A stretch of DNA of 64,000 nt, taken from positions 21,763 through 85,762 of the forward strand of contig CAWISY010000142.1 in assembly GCA_963838455.1 (NCBI GenBank). Direction: 5' to 3'. This stretch comes from Bryobacterales bacterium (lineage in GTDB: Bacteria; Acidobacteriota; Terriglobia; Bryobacterales; Bryobacteraceae). The position numbers and the translations under genes are program-made. Under the pieces are notes generated by a model. It was not told the DNA's origin, ran no database searches, and saw nothing but the letters and a program-made list of their open reading frames with translations. Each line of letters opens with the position of its first letter. Within the stretch, counting starts at the first letter, position 1. Positions 1-64,000 of this stretch are shown one piece after another.

Positions 1-66
1 GCGTCTCACCCTGTACACGGGGACCGCTATATCGCCGCACAATGATCACAAGCCAGGAGATACACT

Positions 67-1482
67 GTGGGAATGACTCCTAAGGAAGTCCTTGAATACG
101 CCAAGAAACATGACGTGAAGCAGCTTGACCTGCGCTTCACTGATCTGCCCGGCGTGCAGCAGCACGTTTCCTATCCGATCACGGAGCTGGAAGAGACTTC
201 GTTTGAGGAAGGCTTCGGCTTCGACGGATCCAGCATTCGCGGATGGGCCGCCATCAATGAGAGCGACATGCTGCTGATCCCCGATCCCGCCACCGCGATG
301 GTCGATCCGTTTTACGAGACCAAGACGCTGGTGATGCTGTGCAACGTCATCGATCCCATCACCCGCCAGCACTACGACCGCGACCCGCGCTGGATCGCGC
401 GCAAGGCCGAGATGTATCTCAAAAATTCGGGCGTGGCCGATACCGCCTACTTCGGCGCCGAAGCCGAGTTCTTCATCTTCGACAACATTCGCTTCGATCA
501 GACTGCCAACCAGGGCTTCTACTTCATCGACGCCGAAGAAGGCCGCTGGAACTCCGGCCGTGCCGAGCACAACCTGGGCTATCGTCCGCGCTACAAGGAA
601 GGCTACTTCCCGGTGCCTCCCACCGATCATCACCAGGACCTGCGCGCGGAAATGGTGGAGACCATGATTCGCTGCGGCCTCAATATCGAGTGCCATCACC
701 ACGAGGTCGCGACCGCCGGCCAGTGCGAGATCGACCAGCGTTTCGACACCCTGGTGAAGTCCGCGGACAACATGATGACCTACAAGTACGTCATCCGCAA
801 CGTGGCGTATCAGTACGGCAAGACGGTCACCTTTATGCCTAAGCCTCTGTTCGGCGACAACGGCAGCGGCATGCACACGCACCAGAGCCTGTGGAAGGAC
901 AAGAAGCCGCTTTTTGCCGGCGATCTCTACGCCGGCTTCAGCCAGATGGGCCTGTGGTACATCGGCGGGCTGTTGAAGCACGCTCGGGCGCTGGCCGCGA
1001 TCATCGCGCCGACTACCAATTCCTATAAGCGCCTGGTGCCCGGCTACGAAGCTCCGGTGAACCTGGCGTATTCGCGGCGCAATCGCTCGGCGGCGTGCCG
1101 CATTCCCATGTATTCGGCCAGCCCCAAGGCCAAGCGCGTCGAGTTCCGCCCGCCGGATCCCTCCTGCAACTGCTACATGGCCTTCGCCGCGATGCTGATG
1201 GCCGGACTGGACGGCGTGATGAACAAGATCGATCCGGGCGAGCCCCTGGATAAAGACATCTACGATCTCACGCCGGAGGAAATGAAGGCGGTTCCGTCGA
1301 TGCCGTCCTCGCTCGAAGAAGCTTTGAGCGCGCTCGAAGACGACCACGGTTTCCTGCTCAAGGGCGACGTCTTCAGCGAGGAGCTGCTGGAGACCTACAT
1401 CGGCTACAAGCGCAAGAACGAAGCCGATGCGATCCGGCTCCGTCCGCACCCTTACGAATTCGCCCTCTACTACGACATTTAG
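67..1482 (+). CDS. glnA: glutamine synthetase, type I
   Basis: 471-aa ORF with GS-I motifs readable in translation ([35 protein letters not shown]). AGGAG at 55-59 precedes GTG 67; ATG 73 is an alternative start. Confidence 0.95.
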
Positions 1483-1544
1483 GAAGCTGCTGAGACACCG
1501 GAAACTGTGGCCGCGTTCCCCGGCTAGAATAGTCGAGAGGGCCG

Positions 1545-1751
1545 ATGCGGTCAGACAAAGTACAGGATATCGAGCGGGCGATCGACGGGCTCACGCCACC
1601 GGAGCTCGAGGAGCTGTATGCGTGGCTGGATCTGCATCATCCTCAAGCCATCGACGTCCAGTTGAATGCCGATCTCGAAGCCGGCCGGATTGACGAGCGC
1701 ATTCGTCGCGCCGTGGCCGACCATAGGGCCGGGAAGACACTACCGCTGTAG
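1545..1751 (+). CDS. putative antitoxin (small helical addiction-module component)
   Basis: 68-aa ORF ending 12 nt upstream of a RelE/ParE-like toxin remnant. The call rests on position and size, not on a recognised motif. Confidence 0.5.
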   Translation: MRSDKVQDIERAIDGLTPPELEELYAWLDLHHPQAIDVQLNADLEAGRIDERIRRAVADHRAGKTLPL

Positions 1752-1762
1752 CCTACGGGGCG

Positions 1763-2031
1763 ATGCGCCATCGTACTACCTCGGACTTTTGGAACGACTA
1801 CGGCAAATTGCCCAGCGGAATTCGCAGGCGGGCGGACAAACAATTCGCGTTACTAAAGTGAATCCGGAATATCCCTCCCTGCAATTCAAGAAGCTGGGTG
1901 ATCGGCACGAGCAAGAAATCTGGTCCGCGCGCGTGACGCTCAAATACCGGGCAATGGCCGTGAAGCTGGCGAATGAATACGTATGGTTCTGGATCGGCGC
2001 GCACAGCGTCTATGACCACTTGGCCAACTGA
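1763..2031 (+). pseudogene. RelE/ParE-family toxin, interrupted by a 1-nt frameshift
   Basis: ATG 1763 opens MRHRTTSDFWNDYGKLPSGIRRRADKQFALLK, then TGA at 1859-1861. The -1 frame continues from 1858 as VNPEYPSLQFKKLGDRHEQEIWSARVTLKYRAMAVKLANEYVWFWIGAHSVYDHLAN. Joined, this is the classic toxin layout (DKQ.ALL..NP.HPSL.fKKL...W..R....YR). One extra A in the AAA run at 1854-1856 would restore the frame. Confidence 0.6.
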
Positions 2032-2113
2032 GCCAACTACGACATTTAATCCGTGCAACGGATTCGGGCCGCGCTGCGTCAAGGGCAGCATTGGGAGTCT
2101 CAGGGTTAGGAGA

Positions 2114-2893
2114 ATGGTTATGCGCAGATCGCTATTTCTCTCCGTCCTGGTCCTATCTGGTATAACGACGGCCGCGGCGCAAGCCCAGCAGGCTCAAGCT
2201 CAACCGACTCAAGGTCAACAACGCCTCGGCGCCGGGCCGAATCTCTACAGCCGTGAGAAAGAAGCCGCCCTCGGCGCAGAGTTCGCCAAGCAAGTCGAGC
2301 GCAACGCGCCGCCGGTCGACAATCCGGACGCACTTAAGTACGTTCAGCAAGTGGGCGCACGGCTCGCCATGCAGATCCCGGATGCTCCTTTCCCTTACAC
2401 TTTCAAGCTAGTCGGCGACACCGATCGCCGTTACCCGGAACCTGTGGCCCTCCCCGGCGGCTATATCTACGTTCCGGTGCGCCTGTTCCTGACGGCTCGC
2501 GATGAATCCGAATTCGCGGGCATGCTGGCTCACGCCATGGCTCACGTGGCGGAACGCCACGGCACCCGCCAGGCTACAAGAGGTGCGCTCGGTCAACTGG
2601 CCACCATCCCTCTGATCTTCTACGGAGCCCTTCCTTACGGCCCGGTCGCCGTCCCGATCGCATTCGTTCAGTACGGCAATATGTTCGAAGAGCAGGCCGA
2701 CGCGGACGCCGTCAAAATGGCCATGGGCGCTGGCTACGACCCGGAAGGGCTGCTGCGCTATCTGACACGGGAGACGGCCACGCCCACTACGCGCCTGGAT
2801 GCTCTGCGGGCCGCCATGCAAGCCCCCGCCCCGAGCTCCAACGACGAGTTTCTGCGGCTCCAGGAGCAACTCCGAAATCCGCCGCGAAATTAA
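2114..2893 (+). CDS. M48-family peptidase homolog with HAMAH in place of HExxH; secreted
   Basis: Signal peptide MVMRRSLFLSVLVLSGITTAAAQA. Motif region AGMLAHAMAHVAERH plus downstream FEEQADADAV..GAGYDPEGL is typical of M48. AGGAG at 2107-2111; start at ATG 2114 or 2120. Confidence 0.8.
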   Translation: MVMRRSLFLSVLVLSGITTAAAQAQQAQAQPTQGQQRLGAGPNLYSREKEAALGAEFAKQVERNAPPVDNPDALKYVQQVGARLAMQIPDAPFPYTFKLVGDTDRRYPEPVALPGGYIYVPVRLFLTARDESEFAGMLAHAMAHVAERHGTRQATRGALGQLATIPLIFYGALPYGPVAVPIAFVQYGNMFEEQADADAVKMAMGAGYDPEGLLRYLTRETATPTTRLDALRAAMQAPAPSSNDEFLRLQEQLRNPPRN

Positions 2894-2936
2894 CTTCACA
2901 TCCTGCCCGTCTGATAGAATTCGTGTGGACTAATCC

Positions 2937-3488
2937 ATGCCCACCGGCCACAGCCTTTCGACCGCGCGCCAAGTGTTTGAGTGGGTCGGCCTGCTGCTCG
3001 ATCTGGGCTTGGCGAGCTACATCGTGATCGGTATCGTGCGACGGGAGCGAGCCGGCCGAATTTTACTCGACCTGGGCCGGGTCGACGAAAACCATTCCGC
3101 GCAGCGGATCGGCTTTGGCGTGTTCGGGCTGTTCTTCGGCTTCCTCGCAGTGCTCCTGGCCGGCACTCATAACTTCCAATGGAGCTTTTTCGTTTACCTC
3201 ATGTTGCAGGGAGTGAATACTATCGTCATGGGCATGCAGCGCTTCCTGGTCTGTGACGCAGGAATTCTGAGCAGCGAACGGCTCACCCAGAGCAAGCTGT
3301 ACCGATGGGACGACATTCTATGCTACGACGTCGAAAAGGGAAAGCTGCGCTTAAAGCTGCGGGACAAGGGCCCTCTGGGTGAGCGTTGGATTACCTGCCG
3401 TCCCAGGGTTCGGCTCGACTATCAGGAAGAACTCGACGTCGTGATGGCGTCGCGCTGTCCGAGGCTGAAGCAGCCGGTCGCAGTCTAG
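2937..3488 (+). CDS. hypothetical membrane protein
   Basis: 183-aa ORF with 3-4 hydrophobic helices followed by a soluble C-terminal part. No motif recognised. Confidence 0.55.
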   Translation: MPTGHSLSTARQVFEWVGLLLDLGLASYIVIGIVRRERAGRILLDLGRVDENHSAQRIGFGVFGLFFGFLAVLLAGTHNFQWSFFVYLMLQGVNTIVMGMQRFLVCDAGILSSERLTQSKLYRWDDILCYDVEKGKLRLKLRDKGPLGERWITCRPRVRLDYQEELDVVMASRCPRLKQPVAV

Positions 3489-3496
3489 TCTTACGT

Positions 3497-5059
3497 CTAT
3501 AACCGAGTCGCGCTGGCGTTTTCAAGCTGCGCATCTCTGAGCAGCGGCTCGCTCCCGGACACGCGGAAGTTGCGCACGTTGTCGAGCACCGCCGCCGGTA
3601 CGCCCTCCACCTTCGGCGTCTTTATCCGAAATAGGTCCACGTTCTCGACGTCGTTCATCACGATCAGCGGCCGGGCTTCCTCTTTGACCGACGCAATCTC
3701 GATGTTGCTCAGCTCCACGCCCTTCGCATGCCGGATGAAGAAGCCGTGCGAAGGCATCGCGCCGAACATGCCCGGCTCCGGATACCCATTCTCACTTTCC
3801 GGAGGCACGCGCGCGGCCTGCTCCCTGGTTCCTCCGCCCTGATGCTGCACGTACACGTCGCTGATCTTGATGTTCTCGATCGGATGGCCCGGAATCCCGC
3901 TGATGACCGAGCCCAGATACGACGCGCAATTCGACACCACGACGTTGCTGATGATCACCCTCCGCAGCGCGCCAACCGGCACACCGGCGGGCCCTCGCAT
4001 GCGCGAGCCCAGGCGCATGAAGATCGGCGCGCTGATGATGTCGCGCATGGTGATGTTGGAAATGGTGACGTCTTCGAGCAACCCTCCGTCCACCGTCTCC
4101 AGCGCGAGTCCCTGGCAGCCGTCGAAAGTGCAGTTGGTGATGGTGACGTTCTTGAAACCGCCGTTCGATTCGGTTCCGAATTTGATGCGGCCGGTGCGCG
4201 GAATTCGCTCGCCCGCAGGGAGGGGCTTGAAGGTCCCGTCCAGCAACGAGCCCGGAGCGAAGCTCCCGCTCACCGCGCAATTCGTGATCGTCACTGTATC
4301 GGTCGCGCGGGCATGCCCCAATCCGAAGGAGCTCTTCAAACAGATCGCGTCATCCCATGGCGAGTTCACCGAACAATTCGACACTCGCACGTTGCGGCAG
4401 CAGTCGATGTCCATGCCGTCGCGATTGGTGTCGATGCGCAGATTGTCGATGGTGAAATTGTCCACGCCGGTCGCGAGAATTCCGAAGTGGCCGCCCTGCA
4501 GGATTCCGAAATCGCGCAACGTCACGTTGCGGCAGTTCTTCAGGCTGATGGATTTGTTGCCGACGTGCGGATCTTCAGCGCGCAAGCCCGGCCCGGTGCC
4601 TTTGGACAATCCCTTGCCATAGATTAACCCGGGCCCGAGAATCGCGATGCCGGTCAAGTTCTCGCCCCAGATCAGGCTGTTGTGGAAGTGGCTGTGTCCG
4701 TAATCCTGGTATTTGTCCAACTCCATGGGCTCGGCTGGATCGTAGCCGGCCGTGGAAGTATTTTCCGCGGCCAGAATCGTCGCGCCGGGACCCAGGTACA
4801 GCGTCACGTTGCTTTTCAGGCGAATCGAGTACGTGGCGTAAGTGCCCGCGGGGAACACGACGGTCCCTCCGCCAGCGGTTGAGGCTGCGTCGATGGCGCG
4901 ATTAATCGGCTCAGTGTCGAGCGTCTTGCCGTCGCCGATTGCACCGAGCGTCTTTACGTCGAACGCCGCGCGCATCGGGTTTGACAAACGCTGCGCCGAC
5001 GCGCCGCCCTGAAATGCGACCCCTGCCCCAGCCAGTTTCATGGCATGTCGCCGATCCAC
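3497..5059 (-). CDS. glycoside hydrolase family 28-like (polygalacturonase fold), Tat signal
   Basis: N-terminus MDRRHAMKLAGAGVAF. Beta-helix repeats with TNRDGMDIDCCRNV and SPWDDAICLKSS, typical of GH28. Confidence 0.8.
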   Translation of the reverse strand: MDRRHAMKLAGAGVAFQGGASAQRLSNPMRAAFDVKTLGAIGDGKTLDTEPINRAIDAASTAGGGTVVFPAGTYATYSIRLKSNVTLYLGPGATILAAENTSTAGYDPAEPMELDKYQDYGHSHFHNSLIWGENLTGIAILGPGLIYGKGLSKGTGPGLRAEDPHVGNKSISLKNCRNVTLRDFGILQGGHFGILATGVDNFTIDNLRIDTNRDGMDIDCCRNVRVSNCSVNSPWDDAICLKSSFGLGHARATDTVTITNCAVSGSFAPGSLLDGTFKPLPAGERIPRTGRIKFGTESNGGFKNVTITNCTFDGCQGLALETVDGGLLEDVTISNITMRDIISAPIFMRLGSRMRGPAGVPVGALRRVIISNVVVSNCASYLGSVISGIPGHPIENIKISDVYVQHQGGGTREQAARVPPESENGYPEPGMFGAMPSHGFFIRHAKGVELSNIEIASVKEEARPLIVMNDVENVDLFRIKTPKVEGVPAAVLDNVRNFRVSGSEPLLRDAQLENASATRL

Positions 5060-5590
5060 CTATTTGCCTCCCAAAACCGTGAACGGAATCGACGCTTCGG
5101 TCTGCTCCCACAGCAGCGCTAGAGTGCCTTTAGTAGCGCCGTCGGGCCGCAGCTCGATCCGGAACGTCTCCACGGGAAGAAGAATCGCCCGGACGTTCAT
5201 CTTGGTGCGTCCGAAATCGCGCGTTTCATCGTAATAAAGATGGGATTGGCCGGTCTGCTTGTTGAGGATCAGGGTCCAGTCTTTGGCCGTGGGCAAAGTC
5301 CAGATGCTGTATTTGCCCTTGGGCAATTTCAGGTCGCCGATCTGCAGATCCGCCTCAGTCGTGATCGCGGTGGCGTAGTTCGCGCCGGTGCACCAAACCT
5401 GGCCGTAGGGCACCAGTCCGCCAAAGACCTTGCGCTCATGCATCGACGGCGCGTAATAGTCGATGGTGATTTTCTTCCCGGCAATGGTCGCCGAAACCTG
5501 CTCCAGCGGACTGGTGAAGCGCTGCGCTGCAAGAGGTCCCGCGGCGAGGACCAGCGTCATTACGATGGGGACGTGAGCGCGCTGTAACAT
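5060..5590 (-). CDS. DUF2911-family secreted protein
   Basis: Signal peptide, then ITIDYYAPSMHERKVFGGLVPYGQVWCTGANYAT...LPKGKYSIW. Strong AAGGAGG lies 7 nt upstream of ATG 5590. The stop abuts the GH28 start. Confidence 0.75.
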   Translation of the reverse strand: MLQRAHVPIVMTLVLAAGPLAAQRFTSPLEQVSATIAGKKITIDYYAPSMHERKVFGGLVPYGQVWCTGANYATAITTEADLQIGDLKLPKGKYSIWTLPTAKDWTLILNKQTGQSHLYYDETRDFGRTKMNVRAILLPVETFRIELRPDGATKGTLALLWEQTEASIPFTVLGGK

Positions 5591-5642
5591 GACGAATCCT
5601 CCTTCGAGCATCCTACTCCTTTTTTCATGTCACCATGTCCTT

Positions 5643-6584
5643 ATGTCCCCTTCGCCCCGGCCCGGGCCCGCACTGCGTCTCAAGACCCTGCGCAAGGCGT
5701 ATAAAGACGTCGTGGCCGTAGCCGGCATCGACCTGGAAGTGCACCGCGGGGAATGCTTCGGATTGCTGGGTCCCAACGGCGCAGGCAAAACCACCACCAT
5801 CGAAATTTGTGAAGGATTGACGGAGCGCGATTCGGGCGAAGTGGAAATCCTGGGGCTAACCTGGGAGCGCGACGCCAAGGCTTTGCGGCAGAGGCTCGGG
5901 ATCCAGCTTCAGGAGACGCAGCTCGCTGACAAACTCACTGTGATGGAGACGGTGCGCCTGTTCGCCAGCTTCTTCCATCAAGGCCCCGCAGCCGACGAAG
6001 TGATTGCGCAAGCGCAGCTCACCGAAAAACGCGATGCGCGCGTGGGCGGCCTTTCCGGGGGCCAGAAGCAGCGGCTCGCGCTGGCCTGCGCGCTGGTCGG
6101 CGATCCCGAATTGCTGTTCCTCGACGAGCCCACTACCGGCCTAGACCCGCAGGCTCGGCGCCAGCTTTGGGATCTGATCGAGCAGTTCAAGGCGGATGGC
6201 CGGACGATCCTCCTGACCACTCACTATATGGACGAAGCCGAGCGCCTGTGCGATCGCGTGGCGATAATGGATCACGGCAAGGTGATCGCGCTGGCCTCGC
6301 CTAAGGAGCTGATCGCCTCCATCGGCGCGGAGCACATCGTGGAATTTGCCGCGCCCGGTTCGAGCGAAGATAATGCTGTGTTCGCCGCCATCGCCGGTGT
6401 CCGCAGCGTCCGCCGCGAAAACGGCAGCGTGCAGTTGCAGGTCACTGAGCTGCATCACGCCGTCCCCGCATTGCTGGCTGAGCTCGCACGCCAGGGCGCA
6501 GCACTTACGGAATTGCGGACGCATTCGGCGACACTGGAGGACGTGTTCGTTACGCTGACGGGGAGGCATTTACGTGACGAATAA
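5643..6584 (+). CDS. ABC transporter ATP-binding protein
   Basis: Walker A GPNGAGKTT, signature LSGGQKQRL, Walker B LLFLDEPTTGLD. ATG 5643 avoids overlap with the divergent gene. Confidence 0.9.
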   Translation: MSPSPRPGPALRLKTLRKAYKDVVAVAGIDLEVHRGECFGLLGPNGAGKTTTIEICEGLTERDSGEVEILGLTWERDAKALRQRLGIQLQETQLADKLTVMETVRLFASFFHQGPAADEVIAQAQLTEKRDARVGGLSGGQKQRLALACALVGDPELLFLDEPTTGLDPQARRQLWDLIEQFKADGRTILLTTHYMDEAERLCDRVAIMDHGKVIALASPKELIASIGAEHIVEFAAPGSSEDNAVFAAIAGVRSVRRENGSVQLQVTELHHAVPALLAELARQGAALTELRTHSATLEDVFVTLTGRHLRDE

Positions 6585-7608
6585 ACGCGATAACGCGCTC
6601 GTTCAACTCACTCTCGTCCGCTTCCGCGAATTCCTGCGCGAGCCCGAAGCGCTGTTCTGGGTCTTCGTCTTTCCGGCTCTGCTGGCCGTGGGCCTGGGCA
6701 TCGCCTTCCGCAATCGCCCGCCCGACGTGGTCAAGATCGGCGCCGTTTCACCGGGCCTCAAAGCCGCACTCTCGAAGGAAAAACTGCTGGACGTGACGGA
6801 ATACTCCACCGACGGCGGGGCACAAGCGCTGCGCATTGGCAGCATCGCGCTGCTGGCCGAGCCGGGGCCGTCGGGCGAAGTCACCTACCGTTACGACGAA
6901 ACCAATCCCGATGGCCGCACCGCGCGCATGCTGGCCGATCAAGCCGTGCAGCGGGCCGCCGGACGCGTGGACCCGGTTCCGGCTTCCGACCGCCTGGTGC
7001 GCGAACCAGGGTCACGCTACATCGACTTCCTGATGCCCGGCCTGCTGGGCATGAACCTGATGGGCAGCGGCATCTGGGGGCTGGTATTCACCATCGTCGA
7101 CGCGCGCCGTAAGAAATTGATGAAACGTCTGGTGGCGACGCCGATGCCGCGCCAGTATTACCTGCTTTCGTTTCTGCTCTCGCGGTTGGGGCTCCTGGTT
7201 TTCGAGGTGGGTCTCTTGGCAGGTTTTGGAGTGCTGGTCTTCCATGTGCCGATGCGCGGGAATTGGGCGGGGCTGTTTCTGATGTGCATCCTCGGCTCGG
7301 TGTCGTTCAGCGCGATCGGGTTGCTGATTTCCTCGCGCGTCAAAACCATCGAGGCAGTCTCCGGCATCTCCAACCTGGTGATGATGCCGATGTGGATCAT
7401 GTCCGGCGTATTCTTTTCCGCGCAAAGGTTTCCCGACGCGATCCAGCCGTTCATCAAGGCGCTGCCGCTGACCGCGCTGATCGACTGCCTGCGCTCCTAC
7501 ATGCTGCAAGGCGTGCCGCTGGCGAGCCTCGCCACGGAGATGGCGATCCTGTGCGGGTGGATGGTGGCGTGTTTCGCCCTGGCGCTGAAATGGTTCCGCT
7601 GGCGCTAA
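6574..7608 (+). CDS. ABC-2 type transporter permease
   Basis: GTG 6574 after GGGAGG, overlapping the ATPase stop. Six predicted TM helices, ABC-2 layout. Confidence 0.85.
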   Translation: MTNKRDNALVQLTLVRFREFLREPEALFWVFVFPALLAVGLGIAFRNRPPDVVKIGAVSPGLKAALSKEKLLDVTEYSTDGGAQALRIGSIALLAEPGPSGEVTYRYDETNPDGRTARMLADQAVQRAAGRVDPVPASDRLVREPGSRYIDFLMPGLLGMNLMGSGIWGLVFTIVDARRKKLMKRLVATPMPRQYYLLSFLLSRLGLLVFEVGLLAGFGVLVFHVPMRGNWAGLFLMCILGSVSFSAIGLLISSRVKTIEAVSGISNLVMMPMWIMSGVFFSAQRFPDAIQPFIKALPLTALIDCLRSYMLQGVPLASLATEMAILCGWMVACFALALKWFRWR

Positions 7609-7620
7609 AGAGGCCAGGGC

Positions 7621-8481
7621 TTACTCCACGAGAAAGGGCTCGCGAGCTTCCGCGCTCCCGCCGCCGATCTGGTCGTGCACCGTCACCACCAGAGTGTACA
7701 TGCCCGGCTCCAGGTCTTTGCCTAAGGTGAGGGTCAGGCCGCCGGCTACCCAGCGCTGCGGGTAGAAGGATTGATCGGACTCGGCTCCGGCCTGGGGCTG
7801 GGTGAACACCTGGTTGCCGGATGGATCCTCCAGCGTCATCCCGAAGGTGACAGAAAACCGGTTGTTGTCGCCGAATTTGTAGCCGGTGACATCCATGCGA
7901 GCCCAGGCCATGCTGCCGGCGCGGTACACGGGTTCGCGCATCCCGCGCGTGTCGTCCTCGCTTTTGAGGAATGCGAAATTGCGGACGGCGAGCGGCCCGC
8001 TCAATTCCACCGCGTGACCCTTCACCTTGAACTTCAACTCGCCCGCGACCTGACTATTGGAGACCTCGTCATGAACGTGGACCGCGATGCGGTACTCGCC
8101 CGCAAGCGCGTAAGCCGGCAGCGTGAAATTCTTCAGAAACTTGGGCAGCCAGTCGGTGTCCTCTTTGAGCACCTCCGCGTCGATGCGGCCCTGCCACGGC
8201 GACCCGATCAGGACTCCCGCGGCATCGCGCACCTCCATGGTCCAGGCCAGCTTCACCTTGCGGTGCGACTCATCGCTCTCATCGATCGCGTAGTTCTCCA
8301 GGCGGCAACTGAAAAAGGCCGTCTCGCCGGGGATGAATTCGTAGCCGGGTTCCAGCAGCGCCCCATCTTCGAACTGGTGCAACGCCAAGCGATCGATCTT
8401 GAGTTGGGGTTGTGCGGATGCGGCCGCGGCGCAGAGCAGCGCGACGAAAAACACGCGGGCTGGCGAGCCGGCCGCAGCCAT
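7621..8481 (-). CDS. hypothetical secreted protein (two Ig-like repeats)
   Basis: Signal peptide ending in AAASAQ. Two internally similar beta-rich halves. No motif recognised. Confidence 0.6.
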   Translation of the reverse strand: MAAAGSPARVFFVALLCAAAASAQPQLKIDRLALHQFEDGALLEPGYEFIPGETAFFSCRLENYAIDESDESHRKVKLAWTMEVRDAAGVLIGSPWQGRIDAEVLKEDTDWLPKFLKNFTLPAYALAGEYRIAVHVHDEVSNSQVAGELKFKVKGHAVELSGPLAVRNFAFLKSEDDTRGMREPVYRAGSMAWARMDVTGYKFGDNNRFSVTFGMTLEDPSGNQVFTQPQAGAESDQSFYPQRWVAGGLTLTLGKDLEPGMYTLVVTVHDQIGGGSAEAREPFLVE

Positions 8482-8506
8482 AAGCTGCCTTTTATTCTAC
8501 TGCGGC

Positions 8507-9061
8507 TTACTTTGCGGTATGCCCAGTGACGTCGTCGGCAGGGCCGGGTGTTTGCACCGAAGTATCCGTGTCGATGCGCAGCGGAACCGTGACCCAGGCA
8601 TACTTCTCCGCGCCGGGACCGCCGCCGTCGGTCAGGCGCAGCTTGTAGGAACCCAGCGGCACGTCGAACAGGATCTTTCCTTCCAGGGTCTGGGCCGGGC
8701 CGATATCGCGCAGCAGGCCCAGCCAGTTCTGCAGGCCGTCGCCGTTGTCGACCTCCCCGAAGTTTTGGCCGTCGGAGTTCTGCAGGTTGAACAGCGGCAC
8801 CGCGACATCTTTCCCGCCGCCTTCACCGCTGTTGGTGATCGACAGCGTGATCGACATGAAGCGCTGCTGCGGTGTACGCAGATGGAAGGTCTCGCCCAAC
8901 TGACTGTACCAGTTGTCCTCAATGACGTTGTAAGTGAGCGGCCCCACCGAGACCTTCTCGCCCATGACATGCTCTTGGGTGAAGTTGTCGGCGTGGCTGC
9001 AACCGGTCAGGAGTCCGGACAGCGCCAGTAGACAGAACGCGGCTAACAGCGATTTGGACAT
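8507..9061 (-). CDS. lipoprotein, DUF4352-like
   Basis: Lipobox LLTGCS after MSKSLLAAFCLLALSG. The longer ORF extension to 9331 runs into the IS terminal repeat and is rejected. Confidence 0.65.
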   Translation of the reverse strand: MSKSLLAAFCLLALSGLLTGCSHADNFTQEHVMGEKVSVGPLTYNVIEDNWYSQLGETFHLRTPQQRFMSITLSITNSGEGGGKDVAVPLFNLQNSDGQNFGEVDNGDGLQNWLGLLRDIGPAQTLEGKILFDVPLGSYKLRLTDGGGPGAEKYAWVTVPLRIDTDTSVQTPGPADDVTGHTAK

Positions 9062-9209
9062 GAGACTCTCACAAGAGTAGCGGGAAATCCCGGTCCCCTG
9101 CAACGCGTGTTTATAAATCGGGCGCGCGACATAGAAATGATGATTTGCAGGATCTCGGCGTTGGGGGCTCTTGTCTGAACGTATATAATACGTACAGAAA
9201 GGAGTCCCC

Positions 9210-9611
9210 ATGCCGCAGTCTCTCTCGGATTTGGAAAAGCAGCGTTCCTCCCTCGCCTCCCAGTTGGTGCAGTTAGGAGATCTTCGTCCCGGATCGGTCA
9301 CCGGGATCGTCCGCCGTTGCGGGAAGCCCACCTGTCATTGCGCCCAACCCGATGATCCCGGCCACGGCCCCACCTTGCGCCTTACCTACAAGGTTCAAGG
9401 CAAGACCATCAGCGAGACTTTGCCGGGTCCCGCGTCGGTACGCAAAGCGGAACGCGAAATCGCCGAGTTCCGCAGGTTTCAGGAACTGAGCCGATCCTTT
9501 CTCGAGGTCAATGAGAAGATCTGCCGCCTGCGGCCGGTGGAAGAGCAAGCTCTGAGTGAACAGGAAAAAAAACGGCGGACGCCATCCGACAGGAAGTCGC
9601 GCGCGAAGTAG
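9210..9611 (+). CDS. IS orfA (DUF6788-like, GKPTCHC zinc-ribbon motif)
   Basis: 133-aa ORF with RRCGKPTCHCA...HGPTLRLTYK. AGGAG at 9200-9204. Lies directly upstream of the transposase. Confidence 0.7.
   Translation: MPQSLSDLEKQRSSLASQLVQLGDLRPGSVTGIVRRCGKPTCHCAQPDDPGHGPTLRLTYKVQGKTISETLPGPASVRKAEREIAEFRRFQELSRSFLEVNEKICRLRPVEEQALSEQEKKRRTPSDRKSRAK
9565..9572 (+). other. A8 run: candidate -1 frameshift / transcriptional slippage site joining orfA to the transposase frame
   Basis: In the orfA frame the sequence reads GAA AAA AAA CGG. The -1 frame is open from 9560 (TGKKTADAIRQEVAREVEQLLRTIFTG) straight into the annotated transposase Met at 9641. Confidence 0.35.
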
Positions 9612-9640
9612 AGCAACTGCTGCGCACTATCTTCACTGGC

Positions 9641-10930
9641 ATGCGCAAGACCGGCAGCCTGGATCTGGAAGCCGTCGAGACGATGGTGCGTGCGTCGATG
9701 CATCGGGCCGGAGCGGCGAGCCTGGCTTGTTTGGTGCAGGTTCCCGTGCCTCCGCCGGACCGGCGCACGGTGAGTTGCGCCTGCGGCCAACTGGCGCACT
9801 ACCGCGAGTTGCGGTCCAAGCCCGTGCACACGGTGGTGGGGAAGGTGGACGTGTCACGGCCTTACTATCTGTGCCGGCACTGTCATGCAGGACAGTTTCC
9901 GGCGGACCAGGAACTCGATATCGTCAACACCGAGTTCTCGCCTGGCGTACGGCGCATGCAAGCGCTGGTGGGACAGGATGCCTCCTTCGATCACGGACGG
10001 GAGCAGATGAAACTGCTGGCGGGCCTGGAGGTCACAACCAAATCGGTGGAACGCGTGTCCGAATCGATCGGTGCCGATATCGCACGACGCGAGCAAGCGG
10101 AGATCGATCGCGCGGTGCAACTCGATCTCCCGATCCTGGTGGGTGAGCCCGTGCCCATCCTCTATATCCAACTGGACGGCACCGGTGTGCCGGTGGTGAA
10201 GAAAGAGACCGCGGGCCGCAAAGGCAAGCTCGACGGCCTGCCTGCCCACACGCGCGAAGCCAAGCTCGGCTGCGTCTTCACGCAAACCAAGTGGGACCAA
10301 GAAGGCTATGCGATTCGCGACCCTGACTCCACAACCTATACCGGCGCCATTGAAAACGCCGGGCAGTTCGGCAAGCGGCTCTATGTCGAGGCCTGGAAAC
10401 GCGGCTGGAGCCGCGCGGAGAAGAAGGTTGTCATCGGCGATGGCGCCGAATGGATCTGGAACCTCGCCCGGGAACACTTTCCCGGCGCCCTCCAAATCGT
10501 CGATCTGTTCCATGCGCGCCAACATCTATGGGATTTGGCACGGCTGCTCTATCCCAGCGACACCAAACGCCGTAACGCCTGGATCGGTCTCCATCAGAAA
10601 CGCTGGCTCGACAAAGGCAGGATCACCAAGCTCGTCGAGTCACTCCGCCGGATTCAAACCACCGACGCGGAACTGGCCAAGAAAATCCGTAACGAGGCCG
10701 ACTACTTCGCGACCAACGCTACTCGCATGCAATATCCCGCGTTCCGCAAACAGCACCTGTTTGTCGGCTCTGGCGTCATCGAAGCCGCTTGTAAAACCGT
10801 CGTCGGTCATCGCCTCAAACAGTCCGGTATGTTCTGGACCGTCAATGGCGCCAACTCCATCCTCGCCCTCCGCTGCTCCCACCTTAACGGCCGCTTCGAG
10901 GATTACTGGGAGAGCCGCCGCGCCGCCTAA
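9641..10930 (+). CDS. ISKra4-family (UPF0236-like) transposase
   Basis: 429 aa with CACGQLAHY...RPYYLCRHCHAGQFPADQELDI, then a DDE-like core. The reading frame is open upstream to 9560. Confidence 0.8.
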   Translation: MRKTGSLDLEAVETMVRASMHRAGAASLACLVQVPVPPPDRRTVSCACGQLAHYRELRSKPVHTVVGKVDVSRPYYLCRHCHAGQFPADQELDIVNTEFSPGVRRMQALVGQDASFDHGREQMKLLAGLEVTTKSVERVSESIGADIARREQAEIDRAVQLDLPILVGEPVPILYIQLDGTGVPVVKKETAGRKGKLDGLPAHTREAKLGCVFTQTKWDQEGYAIRDPDSTTYTGAIENAGQFGKRLYVEAWKRGWSRAEKKVVIGDGAEWIWNLAREHFPGALQIVDLFHARQHLWDLARLLYPSDTKRRNAWIGLHQKRWLDKGRITKLVESLRRIQTTDAELAKKIRNEADYFATNATRMQYPAFRKQHLFVGSGVIEAACKTVVGHRLKQSGMFWTVNGANSILALRCSHLNGRFEDYWESRRAA

Positions 10931-11079
10931 TCTCCACTTCTATGTCGCGCACCCCTATAAATCCCCGACGAGGGAATCCCAACGATGCGCCAAAAGAGTC
11001 GCGTCCGGGGCCGAATGTGTTTTGTCCGCGGATCGTGTATTATACGCGATGGACTTGTCGGTTTAACTTCGAGGTCATC

Positions 11080-11529
11080 ATGCACTGGAACAAACAATGG
11101 AGTAACCGCTGCCTCGCGGCGGCGGCCATCGGAGCGGGATTGATTTGCGGGGCGTTCTCGGTCACCGCGCAGCAAGGCTATAGGGCTCGCCTCTCCGCAC
11201 TTCCCGCGGATGCCAAGACGGTTAAAGAGATGGCCGGGACGGGCACGGTGAGCGCGACAGTGGCCGGCTCCAAGCTCACGCTGAATGGCACCTTCGAAGG
11301 CTTGAAAACCAACGCCACCATGGCGGAGCTACGCGATGGCGGCATGGCTGCCGTGCGCGGGCCCGTGGTCGGGCCTTTGACCATCACCAAGGCGATGCAG
11401 GGAACCATCACCGGATCCGTGGACCTGAACGCCACGCAAGTAGAGCACTTGAAAAAGGGCGGCCTGTACGTGCAGATTTATACCGAGAAGCCCGCGGACG
11501 GCACCCTCTGGGGCTGGCTGCTTAAGTAG
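11080..11529 (+). CDS. secreted CHRD-like domain protein (tentative)
   Basis: Signal peptide. C-terminal [22 protein letters not shown] resembles the CHRD tail. The ORF-track extension to 10942 lies inside the IS end. Confidence 0.55.
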
Positions 11530-11543
11530 GAGTACACATTTCC

Positions 11544-13787
11544 ATGAAGAAGAATCTCGCGTTGATATTGGCGCTGGCCGGATGCTACGGCGTGGCGCGA
11601 CTCGCCGGTCAACAGGCGGCGCTTCCCGCCGGGCCGTTTACCGCTGCGCAGGCCGATGCCGGTCGCACCGCGTATCAGGCCAACTGCGCCAGTTGCCACA
11701 ATGCCGATTTGAGCGGCAGCGGCAACGCGGCCCCTCTGGCAGGAAGCGTCTTCATGGGCGGATGGGGCAACCGCACCACGCAGGATCTGGTGGGATTCAT
11801 GGCCGGCGCGATGCCTCCCAACAATCCCGGAAGCTTGACCGAAGCGGCCTACGTGAGCATTACCGCTTACATCCTGCAATATAACGGCGCGCGTCCGGGC
11901 ACGCAGGAGCTGACTTCGTCGACCAACGTCGCGCTTCGCACTGTGGCCAGCGGCCAGACGGCTGCACAAGTCGCACAAGGTGGCGGAGGCGGACGAGGTC
12001 GCGGAGCGGGTGGAGGAGGCCGTGGCGCGGCTGGAGCGGCGGCGGGTGGAGCTGCGGGCGGTGGTCGCGCAGGAGGCGGCAGAGGAGCAGCGGCAACGCC
12101 GCGTGGGCTTACCGTCGCCGGAACCGTCAAGAATTACACTCCCCTCACCGACGCCATGATGAAGAACCCCGATCCCAGTGACTGGGTGATCCTGCGTCAC
12201 GACTATCACGCTAACAATTACTCCACGCTGAACCAGATCAATGCCGGCAATGTGAAGGATCTGCAGCTCCAGTGGGTGTGGGCCATGCCGGACGGCACCA
12301 ATCAGAACGCTCCGCTGGTGCACAACGGAGTGATGTTCATCAACAATCCCACCAATATCGTCCAGGCTCTCGATGCCAAGACGGGCGACCTGATCTGGGA
12401 AAACCGCATCGGCGAGAATGCCACCGGGAGCTCGCAGCGCGGCATCGCGCTGTACGGAGACAAGGTCTACATCACCACCGGCGACGCGCACATTTACGCG
12501 CTGGATGCTCGCACCGGCAAGAATGTTTGGGATACCGTCATCGGCGACCGCACCAACGGCAGCTACAGCACCTCCAGCGGTCCGCTGCTCGCGAAAGGCA
12601 TGGTGATCCAAGGCCTGGGCGGCGGCCAGTGCGACCAGTATCGCGAAGAGAAGTGCTTCATCAGCGCCTATGACGCGCAGACCGGCAAACTCAAGTGGAA
12701 GTTCTATACCATCGCCAAGAAGAGCGATCCTGGCCCTGAGATCAAGTTATACGGACCACCTCCGGGCGACACCTGGGGTTCGCTGGGCGATCTGTTCCGC
12801 GCCGGCGGCGACACTTGGATCACCGGCAGCTACGATGCCGACTTGAATCTGACCTACTGGGGCGTCGCGCAAGCCAAGCCGTGGATGCGCGCCAGCCGCC
12901 AATCCGGCAACGGTTCGACCGCCTACGCCAACTCGACCGTGGCGCTTGATGTCGATACCGGGAAGCTGAAGTGGTATTACATGCACGCGCCCGGCGAAAC
13001 GCTGGACCTGGATGAAGTCTTCGAGCGCGTGCTGGTGGATTCCGGCGGGCAGAAACTGGTGTTCAGCGCCGGCAAAGACGGCATCCTGTGGAAGAACGAC
13101 CGCACCAACGGCAAGTATCTGGGCCACAAGGAGACCGTGTTCCAGAATATTTACGATTCCTTCGACCCGGTGACCGGCGAGCCGCACTTCCGCAACGACA
13201 TCGTCGAGAATCAGGTGGGCACCTGGGTGCAGAGCTGTCCGACTTCGGAAGGCGGCCACAACTGGCACGCCATGAGCTACAACGCGCCGACCAACCAGAT
13301 CCTGATTCCGGTGGCGGAGAGCTGCCAGGAAATGAACGCGCAGAAAGTGGATTTGAAGGAAGGCGGCGGCAGCGCGGGTGGCGCGGCGCGGCGCTTCTAT
13401 GAGTCGCCGGGCTCCAACGGTAATGTGGGCAAGTTCGCGGCCTACGACGTCGCAACGCTCAAAGAGAACTGGGCCATCCGGCAGCGTTCGCCGTTCATGA
13501 CCGCTGTGTTATCGACCGCAGGCGGCATCGCCTTCGTCGGCGATATGGATCGCGTGCTGCGCGCGGTGGACGTCAAGAACGGCAAGGTCCTGTGGGAGAC
13601 TCGCCTGGGGACTTCGGTCCAGGGCTTCCCGATCACCTTCAGCGTCGGCGGACGGCAGTTCATCGCCGTGCCGAGCGGCCTCGGCGGCGGCAGCCCGCGC
13701 ATGGTCCCGAGCGTGCTTGCGCCGGAGGTGCACTATCCCAATACCGGCAACGCCCTGTATGTATTCGCCCTGCCGGAGAAGAAATAA
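11544..13787 (+). CDS. PQQ-dependent dehydrogenase with N-terminal cytochrome c domain
   Basis: CASCH heme motif with a distal MPP, then a G/A/R low-complexity linker. The 8-bladed PQQ propeller opens with [20 protein letters not shown] and has repeated W-docking motifs. Confidence 0.85.
11978..12098 (+). repeat. low-complexity GGN/GCN coding repeat (Gly/Ala/Arg linker)
   Basis: Translates as [39 protein letters not shown] inside the dehydrogenase ORF. Confidence 0.8.
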
Positions 13788-13808
13788 AGCGGTGGGCCGA
13801 CGGTCTGT

Positions 13809-14099
13809 CTAGGCGGGACACGTCGCGTTGGACGCGGACGCCTCCCGCCGACTCCGCCAGGCGGCCAGCAACTCCCCGCGAGCGGCATCCAAGGCTGCGG
13901 TCTCCTTGACCAAATCCGTGAAGCCCTCATAGTTTCGAACAATTTCCCGGGCATCCGTGTATCGGCAAGCATACTCCACGAGCTCGAGGTGTCCCTCGGG
14001 CAACTCATCCGCCCTACCCGCCTGCCACAGCGTCGCCCACGGGTGGAGCACCTCCTGCACGAGCAGGTCAACATCGGGGGATTCTTGAATCAACGTCAT
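13809..14099 (-). CDS. hypothetical small protein
   Basis: 96 codons from ATG 14099 (MTLIQESPDVDLL...). This is the only part of the long minus ORF not overlapping the aldo/keto reductase gene. Confidence 0.4.
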   Translation of the reverse strand: MTLIQESPDVDLLVQEVLHPWATLWQAGRADELPEGHLELVEYACRYTDAREIVRNYEGFTDLVKETAALDAARGELLAAWRSRREASASNATCPA

Positions 14100-14213
14100 C
14101 GCCTCCAGAATAGCGCAGCCTCCATCCGGCGCCGGAAAACGCGCGGAACCTCCTGACCCGAAGCCGATCGTTTTCGAGTAGCGCCATACCCGTACCCAGC
14201 TAAGATAGAGATC

Positions 14214-15233
14214 GTGGAATATCGACAGCTCGGAGGCTCTGGCCTCAAAGTGCCCGTGTTGAGCTTCGGCGCCGGAACGTTCGGCGGACAAGGGCAAATC
14301 TTCCAGGCGTGGGGATCGACAGACGTCGCAGGGGCTACGCGCCTGGTGGACATTTGCCTGGAAGCCGGAGTCAACCTCTTCGACACCGCCGACATCTATT
14401 CGAGCGGCGCTTCCGAGGATATCCTCGGCAAGGCCATCGCGGGCCGCCGGTCGAGCGTCCTCATCTCCACCAAGGGCTCCTTCCGCATGGGCTCCGGACC
14501 CAATGATTCCGGAAGCTCCCGGCATCATCTGATCGAGGCCGTGCATGGGAGCCTCAAACGGCTCGGCACGGATTACATCGACATCTACCAACTGCACGGC
14601 TTCGACGTGGTCACGCCGGTCGAGGAGACGCTTTCGACGCTGGATGAGATGGTGCGCGCGGGGAAGATTCGCTACATCGGCTGCTCCAATTTTTCGGGAT
14701 GGCAGTTGATGAAGTCGCTGGCGGTTTCGGACCGTTATGGCTGGGCGCGCTACGTGGCGCATCAGGCCTACTATTCTCTGGTCGGCCGCGATTACGAGTG
14801 GGAACTGATGCCGCTGGCGCTGGATCAGAAAGTCGGCCTGCTGGTGTGGAGTCCGTTAGGGTGGGGCCGGCTCACCGGCAAGATCCGACGCAACCAGCCG
14901 CGGCCGGAGGTGAGCCGTCTTCCGGCCACCGCGTCCATCGGCCCTCCCGTTCCCGACGAGTATCTCTACAAAGTCGTCGACGCCATCGACGACATCGCCA
15001 AGGAAACCGGCAAGACCGTGCCCCAAATCGCGCTGAAGTGGCTGACGCAGCGGCCGACCGTGAGCTCCGTGATCATGGGTGCGCGCGACGAAGCGCAGTT
15101 GCGCGAAAATCTCGGCTCGGTGGGCTGGAACCTGACGCCAGAGCAGATCGCCAAGCTGGATGCTGCGGGCGCTGTTACCTTGGCGTACCCGTATTGGCAT
15201 CAGCAATTTTTCATCAAGGAACGACGGGGATAG
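14214..15233 (+). CDS. aldo/keto reductase
   Basis: MEYRQLGGSGLKVPVLSFGAGTFGG, DTADIYS and IRYIGCSNF are typical AKR motifs. Confidence 0.9.
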   Translation: MEYRQLGGSGLKVPVLSFGAGTFGGQGQIFQAWGSTDVAGATRLVDICLEAGVNLFDTADIYSSGASEDILGKAIAGRRSSVLISTKGSFRMGSGPNDSGSSRHHLIEAVHGSLKRLGTDYIDIYQLHGFDVVTPVEETLSTLDEMVRAGKIRYIGCSNFSGWQLMKSLAVSDRYGWARYVAHQAYYSLVGRDYEWELMPLALDQKVGLLVWSPLGWGRLTGKIRRNQPRPEVSRLPATASIGPPVPDEYLYKVVDAIDDIAKETGKTVPQIALKWLTQRPTVSSVIMGARDEAQLRENLGSVGWNLTPEQIAKLDAAGAVTLAYPYWHQQFFIKERRG

Positions 15234-15365
15234 CAGCGACGCTCCGCGCATTTTCGGCATAAACGCTAGTAAAAACACTAGTTCAGAGGTGGTCCGATGG
15301 CCATTGGGGGTTCGATTGCTTGCTTGGCCAGATCGAGTCCACGAACGACCCAAAGCTGGTACAAA

Positions 15366-16166
15366 ATGTTCCGTATCCTCATTGTCGATGACGACCGGGC
15401 TACCTCATTCTTACTTAAAGAACTGATGAAGAATGTGCACCACGCACATGAGCTGCACTTCGTGGGCGACGGCCTGGAGGCGCTTGACTTCCTGCATCGC
15501 CGCGGAACCCATCCCGGCGCTCCGCGTCCGAACCTCATTCTCCTCGATGTCGAAATGCCGCGCCTGGGTGGTCTGGAGACCTTGTCAGCCATCAAGACTG
15601 ACCCTCAGCTTCTTGAGATCCCCGTGATCATGTTCTCGGACTGCAGCGCGCCCCACCAAGTGCGACAGAGCTATTTGGCGCACGCCGCGTGTTACGTGGA
15701 AAAACCGGTCGATCTCGAACGCTCGGTAAAATTGGTAAAGGCAATCGAGGCTTTCTGGATGGAATTTGCCTGCGCCGACGTGGGAGAGAATCACCAAGTC
15801 TCAGATTTCAATTGGGAGAACTTCACAATGCTGTCAGCGGGGAGCAATTCTGGTCCCGCGATTGCAAACGGCAAGGTGGAGGTGAGGAGCCAAACGACGA
15901 TGTCAATCAGTGATACGCCCTCTAAGAAGACGCCTTCCAGTACTGGGTGTGAAGAACACGCCCGTCTGTTGGAGGAGTTCGGCGTGGCAGTGCGTGAACT
16001 CCTGGAGCTGCATCAACAGCAGTTCGAGACGATCTCCACCGGTGAGGGCGAAGCGGAACGATTCGACATCTTGATCCATATGGCGAACGAGAAGAAGCAA
16101 CTTGCCAAGTACACATATATTCGCCATCTGGAAGAGCACGGCTGCTCGAAACATCTATGGCACTGA
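15366..16166 (+). CDS. response regulator (receiver domain) with uncharacterised C-terminal half
   Basis: MFRILIVDDD...LILLDVEMPRLGG...PVIMFS...YVEKP is a CheY-like receiver. About 130 further aa carry no recognised motif. Confidence 0.8.
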   Translation: MFRILIVDDDRATSFLLKELMKNVHHAHELHFVGDGLEALDFLHRRGTHPGAPRPNLILLDVEMPRLGGLETLSAIKTDPQLLEIPVIMFSDCSAPHQVRQSYLAHAACYVEKPVDLERSVKLVKAIEAFWMEFACADVGENHQVSDFNWENFTMLSAGSNSGPAIANGKVEVRSQTTMSISDTPSKKTPSSTGCEEHARLLEEFGVAVRELLELHQQQFETISTGEGEAERFDILIHMANEKKQLAKYTYIRHLEEHGCSKHLWH

Positions 16167-16366
16167 CAAAACTGGAACGTGAAGCCATTACCGATAGCGT
16201 GTTGAGGATTGAGTCCATACGGGCGTCCCTGAAGCAAGTGGATGACGCTAAGCTTAGCGATATCGATGCGATCCATGAATGCCTTAAGACCGCCGATAAC
16301 AGTTTCCGCCTGGCGCTGAAAAATGGTCCCGCCAGGGAAAAGGAACGCGCACCCGGCAAACATTAA
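16157..16366 (+). CDS. hypothetical small protein
   Basis: 69-aa ORF overlapping the response-regulator stop by 10 nt. Helical and charged; no motif. Confidence 0.35.
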   Translation: MALTKLEREAITDSVLRIESIRASLKQVDDAKLSDIDAIHECLKTADNSFRLALKNGPAREKERAPGKH

Positions 16367-16386
16367 TCGGTCTCGATGTCGCCAAG

Positions 16387-17250
16387 TTGGGTGTGTCGCC
16401 AAATTTGGGTGTCGCGGCAGCCGTCCTCTTGGCGTATCCTTATAGCTTGAACGGCGACACTCGGCGAAATTTCCTGAAAGCCACGGCCACGGGCCTGGCC
16501 GCGGCAGCAGCGGTCCAGTCCCAGTCCAAGTCAGCCAAGGACGAGCCCGTGCTCGGGATGATTTTCCCTCCCTTGAACCGGCCCCTTCCGCCCGAGGCTA
16601 CGATCATGTATCCGCACGGCGTCAAGTTCCTGATCGAGGGCCTGGGTCTCGAGTCGCTCACGCCGGAGGGCTATGACAAGGTGATCCCGCTCATTAAGCC
16701 CGCGGCGGAACGCCTGGCCAAGGCGGGATCTCAGGCCATCATCCTGATGGGGACTTCGCTCACCTTTTACAAAGGCGCGGCCTTCAACCAGCAGCTTACC
16801 GATTCCATCAAGAGCGCCACCGGCCTTCCCGCCACCACCATGAGCACGGCCGTGATCGAAGGCTTGAAGACCGTGGGAGCCAAGCGGCTGGCCGTCTCCA
16901 CCGCCTATAACGACGTGGTCAACGATCGCCTTACCGCCTTCCTCAAAGAGAACGGCCTCGAGGTGGTGAAGATGAAAGGCCTCGGCATCACCGATATGGA
17001 CACTCCCGGGCGCGTCACCGAGGACGATCTGTTGAAGTTCAGCGTGGATGTGCACAAGGAAGCTCCGGGATCGAACGGAATGCTGGTCTCCTGCGGAGGC
17101 CTGCGCACGCTCGAAATGCTTGCGCCTCTCGAAAAGCAAACCCACGTTCCTGCCGTTTCGAGCACTCCTCACGCCCTCCGCGCCGGAGTCCGCTTGCTGG
17201 GCATGAGCGGCAAGGTCAACGGCTTCGGGACGCTTCTGGCGAAGGGCTGA
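16387..17250 (+). CDS. Asp/Glu racemase superfamily protein (arylmalonate decarboxylase / maleate isomerase-like) with twin-arginine signal
   Basis: TRRNFLKATATGLAAAAAV Tat motif. LMGTSLTFY and LVSCGGLRT active-site regions. Confidence 0.75.
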   Translation: MGVSPNLGVAAAVLLAYPYSLNGDTRRNFLKATATGLAAAAAVQSQSKSAKDEPVLGMIFPPLNRPLPPEATIMYPHGVKFLIEGLGLESLTPEGYDKVIPLIKPAAERLAKAGSQAIILMGTSLTFYKGAAFNQQLTDSIKSATGLPATTMSTAVIEGLKTVGAKRLAVSTAYNDVVNDRLTAFLKENGLEVVKMKGLGITDMDTPGRVTEDDLLKFSVDVHKEAPGSNGMLVSCGGLRTLEMLAPLEKQTHVPAVSSTPHALRAGVRLLGMSGKVNGFGTLLAKG

Positions 17251-17251
17251 C

Positions 17252-17312
17252 AAAAAACCGCTCCTTCCAGTCGCGGCTCGGTAACGCATTGCAGCGACTG
17301 AGCGGTTTTTTT
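17252..17312. terminator. bidirectional intrinsic terminator
   Basis: AAAAAACCGCT...CAGTCGC-loop-GCGACTG AGCGGTTTTTTT lies between convergent genes. It is A-rich 5' and T-rich 3'. Confidence 0.7.
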
Positions 17313-17319
17313 GGACTGT

Positions 17320-18897
17320 TTACCGGCGCGGTTTGGTAACGGTGGACACCAGGTTGCGCTTGAGAATCGCGGACGCGCTGATGACTCCGCCCAGCATCGC
17401 ACCGGCCACGCCTAGCGACGCCACGTCCTGACCAGTCAAATAAAGATTCCGTACCGAGGTCTCGGGCGCCAGCGCACGCGTGCAGAAGCGCTCCGGCGTC
17501 GCGGCCAGCCCATACGCCTCCCCGCGCGGGTAATTCATGAAGTGGCGCGTGGTCAGCGGTGTCGACAGTTCCGCCCAATCGATCTTGCCGGAGGCGGCGG
17601 GAACCGCCCGCTCCAGCTCCATAATCAGGCGCTGCCGCAGAGCGCCCTTGAAAGCGTTGTATTCCTCGCCGCGCTTCTTCCACGCCGTATTTTCATATGG
17701 CGCGAACCAATCATAAGGCGCTAGCGCAACGACCTCGATGGTGGCTCGGCCCGGGTGCTTCTTCTCAAACTCGGGGTCCTTGGCCGAGGGGAAGGAGAGG
17801 AACAGCATCGGGAAGGGCTGCGAGGAGTCCTGCACGAAACGGGCGAAATTCGCGTCGTGATCGCAAGTGGGCGCGATCCACAGATTGGTTCCGTTCAATC
17901 CGGCATCCGCTGCGCTCTGTTTCAAGCCGACATAAAGGCTCAGGTGCGCCATGGAGGGAGGAAGCTTGCGCAGTTCGGCTTGGATCGGCTGCGGCGAGGT
18001 TACCAGACGTTCGAAAGTGTTGCGCGCGCCGGCGTCGCTGATCACTAAACGCGAGCGGAACTCGCGTCCATCGGCCATTTTCACGCCCACCGCCGAAACT
18101 TTCTCGATTAAAACCTCCGACACTTCCGCGCTGATCACGATCTTGCCGCCGGTTCGCTCAATTAAAGGCTCGATGGTTTCGAGGATCCGCGCCGCACCGC
18201 CCACCGGATAACTGGCGCCGTCGAAATAATGGCTGGCGATGATGGCGTGGATCGCGAAACTGCTTTGCGCAGGGGGCAAACCGTAATCGCCCCACTGCGC
18301 CGTGAGCACGCCGATCAGCTCCTGGTTGCGAGTGAGCGCGCGCAGCACGTCCAGAGTGGTGCGCGAGGCCCACTTCACGAATCCGGCGCACATGAATCCG
18401 CCGGCGATTTTCGCGACCGGCCGGGGAACAGCCTTTTCCGCGAAGTAGAGCCGGCTGGACTTTCCGACGGCGTCCAGCGCGCGGAAATACGCATCGATCG
18501 CTGCGGCTTCGCCCGGGAATGCGTGCTTCAGCGCGGCTCGCAAATTCTCTTTGCCCTTGGGAAAATCGAAGCTGCGAGAGGCGATTCTGACGCGGTCATA
18601 GACATCGGGCATGGGCTGCCAGTCGAGCTGTCCCTCGGTGAGGTGATCGAAAACGGCGCGCATCGGCGATTCCGGATCCTGCATCTGGCCGACGTAGTGG
18701 ACGCCTACGTCCCACGAATAGCCGGGCCTCTTGAAGCTGTGGGTGTAGCCGCCCGCAGTGTAGTGCCGCTCCAGCACCAGCACCTTTTTGCCCGCGTATT
18801 TCGCCAGCAGCGCCGCCACCGACAAGCCTCCCAGACCGGAGCCAATCACGATGGCGTCCCAGTTGTCTTCGAGCGTGTGCTGCTTATAGGAGAGCAC
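17320..18897 (-). CDS. FAD-dependent oxidoreductase (phytoene desaturase / CrtI-like family)
   Basis: WDAIVIGSGLGGLSVAALLAKYAGKKVLVLERHYTAGG dinucleotide fold. The ORF-track start at 19173 overlaps the upstream gene and the repeat element, so in-frame GTG 18897 is proposed. Confidence 0.75.
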   Translation of the reverse strand: MLSYKQHTLEDNWDAIVIGSGLGGLSVAALLAKYAGKKVLVLERHYTAGGYTHSFKRPGYSWDVGVHYVGQMQDPESPMRAVFDHLTEGQLDWQPMPDVYDRVRIASRSFDFPKGKENLRAALKHAFPGEAAAIDAYFRALDAVGKSSRLYFAEKAVPRPVAKIAGGFMCAGFVKWASRTTLDVLRALTRNQELIGVLTAQWGDYGLPPAQSSFAIHAIIASHYFDGASYPVGGAARILETIEPLIERTGGKIVISAEVSEVLIEKVSAVGVKMADGREFRSRLVISDAGARNTFERLVTSPQPIQAELRKLPPSMAHLSLYVGLKQSAADAGLNGTNLWIAPTCDHDANFARFVQDSSQPFPMLFLSFPSAKDPEFEKKHPGRATIEVVALAPYDWFAPYENTAWKKRGEEYNAFKGALRQRLIMELERAVPAASGKIDWAELSTPLTTRHFMNYPRGEAYGLAATPERFCTRALAPETSVRNLYLTGQDVASLGVAGAMLGGVISASAILKRNLVSTVTKPRR

Positions 18898-18930
18898 GGT
18901 CTCTTCAGTATAGAGACCGGCGAGTTTTGA

Positions 18931-19010
18931 AGCCCGCAAAACGGCCAACCCAGGTTCCGGCCCGGCCGGGTCCACGCCCGTCGGACCGTCCCAGCGCCTT
19001 CGCGGGCTTG
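18931..19010. repeat. structured intergenic repeat, copy 1
   Basis: About 80% identical to 37774-37852. Closing stem AGCCCGCAAA / TTCGCGGGCT. Abuts the stop (19017-19019) of the minus-strand M10 gene. Confidence 0.65.
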
Positions 19011-19016
19011 ATGCGG

Positions 19017-20669
19017 CTATTGACGGCTGACCATCACGCTTCTCCACGCCGTGTTGCCCACGGCATCCGTTGCCGTGATGGTGACTGTGTTCGAGCCCGT
19101 CAGCAGCGGGATCGACGCGGTCCAACCGGTGGCGCCGGTGGCTGTTCCGGAGGAGCCTGTGTTGGTTTTCCAAGTTACGCTGGCGATTCCGGAGCTATCG
19201 GAAGCGGTCCCGGAGAACGTCAACGCAGCAGCGCTGGTCGAAACCGTCGAGGAACCCGGTGAAGCGATGGTCAACGTGGGCGGCGTGGTGTCCTTGGCGC
19301 CGCTGGTTGGAGTCGTCGGCGTCGGGGTTGGCGCAGGTGCGGGTGTCGGAGCCGGGGTCGGCGCCGGAGCAGGCGTCGGCGTAGGCGCAGGGGTGGGGGC
19401 CGGAGTCGGCGTGGGGGCCGGAGTCGGCGTGGGTGTCGGGGTTGGAGTTGGTGTCGGAGCGGGCGTTGGAGTGGGAGTCGGCGTCGGAGGTGTCGCAGGC
19501 CCCGCAGCGTACAGAGTCTGGACCGCGGCCACGTCGCCCGAATTCAGCGTGCTCACCATTTTGTAGTACGGATACATGACGTCGTCGGGGTCGTCGGAAT
19601 GTCCGAGGCCGAGCGAATGCCCCAGCTCATGCAGCGCCACGCTAAACAGATCCGTGTTGCTGCCGATGTGCCAGGTCTCCGAATCGTTGAAGTGCATGTC
19701 GCCGGCGATCGGCTCCGGATTGGGAGGCGCGGGATAGAACGTGTGGGCCAGCACGCCGCCCGGGCCGGTGAAAGGATAGGCGTCGCCGTGGGCGTAGGTA
19801 GCGAAGAAAATGTTTACAGTCCCGTTGGCTGTGGGATTCGAGCCCTGCTGCCAGGTCACCTGCGCCACCTTCGACCACTGCGCCATGGCCTTCTGGATCG
19901 CCGCTTCGGACTGGCTTTGGGGAAGCTGCGCGGTCATTTGGCCGAAGACATAGCCGACGGTGGCTGAGCCATGGCCGGGTCCCGCCCAGCCGTTCCCGTA
20001 AGTGGGAATGTTCTGCGTCACTGCGCCTGTGGTGGTCAGCGGCGCCGCGTAAGGCCGGCTGGGAATCGCGTGGGCAAGCTGGCGCGAGGCCGGGAAGACA
20101 TAGTTCACCTCATCCTGCGCGGCCACCGCCGCCAGCGTGGAAGTCACCGCGGCGGGAGCGTCCACCGTGATCATCAGATGTTCCGGTAACAGGTCCGGAT
20201 TGTCGTTCACCGTCAAGCCGAGCCGTAACAGCAGAGCGCGTGCGTCGCCGGGAGCGACATCGGAATGGAACTCGACCAGAAAGTGGCCCTCCCATTTGGA
20301 GGGATTGGCGGTGATGATCGGGCTGATTTTGTCGGAGGGGGCGAGCGGCGCAGCATAGATCGCGCCCAGGGCTTCGAGCGAGACGGAATGGTCCAGCGTC
20401 ACCAGCAATCCGTTCTCAGGAATTCCGTTCAGCACATGCACGCCGCGAGAGGCGAGCGCGCGCAACGTCTCCGCCGGGACCGGCTGGGCGAACTGCAGTA
20501 GCAGATGGCCGGAGCGGAAGGGAACCGGCGTGTCTATTTGATGAACTACAGCGGAAGCATCACCGTGAATCTGGCGAGTCTTCAACCGCAGCACCGGCTG
20601 ACCGAAGCAAGTTCCTGCGGCAATTCCAGCAACAAGGAGAAGGATTGGGGAATAAAGATTTGGTCTCAC
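19017..20669 (-). CDS. matrixin (M10) family zinc metalloprotease with Pro/Thr linker and C-terminal Ig-like domain
   Basis: [25 protein letters not shown] (HExxHxxGxxH plus Met-turn), a long (PT/PA)n linker and a signal peptide. Confidence 0.85.
19305..19495 (-). repeat. coding tandem repeat (Pro-Thr/Pro-Ala linker)
   Basis: GGNGTCGG / GGNGCNGG periodic DNA that translates as [35 protein letters not shown]... Confidence 0.8.
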
Positions 20670-20746
20670 GAAACCCTCATCGCCATGCCATGAGAGCTTT
20701 CCTGGTCAGATACCACTGAGTACGAGTAAGGTGATTTGGCACTAAA

Positions 20747-23296
20747 ATGCGCGCGTTTTTTGCCGTTATGTATCTGGCCGCGTCCGTTGCTGGCACGGCG
20801 ACAGTCATGGGTCAGGCCGCCGGGACCTACACCATCAACAACGTCGCGGGAAGCGATTGGGTGGGCGATGGAGGTCCTGCCACCAGCGCAATTCTGATTC
20901 AGGCGCAGGGCATGGTGAGCGACCGCGCCGGGAATCTTTACATCGCCGATGCGGGAGATCATCGCGTGCGCAAGGTCGCGGCGAACGGGGTGATTCAAAC
21001 CGTCGCCGGCACGGCAGTGTTCGGGTTTTCGGGCGACGGCGGGCCGGCGGCGCAGGCACAACTGAACACACCCTACGGTCTGGCGCTGGACACGCAGGGC
21101 AATCTGTACATTGCGGATCTGGGCAACGCGCGAGTCCGGCGCGTGGCCCCGGATGGAACCATCGTCACGGTTGCCGGAGGCGGGTTGCTACCGGCTGGGG
21201 CAGCCAACAACGGCACCACGGCGACGATGCTTGCGCTCACAGCGCCGCGAAATTTGGCTTTCGATGCGAGCGGCAATCTCTACATCTCGGATTTCGGCGC
21301 GGCGCAGGTGTACCAGGTGTCGCCGCAAGGCTCGCTGGTGACGTTCGCGGGAACCGGAATTGCGGGCGCAGCGGGCGACAATGGAGCGGCCATCGCGGCT
21401 CAGCTCAATCATCCCGCGGGCCTGGCTTTCGATTCGCAAGGGGCGCTGTATATCGCCGATAGCGCCAACCACTTGGTGCGACGGGTCAAGCAAGGCCTGA
21501 TCACGTCCTACGCGCGCGCGGCTACTCCGACGGGCCTAGCCTTCGATTCGAGCGGCAACCTGTACATCGCCGACACCTCGGCGGGCGATATCGCGGTGGT
21601 TCCGGTTTCGGGCTCGGCGTCTACCATCGCCGGCACCGTCCCCGTCGCCGCGCTCGACCTGTGCTATTCGAGCGGCGTCGGCCTGTACGCATCCACGGGG
21701 GTGGAGGTGATTACGGCCTCGGCACAGGTTCCTGCGGCCGTCGCCGGCGGCGGAAATCTGGCGCATGGCGATGACGGACCGGCGATCCTGGCGCGCCTGA
21801 ACCATCCTGCAGGCGTCAGCACCGATGCGGCCGGTAACATCTATATCGCCGACCGCGACAACAATCGCATCCGCCGCGTGGCGCCCGACGGCACCATCAC
21901 TACGATTGCGGGAACGGGGGTCGCCGGCAACTCGGGCGATGGCGGCGAGGCCACAGCGGCGGAGTTGAACCAACCCTCCTCGGTGACTGTGGATGCCTCC
22001 GGCAACCTGTACATCGCCGATACCGGCAATGCCCGGGTCCGCAAGGTCTCGCCCGGCGGCGTCATCACCGCGGCCACCAATCTGGGGCTGGTTGCGCCGG
22101 TTTACGCCATCGCGAATTCCTCGGGTACGCTGTATATCGCCGATGCCGGGGCGGGAAAAATCCTCACGGCGGGGAGCAACGGCGTTCCGGCGACGCTGCT
22201 GAGCGGGCTCACCTCGCCACGCGGCCTCGCGTTCGACGGCCAGGGCAACCTCTACTTCACCGACGCCGGTGCGGCGCGCGTGGCTAGTCTGTCGCCGAGC
22301 GGAACGGTCTCGAGCATTGGCTCCGGATGGAACGTCCCGCGCGGCGTTGCGCTCGATTCCTCGGGCAACGTTTGGGTTGCCGATACCGGCTTGCAGCAAA
22401 TTATCGAGGTGGGCGCTGCGGGAGGCACGACCGTCATCGCGGGTTCAGGAATCGCCGGGCTCTCGGGCGACGGAGGGCCAGCCGCCACCGCGCAGCTCGG
22501 CTTCCCCTGGGATGTGAGCTTTGCGCCCAATAATTCTTCGGCCGCTTCTGCAGCGGGCGGGAGCGGGGTGGTGCTCATTGCGGATCTGGAGAACAATCGC
22601 ATTCGCTCCTTGACGCCTCCCGCCGCTACCGCCACGCAAGTGCAGAGCTCCGCGGGAGCGCCTGCAGGAAGCACATCGTCCACGACGCCGGTGGCGGGAA
22701 ATGTCACCATCGTCAACGCGGCCAGCCTCGCGCCCGGGCCGATCGCCCCAGGCATGCTCTTGCTGATCGGAGGCAGCGGCATCAGCCCCACCCAAATCCC
22801 CGACACCACCATCGCCTTCGGACCCAACCCCGCGCGCATCATTTCCGCCGACGCGACCGGAATTGAGGTGCTGGCGCCGGACACCATTGCCGGAGCAAGC
22901 AGCGTGCCCGTCGAAATCATCTACCAGAACACCGTCCTGGCGTCGGTTCCGGTCGCGGTTGCGAATGAAGCTCCCGGACTGTTCTCCACTCCGACTGGGC
23001 AGGCTGCGGCGAACAATCAGGACGGCTCCGTCAACGCCCAGGCCAATCCCGCCGCGCGAGGGTCCATCGTCGCCCTGTATGGAACCGGTCTCGGAATTGC
23101 CGGCGACCCGGTCAGCGTCACCATCGGAAACTACCCCGCAGTCGTGCTTTACGCCGGACCGGCCTCCGGTTACCCCGGCCTGTTCCAGATCAACGCCCAA
23201 GTCCCCTCCGGCTATGCGCCCACCGGAGACTTGCCGGTAACCGTCACCGTCGGGACCTCGCCGACCCAGGCTGGCGTGTTGCTCTGGGTTGATTGA
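20747..23296 (+). CDS. NHL-repeat beta-propeller protein with TIGR03437-like C-terminal domain
   Basis: Many repeats of LN.P.G+A.D..GNLYIAD..N.R+R+V. C-terminus IVALYGTGLG...VLYAGPASGYPGLFQINAQVP is typical of the Solibacter C-terminal family. Confidence 0.85.
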   Translation: MRAFFAVMYLAASVAGTATVMGQAAGTYTINNVAGSDWVGDGGPATSAILIQAQGMVSDRAGNLYIADAGDHRVRKVAANGVIQTVAGTAVFGFSGDGGPAAQAQLNTPYGLALDTQGNLYIADLGNARVRRVAPDGTIVTVAGGGLLPAGAANNGTTATMLALTAPRNLAFDASGNLYISDFGAAQVYQVSPQGSLVTFAGTGIAGAAGDNGAAIAAQLNHPAGLAFDSQGALYIADSANHLVRRVKQGLITSYARAATPTGLAFDSSGNLYIADTSAGDIAVVPVSGSASTIAGTVPVAALDLCYSSGVGLYASTGVEVITASAQVPAAVAGGGNLAHGDDGPAILARLNHPAGVSTDAAGNIYIADRDNNRIRRVAPDGTITTIAGTGVAGNSGDGGEATAAELNQPSSVTVDASGNLYIADTGNARVRKVSPGGVITAATNLGLVAPVYAIANSSGTLYIADAGAGKILTAGSNGVPATLLSGLTSPRGLAFDGQGNLYFTDAGAARVASLSPSGTVSSIGSGWNVPRGVALDSSGNVWVADTGLQQIIEVGAAGGTTVIAGSGIAGLSGDGGPAATAQLGFPWDVSFAPNNSSAASAAGGSGVVLIADLENNRIRSLTPPAATATQVQSSAGAPAGSTSSTTPVAGNVTIVNAASLAPGPIAPGMLLLIGGSGISPTQIPDTTIAFGPNPARIISADATGIEVLAPDTIAGASSVPVEIIYQNTVLASVPVAVANEAPGLFSTPTGQAAANNQDGSVNAQANPAARGSIVALYGTGLGIAGDPVSVTIGNYPAVVLYAGPASGYPGLFQINAQVPSGYAPTGDLPVTVTVGTSPTQAGVLLWVD

Positions 23297-23328
23297 GAAG
23301 CCGATTAAAAAATATTTTCCCCCACCCC

Positions 23329-23364
23329 TTGACAAGCACCCGCGTTAGTACTAAATATTTAGTA
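23329..23364 (+). promoter_or_regulatory. promoter with embedded 16-bp perfect palindrome (putative BlaI operator); probably leaderless mRNA
   Basis: TTGACA at 23329-23334, then 16-17 nt to the AT-rich TACTAAAT. Palindrome TACTAAAT/ATTTAGTA spans 23349-23364 and ends on the A of the ATG. No Shine-Dalgarno sequence. Confidence 0.5.
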
Positions 23365-23783
23365 TGCGCTCTGCCAAAGGCCTCACCGCCCAGGAACTGG
23401 AAATCATGAAGGTCGTCTGGAAGCTGGAATCCGCTACCGTCCGTCAAGTCTACGAATTGCTGCTCAAGAAGCGGCACATCGCCTACACCACGGTCATGAC
23501 CATGATGAAGATTCTGGAGCAGAAAGGCTTTCTCAAGAAACGCCAGGAGGACCGCGCCTACGTCTACACCCCCACGCAACCGCAGAAGCAGGTGGTGGGC
23601 GGAATGGTGCGCGAGTTCATCAATCGCGTATTCAACGGCTCAGCCGAACCGCTGCTGCTGCACCTGGTGGAGGATCAGCACCTGACCGAGGGCGATCTCG
23701 AAGAAATTCGCAAAGCCATCCGCGCCGGCCGCCCGCACAAAGGGGAGCCGCACAAAGGAGAGGCCGGCAAGGGAGAGAAGTAG
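23364..23783 (+). CDS. BlaI/MecI/CopY-family transcriptional repressor
   Basis: LTAQELEIMKVVW...TVRQVYELL...IAYTTVMTMMKILEQKGFLKK winged helix. C-terminal HKGE repeats. Confidence 0.9.
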   Translation: MRSAKGLTAQELEIMKVVWKLESATVRQVYELLLKKRHIAYTTVMTMMKILEQKGFLKKRQEDRAYVYTPTQPQKQVVGGMVREFINRVFNGSAEPLLLHLVEDQHLTEGDLEEIRKAIRAGRPHKGEPHKGEAGKGEK

Positions 23784-23784
23784 T

Positions 23785-25725
23785 ATGCACGCTTTCTTCA
23801 ACACCTCACCGGCCGTCTCCGCCCTCCTCACCCAAAACCTGCTCACGTGGTCCGAGCAGGCGTTTCTCCTGGCCGCCGCCGCGGCGCTCGTCTCTTTCGC
23901 CATGGCCCATCCCAAAGGCCGCCTGACGATGTGGCAAACCGTGCTGCTGATCCTTCTGCTGCTCCCTTTGATCGAGCCTTGGCGCACTCCTCCCTTGCAG
24001 CTCCTGGCGCCCGCGGCAACAGCGGACGCCTCCATCGAACCCGTGGCGGCAAGCACCCAGGCAATCGCCCCGCACTGGCGCACCGAATATTGGCTCTATC
24101 TCATCGCCGCGGGCGCGGCCTTGCGGCTGATCTGGGCCGCCGCCGGACTGCTCCGTCTCCGCGGCTATCGCTTGCAGGCCGTCGCGCTGGCGGAGCCACC
24201 TCTACGATTCGCCTCGGGCGCGGCCGTCTGGTGTGTGAGCGACTCCATCCCCGGCCCCGTCACTTACGGCTGGCGCCGCCCCGTCATTCTTCTTCCCTCA
24301 CGAATCCTGAACCTGCCCGTCGAGCTCTGTGAGGCGATCCAGTGCCACGAGCTCATCCATGTCCGCCGCCGCGACTGGCTGTTCGTGCTTGGGGAGATGC
24401 TGATTCGCGCGGTCCTCTGGTTCCACCCGGCAGTCTGGTTCGTGCTGAATCGCATTCAGCTCGCCCGCGAGCAGGTGGTCGACAGCGAAGCCATCGCCCT
24501 GCTCCAGAATCGCGACCGTTATCTCGACGCCCTGGTCGCCGTCGCCCATTATCAACTGCGGCCGGATCTCGCTCCCGCGCCATCATTTTTGCGCAAGCCC
24601 CAATTAGTCGCCCGAGTCCGGGCAGTCATCGAGGAGGTTCCCATGTCCCGTTCCAGAATCGCAATCGCAACCGCCGCCGCGTGCTCTATTTTGCCGATGG
24701 CCGCCGGCGCAGCCGTGTGGCTGTTCCCCTTCGTAGCCCAGGCCCAGACGGTTATTGACGGCCCCGGCGTCACGGTCAACCCCGGCGCCGTCCTGCTGCA
24801 CCGCGCTCCCGTGCGCATCCCCAACGGCCCGGCCGTCTCCGGAACGGTGATCCTCGAAGCCACCCTGGCCTCCAATGGCGAGGTTAGCGACGCGCGCGTC
24901 ATCAGTGGTCCGGCAGAGTTGCGCAAAGATGCTCTTTCTAGCGTGCTGGAGTGGCACTATCAGCCCGGCCCGTCATTTGCGCAAATCTCCATCCAGTTCG
25001 CCGCGCCCGCCACTTCCACCGCCACCGCGCTGCTCGCGCAACCCTCACCATCTGCTTTCGTCCCCGTGCCTCGACTGGGTGCCCCTGGAGGGCGGGGGCC
25101 AGCGGCGCCGGCTTCAGCAGTGCCAGCGACCTTCCCGGCGACCGTCAAATCGATCAATGTCGTGGGCCTGACTCCCGAAGGCGAGCAGCAACTCCGCGCC
25201 CAGCTTCCCCTCCACGTAGGCGACACCGTCACCCAATCCGACGTGGATAACTTGAGGAGCACCCTCCAGGCCTTCGACACCCATCTCAGCCGAACCTACC
25301 TCCTGAGCGCCGCGCCCGGAGGCGGCAGCGAAGTCACGCTGAATATCCGCACTTTGGCTCAGCCGCAAGCAGCCTTCGCTCCGCCGCCACCACCCCCGCC
25401 GCCGACGGCCGAGCTTCAGAACGTCCCCCCGGGCGTACAACGCATTTCGTCCGCAGTTCAAGCTGCGAAATTAATCCAAGGCCCCAAGCCGGCATACCCG
25501 CCCATCGCAAAGCAGGCGCGCATCCAAGGCTCCGTCACGCTGCAGGCTCTGATTGCGAAGGACGGAACGGTCCAGAGTCTGCAAGTGCTCTCGAGCCAGA
25601 ATCCGCTGTTGACCCCTGCCGCCATAGACGCCGTCAAGAATTGGGTCTATCAGCCCACCCTCCTCAACGACGAGCCGGTCGCAGTAGCCACAACCGTCAC
25701 CGTTAACTTCAGCCTGCAAGACTAG
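23785..25725 (+). CDS. BlaR1-like M56 peptidase fused to TonB C-terminal domains (paralog 1)
   Basis: QCHELIHVRRRDW (HExxH) in a polytopic N-terminus, a POTRA-like segment, a Pro-rich stretch (PPPPPPPP) and a TonB_C end (GSVTLQALIAKDGTVQSLQVL...). Confidence 0.85.
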   Translation: MHAFFNTSPAVSALLTQNLLTWSEQAFLLAAAAALVSFAMAHPKGRLTMWQTVLLILLLLPLIEPWRTPPLQLLAPAATADASIEPVAASTQAIAPHWRTEYWLYLIAAGAALRLIWAAAGLLRLRGYRLQAVALAEPPLRFASGAAVWCVSDSIPGPVTYGWRRPVILLPSRILNLPVELCEAIQCHELIHVRRRDWLFVLGEMLIRAVLWFHPAVWFVLNRIQLAREQVVDSEAIALLQNRDRYLDALVAVAHYQLRPDLAPAPSFLRKPQLVARVRAVIEEVPMSRSRIAIATAAACSILPMAAGAAVWLFPFVAQAQTVIDGPGVTVNPGAVLLHRAPVRIPNGPAVSGTVILEATLASNGEVSDARVISGPAELRKDALSSVLEWHYQPGPSFAQISIQFAAPATSTATALLAQPSPSAFVPVPRLGAPGGRGPAAPASAVPATFPATVKSINVVGLTPEGEQQLRAQLPLHVGDTVTQSDVDNLRSTLQAFDTHLSRTYLLSAAPGGGSEVTLNIRTLAQPQAAFAPPPPPPPPTAELQNVPPGVQRISSAVQAAKLIQGPKPAYPPIAKQARIQGSVTLQALIAKDGTVQSLQVLSSQNPLLTPAAIDAVKNWVYQPTLLNDEPVAVATTVTVNFSLQD

Positions 25726-25737
25726 AGGACATTCGCC

Positions 25738-27558
25738 GTGAACATCCAGACCATCCCTCTGACCCTGCTGATGTGGAGCGCGCAGGTTGCGGTCTTGACT
25801 GCCGCCGCGGCGCTGGCGGCGATGGCGATTGCGCATCCCAAGGGCCGCCTGGCGCTGTGGCAGGGATTGCTCGCGGTGTTGCTGCTGCTGCCCGCCATCG
25901 AGCCGTGGAAAGCCGCGCCGCTGCCCATGATCGCGCCAGTGCCGCAGGCAACGTTCGAGATCGCCTACAATCCAGCGGCTTCGCAGCCGGCCAGCCTGCA
26001 CTGGCGCCCCGAATACTGGCTGTGGCTAATCGCAGCCGGCGCGGCACTGCGCCTTTTGTGGATGGCCGCCGGATTCCTGCGGCTGCAGCGCTACCGCCGG
26101 TACGCCCACCCGATTGCCGAGCCGCTGCCTTCGTCGGCGGGCTCGGTCGCCTGGTACGCCAGCGACGCGGTTCCCGGTCCGGTGACCTACGGCTGGCGCA
26201 GGCCAGTGATTTTGCTTCCGTCCAAGACGCTGGACCTGCCCGCCGATCTCCGCGAGGCCATCCAGTGTCACGAACTGATCCACGTCCACCGCGGCGATTG
26301 GCTCTGGGTGGTGGGCGAGACCGTGGTGCGCAGCCTGCTCTGGTTTCACCCCGCCATCTGGTTCGTGATGAATCGGATTCAACTGGCGCGAGAACAGGTT
26401 GTCGACCAGCAAGCCGTCGGGTTGCTCCACAATCGCGACTCCTATCTGGACGCGCTGGTGGCCGTCGCGGCGTATCAGCTCCGGCCGGATCTTACCCCCG
26501 CGCCTTTGTTCTTGAGAAAGCGCCATCTGCTGGCGCGAGTCGAAGCAGTTGTGAAGGAGGTTCCTATGTCCCGTCCCAGAATGTTTGCCGGAATCACGGC
26601 CGTTTGCTCGCTATTGCCCGTAGCGGCCTTTGCCGCCGCGTGGATGTTCCCCTTTGTTACTCCGACCCAGGTTCGAGCCCAAATGATCAAGGGTAAAATG
26701 GTCACCGCCGCCGTGGCGGACAGCCCCGGCGTTACCGTCGAGCCCGGCGGCGTCCTGCTCCATCGCGCGGCCGTCCTGGCCCCAGCGGGCACCACCGCCA
26801 CCGGGAAAGTGCTGCTGGAGGCAACGCTCAACGCCCAGGGTGAAGTCACCGACGCGCGCGTGATCAGTGGTCCGCAGGAGCTGCGCAACGCCGCGCTCTC
26901 CAGCGTCCTGCAGTGGCACTATCAGCCCGGCCCCACCGTGGCTGAGATCGGAATTCAGTTCAGCGCCGCCACCAACGCCGCTTCTCCGTCACCGGCTCCT
27001 CCTCCGGTTCCGCAGCCTTTGACGACGCTCAACGGCATCGAATTCCGCGGCCTCAGCGCCGAAGCCGAGCAGGAGTTGCGGCAGCGCCTGCCCCTGCATG
27101 CGGGAGACGCAATCACGCCGCAGCTTATGGCCGACAGCTTCGCCGTACTGCATTCCTATGACAGGCACCTCGGTATGAGAGCGGTCAACCGAGTCCCGGG
27201 CGGCTATTCTTTGGTGATCGGGCCGCAGAGCGTGCCGGCGACGGCTGCCACGGCTGCTGCGCCTGCCACGGTCTACCGTCCCGGCGGCGACATCTCCAAT
27301 CCTGTCCCCATCAGCCGCCCGCAGCCTGAATACTCCGAAGAAGCCAAAACAGCCAAGTGGGGTGGAACGGTGCTGCTGTCCGTGGTGGTGGATGAAACCG
27401 GACACACTCGCGACATTCGTGTGCTGAAGCCTCTAGGCTTCGGCCTGGATGAGAAAGCCATCGAAGCCGTCTCCAAGTGGACCTTCCGCCCCGGGATGAA
27501 GAGCGGAGTGGCTGTCCCGGTCACCGCGCAGATCGAGGTGAGCTTCCGGCCGCTCTAG
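25738..27558 (+). CDS. BlaR1-like M56 peptidase fused to TonB C-terminal domains (paralog 2)
   Basis: GTG start. QCHELIHVHRGDW. High identity to paralog 1 across the M56 domain and the first periplasmic domain. TonB_C end (GTVLLSVVVDETGHTRDIRVLK). Confidence 0.85.
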   Translation: MNIQTIPLTLLMWSAQVAVLTAAAALAAMAIAHPKGRLALWQGLLAVLLLLPAIEPWKAAPLPMIAPVPQATFEIAYNPAASQPASLHWRPEYWLWLIAAGAALRLLWMAAGFLRLQRYRRYAHPIAEPLPSSAGSVAWYASDAVPGPVTYGWRRPVILLPSKTLDLPADLREAIQCHELIHVHRGDWLWVVGETVVRSLLWFHPAIWFVMNRIQLAREQVVDQQAVGLLHNRDSYLDALVAVAAYQLRPDLTPAPLFLRKRHLLARVEAVVKEVPMSRPRMFAGITAVCSLLPVAAFAAAWMFPFVTPTQVRAQMIKGKMVTAAVADSPGVTVEPGGVLLHRAAVLAPAGTTATGKVLLEATLNAQGEVTDARVISGPQELRNAALSSVLQWHYQPGPTVAEIGIQFSAATNAASPSPAPPPVPQPLTTLNGIEFRGLSAEAEQELRQRLPLHAGDAITPQLMADSFAVLHSYDRHLGMRAVNRVPGGYSLVIGPQSVPATAATAAAPATVYRPGGDISNPVPISRPQPEYSEEAKTAKWGGTVLLSVVVDETGHTRDIRVLKPLGFGLDEKAIEAVSKWTFRPGMKSGVAVPVTAQIEVSFRPL

Positions 27559-27602
27559 CTGGAGCATGCTATAGTGCTAAATTGCCCGCCTTGGCGCGGA
27601 CC

Positions 27603-28325
27603 ATGCAGCACGAGGCCTCTACTACAGACCAATACACCCTTCTGGATCAGCAGCTTATGAGCCGGGCCACGCGCTATTTCGCGTGGCAAGCCTCGACCGC
27701 CCAAGCGCATCTGGGCCGGCGAGTCATCGAAACCGGCTGCGGCATCGGCAACTTCACCCGCTACTTGACCGGTTGCGAACTGGTGGTCAGCATCGATGTG
27801 GTGGAGGAGTGCGTGGAGCGCAACCGCGCCCATTTCGCCTCCCATCCCAACATGCAGTTCCGCTGGCTGGATGTCCAGAACCCGGCCTTCCTCGACTTGA
27901 AATCGCTGCGCCCGGACACCGTCGTGTGTCTCAATGTGCTGGAGCATGTGCGTGACGATCGCCTGGCCCTCAAGCACATGCATCACGTGCTGGTCCCGGG
28001 CGGGCGCGCCATCTTCTTACTGCCGGCCTTCGAAGCGCTGTACGGACCCATCGACAGCAACCTGGGCCACTTCCGCCGCTACTCCAAAGCCGGGTGGCGC
28101 AAAATGGCGGAGGAAACCGGCTTCCGCGTCACGGAATCGCGCTACTCCAATCCAATCGGCTTCGTGGGATGGTGGATTGGCGCCCGAATCCTGCACCGCC
28201 AAACACATTCCGCCGCGATGATCAAAATCTTCGACCGCTTCGCCGTTCCTCTCCAATCGCAAATCGAGCGATGGATTGAGCCGCCCTTCGGACAATCCAT
28301 CTTTACCGTTCTTGAGAAGGTATAA
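27603..28325 (+). CDS. class I SAM-dependent methyltransferase
   Basis: VIETGCGIGNF (motif I), VVCLNVLEHV, GGRAIFLLP. Confidence 0.8.
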   Translation: MQHEASTTDQYTLLDQQLMSRATRYFAWQASTAQAHLGRRVIETGCGIGNFTRYLTGCELVVSIDVVEECVERNRAHFASHPNMQFRWLDVQNPAFLDLKSLRPDTVVCLNVLEHVRDDRLALKHMHHVLVPGGRAIFLLPAFEALYGPIDSNLGHFRRYSKAGWRKMAEETGFRVTESRYSNPIGFVGWWIGARILHRQTHSAAMIKIFDRFAVPLQSQIERWIEPPFGQSIFTVLEKV

Positions 28326-28336
28326 TCTCACCGGAG

Positions 28337-29260
28337 GTGAGCATGAACAAATCCGCCCTCGCGTGCGCGCTGGCAGGCATTGGGTCCTTTGCCCTTGTCG
28401 CGGTGACCGTGCACGGCCAGGCCCAAACGGACTACAGCAAGGTGCAGATCAAGACCACGAAGTTGACTGCCGACTTCTATACGCTGGAGGGCTCCGGCGG
28501 AACCATCGGCGTGCTGGCAGGCCCCGACGGAATCTTCATGGTCGACGGAGAGTTCGCCCCGCTCACCGATAAAATCATGGCTGCTATCCGCAAAATTTCT
28601 ACCGCGCCGGTGCGTTTCATGATCAACACCCACGTCCATCCCGATCACACCGGAGGCAACGAAAACTTCGCCAAGCTGGGCGTGACCATCTTCGCGCGGC
28701 CCGAGCTGCGCGATCGCCTGGCGCATCCCAATCCCGGAGCCAATGGCGCTCCCGGAACGCCCGCTCCCGCCGCGGCGCTCCCGGTGGTCACCTATGACGC
28801 GCCCATCGCCTTCCACATGGACGGCGAAGAAATCGACGCGATTCCCGTCCCGCGAGCCCACACCGACGGCGACACCATGGTGCATTTCGTCAACGCCGAC
28901 GTGATCATGACGGGCGATTTCTACCGCTCCATCCAATACCCGAACATCGACCGCGCCAACGGCGGCTCGCTCAAGGGCATGCTCGCCGGGTTGAGTGAAG
29001 TGGTCGCGCTGGCGGGGCCGAAGACCAAGATTGTGCCCGGTCATGGGGCGGTGGTCGATCGCAATGCCGTGGCTGCCCACCGCGACATGATTCTGGTTTT
29101 GCGCGATCGCGTGGCGGAGCAGATCAAGCAGGGCAAGACCCAGGAGCAGGTGGTCGCCGCCAAGCTCACCTCCGACTACGACTCCAAGGTTCCCGAAGTC
29201 GGCACCACCGCGGATCGCTTTATCGGCCAGCTTTACGCGGATTTGAAGGCCGCGCAGTAA
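28337..29260 (+). CDS. MBL-fold metallo-hydrolase, secreted
   Basis: Signal peptide. NTHVHPDHTGGN (HxHxDH), later RAHTDGD and PGHG. Confidence 0.85.
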   Translation: MSMNKSALACALAGIGSFALVAVTVHGQAQTDYSKVQIKTTKLTADFYTLEGSGGTIGVLAGPDGIFMVDGEFAPLTDKIMAAIRKISTAPVRFMINTHVHPDHTGGNENFAKLGVTIFARPELRDRLAHPNPGANGAPGTPAPAAALPVVTYDAPIAFHMDGEEIDAIPVPRAHTDGDTMVHFVNADVIMTGDFYRSIQYPNIDRANGGSLKGMLAGLSEVVALAGPKTKIVPGHGAVVDRNAVAAHRDMILVLRDRVAEQIKQGKTQEQVVAAKLTSDYDSKVPEVGTTADRFIGQLYADLKAAQ

Positions 29261-29305
29261 AGCGCAAACGCGGACACTGAGCCGCGCGCGTAGCAAGCGG
29301 TCTTT

Positions 29306-30556
29306 CTAACGTGGGTCCGTAATCCGGCCGGCCAGCGCCGACGCCGCCACCGTATCGGCCGAACCCAGATAGACTCGCGCCTTCGGATGCCCGTTGCGGC
29401 CCGGAAAGTTGCGAGCCTGATTCGAGATCATGGCTTCCGATTCACTCATCGCACCCATGTTCACGGCTTGATTCGATCCCGCGCTGGGCGGGAACAAAAT
29501 CGCTCCGGCCTCGAGCAGCGTTTCGATCAAGCCTTCCCGCAACGCGGCGAGCAGAATCCCGCGCGTGGCCGGGACAATCTGCATCCGCACGTTGGGATGG
29601 ACCTTCTTGCCGCGCAGCCGGGCCGCCGCCGCGCGAATGTCGCACAACCGGCCTCCGGTGCTGCCGCCGATCTCGGCCAATTGAATTTCGATACCGGCAA
29701 CCTCGTCAATGGGCCTCACATTGCCCACTGTCGGTGGACACGCGACCTGCGGCTCGAGTTTGCTGACGTCGATATCCACGACTTTCGTATATTTGCCGCC
29801 GGGGTCGTTCAAGAACATCTCGAAGCGGCCCGCCGCATGCCTTTTGGCAAACTCCAGGGTGCGCTCATCAGGATTGATGAACCCGGCCTTGGCTCCCAGG
29901 TCGATCGCCATCAGCGGAAACAACAGCCGGTCTTCGATCGAGAGCTGCTCAATGAACGGTCCCGCATACTCGACCGTCTGATACACCGCGCCGTCCTCGC
30001 CCAGAAAACCTTCCAGGTACTGCGCAACATCGCGAGGCGTCACGCCGTGTTGAAGCTCCCCATGGAGAAACACCTGGAAGGTGTCCGGCACCTTGAACCA
30101 GCATTTGCCGTGCGCGTACCCAAGCGCAGCCATCGAATTGTTCCCGACCCCGGTGGAAAAAACCCCCAGCGCGCCGTAAATCGTGGTGTGCGAATCGCAG
30201 CCGATCACAATCTGCCCCGGCGCCCACAAAGCGTTCTCGATGATCACGTGATGGATGCTGCCCCAGCCCGAATCGAAGACGTTCGTGATCCCGTATTTTG
30301 CGGCGAATTTGCGGGCCTCCGTGAGCACCTCGGCATCGCGCTGCGACGGCGGCGAGAAGGTGTGATCGAAGACGAACGCGATCCGAGAAGGATCGAAGAT
30401 GCTGCCTCCGCCCATCTCCTGCTCGAAGACTTTCGAGACCAGGTTCGAGCTCAGATCGTGCAGGACCATCCGGTCTACGTTGGCTACGACGATCTCGCCC
30501 GGCTCGACCTGCTTTTTCCCGCTCGCCCGAGCGAGAATTTTCTCGATCATGTTCAT
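29306..30556 (-). CDS. aconitase-family large subunit (LeuC/HacA-like) lacking the three Fe-S cysteine ligands
   Basis: MNMIEKILA..., FVFDH, GCDSHT and ARNFPGRNG are retained. It has EIGGSTGGR where the neighbouring paralog has LGSCANAK, and PPSAGSNQA where that paralog has NPGCGACAG. Confidence 0.8.
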   Translation of the reverse strand: MNMIEKILARASGKKQVEPGEIVVANVDRMVLHDLSSNLVSKVFEQEMGGGSIFDPSRIAFVFDHTFSPPSQRDAEVLTEARKFAAKYGITNVFDSGWGSIHHVIIENALWAPGQIVIGCDSHTTIYGALGVFSTGVGNNSMAALGYAHGKCWFKVPDTFQVFLHGELQHGVTPRDVAQYLEGFLGEDGAVYQTVEYAGPFIEQLSIEDRLLFPLMAIDLGAKAGFINPDERTLEFAKRHAAGRFEMFLNDPGGKYTKVVDIDVSKLEPQVACPPTVGNVRPIDEVAGIEIQLAEIGGSTGGRLCDIRAAAARLRGKKVHPNVRMQIVPATRGILLAALREGLIETLLEAGAILFPPSAGSNQAVNMGAMSESEAMISNQARNFPGRNGHPKARVYLGSADTVAASALAGRITDPR

Positions 30557-30566
30557 AGGGGCACCT

Positions 30567-31424
30567 TCATAAAAGACCCGTCCCCGAACATGTATCGCCG
30601 TAGTACAAGCCATCGTGTTCGACGCGCAACGCATAGATTGAGCCTGTTCCTGTTTCATACGGCTGCGGCCCCGCGAGATTCTCGCGGTATCCGCCGCCGT
30701 CGGCCAGCGCGGCATCAAAGCGCCGTTCCAGTCTCACGAATTCGTCTGCCGGCCCATACGGTCGCGTCACCTTCACCCAATGCCCACAGCGCTCCATCGC
30801 AACTTCGACCGAGTAAGCGTCCCCGCCGCGCGGCTTCACCCGAATCACGAGATCTTCAGCGCCATAGTGGCGGAGGAGACGCTCAAGCCTTCCAACCTCA
30901 AAAACGCGCCCCTCAAGACCGTCCAGCGCCTTTCGGGCAAGCACAACGGCCGCTCGCCGCATCGAATGTTCAGCGTTGTCGGTATCCGTAATTCCCTTGG
31001 ATGGCACGTCGACAATCTTCCCGCGCAGCCCGTCGCGAATCTCCACCGGCAGATGCGGCAAATCCAGCACCCCAAGCTTCGACCATCCCCGCTCCGCGCA
31101 CAACTGCTCCAGCGTCGTCATCAACTTCGACGCAGGACGAATGTCTTCGAAGATGGTCACTGACTTGATCCATGGATAGACTCGCGGCGAAAGCGCGCAC
31201 AGCAGCACCGGAGGACCTTCGCGCGGAATCACGATCAGCGACCGGTTCCAGTACGGCATGAAATTGGTCAAGAACCGGCCTTGGTTGGAGCGCCACACGT
31301 CGGTGTAAACCAGCAGCGCAGGGAGATCCCGCTCGGTTAGCGCGGTGCGCACGCGTGCGAGCCGCTCTTCGAAGACCTCGGGAGGAAGCATTGCTTTATC
31401 CCACGCAATTAGACCGCGCTTCAT
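30567..31424 (-). CDS. creatinase/prolidase N-terminal-like protein (M24-related, no catalytic motifs seen)
   Basis: 285 aa. FEERLARVRTALTERDLPALLVY resembles the Creatinase_N domain. The start overlaps the upstream stop (ATGA). Confidence 0.55.
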   Translation of the reverse strand: MKRGLIAWDKAMLPPEVFEERLARVRTALTERDLPALLVYTDVWRSNQGRFLTNFMPYWNRSLIVIPREGPPVLLCALSPRVYPWIKSVTIFEDIRPASKLMTTLEQLCAERGWSKLGVLDLPHLPVEIRDGLRGKIVDVPSKGITDTDNAEHSMRRAAVVLARKALDGLEGRVFEVGRLERLLRHYGAEDLVIRVKPRGGDAYSVEVAMERCGHWVKVTRPYGPADEFVRLERRFDAALADGGGYRENLAGPQPYETGTGSIYALRVEHDGLYYGDTCSGTGLL

Positions 31425-32464
31425 CCGGCTTCCTTCACAAAGAGCTTACGCTCGGTTTGATTCAACCGCTCATTGCCTGAGGCCGTAATTAGCGTCGTAT
31501 CCCCGAACACCATGTACCCGGCCAGCGGCAGATACGTGTTCGGATGCGCGATCACCACCATATTTTCTTTAAACACATAATCGACGTCTTCCAAAATGTG
31601 CGGCGTCTCGTCTGGATAGAGCCCCAGGCAGTGGCCTCGTACACGCGTATATTTCGCGCCGGTGTAATCGCCGTAGCCGTATTTGCGAAACACATCGTTC
31701 TGCGCCTTCGCCGCATCCGACGCCTTCACTCCCGGCCGGATCAAGTCCTGCGCGGCCTGCTGCGCTTCGTAAAAAATGGCGAAGGATTCGATCTGATCCT
31801 TCGACGGCTCGCCCAGCACTACGGTCCTGCAGATCTGCGCGTAGTAGCCGTTTACGCACGGCGTCAGCTCCGTAATGACGGAGTCGCCCTTTTGCAGCTT
31901 GCGCTCGGTCGGCGGTTTCATGCCGACCACCTCGGTCCCGCCGGAAGCGATCAGCATGAAGTTGTCTTCGGCGCCCTGCGACTTCAAGAACCCTTCCACT
32001 TCCGCAACCAATTCGTACTCCCGCATTCCCACAGCGGCCGTTTCCGCGAAGAACTGATAGCCGCGATCCGCCAGCTCGGCGGCCTGGCGTAGCCACTCGA
32101 TCTCCTCTGGCGTCTTGACGCGCCGCAGTTCCTCCACGTCCGCCGTCGCTGACACTGGCGACCCGTTGACGAATTGGCTCTCCATCCATTCAAGACCCGC
32201 GATGGCCGAGGCTTTGGGTAAATCGCCCGTGAACTCCCGCGCACTCGGAACCAGGTCCCGATCCCAGGGATCCGCCAGCATCACGGTCAATTCCCCGGAA
32301 CGGGTCAGATGCGCGGCCCCGAAAGGGCCACAATAGTTGACATTCACCAAGCCACGGAAGTGGTCTTTGCGCCAGCCGTTGCCGTACAGCAGAATCGAGT
32401 CCCACCCTCGCTCCACCATCAGATCCATCAACTGGCGTCTCCGGCGCTCATTCACAGGACTCAC
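31421..32464 (-). CDS. M24-fold (creatinase / Xaa-Pro peptidase family) protein lacking canonical metal ligands
   Basis: Pita-bread fold signature GDSVITELTPCVNGYYAQICRT...GHCLGL...VVIAHPNTY. GTG 32464 overlaps the upstream TGA (GTGA). Confidence 0.7.
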   Translation of the reverse strand: MSPVNERRRRQLMDLMVERGWDSILLYGNGWRKDHFRGLVNVNYCGPFGAAHLTRSGELTVMLADPWDRDLVPSAREFTGDLPKASAIAGLEWMESQFVNGSPVSATADVEELRRVKTPEEIEWLRQAAELADRGYQFFAETAAVGMREYELVAEVEGFLKSQGAEDNFMLIASGGTEVVGMKPPTERKLQKGDSVITELTPCVNGYYAQICRTVVLGEPSKDQIESFAIFYEAQQAAQDLIRPGVKASDAAKAQNDVFRKYGYGDYTGAKYTRVRGHCLGLYPDETPHILEDVDYVFKENMVVIAHPNTYLPLAGYMVFGDTTLITASGNERLNQTERKLFVKEAG

Positions 32465-33537
32465 GGTGAGACACTCTCCAGGAACCATTCGGTCGGCAAT
32501 TCGCGGCCCAAGCCTAATGCCCGAGCCCGCTTCACCACCGCCGCGCCCACCGCCGCGAATTGCGTGCCCGCGCCGGTGTTGTTGTTGAAGCAAGTGATCT
32601 GCTCAGGGCTGGTGCGCCCCTGAGCTTTACCCGCCACAAGATCTTGCAATTCGCCAATATCCTCCCAACGAACGATCCCCTTCTGCGCGACCTCCCACAC
32701 ATCCGGCGACTGATCGTTCTTCGCGACCTCCTTGGAATGCACGAAATAAACGTCGGCGCGGCGGATGCATTCGTCGTCGATCTCGCGGCGCTTGTTGCTC
32801 GCATCGGAGCCGCCGATGGAGGCGACATACATGCCGCGTTCGACCCAATGGCCGTCGAAGACCGGGTCCCACGCAGCGGTCGCCGCCTGGATGAAATCGC
32901 TGCCCGTGACGGCTTCCTTGGGAGTCGCCACACAGCGCACCTCACGGCCCAGCTTTTTCGTCATCCCCTCACAGAAGTGGCGGCAATGTTCCTGATTCGG
33001 GCTGTGAACTTTGATTTCGTCGAAGGAATACTGCGCAGCCAGGAATTCGAGATGCGCGCTGGCCTGCCACCCGCTGCCGAATAACCCCAGCGTGTGCGGC
33101 TTCTCCGGAGCGAGATAACGAGCCCCGACGGCGCTCATCGCGGCGACCCGCACTTTTTGAATCACTCCATCGGGCATGATCGCCACCGGCTCGATCTTTG
33201 CCACGTCGAACAAAATCACGAGGCCGCAATATTTGTTCCCGGTCGCAACCGGCAAGATTCGCCGTCGCTTCACGCCCGCCGTATAAGAAAATCCCGCCAT
33301 GTCGGACGTCAGTCGCAGAGCCCATACGCCGCAATCGAGGCTTCCGCCTTCCTGCGTCTTCATCCGGTAGTGAAACCCGGGATGCTCCTTCGATTCCGCC
33401 GGCAAGTATACCTGCGACCTCGGCCGATTGAGCGCCTTACCCTCGGCCAATTCGCGATAGATGCTCTCGGTGGCCGCGATCGCTTCCTGCGGCAGCAGCG
33501 CCTGCTCGACCTCTTCGTTATTCAGTAGCAGGGTCAT
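32461..33537 (-). CDS. ornithine cyclodeaminase / mu-crystallin family protein
   Basis: MTLLLNNEEVEQALLPQEAIAATESIY..., LGLFGSGWQASAHLEFL Rossmann motif. Start overlaps the upstream stop (ATGA). Confidence 0.85.
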   Translation of the reverse strand: MTLLLNNEEVEQALLPQEAIAATESIYRELAEGKALNRPRSQVYLPAESKEHPGFHYRMKTQEGGSLDCGVWALRLTSDMAGFSYTAGVKRRRILPVATGNKYCGLVILFDVAKIEPVAIMPDGVIQKVRVAAMSAVGARYLAPEKPHTLGLFGSGWQASAHLEFLAAQYSFDEIKVHSPNQEHCRHFCEGMTKKLGREVRCVATPKEAVTGSDFIQAATAAWDPVFDGHWVERGMYVASIGGSDASNKRREIDDECIRRADVYFVHSKEVAKNDQSPDVWEVAQKGIVRWEDIGELQDLVAGKAQGRTSPEQITCFNNNTGAGTQFAAVGAAVVKRARALGLGRELPTEWFLESVSP

Positions 33538-34073
33538 GATCGAAGCAAAGCTTGGCCAGCATCGGACTTAAGCAGCGGAATCAGCCCTCCGGCGCGCAGC
33601 ATGTCGAGCAGGATGCCGCTGGGAGGTGTGCCCTGAATCGTCGCGCCCGTGGTCAGATTCTCCACCACTCCACGTTCGATATCGACGCGCAGGCGATGCC
33701 CGGTCTCGACCATCTCATGTATCCCGCGCACTTCCAGAATCGGCAGCCCGATCTCCGGCCCGTTGCGATAAAACGTGCGCGAGAAAAATTCGGCCAGCAC
33801 CGCGCCCACTCCCGTCGCCTTAATCGCCTTGGGCGCGATGGCTCGTCCGGAGGAGCATCCGAAATTCCGGCCGGCGACGATAATATCGCCCTCCTTCACG
33901 TTCTTGGGGAAATCCGGATTGGCGTTTTCGAGAACGTGCTTCACCATCTCCTGCATACCGCGCATCACCAGATGCGTGGGAGTGATCATGTCCGTGGGAA
34001 TGTTATGGCCGAACTTCCAGCAGTTGCCTTCCAGTATCAGATTCACGTGATTTCCAACCCGTCTTGCGTCCAA
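33534..34073 (-). CDS. aconitase-family small subunit (LeuD-like swivel domain)
   Basis: WKFGHNIPTDMITP, GRNFGCSSGRAIAP, FSRTFYRNGPEIGLPILE. Start uncertain (ATG 34073 or GTG 34046); it overlaps the end of the MFS gene. Confidence 0.8.
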   Translation of the reverse strand: MDARRVGNHVNLILEGNCWKFGHNIPTDMITPTHLVMRGMQEMVKHVLENANPDFPKNVKEGDIIVAGRNFGCSSGRAIAPKAIKATGVGAVLAEFFSRTFYRNGPEIGLPILEVRGIHEMVETGHRLRVDIERGVVENLTTGATIQGTPPSGILLDMLRAGGLIPLLKSDAGQALLRS

Positions 34074-35232
34074 GCGCCGCGAGCAACACGAACGCCAGCA
34101 CGCAGGATAACAGGTCCACGGTGAACGCGGTCGAGTAGTGATGCGTCTGGTCGTAAATCCTCCCCGCCACCACTCCGCCGGAACTGGTCCCCAGCCCGAA
34201 GAACATCATCAGCAGGCCCAGGATGGTGCCCACGCGCTCCGTTCCGAAATATTCAAAGGCGATCAGCGACGGAGCGTTGAAGATTCCGCCGTAGCCTAAC
34301 CCGAACACCGCCGCGGCCAAATAGATTTCATTGGCTCTCGGATCGGCCGCCAACAAAATCCCGATCCCGGCCATCAGGCACACGGCCGCCAGCATCATGG
34401 ACACGCGCGAAGAAAACCGGTCCGCCGCGGACCCTCCCAGCAGCTTCCCCACCGCGCTCGCACCCAGCAGCGTGCTCAAAGCCTGCGCCGAGTTGGCCGG
34501 GTTCACCCCCTGCCCGCGCAGATACAGCACCAGGTTCTCCTGCACTCCCATCAGCGTGTGCGCCGCAAAAAAGGACGCGATACCGAAAATCCAAAACACC
34601 GGATTCGAGAGTACCCCGCCCGCTCCGGCAAGCGTGTGCCTGTTTCTGGAAGGGCCGCCTTCGGCGGCTCCGCGCCCGGGAGCAAGCACCAGCGTCATCA
34701 CCAAGGGAATCGCCAGCGCCGTGCTGAGCAGCAGAAACGCCTGCGAGTAACCATCCTTCGCGATCAGCTTGGTGGCGAGCTTGGGAAAAACATATCCTCC
34801 CAGCCCGACTCCCGCATTGATCACGCCCACGGCGAGCCCGCGCTGCTTCGAAAACCAAGGAGCGATCAGCATCGACGCCGGCACCAGCGATGCTCCCGCC
34901 GTGCCGATGCCGAGGAGCGTGCAGAATGCGTACCACTGGCCGACCGTTTGCGTGGTCGAAAGCAGGCACATCGCCGCGGCGACCGTTACGCATCCGCCCA
35001 GAATCACCAGCTTCGGGGAAAATCGATCCGCGAGCCAGCCAATCAGCGGCCCTAGAATCCCGATCAGCAGCAGGGCAATCGACCCGCCGCCCGCCGCTTG
35101 CGCATGCGACCACCCGAACTTTTTTGGGTCCGCGAATACGGGGTAGAACACGGGTAGCGAGAATCGCCCCGCGCAAAACCCCACCGCGAGCGCGGTAAAC
35201 GCGACCACCAACCCTCGGACCCGGCTGTTCAC
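34003..35232 (-). CDS. MFS transporter
   Basis: 409 aa, 12 hydrophobic helices. First gene of the minus-strand operon. Confidence 0.85.
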   Translation of the reverse strand: MNSRVRGLVVAFTALAVGFCAGRFSLPVFYPVFADPKKFGWSHAQAAGGGSIALLLIGILGPLIGWLADRFSPKLVILGGCVTVAAAMCLLSTTQTVGQWYAFCTLLGIGTAGASLVPASMLIAPWFSKQRGLAVGVINAGVGLGGYVFPKLATKLIAKDGYSQAFLLLSTALAIPLVMTLVLAPGRGAAEGGPSRNRHTLAGAGGVLSNPVFWIFGIASFFAAHTLMGVQENLVLYLRGQGVNPANSAQALSTLLGASAVGKLLGGSAADRFSSRVSMMLAAVCLMAGIGILLAADPRANEIYLAAAVFGLGYGGIFNAPSLIAFEYFGTERVGTILGLLMMFFGLGTSSGGVVAGRIYDQTHHYSTAFTVDLLSCVLAFVLLAALGRKTGWKSRESDTGRQLLEVRP

Positions 35233-35242
35233 TGCGGAGATT

Positions 35243-35908
35243 CTATCGCACGCCGGAGCTTGCCTGCTTAACCCGCGCGAGCCGGGCGAGGATCTCCTGC
35301 TTCTCCGCCGCGAGAATGTCGTCTGTGTCCAGGTCGTACTTGGCCACGGTCATATATCTGTCCCAGAGGTAGTAGAGAGCCCCTACGGGCGAGTACGCCG
35401 GGACAGCCAAGTACGATGAAATAACGTAACGGTGTGGACCGTAATGCGCCTCCTCCGGGCCCCAGACAACTTCAGCCGTAACGAACATCTTCGCGTCCGA
35501 CATCCCAGACTCCGTCCAGAACGCGTGCTGATTTTGGTTCGAAGTCGATGCGTCGAAAACAAACAGATCCTCCAGGCCCCTCGCCGCGCCCGGCCGGAGC
35601 AACGCAAAATGGACCAACCAGCCGCTCGCCCCGTAACTTTCCGCCGAGAATAAAAGTGCAGGGGAGCCTGGCTCGATGTCGACCACTTCTACGCGCGGAT
35701 TTCTTACAAACTCTGCCGGCATCGTGTAACACTGCCGCGGAGCACCTTCCAGACACACTGATGCGGGGCCCTTGAAGGTAAACCCGTCCTTTTCGCTGCC
35801 CTGATCCACCACCGTCACATCGCGGCCCATAAACTTCAAGTGCTCCTGCGCGCCGGCCGCAAAGGCCGCTAGCAGAACCACCCACGAAATTACCGCGAGC
35901 CGCGACAT
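35243..35908 (-). CDS. hypothetical secreted protein
   Basis: Signal peptide MSRLAVISWVVLLAAFAAGAQ from ATG 35908. No motif recognised. Confidence 0.55.
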   Translation of the reverse strand: MSRLAVISWVVLLAAFAAGAQEHLKFMGRDVTVVDQGSEKDGFTFKGPASVCLEGAPRQCYTMPAEFVRNPRVEVVDIEPGSPALLFSAESYGASGWLVHFALLRPGAARGLEDLFVFDASTSNQNQHAFWTESGMSDAKMFVTAEVVWGPEEAHYGPHRYVISSYLAVPAYSPVGALYYLWDRYMTVAKYDLDTDDILAAEKQEILARLARVKQASSGVR

Positions 35909-35985
35909 CACGCTTAGCGTACCAGCATCCGCGCACCTGCATGCTATACTCATGGCCGCCTGGTTCTCTCCAGGAGCCGGTCCTC

Positions 35986-37242
35986 ATGGGAAAGACCATC
36001 GCTGAAAAAATCCTCGCCGCCAAATCCGGCAAATCTGCCGTCATCCCCGGTGAAATTGTCGAAGCTTACCCCGACCTGGTGATGAGCCACACGGCCACCT
36101 GGCGGTCGGTCAGCGTGATGAATAAGGTCGGCGCAACCAAGCTGTACGATCCGGACCGGCTGGCCGTCGTGCTCGATCACATCGCGCCTGCCAAGTCCGA
36201 AAAGAACGCCGCCGATCACCAGGTCTGCCGCACCTTTGTCCGCAAATACGGCATCCAGAAGTTCTACGACGTCGACGCCGGCATCGCCCACCTGGTGCTG
36301 ATGGAAAACGGACACGTCGCGCCGGGCGACCTCATCGTCGGCACCGATTCGCACTGCACCATCTACGGCAGCCTGGGCGCGTTGGGCACTGGGATCGGCT
36401 ACACCGAAGTCACCTCGGTCTGGATTACGGGCAAATTGTGGATGAAGGTCCCGGAGAGCTTCAAAATCACGCTGAGCGGCGAGCTCCCCCCCGGCGTTTA
36501 TTCCAAAGACCTGATGCTGCACCTGATCGGCACGCTCGGCGCTGACGGCTGCAGCTACAAATCGGTCGAGTTCTACGGTACGGCGTCAAACCTCAGCATC
36601 TCCGAACGCATGACCATGACCAACCTGGCGATGGAGATGGGCGTAAAGTGCGCCTTCATTCCGCCGGATTCGAACACCGCCGGGTATCTCCGCGACCGTC
36701 TCAAGAATCCCGAGCGATACCACCCCGTCCTGGCCGATCCCGACGCCGTTTATGAGCGCGAAATCCCGGTCGACCTTTCAACTCTTGAGCCCATGGTCGC
36801 CTGCCCGCATGAGGTCCAGAACACCAAGCCCATCGGACAGGTGGAGGGCACCCGCATCGACCAGGCGTTTCTCGGCTCCTGCGCGAATGCCAAGTATGAG
36901 GATCTGGTGGTCGCCGCGCGCATCCTCAAGGGCCGCCGCATTCACCCGGGAGTCCGCTTCATCATCACGCCAGGATCGAAAGAGATCATGCTGGAAGCGG
37001 TGAAATCCGGGGTCGCCGCGACCCTTCTGGAAGCCGGTGGGCTGTTCACCAATCCCGGCTGCGGAGCCTGCGCCGGCGACGGAGGCGTCATGGCCGACGG
37101 CGAAGTATGCCTTTCCACCGCCAATCGAAATTTCCTGGGCCGTATGGGCTCGAGCAAAGCCGAGATCTATCTTTCCAGTCCCGCGACCCTGGCGGCGTCG
37201 GCCATCAAGGGCTCGATCGCCGACCCGCGGGAATTCTTCTAA
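35986..37242 (+). CDS. leuC: 3-isopropylmalate (or homoaconitate) dehydratase large subunit, canonical Fe-S type
   Basis: MGKTIAEKIL..., VLDH, GTDSHC, LGSCANAK, NPGCGACAG and NRNFLGRMG are all present. I cannot separate LeuC from HacA by eye. Confidence 0.8.
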   Translation: MGKTIAEKILAAKSGKSAVIPGEIVEAYPDLVMSHTATWRSVSVMNKVGATKLYDPDRLAVVLDHIAPAKSEKNAADHQVCRTFVRKYGIQKFYDVDAGIAHLVLMENGHVAPGDLIVGTDSHCTIYGSLGALGTGIGYTEVTSVWITGKLWMKVPESFKITLSGELPPGVYSKDLMLHLIGTLGADGCSYKSVEFYGTASNLSISERMTMTNLAMEMGVKCAFIPPDSNTAGYLRDRLKNPERYHPVLADPDAVYEREIPVDLSTLEPMVACPHEVQNTKPIGQVEGTRIDQAFLGSCANAKYEDLVVAARILKGRRIHPGVRFIITPGSKEIMLEAVKSGVAATLLEAGGLFTNPGCGACAGDGGVMADGEVCLSTANRNFLGRMGSSKAEIYLSSPATLAASAIKGSIADPREFF

Positions 37243-37257
37243 AACGTGCCATAGAAC

Positions 37258-37749
37258 ATGCAATCCCTCATTCAAGGCCGCGCTTATAAATTCGGGGATA
37301 ACATCAACTCCGACATTATCATCCCCGGCCGCTATTTGATCTACATCGAGCCGCAAAAGCTGGCCGAGCACGCGTTCGAAGTCCTGGGCCCGGAGTTCCC
37401 GGCGAAGCTGCGCAATTTCCAGATCCTGGTGGCCGGCCGTAACTTCGGCTGCGGCAGCGCGCGGGAGCAGGCCGCGACCGCCATTCAAGGGCTCGGAATC
37501 CAGGCCGTGATTGCGTGTTCCTTCGCCCGCACCTTTTATCGCAACGCGATTAACGACGGCCTGCCGATCTTTGAATGCCCCGAGATTTATCCCGCCGTCA
37601 CAGAAGGCGACGAGCTGTCGATCGACCTCGCCGCCAGCGCCATCGTCCATCAGGGAAATTCCTATGGCTTCCCGCAGTTCCCCGAATCCGTACGCAAGAT
37701 TTTGGAGTTGGGCGGGCTGGCTGCTTATTTGAAGACCCAGCTTTTATGA
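37258..37749 (+). CDS. leuD: 3-isopropylmalate (or homoaconitate) dehydratase small subunit
   Basis: AYKFGDNINSDIIIPGRYL, GRNFGCGSAREQA, FARTFYRNAINDGLPIFE. Confidence 0.8.
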   Translation: MQSLIQGRAYKFGDNINSDIIIPGRYLIYIEPQKLAEHAFEVLGPEFPAKLRNFQILVAGRNFGCGSAREQAATAIQGLGIQAVIACSFARTFYRNAINDGLPIFECPEIYPAVTEGDELSIDLAASAIVHQGNSYGFPQFPESVRKILELGGLAAYLKTQLL

Positions 37750-37773
37750 AGGGACCCTATAGACCTTCCTTTA

Positions 37774-37852
37774 AGCCCGCAAAACGGCCAAACCAGGTTC
37801 CAGTCCGGCGGAGCTCGCGCTCAGCGGACCGTCCCCGCGCCTTTGCGGGCTC
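37774..37852. repeat. structured intergenic repeat, copy 2
   Basis: Perfect 10-bp closing stem AGCCCGCAAA (37774-37783) / TTTGCGGGCT (37842-37851). Abuts the stop (37852-37854) of the minus-strand glycosyltransferase gene. Confidence 0.65.
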
Positions 37853-38637
37853 TATCGGGACTCGCTGTTGGCGTGGCGCAGCAACAGTTTCCAAGCGGTG
37901 TTGCGGCGTAATCCCGGCATCAGGACCAGGCGGAGCCAGAGCCGCACCAACTGCGAAAACGTCACGGCCAACGACTTAAGCCGGAAGAATTGGGACCGGC
38001 CGTGCAACCGTGGGTAATGACGCACACCCACCTCGACTACGTCGCAGTCGGTCATTTCCAGCCCGCGAACCAGCTCCACACAGATCGTGCCGGAAGTGGA
38101 GCTCAGCCGCAGCTCTTCCAGCAACGGGCGGCGAATCAGGCGGAAGTCGCAATCCACATCGCGCACGCGGATTCCGAATAAACACCGGGCGAAGGCATTG
38201 TAGGCGCTGCCGATCCAGATCCGATGCCAGGGGTCGTTCCGCACCAGCTTGTAGCCATTCACCAGGCCGACATTGCCGCGCAGGTGCGCCAAAAGGCAAG
38301 GGAGTTCCCCGACGTCGTATTGGCCGTCGCCATCGGTGTAAAACACCAGATCCTTGGTTGACGCGGCGAAGCCGGACCGCAGCGCCTGGCCGTATCCGAG
38401 GTTTTGGGCATGGGTGACCACCCTCAACCGCGGCCCGAACCGCTCCGCCAAGCCGGCGAGAACTTCGCCGGTCGCGTCCCGGCTTCCGTCATTCACCACA
38501 ATGACTTCATAATCAAGGACATGCTCGCCGAGCACCCGGAAGGTATTTTCGATCAGGCTGGGTAAAGACGGCGCGTCGTTGTAAGCGGGAAAGAAGACGC
38601 TTAGCGACGGGGCCGAAGCTGAAACGGAGTAGGGCAA
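37852..38637 (-). CDS. family 2 glycosyltransferase
   Basis: LSVFFPAYNDAPSLPSLI...YEVIVVNDGSRDATGEVL...YTDGDGQY. Confidence 0.85.
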   Translation of the reverse strand: MPYSVSASAPSLSVFFPAYNDAPSLPSLIENTFRVLGEHVLDYEVIVVNDGSRDATGEVLAGLAERFGPRLRVVTHAQNLGYGQALRSGFAASTKDLVFYTDGDGQYDVGELPCLLAHLRGNVGLVNGYKLVRNDPWHRIWIGSAYNAFARCLFGIRVRDVDCDFRLIRRPLLEELRLSSTSGTICVELVRGLEMTDCDVVEVGVRHYPRLHGRSQFFRLKSLAVTFSQLVRLWLRLVLMPGLRRNTAWKLLLRHANSESR

Positions 38638-38697
38638 CCGGTCCTGAACACTGTATCATAAACCGGGATGTGCCACATGGCAGGGTGATCCGAGGGA

Positions 38698-39318
38698 TTA
38701 CTGAGGCTGCTCGGGGGGTTTTGGGATTGCTCTCTCAGGCGGCCTGTCCTTGGGGGCGTCGTGGCTTTTAGGCGGCGTTGTCACCTTTAAAGGACTGATC
38801 AGCACGTGGGCGTTCTTGCCTTCCAGGCGCGGCTGCCCTTCAACTGACCCGACCTGCGAGAGGTCCGCGGCGAAACGCAGCAGCAACTTTTTGCCTAAGT
38901 CGACGTGGGCGATTTCACGGCCGCGGAATTGCACCACCGCCTTGACGCGATTTCCCTCATTCAGGAAGCGGACCGCGTGGTTCTTCTTGAAGTCGTAGTC
39001 GTGGTCATCCGTATTGGGGCGAAACTTGATTTCCTTGACTTGAATGACGTGCTGCTTTTTTTTCGCTTCGTGCTGTTTCTTCTTGTTTTCGTACTGCCAT
39101 TGCCCGTAATCCATGGCCTTGGCCACAGGAGGCTCAGCAGTGGGTGCGATCAGGATCAGATCCAGACCCAGTTCCTGAGCCTTGCGTACAGCTTGCAGGG
39201 TGGGCATGATCTCGACGGAACCATCCGGGAACACAGCGCGAACTTCGCGCGCGCGAATCGCCTCGTTTACGTTATCGCGGACCTTCGGCCGGCGGGGCGG
39301 GAAGCCTCTTGGAATCAT
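38698..39318 (-). CDS. infC: translation initiation factor IF-3
   Basis: NEAIRAREVRAVFPDGS...LDLILIAPTAEPPVAKAMDYGQWQYE...IKFRPNTDDHDYDFK...VQFRGREI. Start placed at ATG 39318 (MIPRGF). The long upstream ORF extension is rejected. Confidence 0.85.
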   Translation of the reverse strand: MIPRGFPPRRPKVRDNVNEAIRAREVRAVFPDGSVEIMPTLQAVRKAQELGLDLILIAPTAEPPVAKAMDYGQWQYENKKKQHEAKKKQHVIQVKEIKFRPNTDDHDYDFKKNHAVRFLNEGNRVKAVVQFRGREIAHVDLGKKLLLRFAADLSQVGSVEGQPRLEGKNAHVLISPLKVTTPPKSHDAPKDRPPERAIPKPPEQPQ

Positions 39319-39612
39319 TCGCGGACGGCCTGCGGAACTGCTACCGGCGAGAGCATCATGACCAAATATTACCAGATCTGAAGCCTGACAGTAAGTAATT
39401 TTACCGGTAACCCGGGGGCTTCCGGTGTCGTATAATACAAGCGGAAGACGTTCCCGCGTTTGGACAGCTCCTCGCGCCACGCTGCCGCGGCCCGGAGTCA
39501 TTGAGTTCTCTTCCGAGGAGAGATTTTCCACTTTGAAAACTCTCCGCCGACGAGAAGGGGTATGTTCAGTGGGCCCACGTGAGACCACTAAATCAATCCA
39601 TGGAGATTAAAA

Positions 39613-40083
39613 ATGCAGCGTACCCTCGTTTGTGTCATCTTAAGCGCCGTTAGTATTCCGGCCGCTTCCCTTTGGGCAGGTTCGCCCGTTTCCACGTCCT
39701 CGGACCAATTCGCCAGCCAGATCGCCGATCAGGCCTACCGCGTCGGAACCGCAGCGGACTCTCTGCAAGGCTACATTCGTAGCGGAGCCGAGGGCCGCAG
39801 CGCCTACGTCTACGCCCACAACATGCAGGTCAGCGCGAAAAAGCTGGTCTCGTTGGCCGATAAAGCCGCCTCTCGGACCGGTATCGCTGGCGATGCCCGC
39901 GTGCAAGCCGAAAAAATGAAGGTGCAGGCCGCTGGCTTGAACGCCATGGTCAACGGTACCGTGTCCGAGCTCAAGCCCGGCCGGTTCGCGGCCAATGCCG
40001 ATGTCATCTTCGCCGACACCACCAACATCGAGAACCGTAGCAACACTCTTCGCGCCGCGGCTCAAAACTTCCCCGCGAATTAA
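39613..40083 (+). CDS. secreted helical protein, paralog A
   Basis: Signal peptide ...IPAASLWA. Roughly one third of residues match the gene at 40394 in a by-eye alignment (SQIADQAY, YIRSGA, EKMKVQAA). Confidence 0.6.
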   Translation: MQRTLVCVILSAVSIPAASLWAGSPVSTSSDQFASQIADQAYRVGTAADSLQGYIRSGAEGRSAYVYAHNMQVSAKKLVSLADKAASRTGIAGDARVQAEKMKVQAAGLNAMVNGTVSELKPGRFAANADVIFADTTNIENRSNTLRAAAQNFPAN

Positions 40084-40114
40084 TTCGGTCTGCCTTAAAC
40101 GGGCGGCCGGATTT

Positions 40115-40176
40115 AACAGGCGACAGGTTGGATTCTCTCTTCTGAGGATCTCATCTGCCGCCTGTTTTCTTTTTCC
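40115..40176 (+). terminator. putative intrinsic terminator
   Basis: AACAGGCGACAG / CTGCCGCCTGTT stem (11/12) with a 28-nt loop, followed by TTTTCTTTTT. Confidence 0.45.
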
Positions 40177-40393
40177 GCAAACGTGTTCGGAGCAGCCTGT
40201 AACCACGGCTTCCGGAGCAACGTTATATCAATTGTAAGAAGTACCCCCGTAGGAACAACTCCCCGCGCAACGGACGCGGCCCGGAGCGAGAGTTCTTCTT
40301 CGCAAGACAGTTTTCCAAGAAGGCTTTCCACGAGAACAGGAGGAGTGTCTCCGCGTGGCGAAAAAAACCGGAAATAAGGAGATTTTGAGAGAA

Positions 40394-40873
40394 ATGAGAC
40401 GCAGCCTTTTGTCTTCCATCTTTGTCGCGGCGCTGGTTCCGGCCGCTTCCATCTGGGCAGCCCCCAACGCCGCCGCCCCCTCCAACCCATACCTGAGCCA
40501 GATCGCAGAGCAGACCTACCAGATCCAGGCCAAGGCCGATCGTCTCGAGCGCTACACGCGCAGTGGCGCGCATGATTCCGTGTACGCTGCAGGCTTGGCC
40601 TGGGACATGGCCGGGAGCACGCAGAAGCTGGCCGGGCTGCTGGATCAGTACGTCTCGCAGCCGGGTACCACCAATGAGACGCGCCAGCAGGTGGAGCGGA
40701 TGAAGGTCTCGGTGGCGGAACTGGAAGCGTTCGTCGGCAACGCCGCGCAAAATCTGGATGCGCCCGCCATGGTTCTACATACGCCGGATATTCTGGCCAG
40801 CGTGTTGAACATTGTCGATCGCGGCAACATGCTCCGCGCCACCACACACATCCTGGCCCGCATCACGAATTAA
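40394..40873 (+). CDS. secreted helical protein, paralog B
   Basis: Signal peptide ...VPAASIWA, then SQIAEQTY, YTRSGA, ERMKVSVA. AAGGAG lies 9 nt upstream of ATG 40394. Confidence 0.6.
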   Translation: MRRSLLSSIFVAALVPAASIWAAPNAAAPSNPYLSQIAEQTYQIQAKADRLERYTRSGAHDSVYAAGLAWDMAGSTQKLAGLLDQYVSQPGTTNETRQQVERMKVSVAELEAFVGNAAQNLDAPAMVLHTPDILASVLNIVDRGNMLRATTHILARITN

Positions 40874-40991
40874 CTCTTTTCGGGAACTCGCGCACAACGG
40901 ACGCGTTGGCCGCGGCCAAGTCCGCCGAGTTCCTTTTCGTTTGGCGCCGCAACCAGCGGCCTGTGCGCTTCTGTTGGTCCCCCCTTTCTTT

Positions 40992-41036
40992 CAGGCGGCC
41001 CGGGCTTCTGCCTTCGGCCGCCTGTTTTGTTTTTTC
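40992..41036 (+). terminator. intrinsic terminator
   Basis: CAGGCGGCC-15 nt-GGCCGCCTG followed by TTTTGTTTTTT. Confidence 0.65.
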
Positions 41037-41071
41037 TGGCGCGTTTTCCGCGCGCGCTAAAATAACCTGCA

Positions 41072-42340
41072 GTGTCTCCTTCCTGGCGCCGCTACATCCG
41101 CACGCAAGATTTCGTTTGGTTGCTACTGTTCGCCACCTTGATCGTGGTGGCCCGGGTCATGGTTCAACTGGGAACGGATCATCCTCCGGGAGCCGTGGTT
41201 CCCGCGCTGCTGGTGGTGATGTTCGTCAGCAAGGTGCTGGAATCGCGGATTGGCGCGATTCTGGCCATTATCATCGAACTGGCTCTGTCTTTCGGAATCA
41301 TTTGGGATAGCGGCAACATCGAGAGCACCTTTTATCTGCTCCCGCTGCTTCCCGTAATTTCCGCCGCAACCAACTTCGGACTTCGCGGGACCGTGCTGTC
41401 CGTGCTGGCGGCCTGCGGCGTGGTTTACTCGCAGGTCATCTTCATCAGCGAGCAATACTACATTCCCAGGAACGCATATCCGGAGCTGATGCTCAAGCTG
41501 CTTTGGTTTCCGCTGGTGGGCTTTTCCACGTATCAGCTTGCCAAGGCGAATCGCGAAAAAACACTCAAGCTGGAGGCCAGCGCGAAGGAACTCGCCGAAG
41601 CCAATCAAAATCTCCAGGAAGCCGAAGCTGAGGTGCGCCGCTCGGAGCGCCTGGCTGCGCTGGGGCAATTGACCGCCGGACTGGCGCATGAGCTGCGCAA
41701 TCCGCTCGGCACCATGAAGAGCTCCGCGGAACTGCTGGGGCGGCAGGTGGCCAAGGAAAACGAAATCGCCAAAGAGATGGCCGGCTACATCGCGACGGAG
41801 GTCGACCGCACCAACTCTCTCATCACCCGCTTCCTCGATTTCGCCCGGCCCCAACATCTGCGGCTGGAAACCGGCGACATCACCGAGCTGCTCGATTCCG
41901 TCATTGCCCGGTTCGAGCGCGAGTCCGGCGCGGCAACCTCGGTTTCGGTTTACAAAAATTACTCGCCCGACGTCCCCAAGGTCGCCTTTGATGCGGAGCT
42001 GCTGGAGCGCGCGCTGCTGAACCTGGTGGTCAACGCCGCGCAAGCCAGTGCCGCCGGCTCCGTCGTGACGGTGAAGACCCGGGCCGTCGAAACCAGCACC
42101 GGGCCGGGCGTCGAGATCGCGGTGATCGACCGCGGCGCCGGCATCGACGCCAGGAATCTGGAGAGCATCTTCAATCCCTTCTTCACCACCAAGTCGAGCG
42201 GCGTCGGGCTGGGCCTGGCCATCGTTTCCAAAATCATCGACGAGCATGGAGGCCAGATCGCGGTGGAGAGCGCCGTGGGCGAAGGCAGCGTGTTTCGCGT
42301 TTATTTGCCGGCCGTGAGAGAGCCTGTCGTGAGAGAGTAA
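41072..42340 (+). CDS. sensor histidine kinase (membrane N-terminus, HisKA + HATPase_c)
   Basis: LGQLTAGLAHELRNPL H-box, N-box LLNLVVNAAQA, G-boxes DRGAGI and GVGLGLAI. GTG start. Confidence 0.85.
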   Translation: MSPSWRRYIRTQDFVWLLLFATLIVVARVMVQLGTDHPPGAVVPALLVVMFVSKVLESRIGAILAIIIELALSFGIIWDSGNIESTFYLLPLLPVISAATNFGLRGTVLSVLAACGVVYSQVIFISEQYYIPRNAYPELMLKLLWFPLVGFSTYQLAKANREKTLKLEASAKELAEANQNLQEAEAEVRRSERLAALGQLTAGLAHELRNPLGTMKSSAELLGRQVAKENEIAKEMAGYIATEVDRTNSLITRFLDFARPQHLRLETGDITELLDSVIARFERESGAATSVSVYKNYSPDVPKVAFDAELLERALLNLVVNAAQASAAGSVVTVKTRAVETSTGPGVEIAVIDRGAGIDARNLESIFNPFFTTKSSGVGLGLAIVSKIIDEHGGQIAVESAVGEGSVFRVYLPAVREPVVRE

Positions 42341-42351
42341 AAGAAGAACGA

Positions 42352-43683
42352 ATGTCCGTAATCCTGGTTATCGAAGACGAAGAGAAGTATCGCCGCGTGA
42401 TTAGCCTGCACTTGTCCTCGGTGGGTTACGAAGTCAAAGCCGCGGGTTCCGCCGAGGAGGGTTTGAAACACGCCGGAGATGCCGATCTGGTCCTGACCGA
42501 TCTCAAGCTGCCGGGCATGGACGGCCTCGCCTTCCTGGAACAACTGCGCGCGCAGAACATGCTGACGCCGGTCATCGTGATGTCGGCCTTCGGCACCGTC
42601 GAAATCGCGGTCGAGGCGATGAAGAAGGGTGCCGTCGATTTTCTCCCCAAGCCGTTTTCGCTGGACCATCTCACCGTGGTGGTGGAAAAGGCCCTGGAAG
42701 TCCGCCGCCTGCGCGATGAAAATCGCGAGCTGCGCGAGGCCCTGGGCGAGAAATATCAGTTCGAGAACATCATCGGACACAGCGCCGCGATGCAGGAGAT
42801 CTTCTCGACCGTCACGCGCGTCGCGCCCACCCGCGCCACCGTCCTGCTGGGCGGAGAAAGCGGCGTCGGCAAGGATATGATCGCGCGCGCGATCCATCAA
42901 CACTCCCCGCGCAAGGACCGCCCCTTCGTCAAGATCAACTGCGCCGCGCTGCCCGAAAATCTGATGGAAAGCGAGCTGTTCGGCTACGAAAAGGGCGCCT
43001 TCACCGGAGCCAACATCTCCAAGCCCGGCAAATTCGAAGCCGCCAACACCGGCACCGTTTTTCTGGATGAAATCGGCGACGTGCCGCTGGCCATTCAAGT
43101 CAAACTGCTGCGCGTTTTGCAGGAGCGTGAGTTTGAGCGGCTGGGCTCCAACCGGGTTCTGCACGTCGACGTGCGCGTAGTCGCGGCCACCAACGTCGAT
43201 CTGCGCGAGGCGCTGGAGCAGGGGACTTTCCGCGAGGATCTCTACTACCGCCTCAACGTCGTCAGCATCAACATCCCGCCCCTGCGCGAACGCAAGGAAG
43301 ACATCCCCTACCTGGTCGATCACTTCGCCGAAAAATTCGGCGGCAAATTCACGGAAGCCGCAGTCGAGCGATTGTTGGCGTACCATTGGCCGGGCAACGT
43401 CCGCGAGCTGGAAAACGTGGTCGAGCGCAGCGTGCTGCTGGCCCCGTCGGGCGGACAAGTGGATGCCGCCGATATCCGCATCGACACCGCCCAGCGCTCC
43501 CGCCCCGCCGCCGCGACCGCCGACGGCTTTCTTCCCGAAGGCATGACGCTGGATCAATTCGAGCAGCACCTGATCCGCGAGGCCCTGAAGCGAGCCAACG
43601 GCAACAAGAGCCACGCCGCGCGGCTTCTCGGCCTCACCCGCAACGCGTTACGCTACCGGCTTACGCAGATGGGGATTGAGTGA
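42352..43683 (+). CDS. sigma54-dependent response regulator (NtrC family)
   Basis: Receiver (LVLTDLKLPGMDG), AAA+ (GESGVGKD, GAFTGA, ESELFGYEKGAFTGA) and a C-terminal Fis-type HTH (AARLLGLTRNALRYRL). Confidence 0.9.
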   Translation: MSVILVIEDEEKYRRVISLHLSSVGYEVKAAGSAEEGLKHAGDADLVLTDLKLPGMDGLAFLEQLRAQNMLTPVIVMSAFGTVEIAVEAMKKGAVDFLPKPFSLDHLTVVVEKALEVRRLRDENRELREALGEKYQFENIIGHSAAMQEIFSTVTRVAPTRATVLLGGESGVGKDMIARAIHQHSPRKDRPFVKINCAALPENLMESELFGYEKGAFTGANISKPGKFEAANTGTVFLDEIGDVPLAIQVKLLRVLQEREFERLGSNRVLHVDVRVVAATNVDLREALEQGTFREDLYYRLNVVSINIPPLRERKEDIPYLVDHFAEKFGGKFTEAAVERLLAYHWPGNVRELENVVERSVLLAPSGGQVDAADIRIDTAQRSRPAAATADGFLPEGMTLDQFEQHLIREALKRANGNKSHAARLLGLTRNALRYRLTQMGIE

Positions 43684-43704
43684 AGCCGTGTGCGGTTTAC
43701 AATA

Positions 43705-44296
43705 GTGCAGGGCACTCGGAGGGACGACGGACTACCAACACGACGTTTTCTTCAGCTATAAGCGGCACAGCTTAACGCTTGAGTGGACCCGAAGGGTCCA
43801 CGGTCAATTGCAATTCTGGCTCTCGCAAGAACTGGGCCGAGAGGCAAATGTGTTCGTCGACGAGGAGAGCATTGAAACCGGCGAGCGATGGCCAGCGCGC
43901 CTGAAGGACGGACTGCGCCATTCGCGTTGTATGGTTTCGGTCTGGTCGCCTTCATACTTCAACTCAGCTTGGTGCATGTCGGAGTGGAGAAGCTTCCGCA
44001 AACGGGAAGACGCCATAGGCCTCAAATCCCATGGTCTCATCGCGCCAATGCGGTTCGGCGACGGAGAGTTTTTCCCAGAGGAGGCTCGGTCAGTTCAATG
44101 GACTGATGTCGCACCCTACACGTCGCTACTGCCAGCGTTTTGGACAAGCCATCGCGCGCTTGAACTCGAAGATCGCCTTAAGGAATTCGCAATGGCTGTG
44201 GCCAAAATCGTCGCCAGCGCGCCAACGTTTCAAGACTGGCCAATTGTGGAAGCGCCCGGCTTGGCTCTGGCCAGGATTGGGCTGGCCAAACTATGA
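43705..44296 (+). CDS. TIR-domain protein (start unresolved)
   Basis: Frame open from 43706. Translation HDVFFSYKRH...VFVDEESIETGERW...MVSVWSPSYFNSAWCMSEW carries TIR beta-A, BB-loop and alpha-C Glu hallmarks. The first canonical in-frame start is TTG 43808, which would delete beta-A. GTG 43705 is one base out of frame. Confidence 0.7.
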
Positions 44297-45957
44297 CCAC
44301 TCCGATCCGTCAGAAGGAGCCCGGGATCGTTTACACGTTTTATTCGTTCAAGGGTGGCGTGGGGCGCACCATGGCGCTGGCCAACGTCGCAGCTTTGCTC
44401 GCCGAATGGGGTCATTCGGTCCTCGTCGTCGACTGGGATATCGAGGCGCCGGGACTGGAACGCTTCTTCGACGCGATGAAGCCCGGCATCCGGAGGGTTC
44501 GCTCCGAGGTACCGGGAATCGTAGATCTAGTCGACGCGAAGCGGACACCCACGGAGCTGGATTGGCGACGTTGCCTTATCGACATTAGGCCCGGACGGCT
44601 CGCGCTGATATCCGCTGGTCAGAATGGCCAACCCTACACATCCCGCCTTCACGCAATCAACTTCAACGAGCTCTTCGAGAATTATGACCTCGGGGCTTAC
44701 ATAGAGAAGCTCAGGAACGAGTGGATCTCCGAATACGACTTTGTCCTCGTGGATAGCCGCACCGGCTTCACGGACATCGGGGGTATCTGCACGGTCCATC
44801 TCGCCGATGTCCTTGTCCTCCTGTTCACCACAACGGAGTCAAGCGTAGGCGGCGCCTTGTCCGTCCTGGAGCGGGCCAGAACCGCACAAGAGCACCTCCC
44901 CGTAGATCGACGCCGGCTTCTTGCCGTGCCTGTGCCGGCAAGAGACGAGAGCCGGACCGAATACTTGAGAGCAGCTGGCTGGAAAAGAGAGTTTGCTAGC
45001 CGTTTCACTGAACTGTATCGAGACTGGCTGCCAAGCGCCGTCACTCCAGAAGAAGCGGTCGAGCGTTTGCGCATACCCTACATTCCTTACTGGAGCTTTG
45101 GCGAACGCTTGCCGGCGATCGAAGAGTCCACAAACGATCCCGCAAGCTTGGGCCACGCATATGAGATCCTTGCCCGCCTCCTCGCCGCACGACTGGACTG
45201 GTCGGCAGCCCTGCAGGGCGAGGCCGCCGCTCCGCCGCCCATGCCGCGGAGGTCGCCAAATGAGGATTGGTTGACCCGCCACCGGACAGCCGCAGCCGAA
45301 GGGCTCGCGATGGCAATGCTGACCGGCTTTATCGAGGTGTTACACTTCTCACCGGACTCGCCAATCTCCAAGGGCCAAGCCGATCTATTGACCGCTGCAA
45401 GGCAGGCGCAAGTCCAGCAGCACGGGAGACCGACTGGGATGGTTCTGGACGGGGTGGATTCGCCGAGGGCGATGAACGACGGCATTGTCGCGAACATCTC
45501 GAACTTCGGAACATTCGAGTATTGGGCCTTGGCCAGGAATGGCGACTTCTACTCCCTAATGTCGCTGGACGATGATATTTCGGAGGAACCAGGCCGCTAC
45601 ATTCGAATTGACCGAAGCATCCTACGGGCGACGGAAACGCTAATGCACTGCGGAAGGTTGTATAAGCTCCTCGGCGTGCCCCCACACGCCCATGTGGAGA
45701 TCTCGCTTCGTTATGGCGGGATTGATGGGCGCGTTCTTCGAGTTGGAGAACGCTCGGGCTGGACTCCGGAGCCGCCTCGCGCGATCGAAGAGGAGGCCGT
45801 CATCCCCATTGTCTCCTTCACGCTCGCGGAGCTGGATGACCGGATTGTTCAACTTGTCAAAGCGCTCTGCGAGCCGCTCTTTGTTCTCTTCAATTTCGTC
45901 AGCGTTAGCGATCAGCGCTACTCGGCAATCGTGAGCAACATCTTCGCCGGGAAGTAG
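44293..45957 (+). CDS. ParA/MinD-like (SIMIBI) ATPase with variant P-loop KGGVGRT and uncharacterised C-terminal domain
   Basis: FYSFKGGVGRTMALANVA, VLVVDWDIEAPG and DFVLVDSRTG, then ~230 aa with no recognised motif. ATG overlaps the TIR stop (ATGA at 44293-44296). Confidence 0.8.
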   Translation: MTTPIRQKEPGIVYTFYSFKGGVGRTMALANVAALLAEWGHSVLVVDWDIEAPGLERFFDAMKPGIRRVRSEVPGIVDLVDAKRTPTELDWRRCLIDIRPGRLALISAGQNGQPYTSRLHAINFNELFENYDLGAYIEKLRNEWISEYDFVLVDSRTGFTDIGGICTVHLADVLVLLFTTTESSVGGALSVLERARTAQEHLPVDRRRLLAVPVPARDESRTEYLRAAGWKREFASRFTELYRDWLPSAVTPEEAVERLRIPYIPYWSFGERLPAIEESTNDPASLGHAYEILARLLAARLDWSAALQGEAAAPPPMPRRSPNEDWLTRHRTAAAEGLAMAMLTGFIEVLHFSPDSPISKGQADLLTAARQAQVQQHGRPTGMVLDGVDSPRAMNDGIVANISNFGTFEYWALARNGDFYSLMSLDDDISEEPGRYIRIDRSILRATETLMHCGRLYKLLGVPPHAHVEISLRYGGIDGRVLRVGERSGWTPEPPRAIEEEAVIPIVSFTLAELDDRIVQLVKALCEPLFVLFNFVSVSDQRYSAIVSNIFAGK

Positions 45958-45970
45958 ATTCGGCCAAGCT

Positions 45971-46903
45971 TTACATCTTGGACTTGATCACGTCCACCAG
46001 TTCCTGCACCGCGCCCGCGCTCTTCTTCAACGCCGCGGACTCTTCTTCGGTGAGCTTGATCTCGTAGATGTGCTCGATGCCCTTGGCGCCCAGCTTCACC
46101 GGTACGCCGACGAACAATCCCTTGATGCCGTATTCGCCTTCCAGGTACGCCGAGCAGGGCAGAATCTTTTTCTTGTCCTTGAGAATCGACTCCACCATTT
46201 CCACCGCCGCGGCCGAAGGAGCGTAATAGGCGCTGCCGGTCTTCAGATGCTTCACGATCTCCGCGCCGCCGTTGGCTGTGCGCGTCACGATGGCATCCAG
46301 TTTGTCTTTCGGAATCAGCTCAGTCAACGGAATGCCCGACACGTTGGATAGACGCACCACCGGAACCATCGTGTCGCCGTGCCCGCCCAGCACCACCGCG
46401 GTCACATTCTCCACCGATACATTCAGTTCCGCCGCAATGAACGTGCGGAAGCGGGCCGAATCCAGCACGCCAGCCATGCCGATCACGCGATGCCTGGGGA
46501 ATTTGGAAACTTCGTGTGCGGTCCAGCACATCGCGTCCAGCGGGTTGGTCACCAGCACCAGAATCGCGTGGGGCGAATGCTTGGCGATGTTTTCGGTGAC
46601 GCTCTTGACCACCGCGTAATTGGCCAGCAGCAGGTCGTCGCGGCTCATGCCCGGCTTGCGAGCCAGACCCGCGGTGATCACCACCACGTCCGAATTCGCC
46701 GTCGGCTCATAATCGTTGGCGCCGGTGATCGAGACATCGTAGCCCTCGATCGGCCCCATCTGGAGCATATCCAGCCCCTTACCCTGCGGAACTCCTTCCA
46801 CTACGTCGACGAGAACAACGTCGCCGAGCTCTTTCATGGCGAGGTTGGCAGCGCAGCTCGCGCCGACATGGCCTCCGCCCACAACGGTAATTTTTTTGCG
46901 CAT
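45971..46903 (-). CDS. mdh: malate dehydrogenase (LDH-like family)
   Basis: [18 protein letters not shown]..., [28 protein letters not shown]. Confidence 0.95.
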
Positions 46904-46931
46904 AAGTTAACGATTGTAACATCCGGCCTTA

Positions 46932-49900
46932 CTAGAAGACGTACTTCATCGCCAGTTGCATGATCCGCGGCGGACCGGCGCTGGTGATCTGGCCGAACAG
47001 CGGACTGTTCATGGTCAGAATGGGCGCGCCGAGGTTGGTGTGATTCAGCGCATTCTCGGCTTCAATGCGCACCTCCAGCGTCTGTTTCTCGCGCACCGGA
47101 AAGATTCGCGACAAGCCCGCATTGACCAGCAGCATAGCCGGCCCAAGAATCGTGCCCGGACCCGTGTTGCCGTAGGTAAACGGCGTGGGAAACGCGAAGG
47201 CGTTGGGATTGATCCAGTCCGCGGCGGTTCCGTTGCCATAGACGTTCAGCAGCACCTGCTTGGGCCGCTGCCCGCCCACGCCGGAGTAGGCGTTATCCTC
47301 GCCGGTGGTGACCGTATAAAACGCGCCGGATTGCAGCGTCGATGCGGCGCCCAGCCTCCAGCCGCTGACGAGCCGCCGCATCCAGGTGTTCGAAAATTGC
47401 GGCATCGCCGCGATCCCGAACAAATTCGCCATCTGCCGCCGGTCCGTTCCGGAGGTGTTGCAGTTGCCCCGGTCCAATTGCCTTCCCGGGAAAATGTACA
47501 CCTCGCTCCCGCCCGTGCCCGCATTCAACAGCGTGTTGACGGGATCGCTGATGCAGTGCGAATACGTGTAGTTGGCGTTGAACGTCAAACCGCGGCTGAC
47601 GCGCTTCTGCGCCGTCAGCAGCATACCGTTGTAACTGCCGGTTCCGCTGTCGTCCCAGGTGTCGACAAAGCCGAAGTACTTTCCATATGCCGGGTCAAGC
47701 TGGCTGAGCAAGCGCCGCTCATTGGTGGTGGTCAGCAGGCACGTCGCATCGTTGGCAGGGCAGGTTCCCGCGCCGCTGGCCGGATTCAGCTCCCGCGCGC
47801 CCATCAGATGGATCATCTCATTGCCCAGATACCCGGCTCGCAGCAGCCAGTCGTTGCCGAACTGCCGCTCCACGCTCACGTTCCACTGTTCGACGTAGGG
47901 CGGGTGGGTGTCGTAGTTGAAAGTGTTATAGGTTCCATACAGCGAATACGGTGAGCCCGCATTAAACGTCAATGGAAAGGGATTCCCTCCCGTCTCGCCC
48001 GCGAACGGATTCGCCAGCCCGCCCGGAGGATCGGTCAAAGTGGTGCGATCGCCCCAGGGCGGCGCGGTGGTGGTGTTGAGGTTGTACTGCACCGGAACGT
48101 TGTCGTAGAAGATGCCGTAAGCCGCCCGCACCGACATTTTCCCGTTCCCTTTCGGATCCCACACAATCCCGATGCGCGGCGCGAACTGGTTCCATTGCCG
48201 GTCCATACCCCGGTCGCCCGGAAATCCCGGATCGCCGGGATAAAACAACCCCGGTGGGGCGTTGGCGAACTGCTGGGTGTGGGTCCCGTTCAGAAACGAC
48301 GGCAGATCGAAATGATAGATCTGGCCGTTGACGATGCTCATGGGAATGAACGGCTCCCACCGCAACCCATAGGTCACCGTGATTCCCGGCCGCAGCTTCC
48401 ATGTGTCTTGCGCGTAGGTGCTGACGTACCAGTCGTGCACCAACAGCGTGTTGGGCGCGGCCTCCGTCAGGCTGGAGAGGTTGCCGGTGAAGAAATCGGC
48501 CAGCGCGAATCCCGTGTATCCTTGGCCGGTGAAAGAGAGCTGCCCCATGGAAAGCGTGTTGGCGTACGTGTTCGAGTCCCAGTGGGAGATGTTGGCGCCG
48601 AACGCCATCTGGTGATTGCCAAGGACGATTCCGAAATCATCGCTGGTCTGCAGCGTGGTGGTGCGGTAGGTAGCTGCGCTGGCCGTGGGCGACCCGATCG
48701 AAAAATACGGAGCGGGCAGCGACAGGCTGGTGAAATTCGGAAGATAGCTGTAGATGTTAATCCCCACCGATTGCGGCCCGAGGAACGACGGAGCTGTGCG
48801 CGCGATCGCCGTGCGATCCACCGTGGCGCGGAAGTTGTTCACAATCGAGCCGCGAATCAAATACGTCTCGCCGAGCGTGAAGGATTGATCGAAGTCGTTG
48901 TATCCGGCGGCCGAGGTCGCCAGCAGATTGTGGCTCAAATTGTACGGCGCCGGCTCTTCGTCCTGCGTGCCCAGATAGCGCGCAAACAGCGTGTGCACCT
49001 TGCTCAGCGCGTAATCGATCCTGCTCATGCCAAAGTGTTCATCGTCCTGCGTCGGCAGCCCGTATGTCGTCTCCCCGCACTGCTGATCCTGCGGCACTGG
49101 GAGTTTGGCCGCGATCGCCAACGCGATCGGCGAAAGCTGCGTCAGCGGAATCATGTTTCCCGGGAACGGAGCCAGTTCCGGCGCCGTCAGCGGATTCTTC
49201 AGCGTGATCGCCGCCGCCTGACACGTCTTCGACGTAACCACGCTGAAATTGCCCGCCTCTTCCTGCGCCGTAGGAACGTAGGAGATGGTCGCGTTAGGGC
49301 TCTGCCGCGTGTCGGTCTGCTGGTACGCCGCAAAAAAGAACAGAGTGTTCTTGCGAACAGGTCCGCCCAGAATTCCTCCGAACTGATTCCGCTTCAGCGA
49401 ATCCAGAGTGGTCGAAAAAACCTGGCGGGCATCCAAGTGGAAGTTGCGGAAGAATTCGAAAGCGGCTCCGTGCCATTCATTGCCGCCGGATTTGGTCACG
49501 GCGTTTACCGCCGCGGCCGAATGCATCCCGTACTCCGCCTGCAGCGCACCCATCTCCACCTTGAACTCCTGCATCGCGTCGGGAAACGGCAGCGGGAGAC
49601 TGGCGTTGGTGTAAACGTCGGTGTACATCGAGCCATCCAAAAGATACGTGGTTCCGGTGGCAAGCCCCCCGGCGACTGAATACGACTCGATGTTGGGATA
49701 GTTGCGGCTGGAGATCTGGTTCGGATCGCTCCCCGACGGCGCCGCGCCCGCCAATCCGATCAAATCCGCCACATCGCGCCCGATCAGCGGCAGGTCCACG
49801 ATGTTCTGATGATCGATCACCGTGCCCACGCCGGAGTTCTGCGTTTCCACCATGGAGGTGTTTCCTTCCACCTCCACCGTGTCGGTGGGCTGGCCCACAT

Positions 49901-50222
49901 CGAGAAAAACTTCAATGGTGGGATTGGTGGCCACTTGCAGCGTGATGCCGGTTTGCAGATAGTCGGCAAAACCCTGCTTGGTCACTTCCAATTGATACGG
50001 ACCGGCCGGCAGGTTGGTCAACAAATACGCGCCCTGCGTATCGGTGGTGGTGGAGCGCACCGCGCCGGTTGCCGTCTGCGTCAGCTTCACGGCCGCGGTC
50101 GGCACCGGCAATCCTCCTTGATCGACCACGGTCCCCTTGATCTGGGAGTTGGAAACCGCCTGGGGCCACACCTCGCCGCCACCGATCAAGAAAACCAAAA
50201 CCGCCCATCGCAAGCGTCTCAA
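46932..50222 (-). CDS. TonB-dependent receptor-like outer-membrane protein with CarboxypepD_reg N-terminal domain
   Basis: 1096 aa. IKGTVVDQGGLPVPTAAVKLT...YLLTNLPAGPYQLEV, a plug region, a long beta-barrel and the terminal ...MKYVF. Confidence 0.85.
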   Translation of the reverse strand: MRRLRWAVLVFLIGGGEVWPQAVSNSQIKGTVVDQGGLPVPTAAVKLTQTATGAVRSTTTDTQGAYLLTNLPAGPYQLEVTKQGFADYLQTGITLQVATNPTIEVFLDVGQPTDTVEVEGNTSMVETQNSGVGTVIDHQNIVDLPLIGRDVADLIGLAGAAPSGSDPNQISSRNYPNIESYSVAGGLATGTTYLLDGSMYTDVYTNASLPLPFPDAMQEFKVEMGALQAEYGMHSAAAVNAVTKSGGNEWHGAAFEFFRNFHLDARQVFSTTLDSLKRNQFGGILGGPVRKNTLFFFAAYQQTDTRQSPNATISYVPTAQEEAGNFSVVTSKTCQAAAITLKNPLTAPELAPFPGNMIPLTQLSPIALAIAAKLPVPQDQQCGETTYGLPTQDDEHFGMSRIDYALSKVHTLFARYLGTQDEEPAPYNLSHNLLATSAAGYNDFDQSFTLGETYLIRGSIVNNFRATVDRTAIARTAPSFLGPQSVGINIYSYLPNFTSLSLPAPYFSIGSPTASAATYRTTTLQTSDDFGIVLGNHQMAFGANISHWDSNTYANTLSMGQLSFTGQGYTGFALADFFTGNLSSLTEAAPNTLLVHDWYVSTYAQDTWKLRPGITVTYGLRWEPFIPMSIVNGQIYHFDLPSFLNGTHTQQFANAPPGLFYPGDPGFPGDRGMDRQWNQFAPRIGIVWDPKGNGKMSVRAAYGIFYDNVPVQYNLNTTTAPPWGDRTTLTDPPGGLANPFAGETGGNPFPLTFNAGSPYSLYGTYNTFNYDTHPPYVEQWNVSVERQFGNDWLLRAGYLGNEMIHLMGARELNPASGAGTCPANDATCLLTTTNERRLLSQLDPAYGKYFGFVDTWDDSGTGSYNGMLLTAQKRVSRGLTFNANYTYSHCISDPVNTLLNAGTGGSEVYIFPGRQLDRGNCNTSGTDRRQMANLFGIAAMPQFSNTWMRRLVSGWRLGAASTLQSGAFYTVTTGEDNAYSGVGGQRPKQVLLNVYGNGTAADWINPNAFAFPTPFTYGNTGPGTILGPAMLLVNAGLSRIFPVREKQTLEVRIEAENALNHTNLGAPILTMNSPLFGQITSAGPPRIMQLAMKYVF

Positions 50223-50282
50223 CGCGGAAACCTCATGCTCTTACCATAAAATGTATACTGATTCCTGCGCTCGGCCTGAACC

Positions 50283-51659
50283 ATGGCAACTCCCCCTCGA
50301 TTGGACGTCGCTCAATTTATCGACGAGCGCAAGCTCAGCGCGTTTCAGATAGGTCTCTTTATTCTTTGCGGCGTCTGCCTCATGCTCGACGGATTCGACG
50401 TCCAGGCAATGGGCTACGCCGGCCCGGCCATCAAGCCCGAATGGCACATCTCCGATCCGGCCTTCGGCCGCCTGCTCAGCGCGGCGCTCAAGGGCGTACT
50501 GGTCGGCTCGCTGGTGCTGAGCTACCTGGCGGATAAGATCGGCCGGCGCCCGATCCTGATCGGGTCCTGTTTCTTCTTCTCCCTCACCACCATAGCAACC
50601 GCGCGCGCCTCCTCGCTCGACCAGTTGATGGTCATCCGCTTCATCGCCGGCATCGGGCTGGGAGCGATCATGCCCAACTCCATGGCGCTGGTTAGCGAGT
50701 ATACGCCCAAGCGCCTGCGCGTGATCACCATGATGATCGTCTCCAACGGTTTCACCATCGGCGCGGCGCTGGGAGGCATCTTAGCCAGTTGGATGATTCC
50801 GCATTTCGGCTGGCGATCCATCTTCTACTTCGGCGGCGCGCTTCCTCTGGCCGGCGGATTGGCGATGCTGGTTCTGCTGCCCGAATCGCTGCAATTTCTG
50901 GTGCTGCGCGGGAAACCTGCCGATCGCGTGACCGCCTGGTTGAAGCGCATGGATCCCTCCGCCGCACTTCATCCAGCAGCCGAGTATTTCGTGCCGGAGC
51001 AGCCTCAGCCCGGCTTCCGCTTCTGGCAACTGTTCCAGCAGGGCCGCGCCATGGGGACCGTCCTTATCTGGCTCACCTACTTCATGAACCTGCTGAACCT
51101 TTACTTCCTGCAGGGCTGGCTGCCGACCATCGCCAAATCCGCCGGATTCTCGACTTCCACCGCGGTGCTGATCGGATCGATGAACCAGGTTGGCGGGGTG
51201 GTGGGAGCCTTCGCCCTGGGGTGGTTCGTGCGCCGAGCCGGATTCGCGCCGGTGCTCGCTGTCAGCTTCGCCATCGCGTGCCTGAGCATTGCCTGCATCG
51301 GCCAGCCCGGCCTTCCGGCCTCGCTACTGTTCCTGGTGACGTTCATTGCCGGTTTCGGTGTAACCGGAGGACAGGCCGGCGTGAACGCGATGACCGGGAC
51401 CTACTATCCCACCGATCTGCGCTCCACCGGGCTCGGCGCGGGCTTGGGGATCGGACGCATCGGGTCCATCGTCGGCCCGCAGTTAGCCGGGGATCTGCTC
51501 GGCCGCCACTGGTCGGCGGAGCAGTTGTTCTACGCCGCCGCGGGTCCCGCGCTGGCTTCCGCGCTGATCATGATCGCGATGCACTGGGTCCTGAAGCCGG
51601 CGGCGGGGTCGTCCAAACCCGCTGCTGAACCGCAGTTCGTTTCTGAGCCGCGCCCGTAG
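50283..51659 (+). CDS. MFS transporter (aromatic acid:H+ symporter-like)
   Basis: LDGFDVQAMGYAGPAI and 12 TM helices; layout resembles the PcaK/BenK group. Confidence 0.8.
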   Translation: MATPPRLDVAQFIDERKLSAFQIGLFILCGVCLMLDGFDVQAMGYAGPAIKPEWHISDPAFGRLLSAALKGVLVGSLVLSYLADKIGRRPILIGSCFFFSLTTIATARASSLDQLMVIRFIAGIGLGAIMPNSMALVSEYTPKRLRVITMMIVSNGFTIGAALGGILASWMIPHFGWRSIFYFGGALPLAGGLAMLVLLPESLQFLVLRGKPADRVTAWLKRMDPSAALHPAAEYFVPEQPQPGFRFWQLFQQGRAMGTVLIWLTYFMNLLNLYFLQGWLPTIAKSAGFSTSTAVLIGSMNQVGGVVGAFALGWFVRRAGFAPVLAVSFAIACLSIACIGQPGLPASLLFLVTFIAGFGVTGGQAGVNAMTGTYYPTDLRSTGLGAGLGIGRIGSIVGPQLAGDLLGRHWSAEQLFYAAAGPALASALIMIAMHWVLKPAAGSSKPAAEPQFVSEPRP

Positions 51660-51667
51660 CAGGCGGT

Positions 51668-52312
51668 CTACTTGCGAGCGTCCGTGCTCAGCGCCAGCAC
51701 CTCAACGCCCTTGTCTTTGCGAGCCCGCAGTCCCAGGTAATCGGCCAACACATTTCCCAGGAACATCGGGATGCCCCGGTCCGTAGCCCCAAACGAGAAG
51801 CCCGCAACCCAGGCGCTATTTTCGGTCGAGATCTCACGCTCATACAGTGGTGTGCCGGTCTTGCCATCCAGCACGCTCACGACGTAAGTGACGTGGGACG
51901 ATCCCGCAATCGCCCCGACCAGAACCCGCGAAGTAGTGCCCACCATGCGGTAGTCCTTCAGGGTGCACTTCACCAGGAAGTAAGGATCTCCGGGCTCTAC
52001 GCCGCCCTGCTTTCCCACCGCGGCAAACGCCAGGGTGCTCTTGAGCCGCGCCACGGCCTGATCCAGTATGGCGTCCGTCGCCTTTCTGGCCTTCGCTTCC
52101 GACGCCTTGGGAATGACGAAACTCTCGAACACCACCGATCTCACCGCCAGATCCGACGCACTCACTGCCGGCGGCATCTCATTTTCGGCCGTCGCGTAAG
52201 GATCCCTCGGATTGGCTGGGGTCGAGCCTTTCGTCGAGTCTTTCTTGGCTGCCGTGAGCGCAAACGGGAGCGCGCCGAGCGTCAGCAGAACTGCGGCCGT
52301 GCGGATTTTCAT
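51668..52312 (-). CDS. hypothetical secreted/lipoprotein
   Basis: Signal peptide MKIRTAAVLLTLGALPFALTA. No motif recognised. Confidence 0.55.
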   Translation of the reverse strand: MKIRTAAVLLTLGALPFALTAAKKDSTKGSTPANPRDPYATAENEMPPAVSASDLAVRSVVFESFVIPKASEAKARKATDAILDQAVARLKSTLAFAAVGKQGGVEPGDPYFLVKCTLKDYRMVGTTSRVLVGAIAGSSHVTYVVSVLDGKTGTPLYEREISTENSAWVAGFSFGATDRGIPMFLGNVLADYLGLRARKDKGVEVLALSTDARK

Positions 52313-52353
52313 TCTGGCCTCCTCCTGAATTCCTTCGAGTATACAGCGGGTGT

Positions 52354-53289
52354 ATGCTTTTGTTGATGAGATGCCTTGCCGCTCTCGTTCTGTTCGGCTG
52401 TTCTGTCTGCGCCCAGCCGCGATTCGAAGTCGCCTCCGTGAAACCCGCCGCGCCGGACGCCCCTCCCGGCTCGATGAATGGCGGACCGCTTGGGCCAGGC
52501 CCCTTCAATCAAGGCGAACACAATCCCGACCGCATCCGCTGGACCAACGTTCGCCTCATTCGCGCCATTCAGGTCGCCTACGATTTTCCCGCCGCCGATA
52601 TCTCTGGGCCGGATTGGCTCGATTCGCAAGGGTACGACATCGTGGCTGCCGTCCCCGCGGGCACAAGCGAGCACGACTTCCGCCTGATGCTCCAGAACCT
52701 GCTGGCCGAGCGCTTCGGGCTCACCGTCCATCGCGGAACCCGGCAGGTCTCCGGATTCGCGCTCGAAGTAGCCAAGGGCGGACCGAAGCTCACTCCTTCG
52801 AGGGACCCCACTGCACTGGCCACGGCAGTGGCGGCTACTGCTATAGACGCGGATTCGAAGCCGAGCCCCAGTCGCGAACAGGCGCTCCAGTATATGGCCA
52901 CGCGCCCCGCGGCCTTCAACGCGATGGTCTCGATCGATGAGAACGGCTACCCCATGCCTCGCCCCGGAAGCCCCACCTTCCTTCCCGGAGCCGGCTTCTC
53001 CGTCACCATCGTGGTGAACGGCAGAAATCGCTCGAGCGCGCTGAATATGCCGATGCCGGAGATCGCGAGGTTCCTGGGCAATCTCGCCGGCGGACCCGCC
53101 GAAGACCACACCGGCTTGAGCGGGAAGTACGATTTGCATCTCGAATACGTCGCCGACCCCGCCGCCGATCCCGGCCCAACCGTCGCCGACGCTGTCCAGC
53201 AGCAGCTCGGGCTGAAATTGGTTTCGCAGAAAATCCCGGTGACGACGCTCTTCATCGACCATGTGGAGAAGACGCCCGCCGGCAACTGA
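52354..53289 (+). CDS. TIGR03435-like (Solibacter-type) secreted protein
   Basis: AQPRFEVASVKP...NVRLIRAIQVAYDF...LLAERFGLTVHR...QQQLGLKLVSQKIPVTTLFIDHVEKTP matches my memory of that family. Confidence 0.75.
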   Translation: MLLLMRCLAALVLFGCSVCAQPRFEVASVKPAAPDAPPGSMNGGPLGPGPFNQGEHNPDRIRWTNVRLIRAIQVAYDFPAADISGPDWLDSQGYDIVAAVPAGTSEHDFRLMLQNLLAERFGLTVHRGTRQVSGFALEVAKGGPKLTPSRDPTALATAVAATAIDADSKPSPSREQALQYMATRPAAFNAMVSIDENGYPMPRPGSPTFLPGAGFSVTIVVNGRNRSSALNMPMPEIARFLGNLAGGPAEDHTGLSGKYDLHLEYVADPAADPGPTVADAVQQQLGLKLVSQKIPVTTLFIDHVEKTPAGN

Positions 53290-53392
53290 TTCCACGGCGC
53301 CCCATTATCGGCGTCCGAATGTTCGCTAGCCCCAACTGTCCAGCACGGCGAAACGCGACGCATCGACCCGGTAGGAACCACCTATTTGGGCA

Positions 53393-53803
53393 TTACCTTG
53401 GGAGGTGTATTGAAATCGCCCACACGAGGACGGCCACGGCGAGCACCGCTGCCCACAAACCCAAACGTACCCATCGGGCCTTTTCTTCTTTAGAACGTCC
53501 CATGCTGATCTTTGGCGACGGTGGGGAGAAGTTTGTTCCACCCAGATGTGGCCTTCCGTTCCTCAGTTCACCGATCACTTCGTTGCCAAGAAGGACATAG
53601 AAGAACCCGACCAGCCAAATGGCCGCGAAGCACGAAGCCGCCACGAGGTAGTCATATTTGCCAAACCAGCCTTTGCCAGCTGCATAGAGAAATATCGGAG
53701 CAGAGGTTATCGCGACGCCTCGGAGTGATGCGACCAACCGGAAGAGGGGCGAATGAGTTCGTTTCACCCACTTGGAGTCGATTTCGATGCTCACGGTGCT
53801 CAT
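53393..53803 (-). CDS. hypothetical membrane protein
   Basis: 136 aa with 3-4 hydrophobic helices. Confidence 0.5.
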   Translation of the reverse strand: MSTVSIEIDSKWVKRTHSPLFRLVASLRGVAITSAPIFLYAAGKGWFGKYDYLVAASCFAAIWLVGFFYVLLGNEVIGELRNGRPHLGGTNFSPPSPKISMGRSKEEKARWVRLGLWAAVLAVAVLVWAISIHLPR

Positions 53804-53956
53804 TTGGACGCTATCTTAACAGTTAGTCCGTTTACCTCGCAGCTGCTTGGGTACGTCTCTTCCGGCGTCTCACAAGGGGTCTCTTTTCCATTGTGAGTTT
53901 CGACGCAGCGGCGTGTCCGCGCCATGCTGCGGCTCAGGCGCTTAGAATAGAGTCGA

Positions 53957-55327
53957 ATGAACCGGCGCGAGTTTCTTGGCTCCCTCGGCGCGGCTGCGGT
54001 CGCCTCTTCGGCCGCGAACGCCCAGAACGCCTGCCCCGCCGATTCCTCCAAACCCGATTACACGCTGCGCATCGGGCCGGTCTCGGTCGAACTCGCGCCC
54101 AAGCGCATCGTCAAAACCATCGGTTATAACGGCACTTCGCCCGGCCCGCTGCTGCGATTGAAGGAAGGACGCCCGGTCACCATCGACGTCTTCAACGACT
54201 CCGGCAACGAGGAGCTGGTCCACTGGCACGGCCTGCACATTCCTTCGCTGGTGGACGGCGCCATGGAAGAGGGCACGCCGATGATCCCGCCCAAGGCCTG
54301 CCGGCGCTATACTTTCACGCCCAGCCCCCGCGGCACCAACTGGTATCACACCCACGGCACCGCCCTCCGCAACCTCAACCGCGCCACCTACACCGGCCAA
54401 TTCGGATTCCTCTACATCGAGCCTCGCGATTCCGGAGCGTCTTCCCAACCAGGCTACGATCAGGAATTTTTCCTGGCTCTGCGTGACTGGGATCCGTACA
54501 TGAGCGGCGGCGACGAGGGCCTCGAGGTCGCCTACAAATACGCATCGATCAACGGCCACTCCCTCGGCGCGGGCGAGCCCCTTCGAGTCAACTCGGGCCA
54601 GCGTGTGATGCTGCGCATCCTCAATGCCAGCCCGACCCTCCACCATCGCATCGGCTTCGCCGGCCACCAGTTCCAGATTGTCGCCCTCGACGGCAATGCT
54701 GTTGCCTCGCCCAAGACGGTCGAGGCGCTCGAGCTGGGTCCGGCGGAGCGCATCGACGCCATCGTGGAGATGAATAATCCCGGCATCTGGGTCCTGGGCT
54801 CCGATAGCGATCGCGACCGGCAGGCCGGGCTCGGTGTGGTTGTCGAATACGCCGGGCAAACCGGCGCTCCGCGCTGGATGCGTCCCCAAGGCCAGTGGGA
54901 TTACACCGTCTTCGGCGCCTCGCCGATCGCACCCCTCCCCGACGCTTCTCAAGAGGACGTCGAGCGCGTCCCGCTGGTGTTCGAGAAAAAATTCGCGGGC
55001 AGCCGCTGGGTGGATAACTGGACCATCAACGGCAAGGGCTTCCCCAAGACCGATCCGATTCTGGTCAAAGCCGGCAACCGCTACCGCCTGGTTTTCGACA
55101 ACCGCAGCGATGAAGCGCACCCGGTGCATCTGCACCGCCATACCTTCGAGTTGCGCCGCATGGCCGGCGTGCCGACATCAGGTGTTTTCAAAGACGTTGT
55201 CGTGGTCCCCATGAAGAGCCAGGTGGAAGTCGACGTGGTCGCCGATAATCCCGGCCTCACGCTGTTCCATTGTCATCAGCAGATGCACATGGACTACGGC
55301 TTCATGACGCTGATGAAGTACGTCTAA
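53957..55327 (+). CDS. multicopper oxidase, Tat-exported
   Basis: MNRREFLGSLGAAAV. Copper motifs HWHGLH, WYHTHG, HPVHLHRH and HCHQQMHMDYGFM. Confidence 0.9.
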   Translation: MNRREFLGSLGAAAVASSAANAQNACPADSSKPDYTLRIGPVSVELAPKRIVKTIGYNGTSPGPLLRLKEGRPVTIDVFNDSGNEELVHWHGLHIPSLVDGAMEEGTPMIPPKACRRYTFTPSPRGTNWYHTHGTALRNLNRATYTGQFGFLYIEPRDSGASSQPGYDQEFFLALRDWDPYMSGGDEGLEVAYKYASINGHSLGAGEPLRVNSGQRVMLRILNASPTLHHRIGFAGHQFQIVALDGNAVASPKTVEALELGPAERIDAIVEMNNPGIWVLGSDSDRDRQAGLGVVVEYAGQTGAPRWMRPQGQWDYTVFGASPIAPLPDASQEDVERVPLVFEKKFAGSRWVDNWTINGKGFPKTDPILVKAGNRYRLVFDNRSDEAHPVHLHRHTFELRRMAGVPTSGVFKDVVVVPMKSQVEVDVVADNPGLTLFHCHQQMHMDYGFMTLMKYV

Positions 55328-55338
55328 GGGCGGTGCCC

Positions 55339-55561
55339 CTATTGCGGAGGCAGTCTTCTCAAGTAAGCCTGCCACTCCTTGATGAGGTCCCGGATCTGGC
55401 GGTCGTGGACAGCAGCGTTTTTCGGCCAGTGTGGCTAGGGTCGAAGACAGGGCCCTGATGGTTTCTTGCTCGGCTTGAAAGGCACGGATCAAGCCGTCGA
55501 TCTGGCGATCGTGCTCCTTTACGGATTCGCGAATTTCTTCGATCACTTGTCCGAGGGCCAT
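55339..55561 (-). pseudogene. small coiled-coil protein, apparent frameshift at a homopolymer
   Basis: ATG 55561 gives MALGQVIEEIRESVKEHDRQIDGLIRAFQAEQETIRALSSTLATLAE. The +1 frame then gives NAAVHDRQIRDLIKEWQAYLRRLPPQ with a stop at 55339-55341, clear of the oxidase gene. The switch is at the T5 run 55418-55422. Confidence 0.35.
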
Positions 55562-55600
55562 GCCGGTTACGCTATCAGTGTAGCCGGCTGGGCAATGTTC

Positions 55601-56524
55601 TCAGTGACCCTCGGCTTCTAAGAACCGCTCGGCTTCGATCGCCGCCATACAGCCCGCGCCGGCCGCGGTGATGGCTTGACGATAGACTCGGTCTTGCACA
55701 TCGCCGGCGTGGAACACTCCCTCGACGTTGGTTCGCGCTCCGCCTTTCGAAAGGATGTAGCCGTCTTCGTCCAAGTCGATTTGGCCTACAAAGGGTTTGG
55801 TGTTGGGGATGTGGCCGATGGCCAGAAAGAATCCGTCCACGCTCTCTTCCCAAGTGCGGCCGGTCTGCGTATCGCGCAGCTTCACTCCGGTGACCTTGTT
55901 CGTGGAGCTATCGTAAATATCGTCGACCGCCGTATTCGGCAGGAACCGGATCTTGGGGTTGGCGCGGGCGCGGTCCAGCATGATCTTGGAGGCGCGAAAG
56001 ACATCGCGGCGGTGCACCAGTGTCACCTCGGAGCCGAAGCGCGTCAGGAAATTCGCCTCCTCCATGGCCGAATCGCCGCCGCCCACCACCATGATCTTGC
56101 ACTGTTTGTAAAACGGCCCGTCGCAAGTCGCACAGGAACTGACGCCGCGCCCGATCAGCTTCTGTTCATTCGGCAAGCCCAGCCAGCGCGCCGAGGCGCC
56201 GGTGGCGATAATCAGCGTCCGCGTCTCTTCCCAGGTGCCGTCGATGTTGATCCGAAACGGCCGCTTGGATAAATCCGCTTCCTGCACGGTGCCCCAGGTA
56301 TACTCGGCCCCAAACCGCTCGGCCTGCTTCTTGATGTTCTCCACCAGGTCGGGCCCCATGACGCCTTCCGGAAATCCAGGGAAATTTTCGACCTCCGTGG
56401 TAATCGAAAGCTGCCCGCCGGGCTCATGCCCGATCACGACCAGCGGGTTGAGCCCCGCCCGCGCCGTGTACACCGCCGCGGTATTGCCCGCGCACCCCGA
56501 GCCCAAAATAATTACGTTTCGCAC
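55601..56524 (-). CDS. trxB: thioredoxin-disulfide reductase
   Basis: VIILGSGCAGNTAA, redox-active CATCDG, VVGGGDSAMEEA, HRRDVFRAS. Confidence 0.95.
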   Translation of the reverse strand: MRNVIILGSGCAGNTAAVYTARAGLNPLVVIGHEPGGQLSITTEVENFPGFPEGVMGPDLVENIKKQAERFGAEYTWGTVQEADLSKRPFRINIDGTWEETRTLIIATGASARWLGLPNEQKLIGRGVSSCATCDGPFYKQCKIMVVGGGDSAMEEANFLTRFGSEVTLVHRRDVFRASKIMLDRARANPKIRFLPNTAVDDIYDSSTNKVTGVKLRDTQTGRTWEESVDGFFLAIGHIPNTKPFVGQIDLDEDGYILSKGGARTNVEGVFHAGDVQDRVYRQAITAAGAGCMAAIEAERFLEAEGH

Positions 56525-56617
56525 AGTTTTCTATGTTACCAGGGACCCTGTAAGCTTTGATGCTCCGCGGTTGCCTTTCGACGCAACACCGCGTATCGTA
56601 AGGCTAGGGTTAGGCCT

Positions 56618-56848
56618 ATGAACGTGGACCGGCTTCATCGAATTACCGTGGAAGAGGGCAAGTGCGGAGGCCGGCCCTGCATTCGCGGCCACCGCCTTCG
56701 GGTCGCCGACATCCTGGAGCTCCTAAGCGCAGGCGCGTCCTTCGATGAGATCCTTGCCGACTACCCGTTTCTTGAGCGCGACGACATCCTCGCCGCGATC
56801 GACTACGCCGCCCACCAGACCGATCACGCGGTCTTGCACACCTCTTGA
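56618..56848 (+). CDS. DUF433-family antitoxin-like protein
   Basis: GKCGGRPCIRGHRLRVADILELL...ILADYPFLERDDILAAIDYA. Confidence 0.8.
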   Translation: MNVDRLHRITVEEGKCGGRPCIRGHRLRVADILELLSAGASFDEILADYPFLERDDILAAIDYAAHQTDHAVLHTS

Positions 56849-57173
56849 AGTTTTTGGTCGACAACCAGCTTCCGGGGCGCTTGCCCGGTATCTCCGCAGG
56901 CGGGGGCTCGACTGCCAACACGTTCTTGAATGCGGGTTGGCCGCGGCGTCCGATTCGGAGATTTGCCGATACGCGACGGAACAGGGACGCATCATCGTCA
57001 CCAAGGACGAAGATTTTCTTTACCTCGCGAGCCAGCCCAGATCTGAAACCAAGCTGCTCTGGATTCGTCTCGGCAATTGCCGCACCAAGGCTTTGCTTGC
57101 TGCGATTGAAGGCGTATGGCCGAGAGTTGAAGCGGCCCTGAAAGCTGACGAGCGAATCATCGAGATTCGTTGA
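56845..57173 (+). pseudogene. DUF5615-family (PIN-like / Mut7-C-like) toxin candidate, 1-nt frameshift
   Basis: TTG 56845 overlaps the DUF433 stop (TTGA) and reads MKFLVDNQLPG. The family-typical continuation ALARYLRRRGLDCQHVLECGL...IIVTKDEDFLYL lies in the -1 frame. The switch is at the G4 run 56874-56877. Confidence 0.6.
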
Positions 57174-57183
57174 TGCGCGTCCC

Positions 57184-59082
57184 TCAGCTCAGCAGACGGT
57201 TCGCCAGGAACGCGCACACGTACGCCATGCCGGTCATGTAGGCGAACTGCACCGCCGGCCATTTCCAGCCGCCGGTTTCGCGACGCACCACCGCCACGGT
57301 GGACATGCATTGCAGCGCGAAGGCGAAGAACACCAGCAGGGCGAAGGCTCCGCCGGGGGAAAGGTCGTTGCGCAGGGCCTGCTGCAAGGTGGCCGAATGC
57401 TCGATGCCCTCGCCTTCCACTCCGTAAATCGTCCCCAGCGTGCTGACGATAGTCTCGCGCGCGGCCAGCGAGGTCAGCAATCCGATCCCGATCTTCCAGT
57501 TGAATCCCAGCGGCCGGATGGCCGGCTCAATCACGTGCCCGATGTGTCCGGCGTAGCTATCGGCGATGTTCGCGGGCGGATTGCCGTGCGACAGCGGCAG
57601 ATACGTGAGCGCCCAAATGATCACCGCGACGCCCAGGATCCAGGTTCCGGCGCGTCGCAGAAACACCTTGGATCGATCGATGAGCCGCAAACCCAGCGAA
57701 GATACAGTGGGCCAGCGGTACGGAGGCATCTCCAGAATGAAGGGCGAGCGGGTGCTGCGCAGCACCGTCGATTTCAGCAGCCGCGCGGTCGCGACGGCCG
57801 CCAGGAAGCCGAGCACGTATAATCCCAGCATCGCCGCCGTGCGGGTATGCAAGAAGAAGCCCAGGATCGGCTTATCCGGAACGAATGCCGCGATCACCAG
57901 AATGTACACGGGCAGCCGCGCCGAGCAGGTCATGAACGGCGCGATCAAGATGGTCGCGATGCGGTCGCGTTTGTTCTCGATGGTGCGCGTGGCCATGATC
58001 GCCGGCACCGCGCAGGCGTAGGCAGAAAGCAGTGGGATGAAGCTCTTACCCTGCAGGCCGAACCGTGCCATGGTGCGGTCGGCAATCAACGCCGCACGGG
58101 CCAGATAGCCGGAATCCTCCAGGAACCCGATGAACAAGAACAGCAGCAGAATCTGCGGTAGAAACACTACCACCGATCCCACTCCCGCCCAAATTCCTTT
58201 TTCCACCAGAGAACTCAGCGCGGGATTCGGAATGTGCCCGCCGATCCAGGCTCCGGAGCGGTCGATCAGCGTCTGCATTCCATCCATGATCGGCTTGGCC
58301 CACGTGAAAATCGCCTGGAACACGCCGATCACCACCAGCAGGAAGATCAGCGGCCCGAACACTCGATGCAGAAAAATCGCGTCCAGCCGGCGCGTCCACT
58401 CCGGCGGCGCCGGAGCATGATACTTCGAATTGTTCCCGACCCTCGCGGCCCACGCGCGGCACTGCGGGATGTTCTGGATCACCGGCAGCTCCACCCGGGG
58501 AGCCTGCCTCGATACCGCCGTCGCGCCATCCAGAAATTGAAAAACCTTCTCCAGGCCCTGCCCCTTGGCCGCGCTGATCAGCGCTACCGGCGTCCCGAGT
58601 TGCACCGACAACTCCGCCGGATCCGCCCCGCCGCCGCGCCTGGCCAGGTCGTCGGCCATATTCAGCACCACCAGCGTGGGCAATCCCAGGCTCAATACCG
58701 GAGCGGCCAGCACCAGGTGCCGCGCCAGGTTGGTCGAATCCAGAATCAGCAGGATCGCCTCCGGCCGAGGCATATCCTTCATCTCGCCCAGCAGCACGTC
58801 ATGGGTGACGCGTTCGTCTTCGGTGCGCGGCGTCAGACTGTAGACGCCCGGCAGATCCACCACGAAGATCTCGCGGCCGGGATCGAGCTTCACTTTGCCC
58901 ATACGATGCTCGACCGTCACGCCGGGGAAGTTCGCGACCTTCTGCCGCAATCCGGTCAGCCGGTTGAATAGCGTCGATTTTCCGGAATTGGGCGGACCGA
59001 TGATGGCCACGATGCGCTGCTTGACGAAGGGAGGCGCGGCGAGAAGTGTGGTCCCGGCGGAACAATCGTGGCAATCGCTCAT
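57184..59082 (-). CDS. feoB: ferrous iron transporter FeoB
   Basis: G-domain IVAIIGPPNSGKSTLFNRLTG, DLPGVYSL, then a polytopic membrane domain. Confidence 0.95.
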   Translation of the reverse strand: MSDCHDCSAGTTLLAAPPFVKQRIVAIIGPPNSGKSTLFNRLTGLRQKVANFPGVTVEHRMGKVKLDPGREIFVVDLPGVYSLTPRTEDERVTHDVLLGEMKDMPRPEAILLILDSTNLARHLVLAAPVLSLGLPTLVVLNMADDLARRGGGADPAELSVQLGTPVALISAAKGQGLEKVFQFLDGATAVSRQAPRVELPVIQNIPQCRAWAARVGNNSKYHAPAPPEWTRRLDAIFLHRVFGPLIFLLVVIGVFQAIFTWAKPIMDGMQTLIDRSGAWIGGHIPNPALSSLVEKGIWAGVGSVVVFLPQILLLFLFIGFLEDSGYLARAALIADRTMARFGLQGKSFIPLLSAYACAVPAIMATRTIENKRDRIATILIAPFMTCSARLPVYILVIAAFVPDKPILGFFLHTRTAAMLGLYVLGFLAAVATARLLKSTVLRSTRSPFILEMPPYRWPTVSSLGLRLIDRSKVFLRRAGTWILGVAVIIWALTYLPLSHGNPPANIADSYAGHIGHVIEPAIRPLGFNWKIGIGLLTSLAARETIVSTLGTIYGVEGEGIEHSATLQQALRNDLSPGGAFALLVFFAFALQCMSTVAVVRRETGGWKWPAVQFAYMTGMAYVCAFLANRLLS

Positions 59083-59091
59083 GGGTTGCGG

Positions 59092-59445
59092 CTATTCCTC
59101 TGGTGCTTTCAGAATGAGTTTGCGGGCCGTTTCGCGCCGCAGGGCGACCTCGGAGCCGTCCACGCGAAACACGCGCGGGTCGCCCCCCGGAGCCGAATGC
59201 GCCGGCGTGACGGAGTGCCCCGGCAAAAACCCGAGCTCCATGAGCCTGCGGGCATCGTCTTCCGGCAAATCCAGCCGGTCCAGCACGCCGTGCTCGCCGC
59301 GCTGCAGCTCATTCAGGTTGCGCGGCGCGGGGCCCTGCCGGCGGATCACCTTTTTGACATCGGGTTGCATGTTGAACCAATACAGGAACCGGAATCGAAT
59401 GATCTCAAAATTTTGGGACATCATGGCTGCGCCACCGAGTTGCAT
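59092..59445 (-). CDS. feoA: FeoA-domain protein (start uncertain)
   Basis: LNELQRGEHGVLDRL...RRLMELGFLPGHSV...VDGSEVALRRETARKILI. Possible starts at 59445, 59424/59421 or 59370. Confidence 0.75.
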   Translation of the reverse strand: MQLGGAAMMSQNFEIIRFRFLYWFNMQPDVKKVIRRQGPAPRNLNELQRGEHGVLDRLDLPEDDARRLMELGFLPGHSVTPAHSAPGGDPRVFRVDGSEVALRRETARKLILKAPEE

Positions 59446-59553
59446 CTAGCTTTCCAAAACGCCCCCTGCCTAACTTCGTTTCCTATCATACACCATCTAG
59501 GACCGAAGCGGTCGTATATCCAGGGAAGTTGGGTCATGAGGCGCTAAACGGTC

Positions 59554-61038
59554 GTGGGGATGGCGTCAGTTGCCGCACCCGATATGATGGGATTCGTCAT
59601 GCTTGTTCGCGTCCCTAGCCAGCTCGAGGCCATCCTACGCGCCTTAGATGCTGCCGGGTTCCTCGCGATTCTAGTTGGCGGCGCGGTCCGGGATGCCTTT
59701 CTAGGACTGAACCCAAAGGATTTCGATGTAGAGGTTTACGGGGTTGCCTACGACCGGCTCGCCGGTTTACTCGCGGCTTACGGCCGCGTGGACCTGGTGG
59801 GAAAGAGCTTCGGGGTGGTCAAACTGACGGTCGGAGAGTCGACCTGGGATTTTTCCATCCCCCGGCGTGAAAACAAGACCGGTCCGCATCACCGGGATTT
59901 CCACACCACCTTCGACCCATCCATCACGCCCACGGAAGCCGCTTCCCGGCGTGACTTCACCATCAACGCCATCGGCTACGATCCGAATCGCGATCAGGTG
60001 CTCGATTTTTTCGGCGGCCGCGAGGATTTGCACAACCGCATCCTGCGAGCTACCGGCAGTGCGTTCTCCGAAGACCCCTTGCGCGTGCTACGCGGGATGC
60101 AGTTCGCTTGCCGCTTCGATCTCGAAATCGATCCGGCGACGGCCGATGTCGCCCGCTCCATCGCCCATCAATACAGTACGCTGGCCATTGAGCGCGTGGC
60201 CGAAGAGTTCATGAAGTGGGCCACGAAGGGCGACCACCCTGGGCGCATCGCCGGCTACTTGAAGGCCACTGGCTGGGATGTCCATTTCCCCGAGATCGCC
60301 GCACTTGCGGGCACTCCACAAGATCCCGGATGGCATCCCGAAGGCGATGTCGGTACGCACACGATGCTGGTTCTGGATGCCGCGGCGCGGGTCGCGAAGC
60401 GCGAGATACTGGACGGCGATGAGCGCGCGGTGCTGCTGTTCTCCGCTCTGTGCCATGATTTCGCCAAGCCCGCGACCACCCAGCTCCGCGAGCGGGAGGG
60501 CGGGGCCGAAGGAAAAAAGATGCGCTGGACCTCCTGGGGCCACGAAGCCGCGGGCGGTCCCATGGCGCGCGCGTTTCTGGAGCGCATCGGGATCAAGGCG
60601 TCGATCGTCAGCCAAGTGGTTCCGCTGGTCGAAAACCATCTGGCCAGCTCCAGCGTCGGCCGGGGTACAGACGGCCACGCCCCGACTCCGCGCGCGGTGC
60701 GGCGTCTGGCCATGCGCCTGGCGCCAGCAAACATTTTGCAGCTCTTGCGTTTAATCGAGGCCGACCACTCCGGCCGCCCGCCGCTGCCCGCCGGTTTGCC
60801 CGAGGGCGCCGTCCGCATTCGCGAAATGGCCTTCGCGCAGGAGGTGCAGGAGAAACCGCAAGCGCCGTTGATTCAGGGCCGGCATGTGCTGCCGTATTTC
60901 GACAACCGGCCCGGCAAGCACATCGGCGAAGTGGTCAACGCGGCCATCGAAGCGCAGGCCGACGGCGAATTCTCAACCCAGGAAGAAGCCCTCGCCTGGC
61001 TCGAGAGGTTCCTGAAGATCGAACAGCGCCAACTGTAG
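59554..61038 (+). CDS. CCA tRNA nucleotidyltransferase family protein with HD domain
   Basis: LVGGAVRDAFLGLNPKDFDVEV head domain, RRDFTINA, later HPEGDVGTHT and HD-type HDFAK. The start (GTG 59554 or a downstream ATG) is uncertain. Confidence 0.8.
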   Translation: MGMASVAAPDMMGFVMLVRVPSQLEAILRALDAAGFLAILVGGAVRDAFLGLNPKDFDVEVYGVAYDRLAGLLAAYGRVDLVGKSFGVVKLTVGESTWDFSIPRRENKTGPHHRDFHTTFDPSITPTEAASRRDFTINAIGYDPNRDQVLDFFGGREDLHNRILRATGSAFSEDPLRVLRGMQFACRFDLEIDPATADVARSIAHQYSTLAIERVAEEFMKWATKGDHPGRIAGYLKATGWDVHFPEIAALAGTPQDPGWHPEGDVGTHTMLVLDAAARVAKREILDGDERAVLLFSALCHDFAKPATTQLREREGGAEGKKMRWTSWGHEAAGGPMARAFLERIGIKASIVSQVVPLVENHLASSSVGRGTDGHAPTPRAVRRLAMRLAPANILQLLRLIEADHSGRPPLPAGLPEGAVRIREMAFAQEVQEKPQAPLIQGRHVLPYFDNRPGKHIGEVVNAAIEAQADGEFSTQEEALAWLERFLKIEQRQL

Positions 61039-62031
61039 ATCGCGTGGCCATAGCTCCGGCTCCTCCTGCTGGTGGAACCCTTCGCCGAAACCGTAGCGCT
61101 TGCGGATACGCGCCATTCGTTCCGCGATCCGCTTCGGGTAGTCGCCGCTCAAATACGCAGCTCGCGCGAAGCGCTCCCGGTAGCGCCGGACTAACATTGG
61201 AAACCGTTCCTCCAGGAACGGTAAAAACACTTGCCGGGCGCAGGATTTCAAAAAAACAACTTGCCCTCCGAATGTCTTGGAGCCGGCCGAGCGAGCCGCC
61301 TGCGCCACCGCGTCCAGACTAGCCTCGCTATCGGTCAGCAGCGGCAGAACCGGCGAACAGTGCACCGAGGCGCGGATGCCGGCGCGATTGAGTTTGCGCA
61401 CCGCCGCGATGCGCAGGTCCGGGCGCGGAGCCATCGGCTCGATCAAGCGCACCAGCGCGGTATCCATCGTGGTCACCGTCAGCGAGATACTGAGGAAATG
61501 CCGCCGGGCGACCTCTTGGAGCACATCGATATCGCGCGCCACCAGTTGCGACTTGGTGGTGATTCCCAGCTTCAAGCCGGAGGTTTGCGCGAACGCCTGC
61601 AGAATGGCCCGGGTGATGCGGTACCGGCGCTCCGCCGGCTGATACGGATCGGTGGCTGTGCCCAGGGCGATGGCGTGGCCGCGAGGCAGCCGCCGCAATT
61701 CGTTCAAGAACATATCCTTATTAAACTGTTTGGCGTAGATCTGCCGCTCAAATTGCGCCGGATCCCGCAGCTCCATGAATTCGTGGGCGTATCTGGCGTA
61801 GCAGTACTTGCATCCGAACTCGCATCCCCGGTAAGGATTGATACCCCATTGAAACGGAACCCTCGATGTGTCGCATTTGTGCAGATAGCTGCGCGCGCCG
61901 ATTTCAAAGTAGTCCACGCGCGCCTTGGCCTCCAGGCGCGGGCTCTCGGTGGCCATTTTTGCAATGCCGATGAGCGGCGGCACACTTGAATATTCGCTCT
62001 TTCTTCGCCCTATGTCAAGCCCCATGTCCAA
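60973..62031 (-). CDS. radical SAM protein (PA0069 / SPL-like family)
   Basis: CEFGCKYCYARY CxxxCxxC motif. The start may be ATG 61956. The 3' end overlaps the convergent gene by 66 nt. Confidence 0.8.
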   Translation of the reverse strand: MDMGLDIGRRKSEYSSVPPLIGIAKMATESPRLEAKARVDYFEIGARSYLHKCDTSRVPFQWGINPYRGCEFGCKYCYARYAHEFMELRDPAQFERQIYAKQFNKDMFLNELRRLPRGHAIALGTATDPYQPAERRYRITRAILQAFAQTSGLKLGITTKSQLVARDIDVLQEVARRHFLSISLTVTTMDTALVRLIEPMAPRPDLRIAAVRKLNRAGIRASVHCSPVLPLLTDSEASLDAVAQAARSAGSKTFGGQVVFLKSCARQVFLPFLEERFPMLVRRYRERFARAAYLSGDYPKRIAERMARIRKRYGFGEGFHQQEEPELWPRDLQLALFDLQEPLEPGEGFFLG

Positions 62032-62083
62032 AGAGCGCTCGACGTAAACGAAACCCCCTGGGGTGCGTCCTTAGAGATCGAAG

Positions 62084-63151
62084 ATGAGCGTTGTCAGTAG
62101 ACGCGGTGTTTCGAGAAGGAGCGTTCTCCGCTCGGCGGCGGCCTTGCTCCCGGCGCGGCGCATCCTCGCCTGGCAGGACCCGGAGCAGGGCGCGAAATAC
62201 TCGGCTGACGTGAATGTGGTCAACGTCTTAGCGACGGTTCGCGACCGCGACGGCCGCATCGTCTCCAATCTGACCAAGGACGATTTCACGATCGAGGAGG
62301 ACGGCCGGCCGCAGGTGATCCAGTACTTCGCCCAGCAGACCGGTCAGCCGTTGATCCTGGGGCTGCTGGTTGACACCAGCGGCAGTGAGCGCCGCAATAT
62401 CGAATCCGAGCGCCGCGCCAGCTACAAATTCTTCGACCAGGTCCTGCGCGAGGACAAAGATCGCGCGTTCCTGATCCATTTCGATTGGCAGGTGGAGCTG
62501 TTGGAGGATTTGACGTCGTCGCGCCGGAAGCTGGAGACGGGCCTCGACAACCTGGGCGCATCGCCGCCTCCGCAGTATCAAGACCCTCCGCAGAATCAAG
62601 GCCCTCCGCAGGCTCAAAACAGGGCTGGGCGCGGCCGGGGCGGCGGCGGTGGAACGCTCCTCTATGACGCGGTGTTTCTGGCCGGCGATGAGGTGATGCG
62701 CAAGGAGCAGGGCCGTAAGGCAGTGATCCTGTTCTCCGACGGCGACGACAACGGCAGCCGGACCTCGCTCTTCGGCTCGATCGAAGCGGCGCAGCGCGCC
62801 GATACCCTGGTGTACTCAGTGCGATTTGCCGACTCCAGCGCCTTCGGTCCAAGTTTTGGAGGAGGGCGGGGGCGGCGCGGCGGAGGGTTCCCCGGCGGTC
62901 AAGGGCGAGGCCGCGAGAACGGCAAGGAAGTGCTGCAGCGTATTTCTGCCGAAACCGGCGGCGGGTTCTTCGAAGCCGGCGGCAGTTCCACGCTCGACAA
63001 AATCTTCGCGCGCATTCAGGATGAGCTGCGGAATCAGTACAGCCTCGGCTACACTTCCAATCAAAGCGGCGCGGGATACCGCATGATCCGGGTCACCGCG
63101 AACGGCAAGAACCTGACGGTGCGGGTTCGCCAGGGGTATTACGCGAAATAG
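62084..63151 (+). CDS. VWA-domain protein, TIGR03436-like (acidobacterial VWFA-related)
   Basis: VNVVNVLATVRDRDGRIVSNLTKDDFTIEEDGRPQ..., DTSGS, ILFSDGDDNGS, YRMIRV...LTVRVRQGYYA. Confidence 0.8.
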   Translation: MSVVSRRGVSRRSVLRSAAALLPARRILAWQDPEQGAKYSADVNVVNVLATVRDRDGRIVSNLTKDDFTIEEDGRPQVIQYFAQQTGQPLILGLLVDTSGSERRNIESERRASYKFFDQVLREDKDRAFLIHFDWQVELLEDLTSSRRKLETGLDNLGASPPPQYQDPPQNQGPPQAQNRAGRGRGGGGGTLLYDAVFLAGDEVMRKEQGRKAVILFSDGDDNGSRTSLFGSIEAAQRADTLVYSVRFADSSAFGPSFGGGRGRRGGGFPGGQGRGRENGKEVLQRISAETGGGFFEAGGSSTLDKIFARIQDELRNQYSLGYTSNQSGAGYRMIRVTANGKNLTVRVRQGYYAK

Positions 63152-63169
63152 GCGCGGCGCTTTGAAACG

Positions 63170-64000
63170 CTACGGGACTTCCAGGCTGACCAGCGTCTGG
63201 TTCATCAACTGGTAGGCGATTTCGCCGAAGGTGAACGGTCCCGGGAAGCGATCCAGCTTCTTGCCTTCCAGCGACGAATACACATAGTTCAGGATGCAAT
63301 TACAAGAGAACGCCACCGGAAGGGCGCGCCGCTCCCGGACCGCGCGTTCGAAAGATTTTTCGTAATTCTCCACGGGCTTGGCCACGCGGTAAGGGAAGCC
63401 TTCAAACACCGGCGCGTAAAAGGTGACCTTGTGCTGTTTGGGGAGAACGTTCTGGAAGCTCACATTCACCATCGCGCCGCCGACATCGGCAACCAGTGGG
63501 AGCCGGGTGTCAATCCTATGTTGCGTTACATAGTCGCAGAATAGCTGGCGCTGCCCGTCCACCGTGCACGTGGTCGCCTCAAAGCCGCTGCTCGGAAACT
63601 CGATCACGGGACCGTCGCCGGGTTCGAATAGATTGACGATGTCGACCACGGGCGTATGAATCGGTTTGTAGGAGACGTGCAGAACCACGGCTTCCTCGAC
63701 GCTGGACTTCCCCAGTCCCGAAAAAACGCGCGGTGTGCGCTCTCCCAGATCGTTCAAATGGACCCCGGCCACCCAGCCGACCAGCGGGGACATCCCAAAC
63801 TCCGGAAGCTCCGGAGCCTGCAGCGCGAAGTCCATATGTACGGGGCTCATTCCGGGGATCAGCAGAAACGCCGCCACGTTCCCCTGCGCGTCGGTGTAGA
63901 GGCAGTGCAAATCCTTCCGGCCGTACCAGCGAATCCCCTTGAAGACCAGCTCTGGTGGAAGCTCGGTCGAGAAGACCCGATCGGTGGAGCAGATGCCACC
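63170..64000 (-). CDS. hypothetical protein, 5' end outside the window
   Basis: The frame stays open from 63910 to the window edge (GGICSTDRVFSTELPPELVFKGIRWYGRKD...). No confident family assignment. Confidence 0.5.
   Translation of the reverse strand, partial: GGICSTDRVFSTELPPELVFKGIRWYGRKDLHCLYTDAQGNVAAFLLIPGMSPVHMDFALQAPELPEFGMSPLVGWVAGVHLNDLGERTPRVFSGLGKSSVEEAVVLHVSYKPIHTPVVDIVNLFEPGDGPVIEFPSSGFEATTCTVDGQRQLFCDYVTQHRIDTRLPLVADVGGAMVNVSFQNVLPKQHKVTFYAPVFEGFPYRVAKPVENYEKSFERAVRERRALPVAFSCNCILNYVYSSLEGKKLDRFPGPFTFGEIAYQLMNQTLVSLEVP

What the first reader, a model, noticed from the sequence alone, without database searches (positions are those of the whole stretch)
29306..35232. Six-gene, tightly coupled operon splitting an aconitase-family subunit pair around OCD and M24-fold genes, adjacent to canonical leuCD
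Minus-strand gene order is MFS transporter, LeuD-like small subunit, ornithine cyclodeaminase/mu-crystallin homolog, M24-fold protein, creatinase_N-like protein, LeuC-like large subunit. Junctions are ATGA (33534-33537), GTGA (32461-32464), ATGA (31421-31424) and a 10-nt gap (30557-30566). The small subunit overlaps the MFS stop. Large and small subunits of this family are normally adjacent; here three genes separate them. A normal leuCD-type pair lies 0.75 kb away on the other strand (35986-37749), so the split pair is a diverged paralog. OCD-family enzymes act on cyclic imino/amino acids, and M24-fold non-peptidases include creatinase and ectoine hydrolase. This points to uptake and catabolism of a cyclic or N-substituted amino-acid-like compound by an undescribed route. 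The substrate is speculation.
Basis: partly seen in the sequence, partly recalled or inferred. Interest (0 to 1): 0.7.

Follow-up and report, generated by a model that had tools for sequence, protein, structure and literature searches.

The report
Conserved catabolic operon with cluster-less aconitase
The six-gene operon is real and, with the neighbouring "leuCD" pair, forms a seven-enzyme set of unknown function conserved in at least three bacterial phyla, containing an aconitase-family enzyme that has lost all three iron-sulfur ligands and a peptidase-fold enzyme that has lost its metal site.

Summary
In detail: all six minus-strand genes, their family assignments and the ATGA/GTGA/ATGA/10-nt junctions are as described.

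The interpretation needs three corrections.
- The neighbouring "normal leuCD" is part of the same module. It travels with the operon in Acidobacteriota and Gammaproteobacteria, and sits inside the operon in Steroidobacteraceae and Actinomycetota.
- The split LeuC-like subunit lacks all three [4Fe-4S] cysteine ligands but keeps the catalytic and substrate residues. This is conserved in 68 of 69 orthologs. The Cys-less proteins form one clade (200/200 bootstraps) nested beside Cys-containing homologs from clusters attributed to anaerobic lineages.
- The M24 protein carries E,Q,H,H,G where prolidase has its D,D,H,E,E metal ligands. This is invariant in 77 orthologs and 119 of 120 distant homologs. 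It is always followed by a second M24 paralog, which is the 285-aa "creatinase_N-like" gene.

The gene set is constant while gene order, transporter and regulator vary, which points to a catabolic uptake pathway for a small carboxylate, probably nitrogen-containing. The substrate is unknown. Eight of nine literature searches looked for this module or a cluster-free aconitase-family enzyme, and none found a description. I rate it a new variant of known enzyme kinds, with high interest.

The parts
34003..35232 (-). g1: MFS transporter (409 aa), first gene of the operon; monocarboxylate / oxalate-formate type
   Evidence: Pfam MFS_1 6e-37. The best NCBIfam hits are an L-lactate MFS transporter and an oxalate/formate antiporter, both below cut-off. 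It is present upstream of the small subunit in 49 of 80 loci, all Acidobacteriota. Other phyla carry other importers in its place.
33534..34073 (-). g2: small (LeuD-like) subunit of the Cys-less aconitase-family pair. The start is TTG 34073 or GTG 34046, and either overlaps the MFS stop.
   Evidence: Aconitase_C 8e-10; LeuD/DmdB small-subunit family 3e-44. It is 38% identical to the neighbouring cLeuD. The motif GRNFGCSSGRA is invariant in 69 orthologs, and the catalytic Ser and Arg positions are kept. Its orthologs lie directly next to the Cys-less large subunit in L085, L095, L096 and L097 (53-58% identity).
32461..33537 (-). g3: OCD/mu-crystallin family NAD(P)-dependent imine/amine oxidoreductase (358 aa)
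   Evidence: Pfam 7e-40; no NCBIfam equivalog is passed. The closest solved structures are a Delta1-pyrroline-2-carboxylate reductase (6T3E, 1e-28, full length), mu-crystallin, an archaeal AlaDH and an iminosuccinate reductase (6RQA). Actinobacterial cluster members are 45-48% identical. It is absent from 9 Steroidobacter-type loci.
31421..32464 (-). g4: M24-fold protein of the 'EQHHG' subfamily (347 aa from GTG 32464; 335 aa if ATG 32428)
   Evidence: Peptidase_M24 2e-35. Aligned to P. furiosus prolidase 1PV9, the five metal ligands D,D,H,E,E read E199, Q210, H278, H307, G321. These are invariant in 77 of 77 orthologs and in 119 of 120 more distant homologs.
30567..31424 (-). g5: shortened second M24 paralog (285 aa), probable partner subunit of g4
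   Evidence: Only a sub-threshold Creatinase_N hit and no NCBIfam hit. There are 1051 homologs, all unnamed or 'hypothetical'. The AlphaFold2 model has mean pLDDT 92.4 and pTM 0.88. Foldseek's best matches are prolidases, creatinases and EutD (E 4e-12, TM about 0.65-0.69). A second M24 paralog follows the EQHHG gene in every cluster variant examined. The N-domain is the most conserved part.
29306..30556 (-). g6: large (LeuC-like) subunit without Fe-S ligands (416 aa), last gene of the operon
   Evidence: Aconitase 1e-68; 1.8e-90 over its full length to the M. jannaschii IPM/citramalate isomerase large subunit 4NQY. The three Cys ligands are replaced: GSCAN becomes GGSTGG and PGCGAC becomes PSAGSN, and the Asn before RNF becomes Ala. 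This is conserved in 68 of 69 orthologs, while DH, DSH, R382 and R387 are kept. No other Cys triad is shared across the Cys-less clade.
35986..37242 (+). cLeuC: Fe-S-type large subunit (all three Cys present), divergent from the operon; a member of the same module
   Evidence: Aconitase 5e-98, but below the LeuC equivalog cut-off (437 < 610.65). Cys ligands are present in 54 of 54 orthologs. It is linked to the operon in 53 of 80 loci and in 36 of 47 with full flanks. It is in-operon in L051-, L060-, L095- and L096-type clusters. It forms a clade with actinobacterial Acn_1 at 200/200.
37258..37749 (+). cLeuD: small subunit of the Fe-S pair
   Evidence: LeuD/DmdB family 3e-52; below the LeuD equivalog cut-off (158 < 245.85). 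The best solved match is the M. jannaschii IPM/citramalate isomerase small subunit 3VBA (1e-45). The specificity loop GRYLIYIEP resembles its ARYLVYTKP, not homoaconitase's GPYLRTTDP.

Best explanation
The window carries one permutation of a conserved seven-enzyme catabolic module plus an importer.

Components:
- a heterodimeric non-metallopeptidase M24 enzyme: g4 with the E,Q,H,H,G site, plus the shortened paralog g5;
- an OCD-family NAD(P)-dependent imine/amine oxidoreductase (g3);
- two aconitase-family heterodimers. One is a classical [4Fe-4S] IPM-isomerase-like pair (the neighbouring 'leuCD'). The other (g2 + g6) has lost the cluster ligands but keeps the acid/base and carboxylate-binding residues.

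Proposed working. All steps are inferred, and their order is only suggested.
1. A small carboxylic acid, probably nitrogen-containing and possibly (hetero)cyclic or unsaturated, is imported by the MFS carrier.
2. The M24 pair cleaves or opens a C-N bond, as creatinase and ectoine hydrolase do.
3. The two aconitase-type enzymes carry out successive elimination and addition (dehydration/hydration, or amine elimination) on the resulting substituted malate/maleate or beta-hydroxy-amino-dicarboxylate skeleton.
4. The cluster-less pair handles the half-reaction that needs no Lewis-acid iron.
5. OCD reduces or oxidises the imine/enamine intermediate, as in the AcnX + LhpI and BhcB + BhcD precedents, giving an ordinary amino or 2-oxo acid.

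Shown: the genes, their unusual active sites, their co-conservation and their phylogeny. Inferred: catalysis, subunit pairing, step order and substrate.
For: Set conservation despite shuffling.
- The same seven families, mutually best-matching the window proteins, occur in Acidobacteriota and Steroidobacteraceae/Lysobacterales (80 loci).
- They also occur in cultured Actinomycetota: Amycolatopsis acidiphila and Geodermatophilus sabuli, 42-59% identity per protein.
- Soil metagenome contigs carry them in other orders (L103, L107).
- Cross-phylum identity ranks the same way for all members: cLeuC 75, cLeuD 75, OCD 72, g2 63, g6 63, g4 60, g5 40%. This fits transfer of the set as a unit.

Catabolic uptake.
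- The enzyme set is joined to interchangeable importers: OFA-type MFS, aromatic-acid/H+ symporter-type MFS, TAXI- and DctP-TRAP, NMT1-type ABC and TctC.
- It is also joined to ligand-responsive regulators: LysR, MarR and TetR.

Deep relatives.
- Clusters assigned to lineages usually regarded as anaerobic (Clostridiales, Deltaproteobacteria), and unassigned metagenome contigs of the same type, hold two Cys-containing aconitase pairs plus the EQHHG M24 plus a second M24. A fumarate-reductase-like flavoprotein with Fer2_3, or a PreA-like reductase, stands where OCD is here.
- In HyuAB-type variants an MmgE/PrpD dehydratase-family protein takes the place of the aconitase pairs. This points to hydro-lyase chemistry on a hydroxy-polycarboxylate.

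Selection on the odd sites.
- GGSTGG/PSAGSNQ is present in 68 of 69 orthologs, and the catalytic DH, DSH, R, R and the small-subunit Ser/Arg are invariant.
- EQHHG is invariant.
- All Cys-less proteins are monophyletic at 200/200. Their sister group is the Cys-containing second pair from those deep-relative clusters, at 178/200.
Against: - No substrate or activity is known for any member, and nothing was found in the literature.
- g4 lacks the metal ligands. The histidine aligned with prolidase's 'PHG' His is a Met in g4. From memory, this His corresponds to creatinase's catalytic His. Hydrolase chemistry is therefore assumed by family analogy only.
- A cluster-less aconitase fold has no proven catalytic precedent, so g2/g6 might be non-catalytic.
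- OCD is missing from 9 Steroidobacter-type operons. The oxidoreductase differs between variants, so nitrogen chemistry is not guaranteed.
- The Fe-S pair is not within 10 kb in 11 of 47 loci with full flanks.
- The IPMI-like loop of cLeuD leaves open that in Acidobacteriota this pair also serves leucine biosynthesis.
- Heterodimer formation (g4/g5, g2/g6) was not modelled.
Confidence: 0.55

Rival explanations
1. A self-contained six-gene operon for uptake and catabolism of a cyclic or N-substituted amino acid (hydroxyproline, ectoine, pipecolate, creatine-like). The adjacent leuCD is ordinary leucine biosynthesis, and the split pair is a diverged local paralog.
For: OCD's closest solved relative is a Delta1-pyrroline-2-carboxylate reductase. 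OCD and M24 co-occur in ectoine utilisation (EutC/EutD; NCBIfam hits). cLeuD has an IPM-isomerase-type specificity loop. In the window the pair is divergently transcribed.
Against: - The 'leuCD' pair co-travels with the operon across phyla and is in-operon in Gammaproteobacteria and Actinomycetota. It also fails the LeuC and LeuD equivalog cut-offs.
- EutC and EutD/DoeA models score 102 against a cut-off of 472, and 69 against 613.
- The metal and catalytic residues of prolidase-type enzymes are absent from g4.
- The two pairs are ancient lineages, not local duplicates.
Confidence: 0.12
2. An oxidant- and iron-independent backup isopropylmalate isomerase. The Cys-less pair replaces the oxygen-sensitive Fe-S LeuCD under oxidative stress or iron limitation, as class II fumarase replaces class I. 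Its position next to leuCD reflects that shared role.
For: The closest solved homolog of g6 is IPM/citramalate isomerase. Catalytic residues are kept while the cluster ligands are lost. The Cys-less clade occurs in bacteria usually regarded as aerobic, while its sister proteins keep the Cys ligands and come from clusters assigned to anaerobic lineages. It lies next to an Fe-S pair with an IPMI-like loop.
Against: - The pair is embedded in and translationally coupled with OCD, two M24 genes and an importer.
- It is conserved with them in three phyla under LysR or MarR control.
- No leuA, leuB or ilv genes lie nearby.
- The specificity loop of g2 differs from the IPMI type.
Confidence: 0.1
3. 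The Cys-less aconitase-like pair and/or the ligand-less M24 pair are pseudoenzymes. They would act as scaffolds, substrate-binding or regulatory subunits of the Fe-S pair or of another enzyme, and would not themselves be catalysts.
For: Both have lost what their families normally need for catalysis. g5 is a truncated paralog. IRP-type aconitase homologs and EBP1/Spt16-type M24 homologs are known non-enzymes (general knowledge; Spt16 appears among the fold matches).
Against: Aconitase acid/base and carboxylate-binding residues (DH, DSH, two Arg, small-subunit Ser/Arg) are invariant across two Cys-less sub-clades. The replacement residues are themselves invariant (GGSTGG/GHGGG, PSxGSNQ; EQHHG), which suggests a remodelled active site rather than decay. 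A Cys-less pair also occurs on its own with a PrpD-like gene and an ABC importer.
Confidence: 0.15
4. A biosynthetic cluster that makes and exports a modified amino or organic acid, for example a chelator or signal. It would use aconitase-type isomerisation as in leucine, lysine or coenzyme B pathways, with the MFS protein as exporter.
For: Aconitase-family pairs of this archaeal type are best known from 2-oxoacid elongation pathways. MFS carriers can export.
Against: There is no LeuA/homocitrate-synthase-like or LeuB-like gene in or near any variant. Binding-protein-dependent importers (TRAP, ABC, TctC) replace the MFS carrier in other variants. The regulators are the LysR/MarR/TetR types typical of substrate-induced catabolism.
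Confidence: 0.06

Closest known systems
Archaeal-type isopropylmalate/citramalate isomerase LeuCD (M. jannaschii MJ0499/MJ1277; PDB 4KP1, 4NQY, 3VBA) and homoaconitase HacAB
   Same: Same two-subunit architecture and fold. g6 matches 4NQY at 1.8e-90 over its full length. cLeuD matches 3VBA at 1e-45 with a similar specificity loop. The catalytic Asp-His, Asp-Ser-His, Arg and small-subunit Ser/Arg are kept in both pairs.
   Different: g6 has none of the three [4Fe-4S] cysteines and lacks the adjacent Asn. Neither pair reaches the LeuC/LeuD or HacA/HacB equivalog cut-offs. The genes sit with OCD, M24 and importer genes rather than leuA/leuB.
[quoted passage not shown]
   Same: An aconitase-superfamily or other dehydratase produces an imine/enamine acid, which an OCD-family reductase then converts (PMC5144071, PMC8184944; g3's closest structures are 6T3E and 6RQA). 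This is the closest mechanistic precedent for pairing these two families in catabolism.
   Different: AcnX belongs to a different branch of the superfamily and still binds an Fe-S cluster. No proline-racemase-like or hydroxyproline genes are present. g3 is far below the LhpI and BhcD equivalog cut-offs (48 vs 400; 103 vs 500).
Non-peptidase M24 enzymes: creatinase (1CHM) and ectoine hydrolase DoeA/EutD (6TWK)
   Same: Creatinase_N plus pita-bread fold acting on small carboxylates rather than peptides. g4 matches creatinase at 2e-17 and DoeA at 4e-9. The g5 model matches both structurally. These enzymes are dimers (from memory, the partner's N-domain completes the active site).
   Different: g4's closest sequence relatives are prolidases. 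Its site is E,Q,H,H,G, and the residue aligned with the 'PHG' His of prolidase (from memory, the equivalent of creatinase's catalytic His) is Met. The partner is a separate, shortened paralog rather than a second copy. DoeA models score 69 against 613.
Dimethylmaleate hydratase DmdAB (nicotinate fermentation), and the cofactor-independent two-subunit maleate hydratase of Pseudomonas pseudoalcaligenes (recalled from van der Werf et al. 1993; not retrievable here)
   Same: LeuCD-family or two-subunit hydro-lyases used in catabolism of substituted maleates derived from an N-heterocycle. g2 and cLeuD fall in NCBIfam's 'LeuD/DmdB family'. The maleate hydratase was reported as colourless and cofactor-free, the only recalled hint of a cluster-free enzyme of this kind.
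   Different: DmdAB is Fe-S dependent. As far as I recall, the maleate hydratase sequence is unknown, and its subunits (57 and 24 kDa) are larger than g6/g2 (about 45 and 19 kDa). No test was possible.
MmgE/PrpD 2-methylcitrate dehydratase family
   Same: A cluster-free hydro-lyase family acting on hydroxy-tricarboxylates. A PrpD-family gene occupies the place of the aconitase pairs next to the EQHHG M24 pair in L180, and precedes a lone Cys-less pair in L085.
   Different: An unrelated fold, and not present in the window.

Membership tests
Aconitase family, heterodimeric LeuCD/HacAB type (g6 + g2) | Large-subunit Aconitase domain and small-subunit Aconitase_C (swivel) domain by sequence | tested here: met
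   PF00330 1.4e-68; NF001614 434 bits against a cut-off of 385; PF00694 7.6e-10; TIGR02087 150 bits against 109. Full-length match to 4NQY at 1.8e-90.
Aconitase family, heterodimeric LeuCD/HacAB type (g6 + g2) | Three cysteine ligands of the [4Fe-4S] cluster (C ... CxxC) | tested here: not met
   T300, A359 and N362 stand in their place. The same holds in 68 of 69 orthologs, five of which keep a single Cys. It also holds in all 120 members of the actinobacterial sub-clade. No alternative conserved Cys triad was found.
Aconitase family, heterodimeric LeuCD/HacAB type (g6 + g2) | Catalytic and substrate residues (Asp-His, Asp-Ser-His, two Arg after RNF; Ser and Arg of the small-subunit GxSxR motif) | tested here: met
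   D64-H65, D121-S122-H123, R382 and R387 are invariant. S75 and R77 of g2 are invariant in 69 sequences.
Aconitase family, heterodimeric LeuCD/HacAB type (g6 + g2) | Hydro-lyase/isomerase activity | not testable with these tools
   Needs enzyme assays and metal analysis.
3-isopropylmalate dehydratase LeuC/LeuD proper (the plus-strand pair) | Score above NCBIfam equivalog cut-offs | tested here: not met
   TIGR02083 437 against 610.65; TIGR00170 218 against 560; TIGR02084 158 against 245.85.
3-isopropylmalate dehydratase LeuC/LeuD proper (the plus-strand pair) | Fe-S ligands and an IPMI-type specificity loop | tested here: met
   C300, C360 and C363 are present in 54 of 54 orthologs. The loop GRYLIYIEP compares with ARYLVYTKP in 3VBA.
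3-isopropylmalate dehydratase LeuC/LeuD proper (the plus-strand pair) | Genomic association with leucine biosynthesis (leuA/leuB) rather than with another pathway | tested here: not met
   No leuA or leuB lies within the annotated parts of the window. The pair is instead linked to, or inside, the M24/OCD operon across phyla. Whether a second leuCD exists elsewhere in these genomes could not be checked.
Peptidase M24 (prolidase / aminopeptidase P / MetAP) (g4) | Pita-bread catalytic domain, with Creatinase_N domain | tested here: met
   PF00557 1.9e-35; 1PV9 2.6e-39.
Peptidase M24 (prolidase / aminopeptidase P / MetAP) (g4) | Five ligands of the dinuclear metal centre (D, D, H, E, E) | tested here: not met
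   E199, Q210, H278, H307 and G321. Invariant in 77 of 77 orthologs and 119 of 120 homologs.
Creatinase / ectoine hydrolase (non-peptidase M24) (g4) | Family-specific profile score; catalytic His of creatinase | tested here: not met
   DoeA models score 69 against 613 and 60 against 575. The position aligned with the prolidase 'PHG' His (from memory, the creatinase catalytic His) is Met in g4. No creatinase-specific model was available.
M24 fold (g5) | Two-domain creatinase/prolidase fold | tested here: met
   AF2 mean pLDDT 92.4. Foldseek matches prolidases, creatinases and EutD at E down to 4e-12 and probability 1.00, with a shortened C-domain (285 aa against about 350-400). Sequence models alone do not reach threshold.
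Ornithine cyclodeaminase / mu-crystallin family (g3) | Family profile above threshold, with the Rossmann-type GxGxQA motif | tested here: met
   PF02423 137 bits against 24. The motif GLFGSGWQAS aligns with GIIGAGVQAR of 6T3E.
Ornithine cyclodeaminase / mu-crystallin family (g3) | Assignment to a characterised subfamily (OCD, LhpI, BhcD, EutC, SbnB, AlaDH) | tested here: not met
   All equivalog models are far below their cut-offs; the best is 128 against 417.

The most novel reading that the evidence does not exclude
The g2/g6 pair is a catalytically active aconitase-fold hydro-lyase or C-N lyase that works without any iron-sulfur cluster. It arose once from an Fe-S ancestor when a catabolic pathway of anaerobic lineages moved into aerobic soil bacteria. 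Together with a new heterodimeric, metal-site-less M24 enzyme, it forms an undescribed and widespread pathway for a common soil carboxylate, possibly an N-heterocyclic or hydroxy-polycarboxylic acid.
Probability: 0.3. Interest if true: 0.85.

Novelty: new variant of a known kind. Interest (0 to 1): 0.72.

Why it matters
Every catalytically active member of the aconitase family characterised so far depends on an Fe-S cluster to bind and activate the substrate hydroxyl. A conserved, monophyletic clade that has dropped all ligands yet keeps the catalytic residues would be a surprise. If active, it would show the fold supporting cluster-free chemistry, and would be an oxygen- and iron-independent alternative of practical interest.

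The EQHHG M24 subfamily with an obligatory second paralog would likewise be a new non-peptidase use of the pita-bread fold.

The module occurs in abundant soil lineages (Bryobacterales, Steroidobacteraceae, Pseudonocardiales, Geodermatophilales). Its relatives occur in clusters assigned to anaerobic Clostridia, Deltaproteobacteria and Chloroflexota, so an unrecognised carbon/nitrogen substrate flux is probably involved.

There is also an annotation consequence. These genes are deposited as 'LeuC', 'LeuD', 'Xaa-Pro peptidase' and 'ornithine cyclodeaminase' (names), which distorts metabolic reconstructions. Several cultured strains carry the set, so the question can be tested directly.

Tried and rejected
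- Literature. Nine searches in all. Eight looked for the gene combination, cluster-free aconitase-family enzymes, maleate hydratase, EutD structure details or the annotation-name combination. Nothing described this module. A ninth search and one look-up for the paper on methanogen homoaconitase small-subunit specificity failed. I replaced it with direct alignment to PDB chains.
- RNA and signals. There is no Rfam family at 27-40 kb. The promoter and terminator scans were uninformative: 0 promoter-like sites, and terminator-like sites at about the chance level.
- g0. The upstream 236-aa secreted ORF (35243-35953) ends only 10 nt before the MFS start and was considered as a seventh operon gene. 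It is rejected as a module member because it is found only in the closest relative, L037, and has no Pfam hit.
- Ectoine, creatine and hydroxyproline. Rejected as specific assignments on profile scores and active-site residues.
- Plasmid collection. It holds no Cys-less relative (best 39.5%). The only g4/g5 relatives there are in Neorhizobium, in a different context.
- Alternative Fe-S site. A hidden site was looked for, and no Cys triad is shared by the two Cys-less sub-clades.
- Tree building. The first attempt timed out and was redone with a faster distance method.
- Substrate from neighbours. Recurrent accessory genes (HyuA/B, PrpD, TPP enzyme, Amidohydro_2, nitroreductase, FrdA-like or PreA-like reductases, UbiD nearby) give a flavour of cyclic-amide or unsaturated-acid catabolism, but no unique compound.

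Full report
**1. What is in the window**

Six minus-strand ORFs occupy 29306-35232:
- g1, an MFS carrier, 34003-35232;
- g2, a LeuD-like small subunit, 33534-34073;
- g3, an OCD/mu-crystallin homolog, 32461-33537;
- g4, an M24-fold protein, 31421-32464;
- g5, a 285-aa protein with only a sub-threshold Creatinase_N hit, 30567-31424;
- g6, a LeuC-like large subunit, 29306-30556.

The family assignments hold. Every possible start of g2 lies upstream of the MFS stop. A public gene call starts g4 at an ATG 36 nt further in, so that one overlap depends on the start chosen.

The plus-strand pair at 35986-37242 and 37258-37749 is also there. It is 40% and 38% identical to g6 and g2.

**2.

*The large subunit has no Fe-S ligands.* Aligned with its neighbour, g6 has lost all three [4Fe-4S] cysteines. 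GSCAN has become GGSTGG and PGCGAC has become PSAGSN. The Asn preceding the RNF motif is Ala. Asp-His, Asp-Ser-His and both Arg are retained, as are the Ser and Arg of the small-subunit motif.

This is not decay. The replacement motifs are present in 68 of 69 orthologs from other genomes, five of which keep one Cys. The neighbour-type pair keeps all three Cys in 54 of 54. Among the 150 nearest 50%-identity cluster representatives in a 1.8-billion-protein library, only this clade and three or four isolated sequences lack the triad. No other Cys triad is shared across the Cys-less sequences.

*The M24 protein has no metal site.* Aligned to P. furiosus prolidase, its D,D,H,E,E ligands are E199, Q210, H278, H307 and G321 in g4. 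The conserved 'PHG' histidine is Met. E,Q,H,H,G is invariant in 77 of 77 orthologs and in 119 of 120 homologs that are only 37-64% identical to the distant query used, L087 M24a.

*g5 is a shortened M24 paralog.* It has 1051 homologs, all unnamed. It folds with mean pLDDT 92.4 into a creatinase/prolidase-like two-domain structure with a shortened C-domain.

**3. Conservation**

A scan of one genome per species with a g5 profile returned 80 loci. They come from Bryobacterales/Terriglobia and from Steroidobacteraceae/Lysobacterales, including cultured Peristeroidobacter soli and Steroidobacter flavus.

| Arrangement | Loci |
|---|---|
| g2-g3-g4-g5-g6 intact | 55 |
| same but lacking OCD | 9 |
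| truncated, fragmented or variant | 16 |

The supposedly normal leuCD pair is within 10 kb in 36 of 47 loci that have both flanks complete. Its orientation and side vary. In one Steroidobacter-type group it follows g6 directly on the same strand. In another the operon reads LysR | g2-OCD-M24-g5-g6-MFS-cLeuC-cLeuD.

Its identity between phyla (75%) is as high as or higher than that of the other members, and the ranking of conservation is the same within and between phyla. It scores below NCBIfam's LeuC and LeuD equivalog cut-offs. No leuA or leuB lies nearby. I conclude it belongs to the module. I could not check whether the acidobacterial genomes have another leuCD.

**4. Wider family**

The Cys-less clade has a second branch with motifs GHGGG and PSTGSNQ. 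It is found in cultured Actinomycetota and in deltaproteobacterial MAGs, everywhere annotated as LeuC.
- Amycolatopsis acidiphila: MarR | MFS-M24-M24b-OCD-AcnC-Acn(Fe-S)-Acn(Cys-less)-AcnC.
- Geodermatophilus sabuli: the same seven genes follow an NMT1-type ABC importer and precede a TPP enzyme.

Each protein's best match in the window is the corresponding one, at 30-59% identity. Metagenome contigs show further permutations. The 'split' of the pair is therefore one rearrangement of a constant set. In several relatives both pairs are adjacent.

The nearest Cys-containing relative of g6 (44%) sits in clusters with:
- a TRAP importer;
- two complete aconitase pairs;
- an EQHHG M24 (40% to g4) and a second M24 (28% to g5);
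- a fumarate-reductase/TfrA-like flavoprotein with a 2Fe-2S protein.

Similar sets occur in a Clostridiales contig, a deltaproteobacterial MAG and further unassigned metagenome contigs. A PreA-like reductase replaces the flavoprotein in one case.

In a neighbour-joining tree with 200 bootstraps:

| Grouping | Support |
|---|---|
| all Cys-less sequences monophyletic | 200/200 |
| their sister is the Cys-containing second pair of these deep-relative clusters | 178/200 |
| window's Fe-S pair with the actinobacterial first pair | 200/200 |

The ligands were therefore lost once. The lineage that lost them is now found in bacteria usually regarded as aerobic, where OCD also stands in place of the flavoprotein.

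The EQHHG M24 and its paralog also occur without aconitase genes:
- next to hydantoinase/oxoprolinase A and B, a nitroreductase and an NMT1-type ABC importer (Chloroflexota, L094; Neorhizobium galegae, L084);
- once with an MmgE/PrpD-family protein in the position of the aconitase pairs (L180).

A Cys-less pair alone follows a PrpD-like gene and precedes an ABC importer in L085.

**5. Interpretation**

The constant enzyme set, the interchangeable importers and the substrate-type regulators (LysR, MarR, TetR) point to catabolism of an imported small carboxylate. The importers include binding-protein-dependent systems, which only import.

Three observations narrow the chemistry:
- Replacement of the aconitase pairs by PrpD points to dehydration/hydration of a hydroxy-polycarboxylate-like intermediate.
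- The exchangeable reductases (OCD, FrdA-like, PreA-like, nitroreductase) point to reduction or oxidation of a C=N or conjugated C=C bond.
- The M24 pair and the occasional HyuA/B point to C-N or ring cleavage.

The specificity loop of cLeuD resembles that of IPM/citramalate isomerase, not homoaconitase. This suggests an alkyl-substituted malate/maleate for the Fe-S pair.

The closest mechanistic precedents are aconitase X with LhpI, and BhcB with BhcD. In both, a dehydratase feeds an OCD-family imine reductase (PMC5144071, PMC8184944).

My best guess is that the cluster-less pair catalyses an elimination/addition or isomerisation that needs no Lewis-acid iron. One example is loss of an amine rather than a hydroxyl. 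The Fe-S pair would then handle the hydration step. This is inference, and no substrate can be named. Aromatic-acid-type MFS carriers in two variants, and UbiD or Amidohydro_2 genes nearby in some, are weak hints only.

**6. Rivals**

Four rivals are listed with evidence in their own section:
- a stress-proof backup isopropylmalate isomerase;
- pseudoenzymes;
- a biosynthetic cluster.

The gene context argues against the first, second and fourth. The conserved catalytic residues argue against the third. None is excluded experimentally.

**7. Novelty and verdict**

Eight literature searches for this module or a cluster-free aconitase-family enzyme found no description. Public records name the genes LeuC/LeuD, Xaa-Pro peptidase, OCD or hypothetical.

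The proteins belong to known superfamilies, so this is a new variant of known kinds rather than a new category. Two remodelled active sites, a single-origin loss of Fe-S ligands and conservation in cultured strains of several phyla make it a good experimental target.

Noticed in passing
window 35243-35953 (-): A 236-aa ORF with a signal-peptide-like N-terminus and no Pfam hit ends 10 nt before the MFS start. It may be co-transcribed. It is conserved only in the closest relative (L037, about 50% identity).
   Followed up: partly
window 28337-29260 (+): A secreted metallo-beta-lactamase-fold gene lies convergent to g6. It is found in the same place in the close relatives L001, L037 and L053, and about 3 kb further away in L008, at 75-87% identity. 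It is not found in more distant clusters.
   Followed up: partly
window 25738-27558 (+) and the gene upstream of it; L081 5821-9594: Two tandem BlaR1-like Peptidase_M56/TonB_C genes (606 and 646 aa) and a methyltransferase (27477-28325) flank the cluster. They are unrelated to it.
   Followed up: no
L084 (Neorhizobium galegae pNgVX, CP090555.1, about 2064-2082 kb): An EQHHG-type M24 (43% to g4, annotated as two CDS, so perhaps frameshifted) and a g5-like gene sit behind hydantoinase/oxoprolinase A and B genes. They lie ahead of an NMT1-type ABC importer and an Amidohydro_2 gene, with a divergent LysR. There are no aconitase genes.
   Followed up: partly
L017, L026, L036: Acidobacterial loci with the M24 + short-M24 pair but no g2/g3 upstream, and in L017 no g6 downstream. 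L036 comes from the same MAG as the full cluster L012, so some genomes carry a second copy of the M24 pair in another context.
   Followed up: no
L008 120-1663 (-): A third LeuCD-like pair (34-36% identical to cLeuCD, Cys ligands present) lies about 2 kb beyond the module's Fe-S pair in one Bryobacteraceae MAG.
   Followed up: no
L085 2-6632; L105, L106: A Cys-less large + small pair stands alone, without M24 or OCD. In L085 it follows an MmgE/PrpD-like gene and precedes an ABC importer with a fused permease.
   Followed up: partly
L010, L011, L013, L014, L043: In these orthologs of g6 the middle ligand position is again Cys (PPSCGSNQA) while the other two ligands stay absent. It is unclear whether this is a remnant or a reversion.
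   Followed up: no
window 29387-30991 (+), 28328-29296 (-), 36778-37650 (-): Long ORFs antisense to g5/g6, the MBL gene and cLeuC/cLeuD (534, 322 and 290 aa). These are typical by-products of about 61% G+C coding sequence and should not be read as genes.
   Followed up: partly
L096 11929-13710; L098 6213-7877: A TPP-dependent enzyme (in L096 it passes NCBIfam PRK08327, an uncharacterised equivalog) lies next to two distant versions of the module. This hints that a 2-oxo acid is a pathway product.
   Followed up: partly

What the first reader, a model, noticed from the sequence alone, without database searches (positions are those of the whole stretch)
29306..30556. LeuC-like large subunit has lost all three [4Fe-4S] cysteine ligands but keeps acid-base and substrate motifs
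I aligned it by eye with the neighbouring canonical copy. FLGSCANAKYEDL (canonical) corresponds to EIGGSTGGRLCDI here. TNPGCGACAGDGG corresponds to FPPSAGSNQAVNM. All three cluster cysteines are therefore replaced (Cys to Thr, Ala, Asn-type positions). FDH, GCDSHT and RNFPGR(N)G are conserved. The partner small subunit (33534-34073) keeps the Ser-x-Arg of the GSSRE-type loop as CSSGRA. Aconitase-family dehydratases are defined by their Fe-S cluster, so a cluster-less member with intact catalytic residues implies different chemistry, a different metal site or a non-enzymatic role.
Basis: partly seen in the sequence, partly recalled or inferred. Interest (0 to 1): 0.65.

Follow-up and report, generated by a model that had tools for sequence, protein, structure and literature searches.

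The report
Aconitase-type enzyme without its iron-sulfur cluster
This soil bacterium, like at least 200 other species, carries a well-conserved two-subunit relative of isopropylmalate isomerase that has lost all three cysteines holding the family's iron-sulfur cluster but kept its catalytic residues, so it is probably an aconitase-type enzyme that works without the cluster, in a carboxylic-acid breakdown pathway nobody has characterised.

Summary
ORF 30556→29306 (−), 416 aa, aligns end to end with M. jannaschii LeuC/HacA. The three [4Fe-4S] ligand columns read Ser/Ala/Asn; the first is Ser, not Thr. The cluster-contacting Asn258 and Asn446 are also gone. Asp100-His101, His147, Asp165-Ser166-His167, Arg447 and Arg452 are kept, as are Ser642 and Arg644 in the small subunit.

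This is not decay. The Cys-less proteins form one monophyletic clade: S/H–A/T–N in 68/68 loci, and about 224 GTDB species carry the signature. dN/dS is about 0.06–0.13, and new invariant polar residues have appeared. No alternative cysteine is conserved.

The gene fills the "second LeuCD" slot of a conserved cluster: canonical Fe-S LeuCD, second LeuCD, an atypical M24 pair, an oxidoreductase and a carboxylate transporter. In strict anaerobes a sister family with four conserved cysteines fills the same slot. In Alpha- and Betaproteobacteria the Cys-less pair occurs without a canonical LeuCD, next to a CMLE/Tad1-like lyase, a PrpD-family protein and a CoA-transferase.

Best reading: a cluster-free acid-base isomerase or lyase acting on an unsaturated or substituted di- or tricarboxylate. 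The substrate is unknown. I found no description in the literature or the PDB. I rate it a new variant of a known kind.

The parts
29306..30556 (-). Large subunit of the Cys-less LeuCD-type enzyme ('LeuCx', 416 aa)
   Evidence: PF00330 1e-68 and NF001614 434 bits. Matches 4KP1 LeuC at 2e-90. AF2 pLDDT 94.4, TM 0.94 to 4KP2. Ligand columns read S/A/N. dN/dS 0.06-0.13.
29648..29674 (-). Motif EIGGSTGGR, which replaces the canonical x-G-S-C-x-N-x segment (Cys358 becomes Ser299; Glu295, Gly298 and Gly301 are invariant in the clade)
29453..29494 (-). Motif FPPSAGSNQAVNMG, which replaces canonical P-G-C-G-x-C-x-G (Cys421 becomes Ala359, Cys424 becomes Asn362; Asn362, Gln363, Ala364, Asn366 and Met367 are invariant in the clade). 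This is the only lower-confidence stretch of the AF2 model.
33534..34046 (-). Small subunit ('LeuDx'). The longest ORF starts at TTG 34073; the likely start is GTG 34046. The active-site loop FGCSSGRAIA lies at 33822-33863 and keeps Ser75 and Arg77 (Ser642 and Arg644 in aconitase).
   Evidence: PF00694 and TIGR02087. Loop conservation in 76 LeuDx sequences. Start codon. Motif.
35986..37242 (+). Canonical Fe-S LeuC-type large subunit, the divergently transcribed partner (ORF from 35941). It keeps C-C-C, Asn258, Glu262 and Asn446.
   Evidence: It co-occurs with the Cys-less gene in 43 of 67 loci and is always C-C-C.
37258..37749 (+). Canonical LeuD-type small subunit (loop GCGSAREQA)
32461..33537 (-). 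Ornithine cyclodeaminase/mu-crystallin family NAD(P) oxidoreductase. Nearest solved structures: delta1-pyrroline-2-carboxylate reductase 6T3E and iminosuccinate reductase 6RQA.
   Evidence: Conserved in the cluster across phyla.
31421..32455 (-). M24 (prolidase/creatinase-fold) protein with a non-canonical metal site. The start is at 32455 (GTG) or 32428 (ATG).
   Evidence: PF00557. Against P. furiosus prolidase 1PV9 the five metal ligands read E/Q/H/H/G, invariant in 41 orthologues. Start codon.
30567..31424 (-). Truncated paralogue of the M24 protein (285 aa, no Pfam hit), probably its partner subunit
   Evidence: hhalign probability 99.2%, E 1e-19, against the M24 family. The Emcibacter orthologue hits Creatinase_N. 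Present in 34 loci.
34003..35232 (-). MFS transporter, first gene of the minus-strand operon. Its 3' end overlaps the LeuDx start.

Best explanation
ORF 30556-29306 (large subunit) and ORF 34046-33534 (small subunit) encode a heterodimeric enzyme of the isopropylmalate-isomerase/homoaconitase (LeuCD) type that carries no [4Fe-4S] cluster. SHOWN: the fold is intact. All three cysteine ligands and both cluster-contacting asparagines are replaced. The proton-transfer residues are invariant across a monophyletic clade spread over many phyla: Asp64-His65, His102, Asp121-Ser122-His123 and small-subunit Ser75. So are the carboxylate-binding arginines: Arg382, Arg387 and small-subunit Arg77. The former cluster pocket carries new invariant polar residues: Asp219, Glu295, Asn362, Gln363, Asn366 and Asn388. 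The gene is the 'second LeuCD' of a conserved catabolic cluster that also holds a canonical Fe-S LeuCD, an atypical M24 pair, an oxidoreductase and a carboxylate transporter. In strict anaerobes a four-cysteine sister family fills the same slot. INFERRED: the enzyme binds a substituted di- or tricarboxylate as LeuCD does. It then does acid-base chemistry that needs no Fe-bound hydroxyl. The Ser75 alkoxide removes or returns a carbon-bound proton, and the His-Asp dyads supply the second proton. The reaction I favour is an isomerisation of an enoate (cis/trans or allylic, as in aconitate isomerase) or a metal-free beta-elimination. Either would deliver the cis-enoate that the neighbouring Fe-S LeuCD hydrates. 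In proteobacteria it would instead deliver the isomer used by the adjacent CMLE/Tad1-like lyase. The physiological substrate is unknown. It is a carboxylate taken up by MFS, TRAP or TTT systems, possibly nitrogen-bearing.
For: Homology and fold. Loss of ligands and retention of catalytic residues, clade-wide. Monophyly, a long stem branch and a sister group that keeps cysteines. Purifying selection equal to that on the canonical partner. About 224 species-level genomes carry the signature NQA[VIY]NMGA. Conserved cluster with a canonical C-C-C LeuCD in 43 of 67 loci. The four-Cys sister occupies the same slot in anaerobes. The Cys-less pair stands alone next to a CMLE/Tad1-like lyase (1RE5 2e-85, Tad1 4e-76), a PrpD-family protein, an enoyl-CoA hydratase, a CoA-transferase III and TctC in five Alpha- and Betaproteobacterial loci, so it works without a canonical LeuCD partner. 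Transporters are carboxylate types (TRAP SBP nearest to DctP 4OVS, TctABC, MFS). Precedents from the literature: two aconitase-family enzymes share one isomerisation in fungal lysine synthesis (PMC3556520); AcnD needs the cofactor-free isomerase PrpF (PMC5690661); Cys358/421/424 are the ligands and are otherwise fully conserved (PMC8184944). From general knowledge: class II fumarase and aspartase do the same elimination with a serine base and no metal.
Against: No biochemical data exist for any member. The substrate is not identified, and the choice between isomerase and lyase rests on gene context only. The sister family keeps the cluster ligands, so the slot's reaction can evidently be run by a cluster-bearing protein; that would also fit an ordinary hydro-lyase step. 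The pathway still needs an Fe-S LeuCD next door, so a simple oxygen or iron-sparing explanation for the loss is weak. The three conserved His plus Asp could just as well hold a single metal ion. The replaced Cys loop is the least confident part of the model (pLDDT about 75).
Confidence: 0.5

Rival explanations
1. It is still a hydro-lyase of the classical kind, but a single divalent metal ion (Fe2+, Mn2+, Mg2+ or Zn2+) has taken over the Lewis-acid role of the cluster's unique iron. The metal would be held by the retained His65/His102/His123 and Asp121/Asp219 and/or the new Glu295/Asn/Gln residues.
For: Three His-carboxylate dyads that surround the Fe-bound hydroxyl in aconitase are all retained. 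New invariant acidic and amide side chains appear exactly where the cluster ligands were. The sister family in the same slot keeps a cluster, which suggests that a Lewis acid may be useful for the step.
Against: The column of the first ligand alternates between Ser and His among subclades, and the second between Ala and Thr. That is unusual for metal ligands. No recognisable metal-binding motif is present, and the geometry could not be measured with the tools at hand.
Confidence: 0.2
2. It acts on an amino- or imino-substituted analogue of a LeuCD substrate (an aspartate-type skeleton). It would work as a C-N lyase or deaminase, or as a dehydratase that yields an enamine/imine. The neighbouring OCD-family reductase would then reduce that product; in anaerobes the PreA-like or fumarate-reductase-like flavoprotein would do so. 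A protonated amine needs no Lewis acid to leave.
For: An OCD/mu-crystallin gene lies between the two LeuCD pairs across phyla. Its nearest solved relatives are delta1-pyrroline-2-carboxylate reductase and iminosuccinate reductase. The alternative oxidoreductases all act on the C-alpha-N or C-alpha-C-beta bond of aspartate-like skeletons: PreA/DHODH-like, TfrA/NadB-like and F420 LLM. M24 proteins of the creatinase/DoeA type cleave C-N bonds. New acidic residues (Asp219, Glu295) could pair with an ammonium group.
Against: The proteobacterial context (CMLE/Tad1-like, PrpD, CoA-transferase, ECH) has no nitrogen-handling enzyme. No candidate substrate is identified. The argument rests on family-level analogies.
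Confidence: 0.15
3. It is a non-catalytic pseudoenzyme: a ligand-binding, regulatory or scaffolding relative of LeuCD, comparable to cluster-free IRP proteins.
For: Loss of a defining cofactor is typical of pseudoenzymes. It is usually encoded next to a catalytically complete paralogue.
Against: Every acid-base and carboxylate-binding residue is invariant at 47% overall identity over many phyla. The dedicated small subunit co-evolves and keeps the catalytic Ser and Arg. dN/dS is as low as for the canonical enzyme. It occurs without any canonical LeuCD in proteobacterial catabolic operons. It has no RNA- or DNA-binding additions.
Confidence: 0.08
4. It still binds an iron-sulfur cluster through non-cysteine or non-homologous ligands.
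For: His, Ser and Asp/Glu can occasionally ligate Fe-S clusters. The HTN-type members have a His at the first ligand column.
Against: Ala or Thr at the second column and Asn at the third cannot ligate iron. No Cys is conserved anywhere in either subunit. Both Asn residues that contact the cluster are replaced by Leu and Ala.
Confidence: 0.03

Closest known systems
Archaeal-type isopropylmalate/citramalate isomerase LeuCD and homoaconitase HacAB (M. jannaschii MJ0499 and MJ1003; PDB 4KP1, 4NQY, 4KP2)
   Same: Full-length homology (E 2e-90, 38-40% identity). Same three-domain fold (TM 0.92-0.94). Separate small subunit. Same Asp-His, His, Asp-Ser-His and Arg...Arg active-site residues, and the same Ser/Arg loop in the small subunit.
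   Different: The known enzymes bind a [4Fe-4S] cluster through three Cys. Here these are Ser, Ala and Asn. Asn258 and Asn446 are Leu and Ala, and Glu262 is Asp. Scores fall below every NCBIfam equivalog cut-off for LeuC and HacA. The genomic context has no leuA/leuB-type genes.
The four-cysteine 'second LeuCD' sister family of strict anaerobes (e.g. P0278, P0126, P0313; uncharacterised)
   Same: Nearest relatives in the tree. They occupy the same slot in the same cluster: LeuC1-LeuD1-LeuC2-LeuD2-M24-M24 plus an oxidoreductase and a carboxylate transporter. They share derived states: Asn258 to Leu, loss of Asn446, Gln363, the Phe67 insertion, Arg175, and the small-subunit loop SS-x-R without the Glu.
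   Different: The sister keeps the three ligands and adds an invariant fourth Cys (C-x59-C-G-P-C-Q-M-x-C). It is found only in anaerobes. Its cluster type and role are unknown.
[quoted passage not shown]
   Same: A divergent aconitase-superfamily member with non-classical substrates. Its product is reduced by an OCD-family reductase in hydroxyproline clusters (PMC5144071, PMC8184944).
   Different: AcnX still uses Fe-S clusters ([2Fe-2S] or [3Fe-4S]/[4Fe-4S]) at a different site. It is only distantly similar in fold (TM about 0.6) and in sequence.
IRP1 (apo form) and IRP2
   Same: Aconitase-family proteins that function without a cluster.
   Different: These are about 900-residue single chains that bind RNA and are not enzymes in that state. 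IRP1 keeps the cysteines. Here the catalytic residues are under strong constraint and the protein sits in metabolic operons.
Cofactor-free counterparts of Fe-S hydro-lyases and isomerases: class II fumarase/aspartase and PrpF/aconitate isomerase (functional analogies only)
   Same: They carry out elimination, addition or allylic proton shifts on the same kind of unsaturated di- and tricarboxylates with only protein acid-base groups; fumarase and aspartase use a serine base. PrpF works in tandem with the aconitase AcnD (PMC5690661).
   Different: The folds are unrelated. No homology is claimed; this is what the enzyme may work like, not a membership.

Membership tests
Aconitase superfamily, LeuC/HacA-type large subunit (PF00330; NF001614) | Full-length sequence homology above the curated cut-offs | tested here: met
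   PF00330 232 bits (cut-off 28.7). NF001614 433.7 bits (cut-off 385). TIGR01343 415 bits (cut-off 385.7).
Aconitase superfamily, LeuC/HacA-type large subunit (PF00330; NF001614) | Three-domain alpha/beta fold of domains 1-3 | tested here: met
   AF2 pLDDT 94.4. Foldseek TM 0.94 to 4KP2 and 0.92 to 4KP1.
Aconitase superfamily, LeuC/HacA-type large subunit (PF00330; NF001614) | Three cysteine ligands of the [4Fe-4S] cluster (Cys358, Cys421, Cys424 in pig aconitase) | tested here: not met
   Ser299, Ala359 and Asn362 here. The pattern is S/H-A/T-N in 68 of 68 clade members. No conserved alternative Cys.
Aconitase superfamily, LeuC/HacA-type large subunit (PF00330; NF001614) | Cluster-contacting Asn258 and Asn446 (their role is stated from my own knowledge of the aconitase structures) | tested here: not met
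   Leu215 and Ala381. The canonical partner and 74-93 of 120 representatives have Asn.
Aconitase superfamily, LeuC/HacA-type large subunit (PF00330; NF001614) | Acid-base and carboxylate-binding residues (Asp100-His101, His147, Asp165-Ser166-His167, Arg447, Arg452) | tested here: met
   D64-H65, H102, D121-S122-H123, R382 and R387 are invariant in the clade.
Aconitase superfamily, LeuC/HacA-type large subunit (PF00330; NF001614) | Separate domain-4 small subunit with the catalytic Ser and Arg (Ser642, Arg644) | tested here: met
   PF00694 and TIGR02087. Loop FGCSSGRAIA, with Ser75 and Arg77 invariant in 76 LeuDx sequences.
Aconitase superfamily, LeuC/HacA-type large subunit (PF00330; NF001614) | Bound Fe-S cluster and hydro-lyase activity | not testable with these tools
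   Needs purified protein (UV-vis, EPR, Fe/S analysis, assays).
3-isopropylmalate dehydratase LeuC (EC 4.2.1.33), as currently annotated in databases | Score above the equivalog cut-off and a leucine-biosynthesis context | tested here: not met
   TIGR02083 383.6 against a cut-off of 610.65. TIGR00170 149.7 against 560. Neighbours are OCD, M24 and MFS, not leuA/leuB.
Homoaconitase HacA | Score above the equivalog cut-off | tested here: not met
   NF040615 339.3 against a cut-off of 550.
Aconitase X | AcnX-type sequence and fold with its own cluster site | tested here: not met
   Only a distant fold match (TM 0.58-0.61, 14-15% identity). No AcnX family hit.
Aconitate/methylaconitate isomerase (PrpF family): functional analogy only | PrpF/diaminopimelate-epimerase-like fold | tested here: not met
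   The protein has the aconitase fold. Any isomerase activity would be convergent. The activity itself was not tested.

The most novel reading that the evidence does not exclude
The aconitase fold has swapped its cofactor within one lineage. An ancestral Fe-S 'second LeuCD' first remodelled the surroundings of its cluster; this stage is the four-cysteine sister family of strict anaerobes, whose cluster may be fully ligated and no longer catalytic. It then dispensed with the cluster altogether. The result is a cofactor-free aconitase-fold isomerase or lyase that does the same pathway step in hundreds of mostly aerobic species. It would be the first cluster-independent enzyme of the classical aconitase/IPMI family. 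It would also mark a widespread, uncharacterised 'double-LeuCD plus M24' catabolic pathway.
Probability: 0.35. Interest if true: 0.8.

Novelty: new variant of a known kind. Interest (0 to 1): 0.64.

Why it matters
The aconitase superfamily is the textbook case of an iron-sulfur cluster used as a Lewis acid rather than for electron transfer. Reviews state that its cluster ligands are completely conserved outside AcnX (PMC8184944).

A large, selected clade without any ligand but with the full catalytic apparatus would matter in four ways:

- It would show that this fold can catalyse without the cluster.
- Together with the four-cysteine sister family, it offers a natural series for studying how an Fe-S enzyme loses its cofactor.
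- It would correct the systematic annotation of these proteins as 3-isopropylmalate dehydratase or homoaconitase, and their counting as Fe-S proteins, in hundreds of genomes.
- It points to an unknown but widespread carboxylate catabolic pathway in soil Acidobacteriota, Steroidobacteraceae and actinomycetes, and in gut and rumen Firmicutes and spirochaetes.

Tried and rejected
1. Alternative cysteine ligands, including the RLCDIR Cys. Rejected: no Cys column is conserved.
2. Pseudogene or decay. Rejected on dN/dS, clade-wide conservation and an intact operon with a Shine-Dalgarno sequence.
3. Literature. Five full-text searches looked for Cys-less or cluster-free LeuC/aconitase members, maleate hydratase and related gene clusters. 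A sixth looked for LeuCD-like genes in aconitate isomerase and trans-aconitate clusters. None found a description. My recollection that a cofactor-free two-subunit maleate hydratase exists could not be tied to a sequence.
4. My recollection that dihydrophloroglucinol cyclohydrolase is an M24 protein was checked and not borne out.
5. Plasmid collection (tblastn). No clade member turned up; the best hits were at most 40% identical canonical LeuC.
6. PDB. No solved member of the clade.
7. Substrate identification through context. I considered hydroxyproline or prolidase, ectoine (EutC/EutD), orotate/dihydroorotate, dipicolinate, beta-hydroxyaspartate and trans-aconitate/itaconate. None is supported by equivalog-level matches; all NCBIfam hits of the OCD, M24 and PreA-like proteins are far below cut-off. 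The window M24 lacks the prolidase metal site. The aconitate/itaconate theme fits only the proteobacterial context.
8. Oxygen or iron sparing as the sole driver of cluster loss. This is weakened because the same cluster keeps a canonical Fe-S LeuCD and because some Cys-less members occur in strict anaerobes such as Lachnospiraceae and Treponema.
9. Other Cys-poor LeuC-like representatives (P0213, P0266) are unrelated to this clade. I did not pursue them beyond one context look-up.
Full report
**What is at the coordinates.** The minus-strand ORF ending at 29306 is open up to a TTG at 30718. The real start is the ATG at 30556. It lies 10 nt after the stop of the upstream gene, has AAGGTG 5 nt upstream, and matches the N-termini of all homologues and an independent gene call. 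The 416-aa product is a full-length aconitase-family large subunit. It scores 232 bits on PF00330, 434 bits on NF001614 and 415 bits on TIGR01343. It aligns end to end with the M. jannaschii isopropylmalate/citramalate isomerase large subunit (4KP1/4NQY, E 2e-90) and with homoaconitase (4KP2, 5e-77). It is 40% identical to the canonical copy at 35941-37242. An AlphaFold2 model has pLDDT 94.4 and superposes on 4KP2 and 4KP1 with TM 0.94 and 0.92. The window most resembles Bryobacteraceae (Acidobacteriota) MAGs.

**Check of the observation.** BLASTP, phmmer and MAFFT give one and the same register. Cys358, Cys421 and Cys424 in pig aconitase numbering are named as the ligands in PMC8184944. They correspond to Ser299, Ala359 and Asn362. 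Two further cluster-contacting residues are also replaced: Asn258 by Leu215 and Asn446 by Ala381. Glu262 becomes Asp219. These residues are retained: Asp64-His65 (Asp100-His101), His102 (His147), Asp121-Ser122-His123 (165-167), Arg382 (447) and Arg387 (452). The small subunit (33534-34073, probable start GTG 34046) has the loop FGCSSGRAIA, which keeps Ser75 and Arg77 (Ser642 and Arg644). No Cys column is conserved in either subunit, and some members have two cysteines in all.

**Not chance, not decay.** All 120 closest database clusters (69-100% identity) read S-A-N. A scan of species-representative genomes returned 72 loci. The 68 clade sequences drawn from these and three metagenome loci read S-A-N in Acidobacteriota. 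They read H-T/A-N in Binatia, Deltaproteobacteria, Actinoplanes, Actinoallomurus, Emcibacter, Devosia, Burkholderiales, Verrucomicrobiia, Lachnospiraceae, other Bacillota, and Treponema and other spirochaetes, at 47-56% identity to the query. A second scan with the clade signature NQA[VIY]NMGA confirmed 224 species-level loci. These included cultured Steroidobacter, Peristeroidobacter, Alicyclobacillus and Halalkalibacter. In an exhaustive search of 50%-identity representatives, 132 of the 138 full-length nearest relatives keep C-C-C. A neighbour-joining tree puts all 68 Cys-less sequences in one clade on a long stem. dN/dS against close orthologues is 0.06-0.13, the same as for the canonical partner at 0.04-0.11; dS is near saturation, so this is a qualitative result. 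Besides the retained catalytic residues, the clade has its own invariant residues. Many sit in the former cluster segments: Glu295, Gly298, Gly301, Asn362, Gln363, Ala364, Asn366, Met367 and Asn388. Others are Asp219, Arg175, Asn139, Ser141 and Glu187. The former Cys421/424 loop is the only lower-confidence part of the model, with pLDDT about 75.

**Genomic setting.** The gene is the last of a minus-strand operon: MFS transporter (35232-34003), small subunit LeuDx, an OCD/mu-crystallin oxidoreductase (33537-32461), an M24 protein (32455-31421), a 285-aa protein with no Pfam hit (31424-30567), and LeuCx. A fully canonical LeuC/LeuD pair lies divergently at 35986-37749.

- The 285-aa protein is a truncated paralogue of the M24 protein (hhalign 99.2%).
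- The M24 protein is atypical. Aligned with P. furiosus prolidase, its five metal ligands read E, Q, H, H, G, and this set is invariant in 41 orthologues.
- The same set of genes recurs across phyla. In 43 of 67 loci with a Cys-less LeuC, a LeuC that keeps all three Cys, both Asn and Glu262 lies within the fetched flanks. Most of the rest are short contigs.
- In Bacillota and spirochaetes the OCD is replaced by a PreA/dihydroorotate-dehydrogenase-like flavoprotein with a ferredoxin domain. There the cluster also has a TRAP transporter, an IclR regulator, an AbrB-type membrane protein and two tandem LeuDx genes.

**The sister family.** The nearest Cys-containing relatives (P0126, P0171, P0236) already share derived states with the Cys-less clade: loss of Asn258 and Asn446, Gln363, the Phe67 insertion and Arg175. 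A search seeded with P0126 recovered about 60 proteins with four invariant cysteines, C-x59-C-G-P-C-Q-M-x-C. Their small subunits share the SS-x-R loop without the following Glu. They come only from strict anaerobes: rumen and gut Bacillota, Lachnospiraceae ZAX-1, Family XIII, Syntrophales, Thermodesulfobacteriota, Cryosericum and Dethiobacter. They sit in the same slot of the same cluster: LeuC1-LeuD1-LeuC2-LeuD2-M24-M24, with a TRAP or TctABC transporter and a PreA-like or TfrAB/fumarate-reductase-like oxidoreductase. The "double-LeuCD plus M24" cluster is therefore older than the loss of the cysteines, and the Cys-less enzyme replaces a cluster-bearing one in the same pathway position. Whether the fourth cysteine ligates the unique iron, which would make the cluster non-catalytic, is an inference I could not test.

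**A third context.** In five Alpha- and Betaproteobacterial loci the Cys-less pair occurs without any canonical LeuCD or M24. It lies in operons with a 3-carboxymuconate-cycloisomerase/trans-aconitate-decarboxylase-like lyase (1RE5 2e-85; Tad1 4e-76), a PrpD-family protein, an enoyl-CoA hydratase, a family III CoA-transferase, TctC receptors and an FAH-family hydrolase. This shows that the pair functions on its own. It also places the pair among enzymes that handle unsaturated tri- and dicarboxylates of the aconitate/itaconate type.

**Mechanism.**

- *Shown:* the cluster ligands and their hydrogen-bond partners are gone; the proton-transfer residues and carboxylate-binding arginines are under strong constraint; the protein sits in carboxylate catabolic clusters.
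- *Inferred:* the heterodimer binds a substituted di- or tricarboxylate as LeuCD does and carries out chemistry that does not need an iron-bound hydroxyl. The reading I favour is an enoate isomerisation (cis/trans or allylic) or a metal-free beta-elimination. This would supply the cis-enoate to the Fe-S LeuCD next door, or the right isomer to the Tad1-like lyase in proteobacteria.
- *Precedents:* two aconitase-family enzymes divide one isomerisation in fungal lysine synthesis (PMC3556520). The aconitase AcnD depends on the cofactor-free isomerase PrpF (PMC5690661). From general knowledge, class II fumarase and aspartase perform the same elimination with a serine base and no metal.
- *Rivals:* a mononuclear metal replaces the cluster; the three His-carboxylate dyads are all there. 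The enzyme is a C-N lyase or an enamine-forming dehydratase on an aspartate-type substrate; the OCD and the alternative flavoproteins all act on such skeletons, and the M24 proteins cleave C-N bonds. The protein is a pseudoenzyme. A cluster persists with unusual ligands. The last two are poorly compatible with the data.

The substrate remains unknown. Every NCBIfam match of the accessory proteins is far below its cut-off.

**Comparison with what is known.** By sequence and fold the protein belongs to the LeuC/HacA branch of the aconitase superfamily. It fails the family's defining cofactor feature and every equivalog cut-off for LeuC and HacA. Database names such as "3-isopropylmalate dehydratase large subunit" or "homoaconitate hydratase family protein" are therefore not justified. 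I found no solved structure of the clade, no plasmid-borne member and no paper describing it in six full-text searches. Absence from that library is not proof of absence from the literature.

**Verdict.** The finding is real and under selection. It defines a large clade together with an apparent evolutionary intermediate, and it lies in an uncharacterised but widespread pathway. I rate it a new variant of a known kind, with interest 0.64. The biochemical claims (cluster-free, catalytic, isomerase or lyase) are inferences that a simple purification and spectroscopy experiment would settle.

Noticed in passing
L081 9001-10263; L083 9001-10257; L076 6118-7389 (proteins P0278, P0313, P0126): This is a family of LeuC-like proteins from strict anaerobes. 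It has four invariant cysteines (C-x59-C-G-P-C-Q-M-x-C) and has lost Asn258 and Asn446. It occupies the same cluster slot as the Cys-less enzyme. It is uncharacterised, and its cluster may be fully Cys-ligated.
   Followed up: partly
window 31421-32455 (-): The M24 (prolidase/creatinase-fold) protein has E/Q/H/H/G at its five metal-ligand positions instead of D/D/H/E/E, invariant in 41 orthologues. It is therefore not a canonical dinuclear metallopeptidase.
   Followed up: partly
window 30567-31424 (-): This 285-aa protein has no Pfam or PDB sequence hit. It is a truncated paralogue of the adjacent M24 protein (hhalign 99.2%) and is probably a non-catalytic partner subunit. The anaerobe clusters have two full-length M24 genes instead.
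   Followed up: partly
L038 10264-10776 and 10773-11273 (also L044, L047, L048, L050, L055, L056, L059): Bacillota and spirochaete versions encode two tandem small subunits (LeuDx) after a single Cys-less large subunit. This recalls plant IPMI, where the small subunit sets substrate specificity.
   Followed up: no
protein P0330: This is a fusion of an AbrB-type membrane domain (PF05145) with an aconitase-family domain. The AbrB-type membrane protein is also a regular neighbour in the Firmicutes clusters, which suggests a functional link, perhaps in transport.
   Followed up: no
proteins P0213 and P0266; L114 518-1798: Other LeuC-like representatives outside this clade also lack cluster ligands (C-V-E and S-S-G at the three columns). 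Ligand loss may therefore have happened more than once in the family. P0266 lies on a short contig between a PemK toxin gene and a GIY-YIG gene.
   Followed up: partly
window 23785-25725 and 25738-27558 (+): Two tandem paralogous genes encode Peptidase_M56 (BlaR1-like) proteins fused to a TonB C-terminal domain. A methyltransferase (27477-28325) and a secreted metallo-beta-lactamase-fold protein (28337-29260) follow.
   Followed up: no
window 35243-35953 (-): A 236-aa ORF with a signal-peptide-like N-terminus and no Pfam hit fills the gap between the divergent operons. The Gammaproteobacterial locus L003 has no room for it (59-nt gap).
   Followed up: no
window 34003-34073: The 3' end of the MFS gene overlaps the start of the small-subunit gene by about 40-70 nt in another frame. 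This suggests translational coupling.
   Followed up: no
L001 4400-8000 versus L002 4430-8004: The same LeuCx protein lies on two assemblies. In L001 (also fetched as L071) the upstream LeuDx, OCD and M24 genes are broken into fragments, while L002 has them intact. Assembly indel errors are more likely than real pseudogenes.
   Followed up: no
L049 397-5091: In the Emcibacter MAG the cluster lies directly downstream of LigB-type dioxygenase, Amidohydro_2, PrpF and RraA-like aldolase genes (protocatechuate/gallate meta-cleavage lower pathway). A TonB-dependent receptor lies next to it. Several Bryobacteraceae loci have Amidohydro_2 and RraA-like genes plus an NMT1-type ABC system downstream of LeuCx.
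   Followed up: partly

Follow-up and report, generated by a model that had tools for sequence, protein, structure and literature searches.

TIR-based immunity is common to bacteria, plants and animals. To our knowledge, the well-studied TIR systems all pair the TIR protein with a STAND, Argonaute, cyclase or SIR2/SLOG partner. In the window analysed here (the whole stretch of 64,000 nucleotides from a Bryobacterales bacterium), a TIR reading frame lies directly upstream of a gene for a MinD/ParA-like NTPase. The initial annotation stated that no characterised TIR system is built on a ParA-like ATPase, and this was borne out: neither PADLOC nor NCBIfam holds a matching named system, and none was found in the searchable literature. 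At the family level, the cassette is most likely unnamed in the databases and literature searched. On balance, we lean towards reading the family, from its sequences, as a self-contained cassette of two genes for conflict or anti-phage functions, composed of a TIR effector, a ParA-like switch and a modular sensor.

The domain type of gene 2 is foreshadowed by the main text of PMC7159879 (Kaur, Burroughs, Iyer and Aravind; eLife 2020), by NCBIfam NF047398 and by PADLOC PDC-M28B. A literature search for KGGVGR, PDC-M28, or TIR together with ParA, MinD, CbiA or SIMIBI returned no paper on the pair, PMC7159879 being the sole relevant match. Its main text describes "inactive MinD/ParA-like" domains in NTP-dependent conflict systems and places them among cell-division-related effector domains that are predicted to be inactive. 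Though this text gives no motif, the domain is most likely of the same type as the KGGVGR domain of gene 2. It is seen there as an inactive effector class and not as a switch, a point that we count against our preferred reading. NF047398 is a domain model only, in which system, partner and function are unnamed. PDC-M28 is a candidate system, and the literature search found no publication on it.

In the window, the pair lies between a sigma54-type response regulator (plus strand, 42352..43683) and malate dehydrogenase (mdh; minus strand, 45971..46903), two open reading frames that form the left and right edges of a variable slot and are not part of the cassette. The TIR reading frame (plus strand, 43706..44296) consists of 196 codons followed by TGA, and its first canonical start is at codon 35. 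It ends in an ATGA stop/start overlap (plus strand, 44293..44296), where gene 2 begins, an arrangement of translational coupling. Gene 2 (plus strand, 44293..45957) encodes 554 aa, with a KGGVGR-variant MinD/ParA-like NTPase domain (approximately aa 1-310), a linker and a C-terminal domain. The extent and ATG start of gene 2, the position of the overlap, and the borders of the pair at the regulator stop (43683) and the convergent mdh stop (45971) are as initially annotated. The quoted motifs were likewise recovered in their frames (HDVFFSYKRH, VFVDEESIETGERW and VSVWSPSYFNSAWCMSEW for the TIR; SFKGGVGRT, VVDWDIEAPG and FVLVDSRTG for gene 2). A promoter-like site, TTGAGT-16-TACAAT (plus strand, 43676..43703), has 9 of 12 matches and is weak evidence; shuffled sequence yields a mean of 0.9 such sites against the one found. 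The -10-like box of this site lines up with TAGAAT in the related locus L001. No terminator-like site was found at the window cassette.

Profile searches gave significant matches for both proteins, Pfam TIR_2 (PF13676) for the TIR frame (61 bits, cut-off 28, E 2e-16) and NCBIfam NF047398 (AAA_KGGVGR) for residues 13-194 of gene 2 (142.4 bits, cut-off 90, motif present); the relative in L052 reaches 153 bits with the latter model. The first domain of gene 2 had been called a SIMIBI/ParA-type core. The fold part of this description stands, but instead of a canonical ParA the domain is a KGGVGR variant with Arg for the P-loop Lys. In the AlphaFold2 model of gene 2 (mean pLDDT 83), the N-domain has the MinD/Soj (SIMIBI) fold, and Foldseek retrieved MinD, Soj, FleN, FlhG and ParA (E ~1e-8; target TM reaching 0.78), the matches 1hyq, 1wcv, 2bej and 3q9l lying at E ~1e-7 to 1e-8 and target TM 0.6-0.78. 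The scores of gene 2 against canonical equivalogs are 30.7 for minD_bact (cut-off 212.9) and 22.5 for ParA_partition (cut-off 180).

The variant Walker A motif K20-G-G-V-G-R25-T26 (plus strand, 44350..44370) aligns with KGGVGKT of Aquifex MinD (4v03), the switch-I-like D47-W-D49 (plus strand, 44431..44439) with the DADIG motif of MinD, and the Walker B region FVLVD154SRTG (plus strand, 44740..44766) with YILVDSPAG of MinD. K20, G21, G22, G24, R25, D47 and D49, and in Walker B D154, R156, T157 and G158, are invariant in 51/51 N-domains. The canonical P-loop KGGxGK[ST] is absent from the gene 2 family, with Arg25 in 51/51 members in place of the second Lys, which in canonical ParA/MinD touches the phosphates. 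This exchange may abolish nucleotide-dependent behaviour, which we also count against our preferred reading. A family-specific loop, P262-Y-I-P-Y-W-S-F-G-E271 (plus strand, 45076..45105), is at least 95% conserved in 51 loci; despite this conservation, pLDDT is below 50 at residues 266-271. The loop may be a partner or dimer interface.

The MinD/ParA-like domain could itself be an effector that, on release, poisons division or chromosome/plasmid partition, with the TIR and the C-terminal module regulating or sensing. This would agree with the classification as division-related, inactive effectors in the main text of PMC7159879 and with the universal exchange of the P-loop Lys. However, the pocket residues K20, G21, G22, G24, D47, D49 and D154 are invariant over about ten phyla, unlike those of a decayed domain, and the domain is placed as a switch or adaptor would be, with a trans-encoded enzyme on one side and an exchangeable tail on the other. 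Moreover, the same C-terminal domain is fused to classical enzymatic effectors, the MinD-like domain being one of several partners. We regard an effector role of this domain as quite unlikely.

That the pair is conserved elsewhere and translationally coupled was confirmed by comparison across genomes. Among 53 genomic loci, 52 have an orthologous TIR frame directly 5' of a KGGVGR-type ATPase; they come from about ten phyla (Acidobacteriota, Pseudomonadota, Bacteroidota, Chloroflexota, Desulfobacterota, Binatota, Cyanobacteriota, Myxococcota, Actinomycetota and Eremiobacterota). In 45 of these 52 loci, TIR stop and ATPase start lie -4 to +3 nt apart, and ATGA itself occurs in 30. There is no conserved third gene, no flank gene family being present in more than 7 of 55 loci. 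The genes downstream of the cassette in L002 (254 aa) and L004 (265 aa) were rejected as third-gene candidates; they are related neither to one another nor to the C-terminal domain, and have no significant Pfam match and no PADLOC match. Cultured carriers include Archangium violaceum, Rhizobium mongolense, Agrobacterium, Paraburkholderia and Agaribacillus. The viral contigs of IMG/VR contained distant KGGVGR ATPases only (32-37% identity), with no TIR partner and no close family members, a result that counts against our preferred reading. A word-indexed homologue search with the TIR as query returned close stand-alone TIRs only and is uninformative on TIR–ATPase fusions.

On enrichment in defence islands, which the initial annotation had raised as a check, the evidence is anecdotal. 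Defence genes lie near some loci; the window cassette is alone in its variable slot. Strong PADLOC matches among nearest neighbours include ThsA (1e-183), ThsB (8e-135), a type I REase (2e-121), a CBASS phospholipase and GajB. On a Sinorhizobium plasmid, three TIR genes beyond that of the cassette lie nearby, along with a UvrD helicase, and in L062 a CAP12-type TIR gene adjoins the cassette. Housekeeping genes, and no defence island, surround the cassette in the window, L001 and L064, which counts against our preferred reading. The window is free of tRNA genes, in agreement with the initial annotation, and the neighbours checked within ~13 kb are housekeeping genes.

The window cassette is accessory cargo in a variable slot between core genes. 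In two related loci, L072 and L073, the sigma54 regulator (79-83% nt identity) flanks different cargo and close mdh homologues (94% aa identity) border other cargo; between regulator and mdh, L072 carries BrnA-antitoxin cargo and L073 IS elements, and no remnant of the cassette was found in either. Around the window cassette, terminal repeats, whether direct or inverted, do not exceed the length of chance matches, and no GC anomaly was detected. The sigma54 regulator also adjoins the cassette in L001 and L002, and a HK–sigma54 regulator pair precedes it in the window, L001, L002 and L074. This linkage, together with the housekeeping neighbours and a GC content like that of the surroundings, would fit a non-immune housekeeping or regulatory role, e.g. 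in NAD-linked regulation or structure positioning, with a functional link to sigma54. Such a role is nevertheless very unlikely, as the linkage is confined to one clade and the flanks differ elsewhere, and as close relatives retain regulator and mdh without the cassette. The patchy distribution over phyla, the immune-type C-termini and the frequent inactivated copies argue against it as well.

The C-terminal domain of gene 2 (aa 319-554, 236 aa; plus strand, 45247..45954) was modelled by AlphaFold2 with a pLDDT of 94.6 and a pTM of 0.92. Pfam and NCBIfam profiles gave no match to it. Foldseek found no significant neighbour in BFVD and nothing significant in the PDB, where the best E was 0.025, TM did not exceed 0.3 and faint matches were TBP-like. 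In this confident model, the domain is a new fold. At E<=1e-3, 524 representative proteins match it, and in nearly all of 150 among the matches listed it is located C-terminally. Among the matches listed, it follows a TIR domain in 21 of 149, SEFIR in 11 and RelA_SpoT in 4; other domains ahead of it are SIR2, kinase, GGDEF and MinD-like. Since it is found with many different immune effectors, we consider it a candidate for a broadly used sensor, and the candidate sensor module of the window protein. In other lineages, the ATPase carries a different tail: a second TIR, TPR, NACHT plus FGE-sulfatase, vWA, GUN4 or Sel1/Ank. A sensor/switch ATPase gating a TIR effector, as initially envisaged, fits these modular C-termini, but in the window itself the TIR is startless and the cassette probably silenced.

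The TIR frame carries a glutamate, Glu93 (plus strand, codon 43982..43984), in the motif Y-F-x-S-x-W-C-x-x-E. It had been noted to occupy the catalytic position of TIR NADases, and this reading is kept: the motif lines up with SxWCLxEL of the plant TIRs AT1G72930, SNC1, RPV1 and Roq1, and Glu93 with the glutamate that is catalytic in plant TIR NADases. Glu93 is present in 49/49 partner TIRs, and W89 and C90 vary little or not at all. We take a Glu at this position to be catalytic, as in published plant and SARM1 TIR work. The TIR is a putative NAD+-cleaving effector.

The TIR frame of the window differs from the ~195-aa gene 1 that had been placed at 43705. The frame opens at 43706, right behind an in-frame TAG, and between 43706 and 43807 it contains no ATG, GTG, TTG, CTG or ATN codon. 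The TAG (43703-43705) ends a GTG mini-frame that opens at 43688. The first canonical start is TTG at codon 35 (plus strand, 43808..43810). The beta-A strand motif DVFFSY (residues 13-18; plus strand, 43742..43759) lies 5' of any canonical start codon, and a product begun at TTG 43808 would lack beta-A and most of alpha-A. In relatives, an ATG is located 5-10 codons ahead of beta-A; the window equivalent reads GG-GCACTC instead of GGAATGCAT. A normally initiated 195-aa product is therefore not supported, the initiation codon before the first structural element being absent. Two independent short-read Logan assemblies (L006 and L007), which differ from the window by 2-3 SNPs, carry the same sequence in the start region. 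The open TIR frame is therefore real, and an assembly error behind the missing start was ruled out.

As the full TIR has no usable start and no separate ribosome-binding site is obvious ahead of gene 2, the window cassette is probably a recently silenced allele. It may be, although this is rather less likely, that the TIR is still made by non-canonical initiation or by read-through of the TAG, the cassette then being functional at very low dosage. The window TIR retains 25/25 positions that are at least 90% conserved among 49 partner TIRs, gene 2 retains all 70 conserved ATPase residues, and the N-terminal TIR segment has a dN/dS of ~0.04 between the window and L074; because of this intactness and constraint, some unconventional expression of the window TIR may occur. 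L074, whose cassette occupies the same slot, is likewise a start-less lineage; there, the TIR frame is in frame with the TAG stop of the regulator. In three other loci, ATC or ATT stands exactly at the position of the relatives' ATG, and in the window GGAGGG lies just 5' of ACG ACG at 43724-43729. Against expression of the window TIR, there is no NTG or ATN among the 34 codons ahead of TTG 43808, and other family members are clearly knocked out by nonsense or frameshift changes (TGG-to-TGA in L076; split frames in L009, L027, L060 and L075), i.e. natural inactivation recurs. The start losses of the window and L074 look independent, since they differ in structure. As dS between the two is saturated, the low dN/dS mostly reflects the period preceding start loss; dN/dS was consequently discarded as a test of post-loss selection, being uninformative on timing. 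More speculatively, TIR effector dosage, even a dependence on read-through, might be part of the regulation, given that the TIR start is repeatedly weakened or lost in the family (ATC/ATT, start loss, in-frame TAG).

For the family as a whole, we infer the following mechanism under the cassette reading. Coupling of stop and start would lead to production of TIR and ATPase in a fixed ratio. The ATPase domain is predicted to bind ATP, to hydrolyse it little or not at all, and to dimerise or oligomerise in a nucleotide-dependent manner. At rest, the ATPase would keep the TIR apart or inactive. When a cue meets the C-terminal module, the ParA-like domains would assemble and thereby gather the TIR domains into the oligomer needed for activity. 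The active TIR would then deplete NAD+, and growth of the infected cell would stop.

If this holds, a ParA/MinD-fold switch would be a new mechanistic solution within the effector–switch–sensor logic, and the widespread KGGVGR "variant ATPase" domain, so far named without function in annotation, would gain a role. Tentatively, the sequences could define a new class of prokaryotic immune receptors in about ten phyla, in which a SIMIBI switch with a fixed Lys-to-Arg P-loop replaces the STAND NTPase and links an exchangeable sensor to a coupled TIR in trans; its acidobacterial branch would carry a new sensor fold common to single-chain TIR, SEFIR, SIR2 and RelA/SpoT defences. The cassette is tractable, as it is small (2.3 kb) and present in cultured strains. 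For the Bryobacterales genome, the message is more modest: its copy has probably been silenced and lies in a variable slot between core genes.

Like the domains in the main text of PMC7159879, that of gene 2 belongs to the SIMIBI MinD/ParA family. The gene 2 family and this text have TIR, AP-ATPase/STAND, TPR, vWA, FGE-sulfatase (FGS), GUN4 and kinase as common companion domains, and the organisms are alike, with enrichment in Actinomycetota, Cyanobacteriota and Myxococcota. In PMC7159879, as far as its main text goes, the domain is an effector class within vWA–MoxR (VMAP) ternary or FxSxx peptide-processing systems, whereas the cassette is a minimal two-gene unit with an obligate upstream TIR gene. 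MoxR and vWA genes, which would indicate a VMAP system, were absent from the checked window neighbours and the recurrent flank families, as were peptidase and radical-SAM genes. No description of the TIR and ATPase cassette was found in the main text. Beyond NF047398, the family has ~120 more conserved residues, including PARDESRTE and PYxPxWSFGE, plus the obligate TIR partner. PDC-M28B matches gene 2 and all tested branches in their NTPase core (E 1e-20 to 9e-30). The match to the window protein (E 8e-26) is limited to the NTPase core, profile positions ~130-368 of 438, and leaves the C-terminal domain uncovered. The PDC-M28A models matched none of the cassette proteins, including the TIR partners.

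A Thoeris-like arrangement, in which the TIR, rather than killing through NAD+ depletion, makes a nucleotide signal (of the cADPR isomer or His-ADPR type) for an effector encoded elsewhere and the ParA-like protein merely senses the cue and switches the TIR on, is unlikely. The TIR partners weakly match the ThsB and ThcB4 models, one branch has a ThsB-like second TIR (E 6e-38), and ThsA and ThsB are both among the nearest neighbours at one locus. However, ThsA-like, SLOG, SIR2, Macro and other receptor-effector genes are not conserved beside the pair (at most 7 of 55 loci per flank family), and there is none within ~13 kb in the window, where a ThsA-like gene is absent from the cassette as well. 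The model scores lie far under the cut-offs (ThcB4, 30.7 against 220; ThsB1, E 0.014). The best curated TIR model for all tested partner TIRs is FxsC (NF040588), with ~51-57 bits against a cut-off of 130; the window TIR scores 56.6 bits (FxsC_Nterm), and the FxsA peptide and FxsB radical-SAM genes of an FxSxx-COOH system were not found among the cassette's neighbours in the window or in L052. Neither protein has a PADLOC match to a CD-NTase, pyrimidine cyclase or short Argonaute of CBASS, Pycsar or SPARTA, and the pair differs from SPARTA and Thoeris in having no Argonaute, ThsA or cyclase partner. A STAND match was not found in the window protein, the TIR-NLR match (E 0.05) covering the TIR part only; some other branches bear NACHT or STAND modules in the tail. 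The pair thus matches none of the named systems Thoeris, Fxs, TIR-NLR, CBASS and SPARTA.

CapRel-type RelA/SpoT toxins are fused effector–sensor abortive-infection proteins. Similarly, there are single-chain proteins in which the window-type domain stands C-terminally behind RelA_SpoT, TIR, SIR2 or kinase domains, although that of the window is without detectable similarity to solved sensor domains. Unlike in the CapRel type, the enzyme of the window is encoded on a separate polypeptide and the ParA-like domain is interposed. The logic that we propose for the cassette, a TIR effector with a nucleotide switch and a variable sensor, would be the same as in TIR-STAND/Avs systems, bacterial NACHT proteins and plant TNLs, and the SxWCxxE motif of the cassette TIR is closest to the TIRs of plant TNLs. 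In contrast to these STAND systems, the putative switch of the cassette has a SIMIBI MinD/ParA fold instead of a STAND/AAA+ fold, and its effector is encoded in trans.

Two plus-strand reading frames overlapping by ATGA at 44293-44296 were confirmed in the window, as the initial annotation had proposed. The upstream frame (gene 1, 43706-44296) has a TIR-like translation in which HDVFFSYKRH, VFVDEESIETGERW and VSVWSPSYFNSAWCMSEW were all found. Gene 2 (44293-45957, plus strand, ATG start) encodes a protein of 554 aa with the motifs SFKGGVGRT, VVDWDIEAPG and FVLVDSRTG that had been described for it. The flanks were also as annotated: the stop of a sigma54-type response regulator lies at 43683, and that of the convergent malate dehydrogenase gene (mdh) at 45971. 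There is no tRNA in the window. The ORFs of at least 250 aa scanned within about 13 kb all have housekeeping functions (M24 peptidase, ornithine cyclodeaminase, MFS transporters, aconitase, GT2, IF3, DUF3738, multicopper oxidase and FeoB).

Gene 1 matched Pfam TIR_2 with an E-value of 2e-16. Its best curated model was FxsC_Nterm (56.6 bits, under the cut-off of 130), and weak matches were obtained to the PDC-S66, ThsB and TIR-Argonaute-associated models of PADLOC. The TIR family profile aligned with the plant TIR structures AT1G72930, SNC1, RPV1 and Roq1, so that the motif YFxSxWCxxE coincided with the plant SxWCLxEL and Glu93 (43982-43984) occupied the position of the plant catalytic glutamate. 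The catalytic role of this glutamate in TIR NADases is established. Among 49 TIR partners of related ATPases, Y18, D52, Y84, S87, C90 and E93 were invariant, and W89 was conserved in 98%.

Gene 2 scored 142 bits against the NCBIfam model AAA_KGGVGR (cut-off 90) and exceeded the thresholds of Pfam CbiA and AAA_31, while the MinD and ParA equivalog models remained far under their cut-offs. In the AlphaFold2 model (mean pLDDT 83), the N-domain resembled the structures of MinD, Soj, FleN, FlhG and ParA (E ~1e-8, target TM up to 0.78). Alignment with Aquifex MinD placed Arg25 where the KGGVGKT motif has its P-loop lysine; the signature Lys20, D47-x-D49 and the Walker B Asp154 are kept. All of these belong to the residues that were invariant in 51 ATPase N-domains (K20, G21, G22, G24, R25, D47, D49, D154, R156, T157 and G158). 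Since the nucleotide pocket is invariant and the Arg is fixed, the alignment speaks for a variant site that is functional, not decayed; ATP hydrolysis is not a property that can be read from sequence. A family-specific loop at residues 262-271, P-Y-x-P-x-W-S-F-G-E (PYIPYWSFGE in the window, 45076-45105), shows conservation of at least 95% over about ten phyla, although it has the lowest confidence in the model (pLDDT <50). This loop may dock the TIR or belong to a dimer interface.

Homologues of gene 2 number more than 2,800. The best 120 range from 426 to 597 aa in length, most with at least 92% query coverage, and the few with a named organism are Acidobacteria. In genomic contexts with precomputed Pfam annotation, a TIR gene of 191-201 aa lies directly 5' at several different chromosomal positions. 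A locus scan restricted to one genome per species yielded 53 loci, which were searched with HMMs built from window-type proteins. An orthologous TIR frame was present directly upstream of the ATPase in 52 of the 53, and in the lone exception the contig ends 160 nt upstream of the ATPase. Because the scan patterns were subfamily motifs, the pairing applies to this subfamily of KGGVGR ATPases and not to all of them. The loci come from Acidobacteriota, Pseudomonadota (Rhizobium, Agrobacterium, Paraburkholderia and Nevskia), Bacteroidota, Chloroflexota, Desulfobacterota, Binatota, Cyanobacteriota, Myxococcota, Actinomycetota and Eremiobacterota. The two genes are coupled: the TIR stop and ATPase start share ATGA in 30 of 52 loci and overlap by 1 nt in 8, and the distance lies between -4 and +3 nt in 45. 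No conserved third gene was found, and the extra downstream genes that two loci carry are not related to one another. IMG/VR viral contigs (L066-L071) encode large, distant KGGVGR-type ATPases (620-1100 aa; 32-37% identity over the first 200-290 residues) without a TIR partner.

The architecture of gene 2 is modular. Its C-terminal domain (aa 319-554, window 45247-45954) had no match in Pfam or NCBIfam and no significant structural neighbour in the PDB or among the predicted viral structures of BFVD. Its fold was predicted with very high confidence (pLDDT 94.6, pTM 0.92), and E348, R480 and a C526-E-P-L-F motif are conserved; this domain deserves its own family definition. The tails following the N-domain of about 310 aa vary by lineage. 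The window-type domain occurs in 25 loci, and other loci carry a second TIR, alone or with a TPR, CarboxypepD_reg or STAND/AAA_35 module, or else NACHT with FGE-sulfatase, vWA, GUN4, or Sel1 with ankyrin. Searched alone, the window-type tail gave 524 matches among 1.84 billion representative proteins, and it was C-terminal in nearly all of the best 150 of these. Its N-terminal partners in 149 representatives were TIR_2 (21), SEFIR (11), TIR (8), RelA_SpoT (4), MinD-like (4), CAP12/Pycsar-type TIR (4), nucleoside deoxyribosyltransferase-like (3) and protein kinase (2), with single cases of GGDEF, SIR2_2, ThsB_TIR, Schlafen-AlbA and HipA-N. Because the tail travels with these enzymatic domains, it is best read as a putative sensor or regulatory domain.

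We propose, as a working model, that the C-terminal module would recognise a cue and that the KGGVGR ParA-like domain would act as a nucleotide-dependent assembly switch or adaptor. Assembly would cluster the TIR domains, and the TIR, as the effector, would then cleave NAD+ and cause growth arrest. What the sequences show is the architecture of the pair, its coupling, the conserved sites, the modular tails and the accessory status; each biochemical step is predicted. Thoeris-like signalling, with the TIR producing a signal for an unlinked effector, would be in keeping with the weak ThsB match; we regard it as unlikely, and no ThsA-like gene is conserved beside the pair.

The start of gene 1, as initially annotated, did not survive inspection. 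An in-frame TAG immediately precedes the TIR frame, which starts at 43706 and has its first ATG, GTG or TTG at 43808 (a TTG, codon 35); CTG or ATN codons are likewise absent before that position. The beta-A strand DVFFSY (43742-43759) thus lies upstream of any usable start codon. Homologous TIR genes begin with MPGGxxDYxHDVFFSY, and nearly all loci have a canonical start 5-10 codons 5' of beta-A. At the expected site, the window reads GG-GCACTCGGAGGG versus GGAATGCATGGAGGG in L001, a relative with 80% identity. A short mini-frame (GTG 43688 to TAG 43703) lies just 5' of the TIR frame. The absence of a start is genuine sequence. L006 and L007, independent Logan assemblies of two different runs, match the window with 2-3 SNPs over 2.8 kb; in them, gene callers predicted a fragment of just 148 aa. 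The copy is otherwise intact and retains 25/25 TIR and 70/70 ATPase positions with at least 90% family conservation.

Similar lesions were found elsewhere. In L074 (215-350), which has the cassette in the same position, the TIR (84% identical) opens directly after the TAG of the regulator, in the same frame and without a start codon. The intergenic region and the promoter-like site are deleted there, and read-through of the TAG would yield a regulator–TIR fusion. In three Bryobacteraceae loci, ATC or ATT replaces the TIR ATG of their relatives (L009, 2974-; L010, 7420-; L031, 7408-). Either selection for weak initiation of a toxic gene or early decay could explain this. Like the window, L010 and L031 additionally carry a short in-frame start-plus-stop mini-frame just 5' of the TIR. 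L076 (1-110) has a TGA at the conserved Trp38 codon (…LQL*VQEE… versus …LQFWLSQE…) and reads as a plain nonsense allele. Several loci have split TIR or ATPase frames, and those from long-read assemblies may be errors. Between the window and L074, dN/dS is ~0.04 upstream of the first start codon of the window and ~0.06 in the remainder, values that mostly reflect the time before the start losses because dS is saturated. We read these lesions as a costly gene being repeatedly inactivated or tuned down. The cassette in the window is most likely a recently silenced allele, and this copy is probably not expressed. The ATPase may be poorly translated too, as it relies on the ATGA overlap for its start and lacks an obvious ribosome-binding site of its own. 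For this window, some remaining unconventional expression of the TIR is possible but doubtful; the fully retained conserved positions would suit it, and the lack of any start before codon 35 speaks for silencing.

The cassette is an accessory element. It occupies the gap between regulator and mdh in the window (gap sequence beside the cassette at 43684-43706 and 45958-45970), L001, L002 and L074. Two further loci have an mdh 94% identical to that of the window (nucleotide identity 83%, and 79-83% for the regulator). Their gaps hold two hypothetical genes and a BrnA antitoxin (L072, 7934-10378) or IS3-type transposase genes (L073, 7933-11472), with no trace of the TIR or the ATPase. These alternative contents make the gap a small variable hotspot with the cassette as one alternative cargo. 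A histidine kinase and the sigma54-dependent regulator (41072-43683) lie directly 5' of the cassette in the same orientation, and the pair keeps this position in L001, L002 and L074. No sigma54-type promoter was recognised by eye 5' of the TIR frame. Flanking families recur in 7 of 55 loci at most. The recurring ones include two-component/sigma54-regulator genes and a 1096-aa ORF of the window, and we take them to be abundant paralogues. A non-immune role tied to the sigma54 system would fit the kinase–regulator pair kept beside the cassette in these four loci; given the exchange of cargo beside the regulator, we consider it highly improbable. The 1096-aa ORF (46932-50222, minus strand) adjoins mdh, and its sequence suggests an outer-membrane protein of the CarboxypepD_reg/TonB-dependent-receptor type, as is typical of Acidobacteria. 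Related large ORFs flank several other cassette loci, which probably reflects the abundance of that family in these genomes.

Some cassettes have defence-related neighbours. The Sinorhizobium chiapasense plasmid NZ_CP133151 (L061) carries three additional TIR genes plus a UvrD helicase within 8 kb. The TIR partner there (L061:7367-7993) is a 106-aa hypothetical protein in RefSeq, with a frame open for 208 codons, and the adjoining ATPase–TIR fusion is named merely 'TIR domain-containing protein'. A CAP12-type TIR, a metallophosphatase and an SNF2/SWIM helicase neighbour the cassette in L062, and a PT-DNA restriction-like protein and a HerA/FtsK-like ATPase in L052. The 101 nearest-neighbour ORFs gave single strong PADLOC matches to ThsA, ThsB, a type I REase, a CBASS phospholipase effector, mad6 and GajB. 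Housekeeping genes surround the cassette in the window, L001 and L064. The association with defence genes is suggestive only.

Kaur et al. (PMC7159879) count an 'inactive MinD/ParA-like' domain as one of the effector-class domains in vWA-MoxR and FxSxx peptide-processing conflict systems. Its companion domains are the same as those of the gene 2 family, and it is the closest published concept to the gene 2 domain. The MinD-like domain would itself be the effector if their proposal for such domains applied here; the fixed P-loop Arg would suit this, the invariant nucleotide pocket speaks against it, and we consider it very unlikely. NCBIfam NF047398 names the domain, and PADLOC holds a homologous candidate component, PDC-M28B; the cassette matches PDC-M28 over the NTPase core alone, and component A is unmatched. 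Thoeris, Fxs, TIR-NLR, CBASS, Pycsar, SPARTA and VMAP were compared, and the pair lacks a defining feature of each. The pair fits the definition of no named system, and no paper describing a cassette of TIR and KGGVGR or ParA-like genes was found in the searchable literature. A widely distributed two-gene TIR–ATPase family, candidate by sequence, is well supported. Its proposed logic of TIR effector, NTPase switch and sensor is a known one; what is new here is the type of putative switch and the tail domain.
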